Shown here: in pieces, positions 1-37,764 of the stretch | How positions within the stretch are numbered: position 1 is the stretch's first letter | Layout of the letters: each line of letters begins with the position of its first letter | NCBI GenBank assembly: GCA_016201875.1 | Contig: JACQBY010000028.1 | Location: 1-37,764, forward strand | From: Nitrospirota bacterium | GTDB lineage: Bacteria; Nitrospirota; Nitrospiria; JACQBW01 | Direction: 5' to 3' | Length of the DNA stretch: 37,764 nt | The notes under the pieces: model-generated | What the model was told of the DNA's origin: nothing | What the model saw: the letters and a program-made list of their open reading frames with translations, nothing else | Databases searched by the model: none | Made by a program: the position numbers and the translations under genes

Positions 1-240
1 AAAACTTCTGACAAAGTTTAAAACTTTATCCAGCATCTGGTTGATAAATTTCTTTTCATTCGCGATGCAGACCACCCCGATAACGGCTTTTTGCCATAAA
101 TCCTGATCATCGATCTCGGCGACAGCGACATTAAACTTGTTCCGGGTCCTTTCCATCATACTTTTGATCACCTGTCTTTTATCTTTTAAAGAAAGGCTTC
201 CGGGAATATGGATCCTGAGGCTTAAAATTCCGATGACCAT
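1..240 (-). CDS. DUF503 (YlxP-like) protein, first 80 codons; the gene continues past the left edge
   Basis: Not in the ORF track because there is no stop inside the window. My translation of the minus strand from ATG 240 is MVIGILSLRIHIPGSLSLKDKRQVIKSMMERTRNKFNVAVAEIDDQDLWQKAVIGVVCIANEKKFINQMLDKVLNFVRSF. The HIPG..SLK.KR ... NKFNV.VAE.DDQDLWQ pattern and the position 8 nt downstream of infB match what I recall for DUF503. Confidence 0.7.
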   Translation of the reverse strand, partial: MVIGILSLRIHIPGSLSLKDKRQVIKSMMERTRNKFNVAVAEIDDQDLWQKAVIGVVCIANEKKFINQMLDKVLNFVRSF

Positions 241-248
241 CAGAGGAA

Positions 249-2765
249 TCAGGCCAGTTTGCCGGCGATTTTTTCTATCATATAGGCCTCGATGATATCG
301 CCGACCTTGAGATCGTTATAATTTTCGATCCCGATGCCGCATTCATATCCCGTCTGCACCTCTTTGACATCATCTTTAAATCTTCTTAATGAACCAAGTT
401 TTCCTTCGTAGACCACCACGTTGTCCCGAATTAAACGGACGCCGGCGGCGGAACGGCCAATCATCCCCTCGATCACATAACACCCGCCAATGACTCCCAT
501 CTTCGGAACGGAGAAGGTCTGCCTGACTTCCGCTTTTCCCATCGACTTTTCCTTCAGCGTCGGTTCGAGCAGGCCTTCCATCGCCGCCTTCACATCGGCA
601 ACGGCGTTATAAATAATGTTATAAAAACGGATATCGACTTTTTCCCGTTCGGCGAGCTGATTCCCTTTGGTCTCCGCCGTCACGTTAAAACCGATAATGA
701 TGGCGTTACTGGCAGAGGCGAGCAGGACATCGCTTTCGGTAATCCCCCCGACTCCGCTATGAATGACCACCACCTTGACCGCCGGCGTGGATAGTTTATG
801 CAGCGATTCCCTTAAGGCCTCTACCGAGCCTTGAACGTCTCCCTTGATCACCAGCTTGAGTTCTTTGACGTCGCCCTCTTTAATCTGGGCGAAGAGATCG
901 TCGAGTGTCACTTTTTTAGACTTCGACATTTCAATGACCCGCTGTTTCAGCGCTCTGGAAGAAGCAATATCCCTGGCGACTTTTTCTTCTTTAACGATGA
1001 CAAACGAATCTCCGGCAAGCGGAACCCCGTCGAGGCCGATCACCTCCACCGGACAGGAAGGACCCGATTCCTTGACGCTCTGGCCCAGGTCATTGATTAA
1101 CGCCCGGATTTTTCCGGAATAGATGCCGGTGACAAAATAGTCGCCGATCTGGATTTTACCTTCTGAAATCAGCACGGTTGCGACAGGGCCTCTCCCCTTG
1201 TCGAGCTTGGCCTCAATAATCCTCCCTTTTCCCAGCTTATCGGGATCGGCCTTCAATTCAAGAACTTCAGCCTGGAGGAGGATCATCTCAAGCAGGGTGT
1301 CTAACCCGGTTTTTTTCTTGGCGGAGACCTCCACGAATATGGTCTGGCCTCCCCAGGCTTCGGGGATCAATTCATATTCCGTAAGGCTTTGTTTAATCCT
1401 GTCGGGGTTTGCTTCAGGCTTGTCAATTTTATTGATGGCCACGATAATCGGGACCCCCGCCGCTTTGGCATGGTTGATCGCCTCGATCGTTTGGGGCATG
1501 ACGCCGTCATCCGCCGCCACCACCAGAACGACAAGATCGGTGACTTTCGCCCCCCGGGCTCTCATCGCCGTAAAGGCTTCGTGTCCCGGAGTATCGAGGA
1601 AACAGATTTTCTTATCGCCCACATTCACAAGATAGGCGCCGATATGCTGGGTAATCCCGCCGGCTTCCGTGTCGATCACTTTCGTTTCCCGGATGGCATC
1701 AAGCAGGGAGGTTTTCCCATGGTCGACATGCCCCATAATGGTAACGACCGGCGGACGGGGCTGCAGGTTCTCCCCCTGACCGCCCCCTGACTCCATCAGT
1801 TCATCTTCTGTCTTATCCAGGACGACTTCAATCTTAATTCCAAACCCTTCGGCGATCAGCGATGCGGCGTCCAGATTAATCATCTGATTGATATTGGCCG
1901 TAAATCCCATCTCCATCAGCCTTGAAATGAGCACCCCTCCTTTGATTCCTGTTAATTCAGCAAACTCTTTCACAGTGGTCCCTTCGGTGAGCTTGATGAC
2001 TTTTTTGCGGGGTTTGGTGATATCCAATACCGGCGCGGGCTGAAACGCTTTCCTCGGACTCTTCCGGTCGTCCCTCTTATGAATCGGCTTGAAATCCTGC
2101 CACTCTCTGGTATCTGAAACGACTTCGGCAAGGGTCCCCTCTTTGTCCCGTTTTGCTTTTTTAACCTTTTTATATTTTTCCTTGATTTTTGCCAGGGACT
2201 CTTTTTGGAGAGCCAGTTCTTCTTCTGCTTTCTTTTTCGCCTTTTCATCCAATTTTTCAGGAGCAGGCGAAGGGAGCGTCGAGGGAGCAGTTCCCGGACC
2301 AGAGGCCTGAACCGGCAAAGAAGGAGGCTCCATCTCCTGGATGGCAGTTTCTGACAGAGGAAGCGTTTCCGCTTTTTGAGATCTCACGGCGGTCAAATCA
2401 GGGGAGGGTAAAACTTCTTCAACCCGCGGGGAAGGAGGTAGCTCCAAAACAGCAGGCTCTTCGACCTTCGGCTTTTTCTTTAAGAGCATTCTCGGTTTCT
2501 TTTCGACCGGCTTCTCTTCTTCTATTATCTTTTTTGCCGGGGCCCCTTTTGACTTTTCTTTCACTGTTTTAGGAGCGGGTTCCGCCTTCTTTGAAGTTTC
2601 TTTTTTAGCGGCCCCTTTACCGGAAACTTTATGGGTAATCACACTGATATCGGCCTCGTCGATGGCGCTCATATGATTGGTTACTTTAATCCCCAGGTCC
2701 TGAATGACCGTCACAAGGTCTTTGCTTCCGATTCCTAACTTTTTTGCCAGTTCAAACACTCTCAT
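249..2765 (-). CDS. infB: Translation initiation factor IF-2
   Basis: 838-aa ORF with a Lys/Pro/Glu-rich N-terminal linker. The GTPase core has G1 GHVDHGKT, G3 DTPGH and G4 NKID, followed by IF-2 C-terminal domains. Canonical rimP-nusA-infB order. Confidence 0.97.
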
Positions 2766-2836
2766 CTTTTATTTTTCCAAAAATCCCGTCTAATAACCAT
2801 CACCATAAAACGGCTTATCCTGCAAATGATCCCTGT

Positions 2837-4162
2837 TTAATCTTTGATCTTTAAAAGACCCATCGCTGATTCGATCAGCTTCCTGGCGGTTTTTTCCCCG
2901 ATCAGAGGAATATCGCTCAACTGAGCCTCAGTCGCTTCCGCAATTTTTTCAAGCGAATCAAATCCATGTTCTCTCAAGGCTTCTTCGAGTTTTTCCCCCA
3001 CTCCCGGAAGATCTGATACTTTCGGGAGAATATTCTGAGAAAGAGATTCCTGCTCTTTCATCTCCTGAGCTTTTTGCTCCTGCGCAAATGCGAGAGAAAC
3101 CTCTTTTTCACGCTCTTTCGAACGCTCCTTCTCGTATTCGCTTTCATTGATAATATCGATCTTCCAATCGGTCAGTTTGGAGGCCAGCCTGACATTCTGC
3201 CCCTTCTTGCCGATGGCCAGAGAAAGCTGGCTGTCCGCAACCACCACGATGGCAGACCTTTCTTTTTCGTTAATTCCGACTTTTTCCACCATGGCAGGGC
3301 TCAGCGCTTCTCCGATAAATGTCCGGGGGTCTTCCGTCCAGGTAATAATATCGATTTTCTCCCCCCTGAGCTCTCGGACGACAGACTGCACACGGCTCCC
3401 TTTGACGCCGACGCAGGCTCCGACGGGGTCTACCGACGACTCTTTTGAAACAACGGCAATCTTGGTCCGGTCTCCCGCTTCTCTGACAACCGCTTTGATC
3501 TGGACAATCCCTTCATTAATTTCAGGGACTTCGATCTCGAACAACCTTGCCACAAATTCTGGAGCGCTTCTCGATAAAATAACCTGCGGCCCCTTCGACG
3601 AGCTTTTCACCTCGAGCAGATAGGCCCGGATCCTGTCTCCCCGATGAAAAGTTTCCCGGGGAATTTGTCCCTGACCGGGCAACAAGGCTTCTGTTTTTCC
3701 GACTTCAACAATAAAATTACGCCGTTCCTGGCCTAAAATCGTGCCGGTGACAATTTCACCGATCCGGCTGCCGTATTCTTTTTGAACCGCTTCCCATTCC
3801 GCTTCTCTGACTTTTTGGAAAATGACCTGTTTGGCCGTTTGGGCGGCAATCCTTCCAAACTCTTCCATTTCAAGTAAAAGCCCGATTTCATCCCCATATT
3901 CAGCCGCCTCGTCAACTTTGACAGCTTCTTCAAGAGAAATCTCGGCTTTAGGGTTTGTGACGACCTCAACGATTTTTTTCAATGAGATGATTTCGATTTC
4001 ACCTGTTTCAGGATCAAGTTTGACCTGGATGTTTTCCGCGGAACCATGTTTTTTCCTGGCAGCTGATAAAATAGCGGCCTCCACGGCTTTAACGATTTTT
4101 TCGCCGGGTATTCCTTTATCTCTTTCAATTTGCTGAATGACAGATAGTAGCTCGCGATTCAT
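2837..4162 (-). CDS. nusA: Transcription termination/antitermination factor NusA
   Basis: N-terminus MNRELLSVIQQIERDKGI, S1 and tandem KH regions, C-terminal helix-hairpin-helix segment (LPGVGEKLEEAL...IPLIGEKTARKL). I prefer ATG 4162, which has AAGGGGA about 8 nt upstream, over the track's 4195. Confidence 0.93.
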   Translation of the reverse strand: MNRELLSVIQQIERDKGIPGEKIVKAVEAAILSAARKKHGSAENIQVKLDPETGEIEIISLKKIVEVVTNPKAEISLEEAVKVDEAAEYGDEIGLLLEMEEFGRIAAQTAKQVIFQKVREAEWEAVQKEYGSRIGEIVTGTILGQERRNFIVEVGKTEALLPGQGQIPRETFHRGDRIRAYLLEVKSSSKGPQVILSRSAPEFVARLFEIEVPEINEGIVQIKAVVREAGDRTKIAVVSKESSVDPVGACVGVKGSRVQSVVRELRGEKIDIITWTEDPRTFIGEALSPAMVEKVGINEKERSAIVVVADSQLSLAIGKKGQNVRLASKLTDWKIDIINESEYEKERSKEREKEVSLAFAQEQKAQEMKEQESLSQNILPKVSDLPGVGEKLEEALREHGFDSLEKIAEATEAQLSDIPLIGEKTARKLIESAMGLLKIKD

Positions 4163-4254
4163 TATAATTTTCCCCTTTTTCTGGTCCCTTATCAACGGCC
4201 AGGGTTTTTCGATGACCTCATCGTCTTACATGCCGATGATATATTATAAAGTTC

Positions 4255-4740
4255 TTATCCGGCGGCTTCGAGATTGGCCGATGCTATATTTTCAAATAAA
4301 ATCTCAATATTCTTTTTCTTTTTTTGATCCGTTATTAAGAGATCTATAGTCCCATTTTCGGCGACCGAAATCAACTGTCCGGTAAAAACTTTCTGGCCTT
4401 CAACCAAATGGACGGTTTTTACCCGAATCCGCTGGCCTTCAACCTTTTGAAAATCTTTAATTTTCTTTAACGGACGGTCAATTCCGGGAGAGGAGACTTC
4501 CAGCGTATAAGCGTGGTCGATAAAGTTGTAGACATCCAGGGCGGGGCCGATATTCCGGCTCGCCTTTGTACAATCCTCCAGTGTCACTCCTCCCGGTTTA
4601 TCAATAAACACTCTTAAAACTCCCATCCGGGCGTTCCCCGCATATTCAAGGTCATACAGCTCCAGATCAAGCGAATTTAAGATAGAAACAATCGTCTCTT
4701 TTATCCGGGAAAGCTGATCCTCCATCGTCGCAATCAACAA
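4255..4740 (-). CDS. rimP: Ribosome maturation factor RimP
   Basis: 161-aa ORF directly upstream of nusA. Contains LELYDLEY...LRVFIDKPGGVTLEDC and EVSSPGIDRPL, motifs typical of RimP/YhbC. Confidence 0.88.
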   Translation of the reverse strand: MLIATMEDQLSRIKETIVSILNSLDLELYDLEYAGNARMGVLRVFIDKPGGVTLEDCTKASRNIGPALDVYNFIDHAYTLEVSSPGIDRPLKKIKDFQKVEGQRIRVKTVHLVEGQKVFTGQLISVAENGTIDLLITDQKKKKNIEILFENIASANLEAAG

Positions 4741-4777
4741 AATTTAATCAAAACCTCTGAATTAAAAACAGACGTTA

Positions 4778-4810
4778 AACAAAAAAAGTGGGCGAAAAAC
4801 AAGCCCACTT
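4778..4810 (-). terminator. Rho-independent terminator (minus strand)
   Basis: An 8-bp stem, aagtgggc (4786-4793) / gcccactt (4803-4810), with a 9-nt loop. On the minus strand it is followed by a T run (complement of a4781-4785). It lies about 60 nt downstream of the stop codon of the displaced aminotransferase 3' remnant. Confidence 0.6.
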
Positions 4811-4871
4811 TCATCGAAAACTCCTATGAAATCGTTTACTTATACCATACAGATTTTTGAATTGCAAGCCC

Positions 4872-5177
4872 TATTCACGAAGGGTCAAGGTCACGTCATT
4901 CTGTGATTAAACTATTTAAGATATCAGGGGTTCTTGCAATAATTCAATTCGTCATTCCCGAATGTCAAGAAAAAATGAAATAAAAGAAAGGGTCCATTTT
5001 ATTGACATAGTAAAGTTTGGGATGGCACTTGGCCTCCCTCTTCATATTCAATATGATGGGGCTGTGTACTCGGACCCCTCATGGAACCCTCTGTGCAATT
5101 CCTATCTCTGTTCTTGGTCACAAAGGGTCATGGCCTCGAACTCTTTCATGAGGGTCTGCGTAATAGCGCCCGTGACG
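4872..5177 (-). pseudogene. Displaced, interrupted 3' remnant of the class IV aminotransferase gene
   Basis: 4870-4884 (cctattcacgaaggg, including the stop codon cta) equals 5948-5962. 5130-5172 is identical to 5965-6007. Joined together, the two pieces read ...AITQTLMKEFEAMTLRE*, compared with ...AITQTLMKEFEAIALRE* in the intact gene. Confidence 0.65.
5130..5172. repeat. 43-bp perfect direct repeat, copy A (candidate att-like junction)
   Basis: atggcctcgaactctttcatgagggtctgcgtaatagcgcccg is identical to 5965-6007 in the same orientation. Confidence 0.9.
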
Positions 5178-5367
5178 GATTCGATGAAAATTGGGAAATT
5201 TATTCCCGGAAAGTGGATTAAACCGAAAAGGCGGCAGAGGCGGAGGGGGTTACGGGGGGGTTCTATTCAGACCAGCATTCTAGTTGTAATGGGAGATGTT
5301 TTTGTGCTGTAAGTGGAAATTTAATTATTGGTGCATTTTTATCCGAATAACTATCCAGTGTTCAATA

Positions 5368-5670
5368 TTATACCAACGTACTTGCTTTCAGTAGACGTTT
5401 CCCATGGACAACTCCGATCACCTTAACTTCGTCACTTTGTGAATCAATACGATAAATTACACGATAACTATCAACAATAATTTCTTTATGTGGAAGATTT
5501 GGAAATTCTGGAAGGGGCCGACCAGATTCAGGGAACTGACTCAAACGTTCTGCAGATTTATAAATACTTTCTACTTGATGCCGGGCATACAAAGGTGAGT
5601 CTCTGGCAATGAAATCATATATACTCTCCAAATCCGCAACGGCTTCCTCGCTCCATATCAGCTCTGCCAT
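5368..5670 (-). CDS. Type II toxin, ParE/RelE family
   Basis: 100-aa ORF. The sequence LIWSEEAVADLESIYDFIARDSPLYARHQVESIYKSAERLSQFPESGRPLPEF...HKEIIVDSYRVIYRI..DEVKVIGVVHGKR is the typical ParE/RelE plasmid-stabilisation-toxin pattern. It overlaps the upstream small ORF by 13 nt. Confidence 0.88.
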   Translation of the reverse strand: MAELIWSEEAVADLESIYDFIARDSPLYARHQVESIYKSAERLSQFPESGRPLPEFPNLPHKEIIVDSYRVIYRIDSQSDEVKVIGVVHGKRLLKASTLV

Positions 5671-5846
5671 TTCTCTGATAACCTTTTCATTGCATTGGTA
5701 TGAGAAAGGATTTTCCCCTCCTTAATATCTGTTTCGCCTGCCTCTATTTTTTCAAGAAGGTAAAGCCGATACATTACTTCTTCTGTATCCACGACATCAG
5801 GAAGTTCTTTAAAAAGGCTTTCTAATCTTGATTTTGCAATGTTCAT
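5658..5846 (-). CDS. Putative antitoxin of the ParE/RelE pair
   Basis: 62-aa ORF immediately upstream of the toxin and overlapping it. Strong SD (aaggag, complement of 5853-5858) 6 nt before the ATG. The C-terminal ...ILSHTNAMKRLSEKW resembles small antitoxins paired with RelE/ParE genes. Confidence 0.7.
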   Translation of the reverse strand: MNIAKSRLESLFKELPDVVDTEEVMYRLYLLEKIEAGETDIKEGKILSHTNAMKRLSEKWQS

Positions 5847-5877
5847 CAGATTCTCCTTTTATTCTTCAATTAGGTTT

Positions 5878-5908
5878 ATTTTACCATAAACATCAAAAAA
5901 AGTTTCAA
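5878..5908 (-). promoter_or_regulatory. Possible sigma70-type promoter of the TA operon
   Basis: On the minus strand: TTGAAA (5908-5903), a 19-nt spacer, then TGgTAAAAT (5886-5878), an extended -10-like element, upstream of the SD and ATG of the antitoxin. Sequence-pattern evidence only. Confidence 0.3.
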
Positions 5909-5948
5909 TTTTGAATGGCTACCTCAAAAATAAAAAAAATGACGTGTC

Positions 5949-6794
5949 CTATTCACGAAGGGCAATGGCCTCGAACTCTTTCATGAGGGTCTGCGTAATA
6001 GCGCCCGGACGGCCGTTGCTTATCGGTTTACCGTCTATTTTTATCACCGGGGCAATTTCAATCGTCGTCCCGCTTAAAAAGACTTCATCGGCCCGGTAAA
6101 TCTCTTCGGCAGGAATATCTTCTTCAATGACCTTCATCTTTAGCGACCGGGCGATATCCAGAACTAAATCTCTCGTCACCCCCGGCAGGATGAAGGCACT
6201 CAACGGCGGGGTCGCCACCGCCTCATTCTTTACCATGAAAAAGTTGCTGATCGAACCTTCTGTGACTTTTCCGTTGCGGACCATGAGCGCTTCGTAGACG
6301 CCCGCCTTCTTCGCTTTTTGCTGAGCAAGGACATTGGGGAGAAGATTGAGCGATTTAATATCGCACCGGCCCCAGCGTAAATCCTCGGTCGTGATCATTT
6401 CAATTCCCGACGCTTTCAGTGCGGGGGAAAACGGAGAGAGCTTTAAAACCGTCATGATAAAGGTCGGTTTAATTCCGGCCGGAAAAGCATGGGACCGCTC
6501 CGCTTCTCCCCGGGTCATCTGGACATAAATTTTTGCCATCGGATATCCCGACTTGAGGCAGGCTTCTTCTATCGCCTTTTTCATCTCTGGCCGTGAAAAT
6601 GGAAGCGGAAGATCAATCTCCCGGGCGCTTTTTTCAAACCGTTTTAAATGCTCGTCCAGATGGAAGATTCTGCCATGGTATGTTCGGATGACTTCGTAAA
6701 TCCCGTCTCCAAACTGAAACCCGCGGTCATTGATGGAGACTCTGGCATTTTCCAAACTGACAAACTGACCATTTAAAAAATAGATATCAGGCAA
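5949..6794 (-). CDS. Class IV (fold type IV) PLP aminotransferase, D-amino-acid or branched-chain type
   Basis: 281-aa ORF. Contains NDRGFQFGDGIYEVIRTYHGRIFHLDEHLKRF, the catalytic-Lys region CDIKSLNLLPNVLAQQKAKKAG, and LPGVTR. I cannot separate Dat from IlvE by eye. Confidence 0.85.
   Translation of the reverse strand: MPDIYFLNGQFVSLENARVSINDRGFQFGDGIYEVIRTYHGRIFHLDEHLKRFEKSAREIDLPLPFSRPEMKKAIEEACLKSGYPMAKIYVQMTRGEAERSHAFPAGIKPTFIMTVLKLSPFSPALKASGIEMITTEDLRWGRCDIKSLNLLPNVLAQQKAKKAGVYEALMVRNGKVTEGSISNFFMVKNEAVATPPLSAFILPGVTRDLVLDIARSLKMKVIEEDIPAEEIYRADEVFLSGTTIEIAPVIKIDGKPISNGRPGAITQTLMKEFEAIALRE
5965..6007. repeat. 43-bp perfect direct repeat, copy B (inside the intact aminotransferase 3' end)
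   Basis: Identical to 5130-5172. Confidence 0.9.
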
Positions 6795-6853
6795 CGATGC
6801 CTCCCCTTCTTTTTAAAAAAAATAAATTCATTCTTTTTTTTCGGCTTGAGCGC

Positions 6854-9046
6854 TTAATTTCCCCCTCTAACCCTTTTAACCTGAACAACGCTCTCCAATT
6901 TCTCAATATTTTTAAAAACCCTTTCTAAATGCTGGAGATCTTTTATTTCAATGATAAAGATAAGCGTCGCTTTTTTATTCTCGGCCGAGGTGGTGATTTC
7001 AGCATGGCTGATATTGGCTTCCGATGAGGAAATCGCCTGAGAAACGCTCGCCAGAATGCCTGGTTTATCTACCGTCACCACGGAAATCTTCACAGGATAG
7101 GTTGAATCTGTCCGGGTTTCCCAATCGACATCGACGATTCTTTCTTTATCATAATCGAGCTCGTCGATGTTGGGGCATTCTACGGAATGGATCGATAAGC
7201 CTCTCCCTCGCGTGATGAATCCGATAATGGGGTCTCCGGGAACGGGATTGCAGCACTTGGAAATATGAGTCAGAATATCATGCATCCCCGTGACTTTGAC
7301 CCCCTCTTTTTCCATTCCCGGCTTTTTAGCCGGTTTATCTTTTACGCCCTCTTTTAAAGGTTCTTGCGGGAGAAGTTTTTGAATGACCTGATGGGGGGAA
7401 ATCTTGCCGTAACCCAATAAAACCCACAATTCTTCCACAGATAAAACGCCCAGTTCCTTTAAAATCGTTTGGAAATGCTCGCTCTTCAGAGGAGCGGAAG
7501 GATTGAGATGGTTTCTTCTGAACTCTTTTTCGAGAAGTTTTTTTCCGATTTCAAGGCTTCTCTTTCTCTCTTCAACGGAAATCCAATGTTTAATTTTTGT
7601 TTTTGCCCGGGGAGTTTTGACCCATTTCAACCAATCTTTATTGGGGTACTGCGTGGGGGAAGAGAGGATTTGCACCATATCCCCGTTTCTCAGTTCATAC
7701 CGGAGCGGAACGATCTTGCCATTTACTTTTGCCCCGGTACAGTGGTCGCCGATTTCAGTATGAATACTATAAGCAAAGTCGATGGGGGTCGACCCTTTGA
7801 CCAATTCCTTGACGGCGCCTTTGGGAGAAAAAACATAAACCACCTCGGCAAATAAATCCATTTTCACCGAGTTCATAAACTGCCGGTTGTCTGAAAGGTC
7901 CCTCTGCCATTCAACCAGTTGACGCAACCAGGCGAATACAGCGTCGTTCTTCTCGTCAAAACTCCCTTTTTCCTTGTATTTCCAGTGCGCCGCGATACCT
8001 TCCTCGGCGGTTTGATGCATTTCGGCAGTTCTAATCTGAAATTCAACCCGTTCCCCGCCCGGCCCGATGACCGTCGTATGGAGGGACTGGTAGAGGTTCG
8101 ATTTCGGAACGCCGATATAATCTTTAAACCGCCCCGGAACCGGTTTCCAGAGAGAATGAATCAGCCCCAGAATGGCATAGCAATTGAATTTCGTATCGGT
8201 AATAATCCGGATCGCCGCAAGATCAAATACTTCCTCAAAGGAGATGCCGTTTTTTTCCATTTTCTGGTAAATACTGAAGATATGTTTAGAGCGTCCGGTG
8301 ACGTCTGCGGTAAAATGATTTTCTTTAAGGTTCTTATTGATGATGTCGACGACTTCTTTGATATAGGCTTCACGGTCTTCTTTTTTCCTGGCTATTTTTT
8401 TGACCAGGCCGAAATAAACCTCATGCTTCAGGTAGCGGAGACAGAGGTCTTCAAGCTCCGCTTTCATCCAGCCGATCCCGAGCCGGTTGGCCAGCGGGGC
8501 GTAGATTTCGAGGGTTTCTCTTGCAATCCGCTTTTGTTTGTCTTCGGGGAGATATTCCAGCGTCCTCATATTATGGAGCCGGTCCGCAAGTTTGATCAGA
8601 ATAACCCGAATGTCTTTGGACATCGACAGAAGCATTTTTCTAAAGTTTTCGGCCTGCTTCTCTTCGGCGCTGGTAAACTTTATTTTCCCTATTTTAGTCA
8701 CCCCTTCGACGAGATAGGCGACGGTTCCGCCAAACTCGCGGACAACTTCTTCCTGGGTCAAAGAGGTGTCTTCCACCGTATCGTGAAGCAAACCGGCTGC
8801 AATCGACGGGACATCAAGCCTCAGATGGGTCAGAATAAGAGCCACTTCAAGGGGATGTTCCACATAAGGGTTACCCGATTTACGGATTTGATCTCCGTGA
8901 GCCTGCAACGACTTTTCGTAGGCCTTTCGAATTAAAGAGACCTCTGCGGCGGGATTGTACTCCAAAACCTTTTCCAGGATATCTTCGATATGGACGCTTG
9001 CTCTTAACATAGAGTTCTGCTCTGGCATAAGATAAGGGCTGATCAA
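6854..9046 (-). CDS. relA: Bifunctional (p)ppGpp synthetase/hydrolase (RelA/SpoT homologue)
   Basis: 730-aa ORF. HD hydrolase motifs (EHPLEVA, LHDTVEDT), synthetase region (GRSKHIFSIYQKM, DLAAIRII, EFQIRT), a TGS-like region and a C-terminal ACT-like domain. The true start may be Met13 (9010). Confidence 0.95.
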   Translation of the reverse strand: MISPYLMPEQNSMLRASVHIEDILEKVLEYNPAAEVSLIRKAYEKSLQAHGDQIRKSGNPYVEHPLEVALILTHLRLDVPSIAAGLLHDTVEDTSLTQEEVVREFGGTVAYLVEGVTKIGKIKFTSAEEKQAENFRKMLLSMSKDIRVILIKLADRLHNMRTLEYLPEDKQKRIARETLEIYAPLANRLGIGWMKAELEDLCLRYLKHEVYFGLVKKIARKKEDREAYIKEVVDIINKNLKENHFTADVTGRSKHIFSIYQKMEKNGISFEEVFDLAAIRIITDTKFNCYAILGLIHSLWKPVPGRFKDYIGVPKSNLYQSLHTTVIGPGGERVEFQIRTAEMHQTAEEGIAAHWKYKEKGSFDEKNDAVFAWLRQLVEWQRDLSDNRQFMNSVKMDLFAEVVYVFSPKGAVKELVKGSTPIDFAYSIHTEIGDHCTGAKVNGKIVPLRYELRNGDMVQILSSPTQYPNKDWLKWVKTPRAKTKIKHWISVEERKRSLEIGKKLLEKEFRRNHLNPSAPLKSEHFQTILKELGVLSVEELWVLLGYGKISPHQVIQKLLPQEPLKEGVKDKPAKKPGMEKEGVKVTGMHDILTHISKCCNPVPGDPIIGFITRGRGLSIHSVECPNIDELDYDKERIVDVDWETRTDSTYPVKISVVTVDKPGILASVSQAISSSEANISHAEITTSAENKKATLIFIIEIKDLQHLERVFKNIEKLESVVQVKRVRGGN

Positions 9047-9115
9047 AACAATCGCATGGGTAACGCGGCAGTCAGAATATTTATTAAAATTATAACATCT
9101 TTAAAAGGTAAAAGG

Positions 9116-10273
9116 CTACCGCTCTGGATGCCGCCTGTCATGCTTTAACGGATCCAGGGGGAGATGAAGGGTAAAGGTGGTTCCTTTAGACAACAGGGAT
9201 TTGACGTCGATCGAACCGCGATGCTGATCAATGAATTGATGGCAGGCCATGAGTCCCAGGCCGGTTCCCTCCTGCCGGGTCGTAAAAAAGGGATTAAACA
9301 ATTTTTGAAGGTTTTCTTCCGAGATGCCGCAGCCGGTATCGGAGATCATAATCTGCACCAGCCTGTCGCTAAACTTTTCCGTTGTGATCGTAATCGTTCC
9401 TTCCCCGGTCGCCTGAATCGCATTTAAAATCAAATTAATCACCACCTGTTTGATTTTCTCGGAATCCAGAATAACAGGAGGAATCTCCCTGGACAGATGG
9501 GTCAGAATGGAAAGGTTTTTCTTTGCCGCTTCTTTCTCCAGAAGCGAGACGGTCTCCTTGATCAGAAGGTTCAAATCAGCTCCGGCGAGAGATAATTTAG
9601 AATCTCCCGTGTTTTTTGAATAGGAAAGCAACTCTGAAATAATCTGCCGGATTCTAACAACATCCTTGCAGGCCACCTGATGGAACCTTTTCCAAAAATC
9701 GGGATCTTCCTCTGTTTTCTTTTGGGGGGCCATTTCCAAAAAGGTCTGAATCGCAACAAGAGGGTTATTAATTTCATGAGCCATCCCCGCCGCCAGAATC
9801 CCTATCGCCCCCAGCCGGTTCGTTCTCGCCATCTTTTGCATGGTCTTGATTTTCTCGGAATAAAGCCGGTCTCTTTCCTGAATCAAAAAGTATCTCTCTA
9901 TTCCACTCCTGAGATATTGCTTTAGTTGAAGCGGTTCATAAGGCTTTTCGACGCATTGATAAATCTGCCCGAAATTGACCGCATCCATCAGGGTTTTCAA
10001 ATCGATAAAGGCAGTCATCAGCATTCTGACTATATCAGGCCTTTTTTCCGCGACTTTTTGAAGAAGTTCAACGCCTGTCATCCCCGGCATTCTTTGATCC
10101 GTTAAAACCAGTGCGATTTCGGGATGATGCTCGATTAACTCAAGGGCTTCTTCTCCCTTTCCGGCAGTCAAAACAGTCAATTCTGTTCCAAAATACCTTT
10201 GAAAAACTTCAAGTCCGACTTCTTCATCGTCAACGTATAGTATGGAGTACTTCCTGTAATTCAGGTCTTTCAT
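9116..10273 (-). CDS. Receiver-histidine kinase hybrid (REC-HisKA-HATPase)
   Basis: N-terminal REC (ILYVDDE...LVLTDQRMPGMTG...K), H-box GMAHEINNPL, N box INLILNAIQA, G boxes SDTGCGI and GTGLGL. Confidence 0.9.
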   Translation of the reverse strand: MKDLNYRKYSILYVDDEEVGLEVFQRYFGTELTVLTAGKGEEALELIEHHPEIALVLTDQRMPGMTGVELLQKVAEKRPDIVRMLMTAFIDLKTLMDAVNFGQIYQCVEKPYEPLQLKQYLRSGIERYFLIQERDRLYSEKIKTMQKMARTNRLGAIGILAAGMAHEINNPLVAIQTFLEMAPQKKTEEDPDFWKRFHQVACKDVVRIRQIISELLSYSKNTGDSKLSLAGADLNLLIKETVSLLEKEAAKKNLSILTHLSREIPPVILDSEKIKQVVINLILNAIQATGEGTITITTEKFSDRLVQIMISDTGCGISEENLQKLFNPFFTTRQEGTGLGLMACHQFIDQHRGSIDVKSLLSKGTTFTLHLPLDPLKHDRRHPER

Positions 10274-10300
10274 TCGGCTCCAGAGCTAAATAAAATAGGG

Positions 10301-13300
10301 TTAACGAGTCTGTTGAACAGGATGTTCTTTCGGAATAAATCCAGGATTGGACCGGGTGGCCGGAAGCGAAACAATCATTTCCGTTCCTTCATTTTCTATG
10401 CTTTTGACGGTAATCGAACCATGATGCGCCTGAATCACCTGGTAGGCCAGAAAAAGCCCCAAACCCATCCCCTCCCCAACATTCCTTAAGGTAAAAAACG
10501 GTTCAAATAAATGTTCCAGCTTTTCTTTTTTAATTCCCCGGCCATTATCCTTAATTGAAACCCAGACTCTATCTTCACCATCGTTCCAGGTTTTGATCCA
10601 GATTAAACCTCGTTCTCCGACTGCTCTTACAGCGTTATCAAGAACCACTTCAAACAACTGGCTTAATAAAAGAGGCATTCCTTCGATTTCTCTATTCAAA
10701 TGATAATCTTTAAAAAAAGTAATCCTCTCTTTTGGAAAAGAGGGATTCATCTCTTCGAGCCGGGCGACGGACCGTTCAATTAAACGGGTCAGGGAAAGCC
10801 TTTCAAAGTGAAGGGCCCGGCTGCCATCAAAAACTTTAAGCCGGTTAACGACCTCCTGAATCCGGTCGATCCCTTTTTTAACGATTTCAAGCGCCGGTCC
10901 GGCCGTTTTGATCAAACCGGTCAATTCCTCCCTGTGGCTTGTTATTTCTGAAGAATCCCCGATCGCCTTAAACCGTTCAAAAGCTTCAGAAATGATCTCC
11001 CAGGATGTCCGGGTAAAACTCACGGGATTATTGATCTCATGAACCACTCCTGCAACCATCACCGCCATGGCCGCCATTTTCTGGGAGTGGGCGCTCTCCT
11101 TTTCAAGCTCCTTTAACTTCAGGAGGGACCTGACCCTCGCGGTTAATTCTTCCATATTAAACGGTTTGGTTAAATATTCATCCGCGCCATGTTCAAAACC
11201 TTCAATTTTGTTTGAGGCCTCTGATTTTGCCGTCAGAAGAATGACCGGAATATGGCCGGTTCTTTTATCGGCTTTCACTTCTCTGCAAAGCTGATAACCA
11301 TCTTTTAAAGGCATCATGACATCCGAAATGATAAGATCCGGCATATAGGCTCTGGCCGACTGAACCCCCTCGACCCCGTTCTTTGCCATTAATACGGAAT
11401 ACTCTTTTCTAAGAATGGAACAAATGAAGTTTTGCATCTGTAGATCATCTTCTGCAATCAGGATCTGATACTGCTTCTTTTTTCCGCTTTCGGGTTTTTC
11501 TTCTCCCTGTTCCGGTTTTATCCAGTCCGAAGATTGATAAAGGGCGCTGACAGAAAGGGATTTCGTTAAATCTTCACTCCTCCGCTTTAGATTTGTTTCG
11601 AACTCCACTTCTCTCCGGTCTTTATGGTCTTCAACATCTTCAATTTCCATCACCAAAGGAAGAGTGAAAATAAAAACCGATCCTTTATCCAATTCGCTCT
11701 CTACCCAGATTTTCCCCTGATGCATTTCAACAAATTCTTTGCAAAGGGCCAGCCCGAGGCCGGACCCCTGGTATTTCCGGCTTGAAGAGCTGTCTACCTG
11801 AGTAAACCGTTCAAAGATCTTTTCCAGATAAGAGGCCGGCACTCCGATTCCGGTATCCCGGACTCTGGCTTCTATCAACCCCCCTTTTACCTCCAGGGAA
11901 ATCCAGATAGATCCTTCGGAACCGGTAAATTTCAGCGCATTTGAAATCAGATTGATCAATACCCGTTCAATTTTTTCCCTGTCAAAATAAAATTCAGGAA
12001 TTTCGGATTCTGCCGAATAAGTCAATCGGATATTGCGTTTATCCGCCATTAAAGAGAGCGAAGAAACAATCCCCTGGACAATCAGGTTCAGATCATATTT
12101 ATTTTTAAACACCGCCATCTTGCCCGCATCGGTTTTTGCCAGATCCAGAAGGCCGTTGATCAGGTTCAACAGGCGGAGTCCGTTTGCCCGGACGGCTGTT
12201 AAACTCTTTTTCATTTCAGGAGATACAGCGCCATATTCATTATTTAAGATCATTTCAAGAGGAAGCAAAATAAGGGTTAATGGCGTTCGAAGCTCATGGT
12301 TCACATTGGCAAAAAACTCGGTCTTCAGCCGGTCCAGTTCTTTTAATTTGGCATAAGACTCTTCCAGTTCTTTTTTACTTTCAGCTAATTCCCGGGTACG
12401 TTCTTCTACCTTATTTTCAAGCTCTTGACCCCATGTTTTTAATTCCTGTGACATTTTATTGACATCGTCATAAAGAAGAGAATTACTTAGCGCAATAGAA
12501 GCCTCAGTTCTTAAATTGGAAAGGAAGTCAATATCCATTTTTGAAAAAGGCTTGAGGTTATCCTTTTCTCCCAAATTAATGATACCAATCAAGTTTCCGT
12601 CGTGAATCAAAGGGATGGCGACTTTCGCATTAAATTTCTGGAAATAGGATCGAGCCAGGGAACGAACGTTTTCAAATTGAGGATTAAATTCAACCTCCTC
12701 CCGCTCAATCACACTATCGTGTTCTTTCATACAGGCCAGACAGGGATCATTCAAGCTTAGAATCTCATCTGTTCCAACCACTTTATAATTCTGGTTTTTA
12801 TCGCTCCAAAGAATTAACGTTATTTTAGAAACATAAAGCGCTTCTTTGATGGTCGCCGCAATTTTTTCTATTAACCTGTCCAGATTTTTTAATGCGGCAA
12901 GTTCTTTTACCATCCCTTGAAGAATCTTCTGCATATCATATTTGCGCCGTTGAAAAAGGTGATCTATTCGAGGCTGAATAAATTTAACATAAGGTATTAA
13001 TAAAACTGTTACCGCCCATACATACAGAGAAAGCTGAACAGGTGTTAAACGGCTAATCCAAAGATGACCGATATAAAATATTCCGGCAATCGGAAATAAG
13101 ATGAGGGATGAGATTCCTACCCACATTAATGTTTTATGAATTACTGTCGATATGTCCATGAATTTATATCTAATGATGGCATAGCCTGTTATGAAAAAGT
13201 AAAGAGGTACGATAAAAACACCATATGGATAGAATTTAATACCAAAAGTTGGAATAAAGGTGGTAGAGCCACCTGTATAAGTAATTAACCATGACAATGC

Positions 13301-13813
13301 CACATATAAAATCATCGGTTTTGAAGTATTTGAAGAAGCCTGAAATGCTATCTTAAGCTGGTAAAGAGTAAATATAACCATGCTGAAGAAGAATAAGGAA
13401 AAGGGAAACATGAGGTATCCTGCTTCAGTATAGTAATTGAAGTCCAGGATCGGTCTAACACCTTTGAGAAAAAGATTCCCAAAAATATCAAAAGGGACAA
13501 GCAATGATGCAAATATGTAAGCTGTCTTAAGAAAGGTTTTATTTAGCTTTTCTCTGCCAACGAAAGCCAAGGTTGCTTGGCAATGCACAACAGATATATA
13601 AATTGCAGGTAAAAAGAGTGCCTTCCCCCAAAATAATGCATCAATTTCTCGAGAACTTTTCAGCATCATTCCAAAGCTAAAACTCCATAAGGCGAATATA
13701 ATGGTGGAAAAAAGATAAAGTCTATTTACCCTATTTTTGTGATCTTTCAGAAAAACGAAAAGCCCTAGCACTAAACTTAAAAGAGTGTTTGTAAATAAGA
13801 ATATTTTGATCAA
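10301..13813 (-). CDS. Multidomain sensor kinase: 7TM (HisKA_7TM-like) - GAF - HisKA/HATPase - REC - second HisKA/HATPase
   Basis: 1170-aa ORF. About 7 hydrophobic helices in aa 1-285, ending in RYKFMDI. GAF-like segment (aa ~300-450) and a coiled coil. H-box NVNHELRTPL (His506) with G boxes DTGIGV and GSGLGL. REC (ILIAEDD...LIISDVMMPLKDG...LTAK). Second H-box VVHEINNPV with DNGRGI and GMGLGL. Confidence 0.9.
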   Translation of the reverse strand: MIKIFLFTNTLLSLVLGLFVFLKDHKNRVNRLYLFSTIIFALWSFSFGMMLKSSREIDALFWGKALFLPAIYISVVHCQATLAFVGREKLNKTFLKTAYIFASLLVPFDIFGNLFLKGVRPILDFNYYTEAGYLMFPFSLFFFSMVIFTLYQLKIAFQASSNTSKPMILYVALSWLITYTGGSTTFIPTFGIKFYPYGVFIVPLYFFITGYAIIRYKFMDISTVIHKTLMWVGISSLILFPIAGIFYIGHLWISRLTPVQLSLYVWAVTVLLIPYVKFIQPRIDHLFQRRKYDMQKILQGMVKELAALKNLDRLIEKIAATIKEALYVSKITLILWSDKNQNYKVVGTDEILSLNDPCLACMKEHDSVIEREEVEFNPQFENVRSLARSYFQKFNAKVAIPLIHDGNLIGIINLGEKDNLKPFSKMDIDFLSNLRTEASIALSNSLLYDDVNKMSQELKTWGQELENKVEERTRELAESKKELEESYAKLKELDRLKTEFFANVNHELRTPLTLILLPLEMILNNEYGAVSPEMKKSLTAVRANGLRLLNLINGLLDLAKTDAGKMAVFKNKYDLNLIVQGIVSSLSLMADKRNIRLTYSAESEIPEFYFDREKIERVLINLISNALKFTGSEGSIWISLEVKGGLIEARVRDTGIGVPASYLEKIFERFTQVDSSSSRKYQGSGLGLALCKEFVEMHQGKIWVESELDKGSVFIFTLPLVMEIEDVEDHKDRREVEFETNLKRRSEDLTKSLSVSALYQSSDWIKPEQGEEKPESGKKKQYQILIAEDDLQMQNFICSILRKEYSVLMAKNGVEGVQSARAYMPDLIISDVMMPLKDGYQLCREVKADKRTGHIPVILLTAKSEASNKIEGFEHGADEYLTKPFNMEELTARVRSLLKLKELEKESAHSQKMAAMAVMVAGVVHEINNPVSFTRTSWEIISEAFERFKAIGDSSEITSHREELTGLIKTAGPALEIVKKGIDRIQEVVNRLKVFDGSRALHFERLSLTRLIERSVARLEEMNPSFPKERITFFKDYHLNREIEGMPLLLSQLFEVVLDNAVRAVGERGLIWIKTWNDGEDRVWVSIKDNGRGIKKEKLEHLFEPFFTLRNVGEGMGLGLFLAYQVIQAHHGSITVKSIENEGTEMIVSLPATRSNPGFIPKEHPVQQTR

Positions 13814-13829
13814 GAAAAGATCCTCTTAA

Positions 13830-15626
13830 TTAATTTGTAAGATTGAATCTCTCACCTATATCTTTAAATACAGTTAAAGCAATATCAAGATCTTCAATTG
13901 AATTTGTTGCAATAGGAGCAAGTCGAAGTCTAGCTTCTCCTCGTTTAACAGCGGGTCTGCCAATTGCTCCAACGAAAACACCCCTCTCCTGCATGGCCCC
14001 AGCAACTTGATGCGCAAGTGCCTCGTCTCCAATTATGACTGGAATGATTTGTGTCGTACTTGTCCCTAGATTAAAACCCATTTTTAAAAGCCCACTTCGA
14101 AGATATTTTATATTGAACCAAAGCTTTGGAATTAACTCCTTATCAGATTCTAGAACATCTAAAGCAGCGAGCACGGTAGCGCAAATTACAGGGGTAAGAC
14201 TTGTTGTAAAAAGCGACATCATAGAAAAGTATCTTAAATAATTTATTGTTTCCTTGCTACCTGCCACATATCCTCCAATACTCGCAAGCGCCTTTCCAAA
14301 GGAGTCTGTCACAATATCTACTTGTCCTTCGATCTGAAAATGGCTAAGACTTCCCTTTCCATTTACACCTAGAACGCCAGAACCAAATACATCATCAACT
14401 AAAAGAACCGCATTATATCTTTTAGCTAATTTGCAAATTTCACTCAGATTCGCAAGATCTCCATCCATACTGAACACACTATCCGTTATAATAATTTTTT
14501 TATAAATTGCATACACATTTAACAGCTTTTCAAGGTGTTCCATATCATTGTGTCTATAAACTCTTACTCGCGATTTCGAGGCTCTACATCCTTCAAAGAG
14601 ACTTATGTGATTCTTTGCATCATTTAGAAGAACAAAATCTTCTCTAAAAAGAGTCGATATTGCTCCTACATTCGCCATAAAACCCGTACTAAATAGAATT
14701 GCATCTTCCATTGATTTAAACTTTGCCAGCCGTTCTTCTAACCTTTTATGAAGATCAAAAGTTCCTCCTAAAACATTGGGACTTCCCGCTCCTGTTCCAT
14801 ATTTCTCAATCGCCTTAATTGCCGCTTCTTTCACCCTAGGATCTGAAGCAAGACCTAAATGATCATTAGAAGAAAGCATAATTAACTTCTTGCCCTTTAA
14901 GGTAATTCTTGGACCACACCCAGAATCAACGACTCTAGCGTAGGTATGTCTCTCTGCCCATTTATGTAAAGTTTCGTTTGTTCTCTTAATGGAATCATGA
15001 AAACTCTCATTTTGAGTCAATAAATTCACATCTCTTAATTCACCAGTGTCTTCAATAGCTTTATAGTTCCCCATGCTAGGTTTCTCATGAATTCGAGATG
15101 ACTGATCGAGAAGATTTATATCCTTTTCGGTCAGAGGTTCTTTAGAAAATAGAATATTCAATAAAGATTGTTTTTGTATTATAGAACTCTGCTTGAATTC
15201 CTGAATTGCAAAGCTTAATATTTTTTGTTCCCAATCCTTATCCTTAATTTCAGAAAACTTAAGTCTTATTGCATTTTCTCGAGAAGAGATAACAACTGCT
15301 GCAATTTTGATATTGCAGGCCTGTGCAAAGTTAAATCTAAGCGACAGAGCCGTACCAGCGTTTAAATTAACATCGCAAAATACTAGAAGACCGTTAGGAC
15401 TAATGTCGTGGGTATAGCCAAAAATTTCTTTCTTATCTAGCCGCAAGCAAACGGGGATTTTGAACTGCTCCCGCTCATAATTGCGGATTTGCTCCGCAAG
15501 GCGCCTTCTTTCGTTAGAGATTGCTGTTTCATTTTGCCGTTGCTCGGCCATCCTTCTCTCTTTCAAATTAATAGGTAAAGTCTGCTTTCTTCTTTCATAA
15601 AATATTGTGTTTTCAGATAACATCAT
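13830..15626 (-). CDS. PilZ domain fused to an alpha-oxoamine synthase family PLP enzyme (BioF/KBL/SPT/CqsA family)
   Basis: 598-aa ORF. PilZ signatures R48-NYE-R52 (RxxxR) and D74-ISPNG79 (DxSxxG). The C-terminal ~375 aa carry SSNDHLGL, NHISLFEG, SVFSMDGD, VDDVFGSG and DSFGK445 (PLP lysine). The start could also be Met26 (15551). Confidence 0.8.
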   Translation of the reverse strand: MMLSENTIFYERRKQTLPINLKERRMAEQRQNETAISNERRRLAEQIRNYEREQFKIPVCLRLDKKEIFGYTHDISPNGLLVFCDVNLNAGTALSLRFNFAQACNIKIAAVVISSRENAIRLKFSEIKDKDWEQKILSFAIQEFKQSSIIQKQSLLNILFSKEPLTEKDINLLDQSSRIHEKPSMGNYKAIEDTGELRDVNLLTQNESFHDSIKRTNETLHKWAERHTYARVVDSGCGPRITLKGKKLIMLSSNDHLGLASDPRVKEAAIKAIEKYGTGAGSPNVLGGTFDLHKRLEERLAKFKSMEDAILFSTGFMANVGAISTLFREDFVLLNDAKNHISLFEGCRASKSRVRVYRHNDMEHLEKLLNVYAIYKKIIITDSVFSMDGDLANLSEICKLAKRYNAVLLVDDVFGSGVLGVNGKGSLSHFQIEGQVDIVTDSFGKALASIGGYVAGSKETINYLRYFSMMSLFTTSLTPVICATVLAALDVLESDKELIPKLWFNIKYLRSGLLKMGFNLGTSTTQIIPVIIGDEALAHQVAGAMQERGVFVGAIGRPAVKRGEARLRLAPIATNSIEDLDIALTVFKDIGERFNLTN

Positions 15627-15674
15627 GCACCTCCCTCTGGGATTAAGAAAATATAACTAGGAATTTTATTTAAA

Positions 15675-15899
15675 CTAATACAAACGTATTAATTTGTGAG
15701 ACCCCTCTCCCTCCCCCTCAAGGGGGGAGGTTTGGAGAGGGAGAACATCGGATGTAGACACTGCCATGCCTTTATTGCTAATATCAAAAGCCTCCCCTTT
15801 GTATATTATTGGTTTTTTTGTTTCGGGATCTCTAAGCTGTATGAATACCTCTAATAAATGTTTTACACGATGAGTTTCTCGGCGATCTGATTTAACCAT
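15675..15899 (-). CDS. Short PilZ-domain ORF, probably C-terminally truncated
   Basis: 74-aa ORF with RRETHR (RxxxR) and DISNKG (DxSxxG). Only 33 aa follow the second motif, and the last ~20 codons are encoded by a G/C palindromic element. Confidence 0.5.
   Translation of the reverse strand: MVKSDRRETHRVKHLLEVFIQLRDPETKKPIIYKGEAFDISNKGMAVSTSDVLPLQTSPLEGEGEGSHKLIRLY
15702..15743. repeat. Imperfect G/C-rich palindrome (REP-like hairpin)
   Basis: ccctctccctccccc-tcaa-ggggggagg-tttg-gagaggg. The inner stem is cctccccc/gggggagg and the outer stem is ctctc/gagag with a bulge. It lies inside the 3' end of the short PilZ ORF. It occurs once in this window. Confidence 0.55.
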
Positions 15900-16274
15900 T
15901 TATCTTTCTACCTCTCTATAAATAATAATAAACAATAGCTTATATTTTAATTTCGGGGGGGAATTAGAAATACATTGATAGAATAAAATCGAAAGGAATT
16001 TGCTAGGGTGAATATCATACAATGTTAGATGCTTCTCCCTTATTTGATGAGAAACTAACAGCTCTTTATCGCACTCATAAAATGAACCTGATTCTTTTAG
16101 AGAATATCAAAAATCGTTGATTTGTCAATTGAAAGTATGATTAAGGGTGTTTTTATTTTTTTCAATTTCTGTCTGATCTGGCTAAATGGAGTGAGGCCAA
16201 AGCAACGGAACTTGGCTATTTTTATATTTATCTTAAATTAAGACTTTATCACAAACGACAGGAATGATGACCCT

Positions 16275-18242
16275 ATGAATATTCTCGATGTTCAACAGCT
16301 TAGCAAAAAATATGCAATAAAACCAGTTCTCGATCAGGCCGCCTTTACCATCGGAGAGGATGAAAAGGTCGGGTTTATCGGTCTTAACGGCAGCGGAAAA
16401 TCAACTCTTTTCAGAATTATCGCCTCTCTGGAAAGCTCGGATGGGGGGGTCATCTCGATAAAGCGGGGATCCACCATAGGCTATTTGCCTCAGGACCCCG
16501 TTATCAACCCCGTCCATACGATCAAAGAAGAACTGCTCACCGCCTTTCACAAACTCCGCCCCGCTCTCGAACGCTTTGAAGAAATCAGCCATCTTCTTCA
16601 TGATGCCGCGGATAAAAATAAAAAAGCCCTCCTCGATGAACACTCGAAGCTCTCCCATCAAATCTCCGAGCAGGGAGGATGGAATCTCGATCACAAACTG
16701 GAAGAGGTTCTGAGCCATCTTTCGATCAAGGGTTCAGATAGAAACGAAACGGGTCTCGATGAATTAATGGGGAACTTATCCGGAGGGATGAAGAAAAGGG
16801 TCGCCATTGCCAAGCTCGTTTTAGAGTCTCCTTCTCTCCTCCTGCTGGATGAACCGACCAACCATCTCGATGCGGATACCGTGCAATGGCTGGAGGATTT
16901 TCTGATCGGGTATCACGGAGCGGTCATGCTGATTACCCACGACCGGTATTTTCTCGACCGGGTGGTCAGCCGGATCATTGAAATCGACAGGGGAAAACTC
17001 TACCCCTTTCCCGGGAACTATACTGAATATCTGGTGAGGAAAGCAGACCTCCTCAATCATGAGAACAAGTCCCAGAGCAGGCTCATCACGCTTCTGCGGA
17101 ATGAAACGGCCTGGATAACGAGAGGCGCCCGGGCGCGCGGCACCAAATCCAAATCACGGATCGAGCGGTATGGAACGCTTCAGAGCCAGGTGAAAGGCCC
17201 TTCGTCCCTTTCCCTTCAGTTTGACTTTAAAACAGAATCCCGTCTCGGCGATATTATTCTTGAACTGCAATATCTGAGTAAATCTTTTGGGTCAAGATCT
17301 CTTTTTAAAAACCTTCTCTTTTCCATGAAAAAGGGAGACCGGATCGGGATTATCGGCCGGAACGGTTCGGGAAAAACAACCCTCCTCAAGATCATCCTCA
17401 AAGAGGAGTTCCCCTCATCGGGGAGCATCGTTCTGGGCAACAAAACAAAAATCGCCTATTTTGATCAGCATCGGGAGAGCCTTGACCCGAACCAGCGGGT
17501 GGAAGAAGCGCTCGGAGAAGGACTCTGGCTTAAAATTGGCGAAGAAACCCGCTTAAAGTCCTCGTATCTGGAATCTTTTCTCTTTTCCCATTCAGAGCAA
17601 AAAAAAATCATCCGCACCCTGTCCGGAGGGGAAAAAGCCCGGTTGAGCCTGGCGAAATTGATGCTGGAAAATGCGAACTTTCTCCTTTTGGACGAACCGA
17701 CAAACGACCTTGATATTCCGAGCCTTCAGCTTTTAGATGAAGCGCTCATTCAATTTGCCGGCTGTGTCCTGATGGTTACCCATGACCGCTATTTTCTGGA
17801 TAAGGTCGCCACCGGCATACTGAGTTTCGAACAGGACGGGACCACCCATTATATTCAGGGGAATTACCGGGACTACTTAAACTGGAAAAGAGGAAAAACC
17901 CTCTCGGGGAAAAACACCCCAAAACAGGAAGAGACTGCTATGTCACCCTCTTCTCCTAAAAAGGGACAGAAAAAATTAAGTTTCAAAGAAGAACGGGAAC
18001 TGGAAACGCTGGAAAAAGAAATCGGAACCCTGGAGGAAAGAAAAACCGAGATCGAAAAAGCGATGGGGAATCCCGTCTTTCTGGATCGCGAGGCCGTCAA
18101 CCAGCTGGGGACAGAATTCAAAAGAATTGAGTCAGACCTTCTTGAGAGAGTCAACCGTTGGGAAGCTCTTGAAACTAAAAAAGCGAGCTTTCAAACCCAG
18201 GGAGGGAACCCCCTGAGTGTTGAAAACCCGCTCTCTTTTTAA
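16275..18242 (+). CDS. ABC-F family ATPase (Uup/EttA-like, no membrane domain)
   Basis: 655-aa ORF with two cassettes. Walker A GLNGSGKST and GRNGSGKTT, signatures LSGGMKKR and LSGGEKAR, Walker B LLLLDEP and FLLLDEP, and a Lys/Glu-rich coiled-coil C-terminus. Confidence 0.92.
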   Translation: MNILDVQQLSKKYAIKPVLDQAAFTIGEDEKVGFIGLNGSGKSTLFRIIASLESSDGGVISIKRGSTIGYLPQDPVINPVHTIKEELLTAFHKLRPALERFEEISHLLHDAADKNKKALLDEHSKLSHQISEQGGWNLDHKLEEVLSHLSIKGSDRNETGLDELMGNLSGGMKKRVAIAKLVLESPSLLLLDEPTNHLDADTVQWLEDFLIGYHGAVMLITHDRYFLDRVVSRIIEIDRGKLYPFPGNYTEYLVRKADLLNHENKSQSRLITLLRNETAWITRGARARGTKSKSRIERYGTLQSQVKGPSSLSLQFDFKTESRLGDIILELQYLSKSFGSRSLFKNLLFSMKKGDRIGIIGRNGSGKTTLLKIILKEEFPSSGSIVLGNKTKIAYFDQHRESLDPNQRVEEALGEGLWLKIGEETRLKSSYLESFLFSHSEQKKIIRTLSGGEKARLSLAKLMLENANFLLLDEPTNDLDIPSLQLLDEALIQFAGCVLMVTHDRYFLDKVATGILSFEQDGTTHYIQGNYRDYLNWKRGKTLSGKNTPKQEETAMSPSSPKKGQKKLSFKEERELETLEKEIGTLEERKTEIEKAMGNPVFLDREAVNQLGTEFKRIESDLLERVNRWEALETKKASFQTQGGNPLSVENPLSF

Positions 18243-18243
18243 T

Positions 18244-19935
18244 CTATCCGGTGGTGGCTCCGGTAGCCGCTGACGAAACCAGTCTGGCATATTTCGCCAT
18301 AACCCCCTGTTTGTAGCGGGGAGCAGGAGACTGCCAGCTCTTTAGCCGTTTTGCCATTTCTTCTTCGGACAGTTCTACGTTTAATTCACGTTTGGCTATA
18401 TCAAAAACCACGATATCCCCGTCCCTCAAGGCGGCAATCGGTCCGCCGCGCGCGGCTTCCGGGGCAACATGCCCGACCATCAGACCGCGGGTGGCTCCGG
18501 AAAATCGCCCGTCGGTCAACAGGGCAACCGAATCCCCCATTCCGGCGCCGACAAGGGCGCTGGTCACTCCAAGCATCTCCCTCATTCCGGGTCCGCCGAC
18601 AGGACCTTCGTACCGGATCGCAACCACATCCCCCGATTGGATCACCCCTTTTTGAACAGCCTGAAAAGCGTCTTCTTCCCGGTCAAACACCCGGACGGTA
18701 CCGCGATGATACATTCTTTCATGGCCGGCCAGTTTCACCACCGACCCTTCGGGGGCAAGATTCCCTTTTAAGATCACCAACCCCCCGCTTTTTTTAATCG
18801 GGTTAGAAAGAGGGTGAACGACTTTTTGCCCCGGCGTCTCCCGGACCTGACGGACCTCCTCGCCGATCGTTCTTCCGGTGACGGTCATTTCATCTGCGTG
18901 GAGAAATCCCCCTTCCAGAAGCCTTTGTCCGACCAGAGGGATTCCCCCCGCCTCATAAAGGTCGGTTGCCACGAAATGGCCCCCCGGTTTCAGGTCGACC
19001 AGCATCGGCGTGCGCGAACTAATCTCTTCAAAATCGTCAATTTTCAAGGGAATCCCCGCTTCCTTTGCGATGGCGAGCAGATGAAGGACTCCGTTGGTCG
19101 AACCGCCTGTGGTGGCAATCGCCAGAATCGCATTTTCAATAGAACGGCGGGTCACAATCTGAGCGGGACGAAGTCCGCTTTTTACCATCGCCATGACCAT
19201 CTCCCCCGCTTTAAACGCCTCTTCGTCCTTTTTCGGGTCCATGGCAGGAACACCGTTGCTTCCGGCAGGCGAAAGGCCCATGATCTCTATGGCCGTAGCC
19301 ATGGTATTTGCCGTGAACTGGCCTCCGCAGGCTCCGGCGCCGGGACAGGCGGAATTTTCAATCTCGTCCAACTCTTTTTCGCTGATTTTTCCTTTTCCAA
19401 ACGCCCCTACTGCTTCAAACACATCCTGAATTGTAATATCCTTATCATGATACTGTCCCGGCATAATCGATCCGCCGTAAAGCATTAATGATGGGATATT
19501 CATCCGGATCATCGCCATGACCGTTCCGGGAATTGTTTTATCACAGCCTGAAAGGGTAACAAGGCCATCAAACATATTTCCCCTTGCCACCAGCTCGATA
19601 GAATCGGCAATCACTTCACGGCTGATCAGAGAGGTTTTCATCCCCTCCGTTCCCATCGTGATGCCATCCGAAATGGTCACGGTGTTAAATTCCATAGGGG
19701 TCCCCCCTGCGGCCCGGACTCCCTCTTTCACCTTTTCCGCAAGCCTCCGGAGGTGATAGTTACAGGGGCCGATCTCCGTCCAGGTATTGGCAATGCCGAT
19801 GATGGGACGTTCGAGGTCTTTCCCTGTAAATCCGACCGATTTTAACATTGCCCGCGAAGGGGCGCGGTTGGCTCCTTCGAGAAGAACCCTGCTATTCTGA
19901 TTCGCTCTGGTCATGTTCCCGCTCTCTTTCGTCAA
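18244..19935 (-). CDS. ilvD: Dihydroxy-acid dehydratase
   Basis: 563-aa ORF with ILVD/EDD family motifs: GIANTWTEIGPCN, SGCDKTIPG, SLMLYGGS, LLTDGRFSGAT. The start may be Met8 (19914). Confidence 0.95.
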   Translation of the reverse strand: MTKESGNMTRANQNSRVLLEGANRAPSRAMLKSVGFTGKDLERPIIGIANTWTEIGPCNYHLRRLAEKVKEGVRAAGGTPMEFNTVTISDGITMGTEGMKTSLISREVIADSIELVARGNMFDGLVTLSGCDKTIPGTVMAMIRMNIPSLMLYGGSIMPGQYHDKDITIQDVFEAVGAFGKGKISEKELDEIENSACPGAGACGGQFTANTMATAIEIMGLSPAGSNGVPAMDPKKDEEAFKAGEMVMAMVKSGLRPAQIVTRRSIENAILAIATTGGSTNGVLHLLAIAKEAGIPLKIDDFEEISSRTPMLVDLKPGGHFVATDLYEAGGIPLVGQRLLEGGFLHADEMTVTGRTIGEEVRQVRETPGQKVVHPLSNPIKKSGGLVILKGNLAPEGSVVKLAGHERMYHRGTVRVFDREEDAFQAVQKGVIQSGDVVAIRYEGPVGGPGMREMLGVTSALVGAGMGDSVALLTDGRFSGATRGLMVGHVAPEAARGGPIAALRDGDIVVFDIAKRELNVELSEEEMAKRLKSWQSPAPRYKQGVMAKYARLVSSAATGATTG

Positions 19936-19937
19936 TT

Positions 19938-20273
19938 TTATTTTCCGAAAATCTTATCGAGGAGAGGCTTCACCTCCCCTTTCCGCTCCATCTCATCCAA
20001 TATGTCGGTGTCCCCGTAAAACTCTCCGTCGATAAACACCTTGGGAAGCGTCGGCCAGTTGGTGATTTTGGAAAGGAGTTCTCTTTTCGGGGGATTATTC
20101 AAGACATCAATCACTTCAAAGGGATGCCCATATCTGCTGAAAAATTGAACGGTTTCCAGGGTAAAGCCGCACCGGGGCATCCCTTTGGTCCCTTTTCCGT
20201 AGACAAGGACCTTATGCTGAGAAATTTCTTTTTTAATCTCTTCTTCGATCAGGTTTTGATTTGAATTTTCCAT
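19938..20273 (-). CDS. grxD: Monothiol glutaredoxin (Grx4 type)
   Basis: 111-aa ORF. VLVYGKGTKGMPRCGFT (active site CGFT rather than CGFS) and NWPTLPKVFIDGEFYGDTDI. Confidence 0.88.
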   Translation of the reverse strand: MENSNQNLIEEEIKKEISQHKVLVYGKGTKGMPRCGFTLETVQFFSRYGHPFEVIDVLNNPPKRELLSKITNWPTLPKVFIDGEFYGDTDILDEMERKGEVKPLLDKIFGK

Positions 20274-20682
20274 CTGATTTCAGGTTCCTCCCCTTTTAAC
20301 ATTTTATTTCGCAGGAAACGCTCTTTAAGGGAACCTATTATACATGAAAGGAACCTTCAAGTTCAAACCCTGATTATCCGTCTACAATGAGATAGAAGGT
20401 TTTATGGCGGCGGGAAAAAATGAAATCAAAACCTCTAAATCTTGAAGTGGTGAACCCCTTCTTTTAATTTAATCATTGAATTCAAATGCTTTCATCAAAG
20501 ATAATATGAACAAAATAAAGTATAGCCGAAATGATAAAATCCGCAAATCATGAGCTTGAATATTCAGGCACTGTAAATTCAGGATGGTTTACTGTTCATG
20601 TTTTGAAATTTTTTTGGACAGTTGCCCGTTGATCCGGTATCATGAAAAACGGCGGCGGCTGATAATTTTTGATTCTAATGGA

Positions 20683-20976
20683 ATGCTTATGACCGGTTTA
20701 ATTCTGAGTAACCCCTGGTTTGTCTATATGCTGGAATGTGCCAACGGGGTGATTTACACCGGCATCACCAATAACATTCCCAAACGGTTTGCGAAACATG
20801 CCAGCGGGAAGGGGGCCATGTTTACGAGGCTTAACTGCCCGGTGAGGATGTTGGCCTCTCAACCGTTCGCCACTCGGAGCGAAGCGACAAAGATGGAAAT
20901 CTGGCTGAAGCGGCGGCGCCGCGCCGTCAAACTCGAGTGGATCACAGCGCATCGGCACGCTGGCGCCGACACTTGA
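20683..20976 (+). CDS. GIY-YIG nuclease-domain protein (UPF0213/YhbQ-like)
   Basis: WFVYMLECANGVIYTGITNNIPKRFAKHASGKGAMFTR...EATKMEIWLKR. I start at ATG 20683 (MLMTGL) rather than the track's 20584. Confidence 0.8.
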   Translation: MLMTGLILSNPWFVYMLECANGVIYTGITNNIPKRFAKHASGKGAMFTRLNCPVRMLASQPFATRSEATKMEIWLKRRRRAVKLEWITAHRHAGADT

Positions 20977-20998
20977 GTTAAATCTGCAAATGAGGTTC

Positions 20999-21127
20999 TT
21001 ATTTTGAAAGAAACCAGAGAATAGAATAAGCGATCATAAAACTTATCAAGAACAGGATTGTTCCAAACACTTTGGGATGTTTTAAAAACCAGTTCATCAG
21101 GAAGAATCTCCTTTCATTTCTAGCCAT
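20999..21127 (-). CDS. Possible 42-aa single-pass membrane peptide
   Basis: Shortened version of the 76-aa track ORF (MARNERRFFLMNWFLKHPKVFGTILFLISFMIAYSILWFLSK). The start overlaps the upstream stop by 8 nt. No homology recognised. Confidence 0.25.
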   Translation of the reverse strand: MARNERRFFLMNWFLKHPKVFGTILFLISFMIAYSILWFLSK

Positions 21128-21485
21128 TAAACGCTTTTTTGCGAAAATAAATATAAAGGGTAATGACCATAAGGGAAATAATAAAAATAATTCGTATTCT
21201 GCCGTAACCCAGGAGATAAAGGTTGGCAAAAGCGTTGATCAACCCAAAGGCGGCGTATGCCATGTAAAGGAGATAAGACCACCGTTTTTGTTTTAAAAAA
21301 CCGATTCCGATGAATCCGTGGAGAATGGGCGACTGAATCTTGGCGATCCAGCCCCCGATACCGGTAAAACTGGTTCCAAATATTTTTAAAGCGTAATGAG
21401 GGTTGGCAAAAATTAAATAACTGTCCATCAGGACATTGGATAAAAAAATCCACCCGATGATGGTCAAATCATACGGTTTTTTCAT
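21120..21485 (-). CDS. Small integral membrane protein (about 4 TM), function unknown
   Basis: The track ORF 21120-21566 is trimmed to MKKPYDL (ATG 21485) so that it does not overlap the archease gene. Hydrophobic segments throughout. Confidence 0.55.
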   Translation of the reverse strand: MKKPYDLTIIGWIFLSNVLMDSYLIFANPHYALKIFGTSFTGIGGWIAKIQSPILHGFIGIGFLKQKRWSYLLYMAYAAFGLINAFANLYLLGYGRIRIIFIISLMVITLYIYFRKKAFNG

Positions 21486-21535
21486 GGATAACCCCATGGC
21501 CGAGAAAAAAGCTTGTCTATTTCCTTTAACATATT

Positions 21536-21970
21536 TTAGACGTCCAGAACGGCTGTGGCGGTCCATCCCTCCCCGGCTATTTCCTTTACACTCAAACGGT
21601 GGAGCGTCACCGCCTTGACATCCACGTTTAAAGGGTGCTTCAGAGGGTCCGCCGCCTGGCCATACCCTCTGGCTTTCAGAATAAAAATATTTTCTCTTTT
21701 TTCAAGAGAAACCTTTTCAACCCGGACCAGAAGCTGTCTGGAATCTTTTAAAAAAATCAATTCATTGAGAAACCTGAAAAGGAGCATATCGAGTTCGGAA
21801 TGCGCCACCTCAAATTCAATTTTCTGATCGGGGCGAATGGTTTCGAGCTTTTCGACCATGACGTTCATGGCCGCATCGGCGGCGGATATAAATAATTCTT
21901 CAACCGTTCTTCCGGTTGCTTCAAAAGCGACATCTCCGCCGGCGATGTCTTCGCGAAACCGGTAAGGCAT
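21536..21970 (-). CDS. Archease (RtcB activator)
   Basis: 144-aa ORF 7 nt downstream of rtcB. GGDVAFEATGRTVEELFISAADAAMNVM and C-terminal VKAVTLHRLSV resemble archease family motifs. Confidence 0.8.
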   Translation of the reverse strand: MPYRFREDIAGGDVAFEATGRTVEELFISAADAAMNVMVEKLETIRPDQKIEFEVAHSELDMLLFRFLNELIFLKDSRQLLVRVEKVSLEKRENIFILKARGYGQAADPLKHPLNVDVKAVTLHRLSVKEIAGEGWTATAVLDV

Positions 21971-21977
21971 CTCAGGT

Positions 21978-23435
21978 TTATCCTTTTATATTCCCTATCG
22001 GAACCAGGCGGACCACCCGTTTACTTAATCCCGCCTGTTCGGTCGCGGCAACCACATCATCGATGTTTTTGTATGCCGCTCCCGCTTCTTCGGCCAGGCC
22101 TCCCCAGGATGTGCTTTTGACATAGATCCCCCGGGCTTCCATCCCCTTTTGAAGGGACTCTCCCCGATACATTTTTTTAGCCTTGTGCCGGCTCATGGTC
22201 CGGCCGCTTCCATGCGCAGTCGTATAAAAAGCGCCGGCGCCGGTTTTCAGGCCTGCCAGAAGATAGGAACCGGTCTCCATGCTCCCCCCGATGATAACCG
22301 GCTGACCCGTCTCCCGGTAACAGAGGGGAAGATCTGCCATCCCCGGGCCTAAAGCCCTCGTCGACCCTTTCCGGTGGACCAGAAGCTCTCTCGATTTTCC
22401 GTCAACGATATGCTTTTCCAGTTTGGCTGTATTGTGGGCCACATCATAGACCATCCGGATTCCAAGCGCTTCGGCAGACTTCTGGAAAAAACCTGAGAAA
22501 ACCTCTCTCAGGCGGTGAAGGATCACCTGCCGGTTGGCAAAAGCCATATTAACGGCGCATTTCATGGCGGCAAAATAATCCTGCCCTTCGGGAGAGTGAA
22601 AAGGAGCGCAGGCAAGTTCACGGTCGTTGACCTTGATGTTGTATTTTTTCTCCATGACGCCCAGAAAGAGCTCGAGATAATCGGTGGCTACCTGATGGCC
22701 AAAACCCCGGCTCCCGCAATGGAACATGATGACCACCTGGTTGGGAATGGTCAATCCAAACGCATGGGCCAGCTTTTCGTCAAAAATATTCTCAGGCTTT
22801 ACCACCTGGATCTCGCAGTAATGATTCCCGGATCCAAGGGTCCCCACCTGGTTTAGCCCCCGTTCAATCGCCCTCTTGCTGATTTTCGAGGGATCCGCTC
22901 CGGGAAAAGCGCCTTCCTCTTCCGTCCGCTCTAAATCCTCATTCCAGGCATATCCATTTTTCAAACACCAGCGGGAACCTTCAACCAGAACTTTCTTAAA
23001 ATCCTCAGGGGAAAGCCTGATAAATCCGGCGCTTCCCACTCCGGAGGGAATCCGGTTAAACATGGCGTCAACCAGCTGATGCAACCGGGGCTTCACTTCG
23101 TCATAGGTCAGGTTCGTGACGACCAGCCGCATTCCGCAGTTAATATCGAAACCGATCCCGCCCGGGGAAATCACCCCTGTTTGCGGGTCCATCGCGGCGA
23201 CTCCGCCGATCGGAAAACCGTATCCCCAATGACCGTCGGGCATACAGTAGGCGTATTTGACAATCCCCGGAAGAAACGCGACGTTCGCCACCTGCTCAAA
23301 AACGCCGTCGTCCATCTCCCTGAGAAGTTTTTCGGTGGCAAAAATCCGTGCGGGAACCCGCATTCCCGGCTTATAGGTTACCGGGAGCTCCCAGACGGTG
23401 TCTGATATTTTGATCAGTTCAGAAGGGATTGTCAT
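21978..23435 (-). CDS. rtcB: RNA 3'-phosphate/5'-OH ligase RtcB
   Basis: 485-aa ORF with MPDGHWGYGFPIGGV, GFDINCGMR, GSGNHYCEIQ, HCGSRGFGHQ and TAHGSGR. Confidence 0.95.
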   Translation of the reverse strand: MTIPSELIKISDTVWELPVTYKPGMRVPARIFATEKLLREMDDGVFEQVANVAFLPGIVKYAYCMPDGHWGYGFPIGGVAAMDPQTGVISPGGIGFDINCGMRLVVTNLTYDEVKPRLHQLVDAMFNRIPSGVGSAGFIRLSPEDFKKVLVEGSRWCLKNGYAWNEDLERTEEEGAFPGADPSKISKRAIERGLNQVGTLGSGNHYCEIQVVKPENIFDEKLAHAFGLTIPNQVVIMFHCGSRGFGHQVATDYLELFLGVMEKKYNIKVNDRELACAPFHSPEGQDYFAAMKCAVNMAFANRQVILHRLREVFSGFFQKSAEALGIRMVYDVAHNTAKLEKHIVDGKSRELLVHRKGSTRALGPGMADLPLCYRETGQPVIIGGSMETGSYLLAGLKTGAGAFYTTAHGSGRTMSRHKAKKMYRGESLQKGMEARGIYVKSTSWGGLAEEAGAAYKNIDDVVAATEQAGLSKRVVRLVPIGNIKG

Positions 23436-24424
23436 TGTTTTAAAAAAGCAAATTGTGCGGCTCCTGAAAGAGGAGCCTTTTCGTTTAAAATCACTCCAAC
23501 CGGAATCCGGCGCATGAAAGCGGAAAAACGACCCTTGTCTTGAAAAGCCTGGATAAAGGGCCCCTCCATCAGCCGGGATAGAATCCTGGAGGCAATTCCT
23601 CCCCCAATGTAAAGCCCCCCCGTCGCCATGGTTTTAAGAACCAGATTCCCCCCCTCGGCCCCATAAATCGATACAAACAGGTCAAGCGCCCTGACACAGA
23701 GGGGATTTTCTCCCTTGAGCGCGACCTCTGAAATCACCGCCGCCGGATCTTCTTTTTCCAGCCGTTGACGGATCCAGGCCGGCTCGCCGTCATGACCCGA
23801 TTCCTTATCACCTGATTCTTTTAAAAAAGAATAGAGATTAAAAAGACCGGAACCGGAGAGAACCCGTTCATAACTGGCATGGCCGAACCGTTTCCATAAA
23901 TATTCCAGCAGTCTGATTTCAAGGGGATTTCGCGGCGCAAAATCGCAATGCCCTCCTTCCGAAGCGAGTGTCCGGAAATTGCCACCCTCGCAAAAGAGAA
24001 TCGACTCCCCCAGACCGGTTCCTGCGGCAATGACGGCTCTGGGACCATCCGGGTCAGGCTCCCCCGTCTGAAGCCACTTTATTTCATCTTTCTTTAGAAG
24101 CAAGGTGCCGAAGGCCGCCGCCTCCAGATCATTGAGCAAAAAAACGGAAGGAATTTCAAACTGCCGGACAATTTGAGAAGCATCGATGACCCAGGGGAGA
24201 TTGGTTGTTTCACTCCGGCCGTTTAATACCGGCCCCGCTACCCCAAAAGCGGCCAGACCTAATTTAACCTTTTTGTCTTTTAGAAATTCCTTTAAAACAG
24301 CTTCAAAGCTGGCGTAGCGCCGGCTGGGAAAAGATTGTTCTTCTTTGAGTACAATCTCTCCCTGCCGGGATTCAAAAATCCCCAGCGTGGTTTTGGTTCC
24401 TCCGATGTCCCCTGCCAGAATCAT
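23432..24424 (-). CDS. glk: Glucokinase
   Basis: 330-aa ORF. N-terminal ILAGDIGGTKT, internal AAGTGLGE and a GGGIA motif. The stop overlaps the rtcB start (ATGA). Confidence 0.85.
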   Translation of the reverse strand: MILAGDIGGTKTTLGIFESRQGEIVLKEEQSFPSRRYASFEAVLKEFLKDKKVKLGLAAFGVAGPVLNGRSETTNLPWVIDASQIVRQFEIPSVFLLNDLEAAAFGTLLLKKDEIKWLQTGEPDPDGPRAVIAAGTGLGESILFCEGGNFRTLASEGGHCDFAPRNPLEIRLLEYLWKRFGHASYERVLSGSGLFNLYSFLKESGDKESGHDGEPAWIRQRLEKEDPAAVISEVALKGENPLCVRALDLFVSIYGAEGGNLVLKTMATGGLYIGGGIASRILSRLMEGPFIQAFQDKGRFSAFMRRIPVGVILNEKAPLSGAAQFAFLKQ

Positions 24425-24515
24425 GGTTTAAAATATACTCCTGAGAAGCCGCTTTTTCAACAAACGAAAAGAGATGAACATTTGACAAAGAGGTTCAACC
24501 TATTTATTCTAGTCA

Positions 24516-26513
24516 TTGATGGAACAAAAACAGAAATCTGAAAAAAATAGTCCCCCGATTCAGCCGCTTTTTCACTCTGCGAGCCTTTTAACGGATTACG
24601 ATATCTACCTTTTCAAGCAGGGGAATCATTGTCATCTTTATGAAAAGCTGGGCGCCCACCTCATGACTGTTGAGGGTTTAATAGGGACCCTCTTCGCCGT
24701 CTGGGCCCCCAATGCGGAGCAGGTGTCGGTCATCGGCGATTTTAATCATTGGAATCCCGGGTCCCATCCTCTCCGGGCGAGAAAAGATGAATCGGGCATA
24801 TGGGAAGGGTTCGTCCCCGGGGTTGGGCATGGAGCGCTCTACAAGTATCATCTCATCTCCAGACATCACCGTCACACCATTCAGAAAGGGGATCCTTTTG
24901 CCTTTTTCTGGGAGGTCCCGCCCAGGACGGCTTCGGTGGTCTGGGACCTCGGTTATGACTGGCAGGATCAGGCGTGGATGACGACACGGTCTCATGCCAA
25001 CGCGCTCACCGCCCCTCTGGCCATTTATGAATTCCATCCCGGATCCTGGAAACAGCGCCCCGAAAAGGATGGCCGGTTTCTGACCTATCGGGAACTGGCC
25101 CATGATCTTGCAGAGTATATCAAGGAAACGGGCTTTACCCATGTTCAGTTGTTGCCGGTGATGGAACATCCCTTTTATGGATCATGGGGTTATCAGACTG
25201 TCGGATATTTTGCCCCCACCTGCCGCTTTGGAACTCCTCAGGACTTCATGGCTTTTGTCGATTATCTCCACCAGCAGGGAATTGGCGTCATCCTGGATTG
25301 GGTCCCCTCTCATTTTCCGGCGGATGAGCATGGGCTCTTTAAATTTGACGGAACACACCTTTATGAACATGCAGACGTTCGGAAAGGATTCCATCCCGAT
25401 TGGAAAAGCGCCATCTTTAACTATGGACGGCAGGAAGTCCGTTCTTTTCTGATCAGCAGCGCTGTTTTCTGGCTAAAACAATATCATACCGACGGCCTCC
25501 GGGCGGACGCCGTGGCTTCCATGCTCTATCTGGACTACTCCAGACAAAAAGGGGAATGGATCCCAAACGAACATGGAGGGCGTGAAAACCTGGAAGCCAT
25601 TGCCTTTTTAAAACAATTGAATGAAACCACATACGGCGAAGTCCCCGATACCCAGACCATTGCGGAAGAATCGACGGCCTGGCCGATGGTCTCGAAACCA
25701 ACGTATCTCGGAGGCCTGGGCTTTGGTATGAAGTGGAACATGGGCTGGATGCACGATACGCTAAAATTTTTCTCCATGGATCCCCTCTATCGAAAATACC
25801 ATTATGATTTGCTCACCTTCAGCCTCTGGTACGCCTTTTCGGAAAACTTTATTTTGCCCCTCTCTCATGATGAGGTGGTGCATGGGAAAGGCTCGCTCAT
25901 CGGAAAAATGCCCGGCGATGAATGGCAGCGTTTTGCCAATCTGCGATTGCTCTTTGGGCTGATGTATGGTCAGCCGGGAAAGAAACTTCTGTTCATGGGA
26001 GCAGAATTTGGCCAGATCCGCGAGTGGAGCCATGAGGAGGGTCTCGAGTGGCATATCCTGGGATATCCCTATCACCGGGGAATCCAGCGCTGGGTCCGGG
26101 ACCTCAACCGCGTTTACAGATCCAGTCCGCCCCTTTACGAGATTGACTCTGACCCGGAAGGATTTGAATGGATTGATTTTCAGGACCGTGAACAGGGGGT
26201 ATTTAGTTTTATCCGAAAGGGGAAATCGACCGGCGACCTCGTCTTCGTGGTCTGCAATTTTACCCCCGTGATTCGGAACGGTTACCGGATTGGCATCCCA
26301 GGGGACGGATTCTGGAGGGAGATCTTAAACAGTGATGCCGAAATCTACGGCGGAAGCGGCTGTGGAAATTTCGGGGGAGTAACGGCCTCTCCCATTCCGG
26401 CCCATGGACGGCCCTGTTCCCTTGTACTGACATTGCCCCCGCTCGGGGTTCTTTTTTTCTCCGGCAAAGCGTCTCCTCTCTCCCTCTCTCAGGATAATGG
26501 GTACCATGGATAA
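24516..26513 (+). CDS. glgB: 1,4-alpha-glucan branching enzyme (GH13)
   Basis: 665-aa ORF with [30 protein letters not shown] and [10 protein letters not shown]. Confidence 0.95.
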
Positions 26514-28926
26514 ATACATCTGCATCCATGGACATTTTTACCAGCCTCCGCGGGAAAATCCCTGGCTCGAAGAGGTTGAGCTCCAGGACTCGGCCTACCC
26601 TTATCATGATTGGAACAAACGGATTACCGCAGAGTGTTACGCCCCTAATGCGGCCTCCCGAATTCTCGGCCCGGATGGAAAGATTATTGATATCGTCAAT
26701 AACTACGCCAGGATTAATTTCAATTTCGGGCCAACCCTGTTGTCCTGGCTGGAACGCCATCAACCCGAGGCGTATCAGGCTATTTTAGAAGCAGACCGGC
26801 TCAGTATCGCGCGATTCTCGGGCCACGGTTCGGCCATGGCCCAGGTCTATAACCATATGATCATGCCCCTGGCCGGCAAAAGGGACAAAACGACGCAGGT
26901 TCTCTGGGGAATTCGGGACTTTGAAAGGAGATTCCGCCGGTTTCCTGAAGGGCTCTGGCTCCCGGAAACGGCTGTCGATCTTGAAACCCTTGAGGTCCTT
27001 GCCGACCTGGGGATCCGGTTTACCGTTCTGGCTCCCCGCCAGGTACGAAGGGTCAAGGCCTTTTCAGAAGAAAAATGGGAGGAAGTCGAAGGGGAAGGCG
27101 TTGATCCCACCATGGCTTATCTCTGCCCGCTCCCCTCCGGAAAATCCATCCATGTCTTTGTGTACGATGGCTCCATCTCCCGGGATGTGGCCTTTGGAGG
27201 GTTATTGAGGAACGGAGAGACCTTTGCCAGGAAGCTTCTGGACGCCTTTCCTAAAGATCGGGTTGGGCCGCAGGTGGTCCATATCGCCACCGACGGAGAA
27301 ACCTACGGGCATCATCAACGCTACGGCGATATGGCGCTCTCTTACTGCCTCTATTCCATCGAGTCGGAAAAGATGACGGAATTGACCAATTACGGGGCAT
27401 ATCTTGAAAAACATCCCCCCACCCATATGATTGAGATTGCGGAAAACACCTCCTGGAGCTGTGCCCATGGGATTGAGCGGTGGCGGACCCATTGCGGATG
27501 CCATTCGGGAGCGCACCCGGAATGGACGCAGTCCTGGAGGAAGCCTTTACGCGATGCCATGGATTGGCTGAGGGACCGGGTTCTGGCCATCTATGAAAAA
27601 AATACCTCGGGTTATCTACGGGATCCATGGCAGGCAAGGGATGAATATATCGAAGTGATCTCCAATCGGTCCAGAACTGACGTCGGAAATTTTTTAAGGC
27701 GTCATGAGGCCAAACCCCTGAGCCAGGATGATCTCTCCCGAATGTTAAAGCTTCTGGAGACCCAGCGGCATTCCATGCTGATGTATACCAGCTGCGGGTG
27801 GTTCTTCGATGACGTTTCGGGGATAGAAACCATCCAGGTGATGCAATACGCCGCCAGGGTCATTCAACTTGCGGAAGAGATAGAGAATATCTCCCTCGAG
27901 CCGGAGTTCATGAAGTTCCTTCAGAAGGCTCCGGGCAATCTGCATGAAAATGGCGCTGACGTTTATGAGAGGTTTGTCACTCCTTCCCGGGTGGACCTTC
28001 TTCGGGCAGGGGCTCACCATGCGATGATGTCCCTTTTTGACTCCTGTCCCGACTGCGTCAAAATCTATTGCTACACCATTTACAACGAGGGTTACGAACG
28101 GCTGACAGCCGGAAAGCTTAAACTGGTGATGGGGAAAACCCGGGTCGTCTCAGACATCACCTGGGAGGAGCGCACCCTCTGCTTCGCCGTTTTACACCTG
28201 GGAGATCATAATATCAACGGCGGGGTCTGCCTGTTTCCGGGCGAGGGAAGCTTTTCAACCTTTCAGGGGGAGATCCGCTCCGCTTTTGAGAAAGGGGATG
28301 TTCCCGAGGTGATCCGCCTGCTGACTAAACATTTCGGAGAGCACAACTATTCGGTGTCAGACCTGTTTAAAGATGAACAGCGCACGGTTCTAAACCAGAT
28401 CCTGAAGCTGACTTATAAAGAGATTGCCGCCGCGTTCGGCCAGATTCATGAAAACCATTACGCCCTGATGAATTTCTTCCAGAGCCTCCATATTCCGATC
28501 CCCAGGCCGCTCTTGCTGACCATGGATTTTGTGACCAACGCCAACATTCAGGAGACCCTTCGGCAAGAGGAGGTAGACCTTCTGCGGCTGGAAAAGCTGA
28601 TCAAAGAGGCAAAACGATGGTCTGCAAGATTGGACACTGTCAATATTGGATTTTTGGCCAACATGAAGATCGAAGCGCTGTTGACCCGGTCTTCGATGAA
28701 TCCGGAAGATATGGCCATGCTGGAATCGGTTAATAACATCCTTGAAAGGCTAACCCCTCTTCAAATCGAGCTGAACCTGTGGAAGCCGCAAAATTTGTAC
28801 TTTGCCATCGGAAAGCGCGTTTACCTGAAAATGAGTGAACAGGCAAACCAGGGGGAGGCTTCCGCAAAAAAGTGGGTGGAGGCATTCCTGAAGCTGGGGC
28901 AATACCTCCATGTCAAGGCCTCCTGA
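26506..28926 (+). CDS. Glycoside hydrolase family 57 protein with a long C-terminal (DUF3536-like) extension
   Basis: [21 protein letters not shown]-terminus, [12 protein letters not shown] region, about 806 aa. The alternative ATG is at 26497. It overlaps the glgB stop. Confidence 0.88.

Positions 28927-37764: not shown

Follow-up and report, generated by a model that had tools for sequence, protein, structure and literature searches.

A candidate c-di-GMP-linked signalling operon in a Nitrospirota bacterium, from a rare cassette family in which enzyme type and 7TM kinase sensor are exchanged together

In a 37,764-nucleotide stretch of DNA from a Nitrospirota bacterium (GCA_016201875.1, JACQBY010000028.1:1-37764; hereafter the window) we identified a three-gene operon belonging to a rare family of cassettes, whose members combine an enzyme gene with a histidine kinase gene and exchange the enzyme type jointly with the 7TM bundle of the kinase. 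We propose, at about even confidence, that this is a signalling operon in which c-di-GMP would gate a hydrophobic product read by the matched 7TM kinase. A first-pass annotation of this region had described four same-strand ORFs spaced by 16-48 nt, and this was borne out: all lie on the minus strand (Table 1), with gaps of 48, 16 and 27 nt in order. Pfam searches likewise upheld its assignment of a PilZ-fused alpha-oxoamine synthase (AOS), a 7TM-GAF double kinase and a receiver-kinase hybrid (REC-HK), the HisKA_7TM match (PF16927, kinase residues 6-221) scoring 25.8 bits, just below the 28.6 cut-off, whereas the orthologues score above it with 39-64 bits.

Table 1. Features of the operon and its upstream region, in window coordinates
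Feature	Coordinates	Strand	Remarks
Intergenic region, likely promoter region	15900..16274	minus	between divergent ABC-F gene and operon
Short PilZ-like ORF, 74 aa	15899..15675	minus	
G+C-rich hairpin, 3' end of short ORF	15706..15734	minus	sole such hairpin in window
PilZ-fused AOS, 598 aa	15626..13830	minus	
N-terminal regulatory module, synthase aa 1-170	15117..15626	minus	
AOS catalytic domain, synthase aa 211-598	13833..14996	minus	H340, S386, D411, K445, R566/R568 retained
Membrane hybrid double kinase HisKA_7TM-GAF-HK-REC-HK, 1170 aa	13813..10301	minus	
HisKA_7TM sensor bundle, kinase aa 1-225	13139..13813	minus	part co-varying with enzyme type
GAF domain, kinase aa 301-450	12464..12913	minus	Pfam 311-442
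First kinase core HisKA + HATPase_c, His506	11639..12346	minus	Pfam
Internal receiver, Asp831	11129..11464	minus	Pfam
Second kinase core, HEINNP H-box with His925 + HATPase_c	10346..11101	minus	Pfam
Soluble REC-HisKA-HATPase_c protein, 385 aa	10273..9116	minus	Pfam; Asp59, His166

Upstream of the operon, a sigma-70-like sequence (TTGACA-16-TATTCT with an extended TG) is found at 16128..16101 as a consensus match only, and an Rfam scan of the intergenic region revealed no riboswitch. A c-di-GMP-I riboswitch is located at positions 37197-37279 of the window, indicating that the organism uses c-di-GMP. The operon contains neither an output-domain response regulator nor a diguanylate cyclase. Its neighbours in the window encode IF-2, NusA, a class IV aminotransferase, RelA/SpoT, ABC-F, IlvD, RtcB, glycogen and RHS proteins. 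GC3 ranges from 0.26 to 0.38 over the part that begins with the first gene and includes the GAF domain, from 0.45 to 0.53 in the remaining operon and from 0.50 to 0.61 in the housekeeping neighbours.

The first ORF of the cluster had been read as a short PilZ gene. The ORF is present and shows RxxxR (R7ETHR) and DxSxxG (D39ISNKG) motifs, but its match to the Pfam model covers the N-terminal half of PilZ alone and, with 21.8 bits, stays below the 22.5 cut-off. None of the related loci carries a homologue, and the NCBI annotation of an identical sister contig (L176) omits it. This ORF is probably a truncated PilZ remnant. A 141-nt fold spanning the hairpin at its 3' end gave a z of -4.27, and a pyrimidine tract in this region is predicted to be able to pair with the Shine-Dalgarno sequence of the synthase gene.

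We looked for the same gene arrangement in other genomes. In the window, as in L001, L004/5, L006, L007-9, L010, L011, L101 and L118, a HisKA_7TM kinase gene directly follows an AOS gene on the same strand; all of the related loci are uncultured metagenomic contigs. Independent metagenomic loci with 44-62% identity share this enzyme-kinase adjacency, so that the arrangement is not due to chance. The enzyme and its polytopic sensor kinase form a conserved unit, the point that a neighbourhood survey proposed with the first-pass annotation was meant to test. A REC-HK orthologue is encoded in L001, L093, L096, L097 and L011. In other loci, orthologous double kinases and REC-HK proteins are preceded by the same PilZ module on other enzymes: heme-oxygenase/TenA-like (L093, L097, L098), KAS III (L095, L156, L175), methyltransferase (L096) and HMG-CoA reductase (L099). 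Orthologous cassettes thus retain the PilZ module as well as the cytoplasmic parts of the kinase but differ in their enzyme. The product of the third gene of L118 combines a receiver and a ketoacyl synthase in one protein, and some related kinases have no upstream enzyme gene (L174).

Comparison of the kinases revealed that, of all kinase parts, only the 7TM bundle co-varies with enzyme type. Identity of the 7TM core was 35-79% in the 16 pairs with the same enzyme and 21-31% in the 62 pairs with different enzymes, two disjoint ranges, whereas the GAF identities of same-enzyme (24-69%) and different-enzyme (18-77%) pairs overlapped fully. The mosaic boundary falls at kinase residues 200-270. 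AOS and its 7TM bundle occur on two cytoplasmic kinase lineages, and so do KAS III and its 7TM bundle. Among AOS cassettes, AOS identity correlated with 7TM identity (Spearman 0.875) more than with that of the remaining kinase (0.50). In a prospective check, the kinase P0124, which shares 32% identity with the window kinase in the 7TM part and 59% in GAF, was found behind a PilZ-KAS III gene and not an AOS gene. As judged from these sequence comparisons, the joint exchange provides strong new support for a synthase/sensor logic and suggests a hitherto undescribed family in which lipid-signal makers and sensors are matched. The DNA encoding the enzyme domain directly adjoins that encoding the 7TM bundle, however, so that simple linkage could account for part of their joint inheritance.

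The co-variation would be explained equally well if the 7TM kinase detected an exogenous hydrophobic compound, entering by FadL-type uptake where present, and the enzyme processed this compound or an acyl-CoA derivative, so that the match would be one of sensor and substrate. FadL/TodX-family outer-membrane channels are indeed encoded in six non-redundant related clusters, a finding also in keeping with the lipid theme of the reading that we favour, and TodX-type channels accompany two-component systems in hydrophobic-substrate uptake operons. However, the cassette enzymes (AOS, KAS, HMG-CoA reductase, methyltransferase) condense, reduce or methylate and are biosynthetic rather than catabolic, and the window carries no genes for FadL, acyl-CoA ligase or beta-oxidation. 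We consider this explanation unlikely.

Concerning the identity of the synthase, the Aminotran_1_2 domain (PF00155, residues 247-585, 174.6 bits) and the putative Schiff-base Lys445, which aligns with BioF Lys236, place it in the AOS family of fold-type I PLP enzymes. The stacking His340, Asp411 for the pyridine nitrogen and Arg566/568 for the carboxylate are also present. These residues, together with best NCBIfam scores that belong to KBL, BioF and SPT models, would suit an ordinary KBL, BioF or sphingolipid SPT with coincidental kinase neighbours. Yet every NCBIfam score is below its curated cut-off: 378.7 versus 460 for KBL (NF005394), 364.2 versus 426.45 for BioF (TIGR00858) and 363.2 versus 640 for the best SPT model. 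In a neighbour-joining tree built without CqsA, the kinase-linked AOS proteins formed a clade of their own (97% bootstrap), and the window synthase fell on the SPT side, apart from E. coli Kbl and ThAOS (100/100 bootstrap). It did not cluster within BioF or KBL, which the first-pass annotation had named, together with a non-conserved kinase adjacency, as an outcome speaking against its reading. As that annotation had also stated, housekeeping context is absent: the whole window contains no bio, tdh or sphingolipid/ceramide genes. KBL was rejected on its score, the tree split and the lack of tdh, BioF on its score and the lack of bio genes, and canonical SPT on its score, the separate clade and the lack of ceramide genes. 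With the conserved adjacency, the co-variation with the 7TM bundle, the PilZ fusion and the altered active site also against it, a housekeeping role, already disfavoured, is very improbable. A fourth candidate, kinship with CqsA/LqsA, was rejected on a score of 223.5 versus a cut-off of 428 (NF005526) and on PDB matches, where ThAOS (7poa) gave 291 bits, the Sphingobacterium multivorum SPT (3a2b) 286 and CqsA 139, the weakest of the canonical AOS enzymes. Of the CqsA/CqsS- or LqsA/LqsS-like logic first suggested for this region, the synthase beside its cognate polytopic kinase therefore stands and the enzyme kinship does not.

The active site of the window synthase departs from the AOS pattern. 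The His-Ala-Ser triplet, described as strictly conserved (PMC6148460), reads H-I-S in the window and H-[IYVT]-S through the core clade. In the window synthase and its three closest relatives (P0002-P0004) Phe414 occupies the site of the histidine that hydrogen-bonds the PLP hydroxyl in SpSPT (His234; PMC6148460; His207 in BioF), and P0006 has Gln; P0005, P0007, P0008, L101 and every outgroup retain the histidine. The G-x-x-R arginine is lost as well, and DS(F/L)GK stands where GT(F/L)SK is usual. Given Phe414 and H-I-S, the window enzyme may be slow, altered or non-catalytic, and its catalysis cannot be taken for granted.

The N-terminal module of the synthase consists of three invariant Arg-Arg pairs, a PilZ barrel (PF07238, residues 46-139, 48.4 bits against a cut-off of 22.5) and a C-terminal helix. 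The barrel carries RxxxR (R48NYER52) and DxSxxG (D74ISPNG79), and RxxxR and D/NxSxxG are kept across the family, the motif content of a PilZ c-di-GMP receptor, as which we class it on sequence. Only 66 clusters among 1.84 billion representative proteins match the module, and its fusion partners are acyl-lipid enzymes: AOS, KAS I/II/III, ACP, HMG-CoA reductase, thioesterase, LuxD-type acyltransferase, acyl-CoA dehydrogenase and aldehyde dehydrogenase.

A module so rare and dedicated, 29-43% identical among proteins with five different enzyme domains, could instead be an adaptor that docks on the kinase, for example on a receiver domain in the way HapZ binds SagS, and couples c-di-GMP to the phosphorelay, the enzyme-like domain being a metabolite-binding input or a regulated cargo and not a ligand maker. 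Loss of the catalytic histidine, replaced by Phe in the window subclade and by Gln in P0006, would fit such a role, as would the synthase of L011, which has lost the PilZ barrel and retains the Arg-rich N-terminus; PilZ-kinase adaptors also have a precedent in HapZ-SagS of Pseudomonas. However, enzyme type tracks the membrane 7TM bundle, whereas an adaptor in the cytoplasm would dock on the REC, GAF or HK parts, which do not track it, and AOS genes without PilZ still precede matching kinases (L101, L118). Moreover, most family members have the full catalytic set including the histidine, and even the Phe-bearing members preserve Lys445, Asp411, His340 and the phosphate-binding residues without exception. 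This alternative seems to us improbable.

In the kinase, the Pfam matches are HisKA (residues 497-564), HATPase_c (611-720), REC (784-895) and, over about 1050-1150, another HATPase_c. DxGxG and GxGLGL boxes occur in all three kinase cores, two in the kinase and one in REC-HK, and the H-box His, the N/G boxes and the receiver Asp expected of a hybrid kinase phosphorelay were recognized in the sequence. An AlphaFold model of residues 1-460 (pLDDT 87.6) shows seven transmembrane helices, with a beta hairpin at 116-131, two more long helices and the GAF domain. Foldseek searches matched the GAF domain to cAMP-binding and other GAF domains and gave no match among solved structures for the 7TM part; no ligand of HisKA_7TM is described in the literature that we searched.

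We propose that in each cassette an acyl-lipid enzyme is tagged with a c-di-GMP receptor, and that the 7TM sensor kinase paired with it is specific to the enzyme type. In the window, the cytoplasmic SPT-like AOS would condense an amino acid and an acyl thioester into a hydrophobic alpha-aminoketone, and c-di-GMP bound to its PilZ module would permit or tune this condensation. The product would partition into the membrane, where the neighbouring kinase would sense it with its HisKA_7TM bundle, phosphate then passing from His506 of the first kinase core to Asp831, to His925 of the second core, to REC-HK (Asp59, His166) and to a regulator presumably encoded elsewhere. The product may be shared between cells as an autoinducer or read by the producer alone as a lipid feedback.

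More tentatively, and as a possibility that we would put well short of even, the cassettes could represent a novel family of modular systems that signal through lipids from cell to cell (or from cell to membrane), in which c-di-GMP-gated synthase and matched 7TM receptor are exchanged as a unit between kinase chassis, giving chemically distinct private channels. If so, these channels would resemble the agr groups but arise from enzyme classes (AOS, KAS, HMG-CoA reductase, methyltransferase, diiron oxidase), and the orphan HisKA_7TM domain would gain its first ligand class. This domain is widespread in bacteria and archaea, and a matched enzyme beside each sensor type would offer a direct route to ligands. 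Likewise, the dedication of a PilZ module to acyl-lipid enzymes would add an output branch to c-di-GMP signalling that is new, and the joint exchange would show cassette swapping as an origin of new signalling specificities, here in uncultured Nitrospirae and related phyla, where signalling is little known.

The first-pass annotation knew of no described system with this composition, and our literature search also found no earlier description of such an enzyme-kinase system. The window resembles CqsA/CqsS of Vibrio and LqsA/LqsS of Legionella in placing an AOS-family PLP enzyme beside a polytopic kinase without a large periplasmic domain, and the expected products would be similar, namely hydrophobic, acyl-derived aminoketones or hydroxyketones. 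It differs in that the enzyme appears to lie outside the CqsA/LqsA clade, carries PilZ and has Phe at the PLP-O3' histidine site, in that HisKA_7TM and GAF are followed by two kinase cores, and in that orthologous cassettes can exchange one enzyme class for another. The closest solved relatives of the synthase, S. multivorum SPT and Thermus ThAOS, differ from it in the PilZ fusion, the active site, the missed SPT cut-offs and the absence of ceramide genes nearby. HapZ-SagS of Pseudomonas aeruginosa offers a possible parallel as a PilZ c-di-GMP receptor tied to a hybrid histidine kinase, but HapZ is a stand-alone PilZ protein that is not fused to any enzyme and is not known to co-vary with a 7TM bundle. 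RpfF/RpfC, the DSF system of Xanthomonas, combines a fatty-acid-type signal synthase with a multi-TM hybrid kinase and c-di-GMP cross-talk; unlike in the window, the enzyme is a crotonase, the sensor is another and c-di-GMP acts downstream via RpfG instead of via a synthase-borne PilZ domain. In the specificity groups of staphylococcal agr, which serve here as an analogy only, a contiguous variable segment with conserved flanks spans the signal-making function and the membrane half of the sensor, so that maker and sensor diversify together; agr varies the peptide and its processing, whereas the present cassettes swap whole enzyme classes with lipid-type chemistry. In gene order, the nearest operon-level analogue is not cqs or lqs but phcBSRQ of Ralstonia, which encodes a signal synthase, a membrane sensor histidine kinase and a soluble REC+HK protein without a DNA-binding domain (PMC8578825). 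The window differs from it in having an AOS and not a methyltransferase, no PhcQ-like single receiver, and PilZ and GAF domains; yet methyltransferase versions of the cassette do exist in the present family (L096 and others).

The arrangement described by the first-pass annotation, four minus-strand ORFs in close succession, is confirmed, as the ORFs, their Pfam domains, the phospho-acceptors and the housekeeping nature of the operon neighbours were all found. The intergenic gaps are 48, 16 and 27 nt, and every phospho-acceptor is kept (His506, Asp831 and His925 in the kinase; Asp59 and His166 in the receiver-kinase protein, REC-HK). As had also been stated, no bio, threonine-catabolism (tdh) or sphingolipid (ceramide) genes occur among the neighbours. 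The window is the entire 37.8-kb contig of a Nitrospirae MAG; a second assembly (L176) contains it too, at 100% identity. An AlphaFold model of kinase residues 1-460 (pLDDT 87.6) showed seven TM helices, a beta hairpin (116-131), two further long helices and the GAF domain; in a Foldseek search of the PDB the GAF domain alone was matched and the 7TM part had no match. The whole-synthase model, built from 8 sequences, was unusable (mean pLDDT 52.7).

Positions of the features discussed, in the window unless a related locus is named
Feature	Position	Strand	Remarks
Short PilZ-like ORF	15899..15675	minus	74 aa
PilZ-fused alpha-oxoamine synthase (AOS)	15626..13830	minus	598 aa; PilZ aa 46-139, Aminotran_1_2 aa 247-585
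HisKA_7TM-GAF hybrid double kinase	13813..10301	minus	1170 aa; HisKA_7TM, GAF, HisKA, HATPase_c, receiver, second kinase core
REC-HK	10273..9116	minus	385 aa; receiver, HisKA, HATPase_c
G+C-rich hairpin (region)	15620-15760	minus	CCTCCCCCC-TTGA-GGGGGAGG
Weak terminator-like hairpin	9067-9053		
RelA/SpoT (p)ppGpp synthetase/hydrolase gene	6854-9046	minus	
c-di-GMP-I riboswitch	37197-37279	minus	Rfam RF01051; 42.6 bits, cut-off 35
RHS-family gene	36098-37102		
RHS-repeat/CARDB protein	31259-35461		1400 aa
L011, AOS locus	116-5761		
L116, multi-kinase cluster	6884-21314		
L118, receiver-beta-ketoacyl synthase fusion	13808-15499		
L175, ACP and PilZ-KAS III genes	2117-4052		Nitrospirae MAG GCA_016178565.1

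The short ORF encodes half a PilZ domain scoring under the Pfam cut-off, has no homologue in any related locus and is probably a remnant. At its end lies a hairpin, unique in the window, with a fold z of -4.27 and a pyrimidine tract able to pair with the synthase gene's Shine-Dalgarno sequence; this hairpin may represent either an inserted element by which the ORF was cut short or a regulator of translation. Beyond the operon, on the same strand and 69 nt away, is the RelA/SpoT gene, with merely a weak terminator-like hairpin in the gap; this adjacency is absent from the related loci L001, L093 and L096. Rfam searches placed no riboswitch upstream of the operon. Since a c-di-GMP-I riboswitch is present elsewhere in the contig, the organism uses c-di-GMP. 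The element lies just upstream of an RHS-family gene, which is followed by the RHS-repeat/CARDB protein, and would be a second, independent c-di-GMP output.

The first-pass annotation had likened the operon to the CqsA/CqsS and LqsA/LqsS systems; kinship of the synthase with CqsA or LqsA was not borne out. Its catalytic domain fell under all curated NCBIfam cut-offs: 387 against 535 for the BioF/Kbl-related subfamily model, 379 against 460 for KBL, 364 against 426 for BioF, 363 against 640 for the Bacteroidetes SPT and 223.5 against 428 for the CqsA/LqsA type. Among solved structures the best matches were Thermus ThAOS (291 bits), Sphingobacterium SPT (286), E. coli KBL (253), BioF (about 200-215), ALAS (about 180-205) and, weakest of those listed, CqsA (139). 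In a neighbour-joining tree (69 sequences, 388 columns, 100 bootstraps) that included E. coli BioF and Kbl, ThAOS and SmSPT, with HMM and PDB scores taking the place of CqsA, LqsA, ALAS, PhcB and PhcS, the window AOS fell with 97% support within a clade of kinase-linked AOS proteins (P0001-P0009, of which P0001 is 100% identical to the window protein, and L101). This clade lies on the SPT side, and all 100 replicates separated it from Kbl, ThAOS and BioF. From its scores, structure matches and tree position, the enzyme is, at the sequence level, neither a CqsA/LqsA relative nor an orthologue of KBL or BioF; clustering within the latter two was part of what the first-pass annotation had set against its own proposal. 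The affinities of the enzyme point to a long-chain acyl substrate.

The active site keeps His340, Ser386, Asp411, Lys445 and Arg566/568. A histidine that hydrogen-bonds the PLP hydroxyl is His207 in BioF and His234 in SpSPT (PMC6148460). This position is Phe414 in the window and in its three nearest relatives and Gln in P0006; other members of the kinase-linked clade retain the histidine. The 'strictly conserved' His-Ala-Ser triplet reads H-I-S. In the literature that could be searched, nothing was found on how loss of the O3' histidine (as in the ALAS mutant H282A) affects the enzyme. Because the site is unusual although the key residues are kept, catalysis is plausible but cannot be assumed.

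We surveyed the contigs encoding the closest AOS homologues and found, on the question that the first-pass annotation had raised, that the PilZ-AOS gene recurrently adjoins a 7TM kinase gene. The same three genes occur in L001 (55% identity); in L004/5, L006 and L007-9 the PilZ-AOS gene is followed by a 7TM-GAF kinase gene running off the contig end; L010 has PilZ-AOS, a HisKA_7TM kinase and a FadL/TodX channel; and L011 has an AOS, a 1408-aa 7TM-GAF kinase and a REC-HK. The L011 synthase keeps the Arg-rich N-terminus and has lost the PilZ barrel, and the 7TM region of its kinase appears duplicated. The sole exception is L002, where a different 7TM kinase adjoins the gene divergently. Because it recurs across the surveyed contigs, the enzyme-kinase adjacency is conserved, and we regard as very improbable a housekeeping enzyme whose neighbours are coincidental. 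In a search of genome contigs with the PilZ-AOS alignment, the matches listed were all generic AOS proteins of at most 43% identity, none with PilZ.

A metagenome scan with the kinase sensor region returned 80 loci, among which orthologous double kinases followed by REC-HK were also preceded by proteins without an AOS domain. These share 36-43% identity with the N-terminal 170 residues of the window synthase (hereafter the N-module), which comprise three invariant Arg-Arg pairs, a PilZ barrel with RxxxR and DxSxxG motifs, and a helix. The fused enzyme is a heme-oxygenase/TenA/CADD-like domain in L093, L097 and L098, KAS III in L095, L156 and L175 (the last from a Nitrospirae MAG), a methyltransferase in L096 and HMG-CoA reductase in L099. 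In L175 an ACP gene lies immediately upstream of the PilZ-KAS III gene, which hints that the cassette enzyme (that encoded beside the kinase) may act on ACP-bound acyl chains. Among 1.84 billion representative proteins the N-module was found in 66 clusters only, with a PilZ match in 38 of the 41 longer ones. The fusion partners were AOS, KAS I/II, KAS III, ACP, HMG-CoA reductase, TenA/heme-oxygenase-like domains, methyltransferases, thioesterase, LuxD-type acyltransferase, aldehyde dehydrogenase and acyl-CoA dehydrogenase. Given this rarity and these partners, the N-module is, from its distribution, a rare putative c-di-GMP-receptor tag dedicated to acyl-lipid enzymes.

A dataset-wide test of enzyme class against 7TM similarity was confounded by whole-operon orthology and was set aside; we therefore relied on 13 kinases of the double-kinase subfamily, with the remainder of the kinase as internal control. 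Identity in the 7TM core (aa 1-195) was 35-79% in the 16 same-enzyme pairs and 21-31% in the 62 different-enzyme pairs, with zero overlap, whereas in the GAF region the ranges (24-69% and 18-77%) overlapped fully. Within the kinases of this subfamily, the 7TM bundle is the one part that follows enzyme type. L006 (AOS) and L093 (heme-oxygenase-like) share 31% in the 7TM part and 72-78% in the GAF domain, first kinase core (HK1), internal receiver (REC) and second kinase core (HK2); L093 and L097, both heme-oxygenase-like, share 63% in the 7TM part and 36% in GAF. In sliding windows the switch point fell within residues 200-270 of the kinase. Grouped by GAF similarity, the cytoplasmic parts form at least two 'chassis'; the combination of AOS and its 7TM is found on both, and so is that of KAS III and its 7TM. 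Among nine AOS cassettes, whose pairs are non-independent, AOS identity correlated with 7TM identity (Spearman 0.875) and with that of the remaining kinase (0.50). For the kinase P0124 (7TM 32% and GAF 59% identical to the window) a non-AOS upstream gene was predicted beforehand, and a PilZ-KAS III gene was found. The pairing is not universal, as P0122 has no enzyme gene upstream. These data bear on the possibility that the synthase is a PilZ adaptor, much as in HapZ-SagS, whose enzyme-like domain serves as an input: Phe414 and the conserved N-module would suit an adaptor, but it is the membrane part of the kinase that co-varies with the enzyme, and we consider this reading unlikely.

Third-position G+C (GC3) is 0.26-0.38 across the short ORF, the synthase gene and the kinase gene as far as its GAF domain, with the minimum in the AOS domain. 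It is 0.45-0.47 in HK1, REC and HK2 and 0.53 in REC-HK; the housekeeping neighbours have 0.50-0.61. Such a break is in keeping with a mosaic origin of the operon's 5' part. Since the enzyme domain is encoded at the 3' end of the synthase gene and the 7TM bundle at the 5' end of the kinase gene, the two coding segments adjoin each other, and linkage alone could contribute to their joint inheritance. The segments flanking this pair, which encode the PilZ module and the GAF domain, are not co-inherited with it. Breakpoints that recur on both sides and never between enzyme and 7TM argue for selection that would hold every enzyme and its particular membrane sensor together.

More distant, single-kinase relatives of the sensor have lipid-type enzyme genes directly upstream: START and SDR (26 upstream proteins in one cluster; 23 loci so classed), 3-beta-HSD/epimerase, HMG-CoA reductase, B12 radical SAM, GNAT, GMC oxidoreductase and methyltransferases. 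Frequently they are part of clusters that combine several 7TM kinases with FadL channels and with KAS and acyltransferase genes. Long same-strand clusters in L116, L104, L109, L122 and L125 hold three to five HisKA_7TM kinases, between which lie START-SDR, KAS and acyltransferase genes, lone receivers and a FadL/TodX channel. Genes of about 463 aa downstream of the distant kinases, considered as NtrC-type regulators, proved by Pfam to encode either FadL channels or additional 7TM kinases. L118 has an AOS gene, a 7TM-GAF double-kinase gene and, in third place, a fusion of a response-regulator receiver with a beta-ketoacyl synthase, so that the phosphorelay appears to end directly on a lipid-condensing enzyme. 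In P0145, P0147, P0154, P0167 and P0170 the 7TM-GAF sensor is joined, without a kinase, to SpoIIE-type phosphatase or HD-GYP (c-di-GMP phosphodiesterase-type) outputs.

The simplest reason for the pairing would be recognition, by the 7TM bundle, of the hydrophobic compound that its enzyme makes; the enzyme's substrate is a less likely ligand, and sensing of an imported substrate seems improbable to us. Through the PilZ module, c-di-GMP would control either synthesis or the docking of the enzyme at the kinase. To a cognate maker and sensor, whether of a diffusible signal or in cell-autonomous lipid feedback, we give about an even chance.

The enzyme-7TM pairing follows the logic of known synthase/sensor-kinase pairs. 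In the agr specificity groups the maker and the sensor half diversify jointly, and the cassettes studied here recall, by analogy, that pattern. Full-text literature searches returned only two mentions of the HisKA_7TM sensor domain, of the census and review sort and without a ligand, and no description of PilZ-enzyme fusions of the window type. The Ralstonia phcBSRQ genes have the same order as the window operon, synthase, membrane HK and REC plus HK (PMC8578825). Judged from its genes, the system would belong to a known kind, the synthase-sensor kinase operons, and its new elements would be the PilZ tag, the HisKA_7TM sensor and an exchangeable enzyme/sensor unit.

Follow-up and report, generated by a model that had tools for sequence, protein, structure and literature searches.

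A PilZ-alpha-oxoamine synthase fusion paired with a 7TM-GAF sensor in an uncultured Nitrospirota bacterium: a possible c-di-GMP-gated signal synthase

Alpha-oxoamine synthases (AOS) are PLP-dependent condensing enzymes, which join an amino acid and an acyl-thioester to give an alpha-aminoketone. In Vibrio, an enzyme of this family, CqsA, is encoded beside CqsS, a polytopic sensor kinase bearing a receiver domain, and the signal of the pair is a lipophilic, aminoketone-derived molecule. To our knowledge, neither CqsA nor LqsA of Legionella carries a PilZ domain or has any other second-messenger input. The known effectors of c-di-GMP are mainly polysaccharide synthases, flagellar motors, secretion and pilus ATPases, transcription factors and riboswitches. 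As far as lipids are concerned, bacterial serine palmitoyltransferase (SPT) is paired with a GNAT-type ceramide synthase, and we know of no SPT that carries a PilZ domain, while in Bacillus subtilis the gene for a lipid-modifying enzyme, the desaturase Des, lies beside that for a polytopic membrane histidine kinase, DesK. The gene for LqsA, a PLP-dependent autoinducer synthase, clusters with that for LqsS, a membrane kinase (PMC5289986), and in PilZ-gated enzymes such as BcsA it is c-di-GMP that switches catalysis (in part after 10.1101/814665).

The gene described here lies in what we call the window, namely the whole 37,764-nucleotide stretch of DNA that was analysed (contig JACQBY010000028.1 of assembly GCA_016201875.1, from an uncultured Nitrospirota bacterium), and its features are collected in Table 1. 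It encodes a single polypeptide in which a PilZ domain is followed by an AOS domain, and the Pfam matches to PilZ and Aminotran_1_2 within one open reading frame bear out the fusion proposed by the initial annotation of this DNA. An AOS gene beside one for a polytopic sensor kinase that carries a receiver domain is an arrangement shared with CqsA/CqsS and with LqsA/LqsS (Legionella; alpha-hydroxyketone quorum sensing). The combination of a canonical PilZ domain, bearing RxxxR and [D/N]hSxxG, with a biosynthetic enzyme, be it by fusion or as a partner protein, has a parallel in the cellulose synthase BcsA (and Alg44/Alg8). Unlike in BcsA, the PilZ domain here is N-terminal and followed by a long disordered linker, and its output is a condensing enzyme of Claisen type, soluble and PLP-dependent, instead of a membrane glycosyltransferase.

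Table 1. Features of the PilZ-AOS gene and of its neighbours, in positions of the window
Feature	Positions	Strand	Basis or remarks
PilZ-AOS fusion gene, 598 aa	13830..15626	-	MBI1819407.1 / MBI3604726.1; GenBank: class I/II aminotransferase-fold PLP enzyme only
GGAGG ribosome-binding site	15630..15634	-	3 nt before ATG 15626, 6 nt before ATG 15623; from sequence
N-terminal extension, aa 1-45, predicted disordered	15492..15626	-	[DENQ]RR repeats x3 at aa 11, 23, 39
PilZ domain, aa 46-153	15168..15491	-	Pfam; six predicted beta-strands (58-124) and C-terminal helix (132-153); AF2 pLDDT 67-83
c-di-GMP motif 1, RxxxR = RNYER, aa 48-52	15471..15485	-	sequence motif
c-di-GMP motif 2, [D/N]hSxxG = DISPNG, aa 74-79, h = Ile	15390..15407	-	sequence motif
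Inter-domain linker, aa 154-208, low confidence/disordered, Arg-rich	15003..15167	-	AF2 pLDDT <50 at 162-207
Alpha-oxoamine synthase domain, aa 209-598 and stop codon	13830..15002	-	Pfam, NCBIfam, phmmer, Foldseek
Phe414 at PLP-O3' histidine position (SpSPT His234 equivalent)	14385..14387	-	VDDVFGSG vs VDDAHGSG
Schiff-base lysine Lys445	14292..14294	-	aligned to catalytic Lys of 7poa/3a2b; K in 120/120 closest homologues
ORF, 74 aa, N-terminal half of PilZ domain only (RRETHR, DISNKG)	15675..15899	-	Pfam 21.8 bits, barely below cut-off
Polytopic membrane sensor region, HisKA_7TM-like, ~8 hydrophobic segments, aa 1-275 of downstream kinase	12989..13813	-	Pfam
Rest of hybrid kinase: GAF, HisKA, HATPase, REC, second HisKA-like/HATPase module	10301..12988	-	Pfam
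REC-HisKA-HATPase kinase, third gene of module	9116..10273	-	L001 has one too

Is the PilZ domain actually part of the protein? The initial annotation had warned that the real start codon might lie downstream of the PilZ motifs. The start codon and its ribosome-binding site precede the motifs, and the N-terminus is kept throughout in the homologues P0002, P0003 and P0006, which align from residue ~5 with a coverage of 99%; therefore, the motifs are within the translated protein. An internal start at Met195 (in 'PMG' in P0001-P0004), giving a PilZ-less isoform, was considered and rejected, as no Shine-Dalgarno-like sequence lies upstream of it. The PilZ match itself (PF07238) scores 48.4 bits, well over the Pfam gathering threshold of 22.5 (E 1.2e-12; aa 46-139; profile positions 1-99 of 102), and both motifs are found at exactly the residues given for them in the initial annotation. 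According to a refined definition, a PilZ domain has RxxxR, [D/N]hSxxG with a hydrophobic h, and a six-stranded beta-barrel followed by a long alpha-helix (10.1101/814665). The AF2 model places strands at 58-63, 66-76, 79-84, 93-100, 104-116 and 119-124, and a helix at 132-146/148-153. Arg48 and Arg52 are invariant across 15 fusion proteins and Gly79 is invariant in alignments A2/A3, the window protein reading xRxxxR at the first motif and most relatives RRxxxR. In other words, as judged from its sequence, the PilZ domain is canonical and its c-di-GMP-binding signature is intact. The linker, which had been put at ~90 aa, is in fact ~55 aa long, with the PilZ domain and its C-terminal helix reaching to ~aa 153 and the AOS domain starting from ~aa 209.

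The gene is AT-richer than the flanking core genes, as had been noticed at the outset: its GC is 0.373 and its GC3 0.285, compared with a GC3 of 0.50-0.63 for infB, nusA, relA/spoT, ilvD and an ABC-F gene, and the original hand counts of G+C (23/60 at 14041-14100 and 43/60 at 18421-18480) are exact. Upstream of the gene, a scan of 15550-16350 for riboswitches and other known RNAs gave matches at chance level only. Between 13500 and 16400, promoter-like sites are somewhat more numerous than in shuffled controls (14 vs 8.1 ± 3.5), and terminator-like sites are at expectation. A G/C hairpin at 15710-15730 was rejected as a repeated element, having no second copy in the window. In the same region, the 74-aa ORF listed in Table 1 matches the family profile over positions 2-52 (21.7 bits) and is probably a remnant.

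Turning to the AOS domain, Pfam finds Aminotran_1_2 (174.6 bits, aa 247-585), and the NCBIfam models of BioF/Kbl type cover aa ~211-220 to 595, with an E of 5.8e-116 for the BioF/Kbl subfamily model. The closest match in both sequence and fold is Thermus thermophilus ThAOS, a BioF/Kbl enzyme (7poa/8s1y; 290 bits and 38% identity by phmmer; TM 0.90 and E 2.6e-41 against 7poa by Foldseek), which shares the PLP fold, the Lys, the stacking His and the Asp, but has no N-terminal domain. The SPT of S. multivorum (3a2b) comes second by phmmer (285 bits; SPT model NF047600, E 1.3e-108), while the CqsA structures (2wk8/3hqt), at 138 bits, rank below Kbl, BioF, SPT and ALAS. That said, no equivalog cut-off is reached, be it for Kbl (NF005394, 378.7/460), BioF (TIGR00858, 364.2/426.45), SPT (NF047600, 363.2/640) or ALAS (TIGR01821, 269.5/338.55), and neither is that of the BioF/Kbl subfamily model TIGR01825 (387.3/535.4) or of the CqsA/LqsA-type model NF005526 (223.5 vs 428). 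By these comparisons of sequence, the domain is nearer to Kbl, BioF and SPT than to CqsA and is no orthologue of CqsA or LqsA.

The initial annotation had further spoken of a complete PLP-dependent condensing-enzyme domain. What stands is the fold and the Schiff-base lysine, the DSFGK motif ending at Lys445 just as had been stated; however, the domain is not fully canonical, as it has Phe414 at the PLP-O3' position, where ThAOS has His. The PLP-stacking His340, Asp411 (pyridine N) and Lys445, whose aligned counterparts in 7poa are catalytic, do not vary among the 120 closest homologues, nor does Arg568, and the window protein retains both Arg566 and Arg568. Position 414, on the other hand, is His in 115 of these 120, Phe in P0001-P0004 only and Gln in P0006, and among the 37 cluster representatives of the fusion family 34 have His at the equivalent position. 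In SpSPT, His234, in the D-x-x-H motif, hydrogen-bonds the PLP hydroxyl (O3') (PMC6148460), and its replacement by Phe414 means that catalysis in the subclade of the window protein may be altered or weak. In this sense, H414F amounts to an experiment made by nature on a position held to be conserved in AOS enzymes.

The most informative feature of the locus, a tightly coupled 7TM-GAF sensor gene, was absent from the initial annotation. The gene for this kinase begins 16 nt past the AOS stop codon. A HisKA_7TM-GAF sensor is found directly downstream of the PilZ-AOS gene in the window and in L001, L002/3, L006, L007/8, L009, L010/11, L012, L013 and L098, starting ~0-30 nt downstream in nine loci and ~250-340 nt downstream in one, and two members, P0025 and P0056, have no downstream sensor. 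Counted over 12 distinct PilZ-AOS genes, whose loci are not phylogenetically independent, the sensor is adjacent in 10, whereas among 161 other AOS genes it is so in just 1 (Fisher p 1.4e-13), these controls being the Kbl/BioF loci among the matches listed in a contig scan with universal AOS motifs. What is more, sequence identity between the sensors tracks that between the AOS proteins (Mantel r 0.85, p 2e-4), and the sensor regions are collinear over 425 aa, distant pairs included. The nearest stand-alone AOS, from Hippea (L016), has no kinase neighbour. PilZ-AOS and the 7TM-GAF sensor form a module that is conserved, closely spaced and inherited together. The output of the sensor is a histidine kinase in most loci and, in L007 alone, an HD-GYP c-di-GMP phosphodiesterase with the HHHERFDGRGYP motif intact. 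The HisKA_7TM score is 25.8 bits in the window and 39-70 bits in relatives (Pfam), and the isolated 7TM regions match no characterised receptor family in NCBIfam, with weak PrsK and LIC10906 similarities in relatives only. The putative receptor is of the HisKA_7TM-GAF type, and Pfam and NCBIfam models detect no relation to CqsS. It should still be noted that synteny is evidence of co-inheritance and not proof that one partner supplies the ligand of the other; the same pattern would be expected of a loop for membrane-lipid homeostasis.

The fusion, for which a database search had been recommended, turns up in no fewer than 31 clusters (50% identity), and 31 of the 37 cluster representatives have both domains. 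RxxxR is present in 32 of the 37, and the key positions of [DN]xSxxG are kept in 33, 30 and 34 of them, even though the PilZ regions of the 15 members compared are just 14-45% identical. One relative, P0004, is a PilZ-less variant. A profile search with the N-terminus only (A2) gave two matches at a database-wide E-value and did not enlarge the family, but uncovered a PilZ-ACP paralogue, while the contig scan with the full-length alignment and universal AOS motif patterns returned generic Kbl/BioF loci, with no fusion among the matches listed. In the literature searched, no PilZ-PLP enzyme or PilZ-AOS fusion is described; the matches to 'Pilz' together with serine palmitoyltransferase do not have the PilZ domain as their topic and contain no such fusion, and the main PilZ review (10.1101/814665) lists none. 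The idea of a new output class, put forward in the initial annotation, is therefore consistent with the literature so far as checked.

How might such a module work? In the reading that we favour, c-di-GMP would bind the PilZ domain and allosterically switch the synthase, a plausible route being that the PilZ barrel shifts its position relative to the helix at the N-terminus of the AOS dimer, a helix that contributes to the acyl-thioester entrance. The product would be a lipophilic, aminoketone-type molecule, which the co-transcribed 7TM-GAF sensor would detect in the membrane. An intracellular second messenger would, in this way, gate the release of a signal acting on a phosphorelay, and in one relative the output through a c-di-GMP phosphodiesterase would close a feedback loop. 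The scheme would resemble CqsA/CqsS and LqsA/LqsS, with enzyme and receptor of other lineages and with c-di-GMP as an additional input. We put at roughly 0.4 the probability that c-di-GMP gates synthesis of a lipophilic aminoketone sensed by the paired sensor, in a manner like that of CqsA/CqsS but outside that family. A lipophilic product is suggested because a FadL/TodX outer-membrane channel flanks the AOS-sensor pair in L006, L009 and L098, a START-like lipid-binding insert is present in P0137, C-terminal GNAT or FemAB-like acyltransferase fusions occur in P0136, P0142, P0174 and P0215, the PilZ-ACP paralogue adjoins a thioester reductase, and the sensor has its ~8 hydrophobic segments. 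The link to c-di-GMP is suggested by the HD-GYP output of L007 and by a c-di-GMP-I riboswitch inside the window, in which a motif scan found no GGDEF, EAL or HD-GYP proteins. Finally, an AOS can be seen in a signalling context even without PilZ, since in L082 such a gene is followed by genes for a 7TM-DUF835 protein, a PAS-kinase and a sigma54 response regulator.

Would our reading be different if the product were destined for the membrane itself? Namely, c-di-GMP may control membrane-lipid synthesis, with the AOS making a lipid (a long-chain base, sphingoid-like or an N-acyl-aminoketone) by which the envelope is remodelled in the biofilm state, and with the 7TM-GAF kinase monitoring membrane state, in a DesK/des-like manner, and not a diffusible signal. 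The FadL neighbours at three loci, the START-like insert and the PilZ-ACP paralogue with its thioester reductase speak for such a role as well, and so does the match to SPT, among the best with a TM of 0.90; in particular, the family members fused to N-acyltransferases of GNAT or FemAB-like type are reminiscent of the pairing of SPT with ceramide synthase. DesK/Des, differing in enzyme class and in sensor family and having no c-di-GMP input, is a precedent for this membrane-homeostasis explanation only. We nevertheless consider the explanation rather unlikely, given that the domain falls far short of the SPT cut-off (363 vs 640), that there are no sphingolipid-pathway genes among the window ORFs examined, and that no gene for an ACP, acyl-ACP synthetase, ketoreductase or N-acyltransferase lies beside the window gene or its closest relatives. 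The HD-GYP sensor output in one relative and the L082 AOS inside a multi-component signalling operon, for their part, mean that signalling fits better than lipid housekeeping.

Another way to read the Phe414 substitution is that the AOS of this subclade is catalytically impaired and has become a regulatory or adaptor protein, binding c-di-GMP (and possibly PLP or an amino acid) and modulating the adjacent kinase by protein contact, to which the mere 16 nt between the two genes would be suited. The substitution is confined to P0001-P0004, the non-catalytic SPT1 subunit is also without this residue set (PMC6148460), and two cluster representatives have even lost the Schiff-base Lys (P0135, Gly; P0168, Ala). 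We find this improbable all the same: Lys445, the stacking His340, Asp411 and Arg566/568 are all kept, 34 of the 37 representatives keep the His, and between the window protein and P0002 and P0003 the AOS domain is 65-67% identical, far above the PilZ and linker parts, which suggests selection on an enzyme. Very improbable indeed is an ordinary biosynthetic Kbl or BioF of threonine/glycine metabolism or biotin synthesis, with a PilZ-like extension devoid of c-di-GMP function and a coincidental kinase neighbour, since, although the best NCBIfam matches are to the BioF/Kbl subfamily, Kbl and BioF models and although relatives go by the names glycine C-acetyltransferase or 8-amino-7-oxononanoate synthase in GenBank and IMG, every equivalog cut-off is missed, neither tdh nor bio genes lie next to it, the family as a whole keeps the c-di-GMP motifs, the sensor adjacency (10/12 vs 1/161) and the lone Hippea AOS speak against coincidence, and the GC3 of the gene is atypically low.

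A PilZ domain hard-wired to a PLP-dependent enzyme that forms C-C bonds would bring the biosynthesis of small molecules or lipids under post-translational control by c-di-GMP, and at least 31 protein clusters now labelled 'aminotransferase', 'glycine C-acetyltransferase' or 'hypothetical' would receive a more specific annotation. That the pairing with a 7TM-GAF sensor is conserved suggests a circuit of synthase and receptor, with signal emission depending on the state of the second messenger, and no description of such a link between second messenger and signal synthase at the protein level was found in the literature searched. On a wider scale, it may be, doubtful as this bolder proposition is, that PilZ-AOS and 7TM-GAF pairs make up an unrecognised family of circuits for signalling between cells (or at the cell envelope) in uncultured lineages, Nitrospirota and Dadabacteria among them, and that in these circuits c-di-GMP would directly gate an autoinducer synthase and the receptor output would be a phosphorelay or, in the HD-GYP variants, c-di-GMP degradation. 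If this is true, second-messenger state would be hard-wired to intercellular signalling.

The reading frame under study encodes a PilZ domain followed by an alpha-oxoamine synthase (AOS) domain, and two Nitrospirota MAG entries in GenBank are identical to it (MBI1819407.1 and MBI3604726.1), labelled as a class I/II-fold PLP enzyme and nothing more. The initial annotation had reported two c-di-GMP signatures, RNYER at aa 48-52 and DISPNG at aa 74-79, and a Schiff-base lysine in a DSFGK motif ending at Lys445, and we find each of them in place. Its PilZ assignment is likewise borne out by the Pfam PilZ profile, which matches aa 46-139, close to its whole length, with 48.4 bits (gathering score 22.5 bits); Aminotran_1_2 matches with 174.6 bits. 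As for the start codon, GGAGG lies 3 nt ahead of the ATG at 15626 and 6 nt ahead of a tandem ATG at 15623, and alignments to the nearest homologues begin at residue ~5, which places the PilZ motifs within the translated part. In other words, given the Pfam match, the GGAGG and these alignments, the N-terminus is a PilZ domain and is translated. In the AlphaFold2 model (mean pLDDT 74), the predicted barrel and helix have the canonical PilZ topology, namely a barrel and then a helix (10.1101/814665).

Features of the PilZ-AOS locus and of related loci (aa, residues of the fusion protein; domain limits from the AlphaFold2 model)
Feature	Position	Strand	Details
PilZ-AOS fusion ORF	13830..15626	-	598 aa
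N-terminal extension	aa 1-47		disordered
PilZ domain	aa 58-153		six-stranded barrel 58-124, helix 132-153, pLDDT 67-83
Linker	aa 162-207		disordered
AOS domain	aa 209-598		modelled well
Phe414 codon	14385-14387	-
[D/E/N/Q]-R-R repeats	15492-15626	-
Partial PilZ ORF	15675-15899	-	74 aa
G/C hairpin	15710-15730		CCTCCCCCCTTGAGGGGGAGG
Hybrid kinase gene	10301-13813	-	start 16 nt past AOS stop
RelA/SpoT-family gene	6854-9046	-	70 nt past REC-kinase gene
c-di-GMP-I riboswitch (RF01051)	37197-37279	-	42.6 bits, gathering score 35
Rhs/YD-type ORF	36098-37102		334 aa
YD-repeat protein	31259-35461		1400 aa
Sensor-HD-GYP gene, locus L007	8438-10384	+	24 nt 3' of PilZ-AOS gene
PilZ-ACP paralogue region, locus L017	162-2048	+	307-aa paralogue
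PilZ-less AOS operon, locus L082	4590-11826	+

Just 5' of the fusion gene, a short ORF encodes no more than the first half of a PilZ domain (motifs RRETHR and DISNKG; Pfam PilZ 21.8 bits) and continues into a perfect G/C hairpin, a second copy of which was not found within the window. This ORF is probably the remnant of a truncated PilZ gene.

Among the best 150 matches of a profile search over 1.84 billion 50%-identity representatives, ~36 are long proteins with an N-terminal extension, and Pfam PilZ and Aminotran_1_2 occur together in 31 of the 37 representatives scanned. RxxxR is kept in 32 of these 37, and the second PilZ motif keeps D/N in 33, S in 30 and G in 34. The motifs are kept although the PilZ regions of 14 other fusion proteins in the alignment share just 14-45% identity with that of the window, and such conservation is the signature of selection for ligand binding. 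Some relatives carry further domains, namely GNAT (P0142, whose cluster holds Candidatus Dadabacteria OGE23100.1, and P0174), a FemAB-like domain (P0136, P0215) or a START/polyketide-cyclase-like lipid-binding insert ahead of the AOS domain (P0137). The L017 paralogue begins with the same PilZ and linker, at 42% identity to those of the window protein, and continues as an acyl carrier protein domain; a thioester reductase gene (NAD_binding_4) begins 10 nt 3' of this gene. Of 15 fusion proteins (alignments A3/A4), 14 have between two and five [D/E/N/Q]-R-R repeats, which lie ahead of the PilZ domain in P0001-P0008 and inside the linker in P0012, P0018, P0022, P0025, P0032, P0056 and P0069; Arg makes up 8-15% of these regions versus 2-6% of the AOS domain. 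A close relative of 468 aa, P0004, is 66% identical where the two proteins match; it retains the linker and the Arg-rich N-terminus but not the PilZ barrel and, by its sequence, resembles a natural variant that has lost PilZ.

The synthase forms a co-inherited module with a membrane sensor. In the window, the hybrid kinase next to it has ~8 N-terminal hydrophobic segments (HisKA_7TM-like), GAF, HisKA-HATPase, REC and a second kinase module, and is followed by a REC-HisKA-HATPase gene. L001, L002/3, L006, L007/8, L009, L010/11, L012, L013 and L098 have the same kind of HisKA_7TM-GAF sensor directly 3' of the PilZ-AOS gene and co-oriented with it, with gaps of 0-30 nt in nine cases. When profiles built in this analysis were run over all collected loci, which are phylogenetically non-independent, such a neighbour was found for 10 of 12 distinct PilZ-AOS genes versus 1 of 161 PilZ-less ones (Fisher p 1.4e-13); none was found at the locus of the nearest stand-alone AOS (Hippea, L016). 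Moreover, divergence of the AOS tracks that of the sensor (Mantel r 0.85, p 2e-4), and the sensor regions align collinearly down to 21% identity. A FadL/TodX outer-membrane channel for hydrophobic compounds stands beside the pair in L006, L009 and L098. In L082, the AOS lacks PilZ and is part of a signalling operon (two REC genes, then a 171-aa protein, AOS, 7TM-DUF835 8 nt 3' of it, PAS-histidine kinase, sigma54-type response regulator), and for this reason the AOS-sensor pairing appears to be the core and PilZ an added input. A RelA/SpoT-family (p)ppGpp synthetase/hydrolase gene follows the window's module; given the common strand and short spacing, the c-di-GMP-linked module and this enzyme may share a transcript in this genome. 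L001 does not show the same gene order.

The hand-counted GC values behind the earlier remark that the gene is AT-rich proved exact. Its GC3 is 0.285 versus 0.50-0.63 in flanking core genes, and along the module (10301-15626, - strand) GC3 runs from 0.26-0.29 in the AOS through 0.33 in the 7TM part to 0.47 at the kinase 3' end; the low values cover the AOS gene as well as the kinase's 5' part (7TM/GAF). A similar bias of the PilZ-AOS gene recurs in L007 and L098 but not in L001. Lateral spread of the module would fit this pattern, which is no proof of it.

What might such a module do? We infer that c-di-GMP binding to PilZ would switch the synthase, that its product would be a lipophilic aminoketone-type compound, and that the 7TM-GAF sensor would detect this product. 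In function, such an architecture resembles CqsA/CqsS and LqsA/LqsS (PMC5289986), and the protein is no member of the CqsA/LqsA family (NF005526 223.5 versus a cut-off of 428). The main rival is membrane-lipid synthesis under c-di-GMP control, with the kinase watching membrane state, supported by the serine palmitoyltransferase (SPT) similarity of the AOS domain and the GNAT or FemAB fusions among relatives. Among PDB entries, the AOS domain best matches the promiscuous Thermus ThAOS (7poa, TM 0.90), followed by Sphingobacterium SPT and Kbl. Less probable is that the Phe414 subclade protein is a pseudoenzyme or adaptor. Phe414 stands where the AOS D-x-x-H motif has His, which in SpSPT (His234) makes a hydrogen bond to the PLP hydroxyl (PMC6148460). 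Of the 120 closest homologues, 115 have His here, the four closest relatives (P0001-P0004) alone have Phe, and P0006 has Gln; the window's own subclade may therefore be altered or weak in catalysis. The invariant AOS residues are Lys445, the stacking His340, Asp411 and Arg568; the lysine is absent in two other cluster representatives, P0135 and P0168. A housekeeping Kbl/BioF role is also a lesser alternative. Of the NCBIfam models, those for the BioF/Kbl subfamily, for Kbl, for BioF and for SPT match aa ~211-595 (E 1e-116 to 1e-108). The protein falls under all curated NCBIfam equivalog cut-offs.

No description of a PilZ-AOS or PilZ-PLP fusion was found in full-text searches of the literature, nor is one among the fusions given in a PilZ domain review (10.1101/814665). 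That said, PilZ effector fusions and AOS synthase/membrane-kinase pairs are already known, and we rate PilZ-AOS with its sensor as a variation on both.

Returning to the link with c-di-GMP, L007 (GCA_028712365.1, JAQTQE010000016.1) shares the sensor module with the window, but its output is a predicted c-di-GMP phosphodiesterase rather than a kinase: an HD-GYP domain (HD_5 125 bits, HHHERFDGRGYP motif intact) stands where the kinase would be, and the module is therefore tied to c-di-GMP turnover. The deposited call for this gene begins too late and omits the 7TM part. In the window itself, a c-di-GMP-I riboswitch lies directly 5' of an ORF with the Rhs/YD-type RYYDPGIGRFLSVDP core motif, after which come two small membrane ORFs and a YD-repeat protein; this position points to putative c-di-GMP control of Rhs/YD cluster expression. 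Independently of PilZ-AOS, the riboswitch supports the use of c-di-GMP by this organism.
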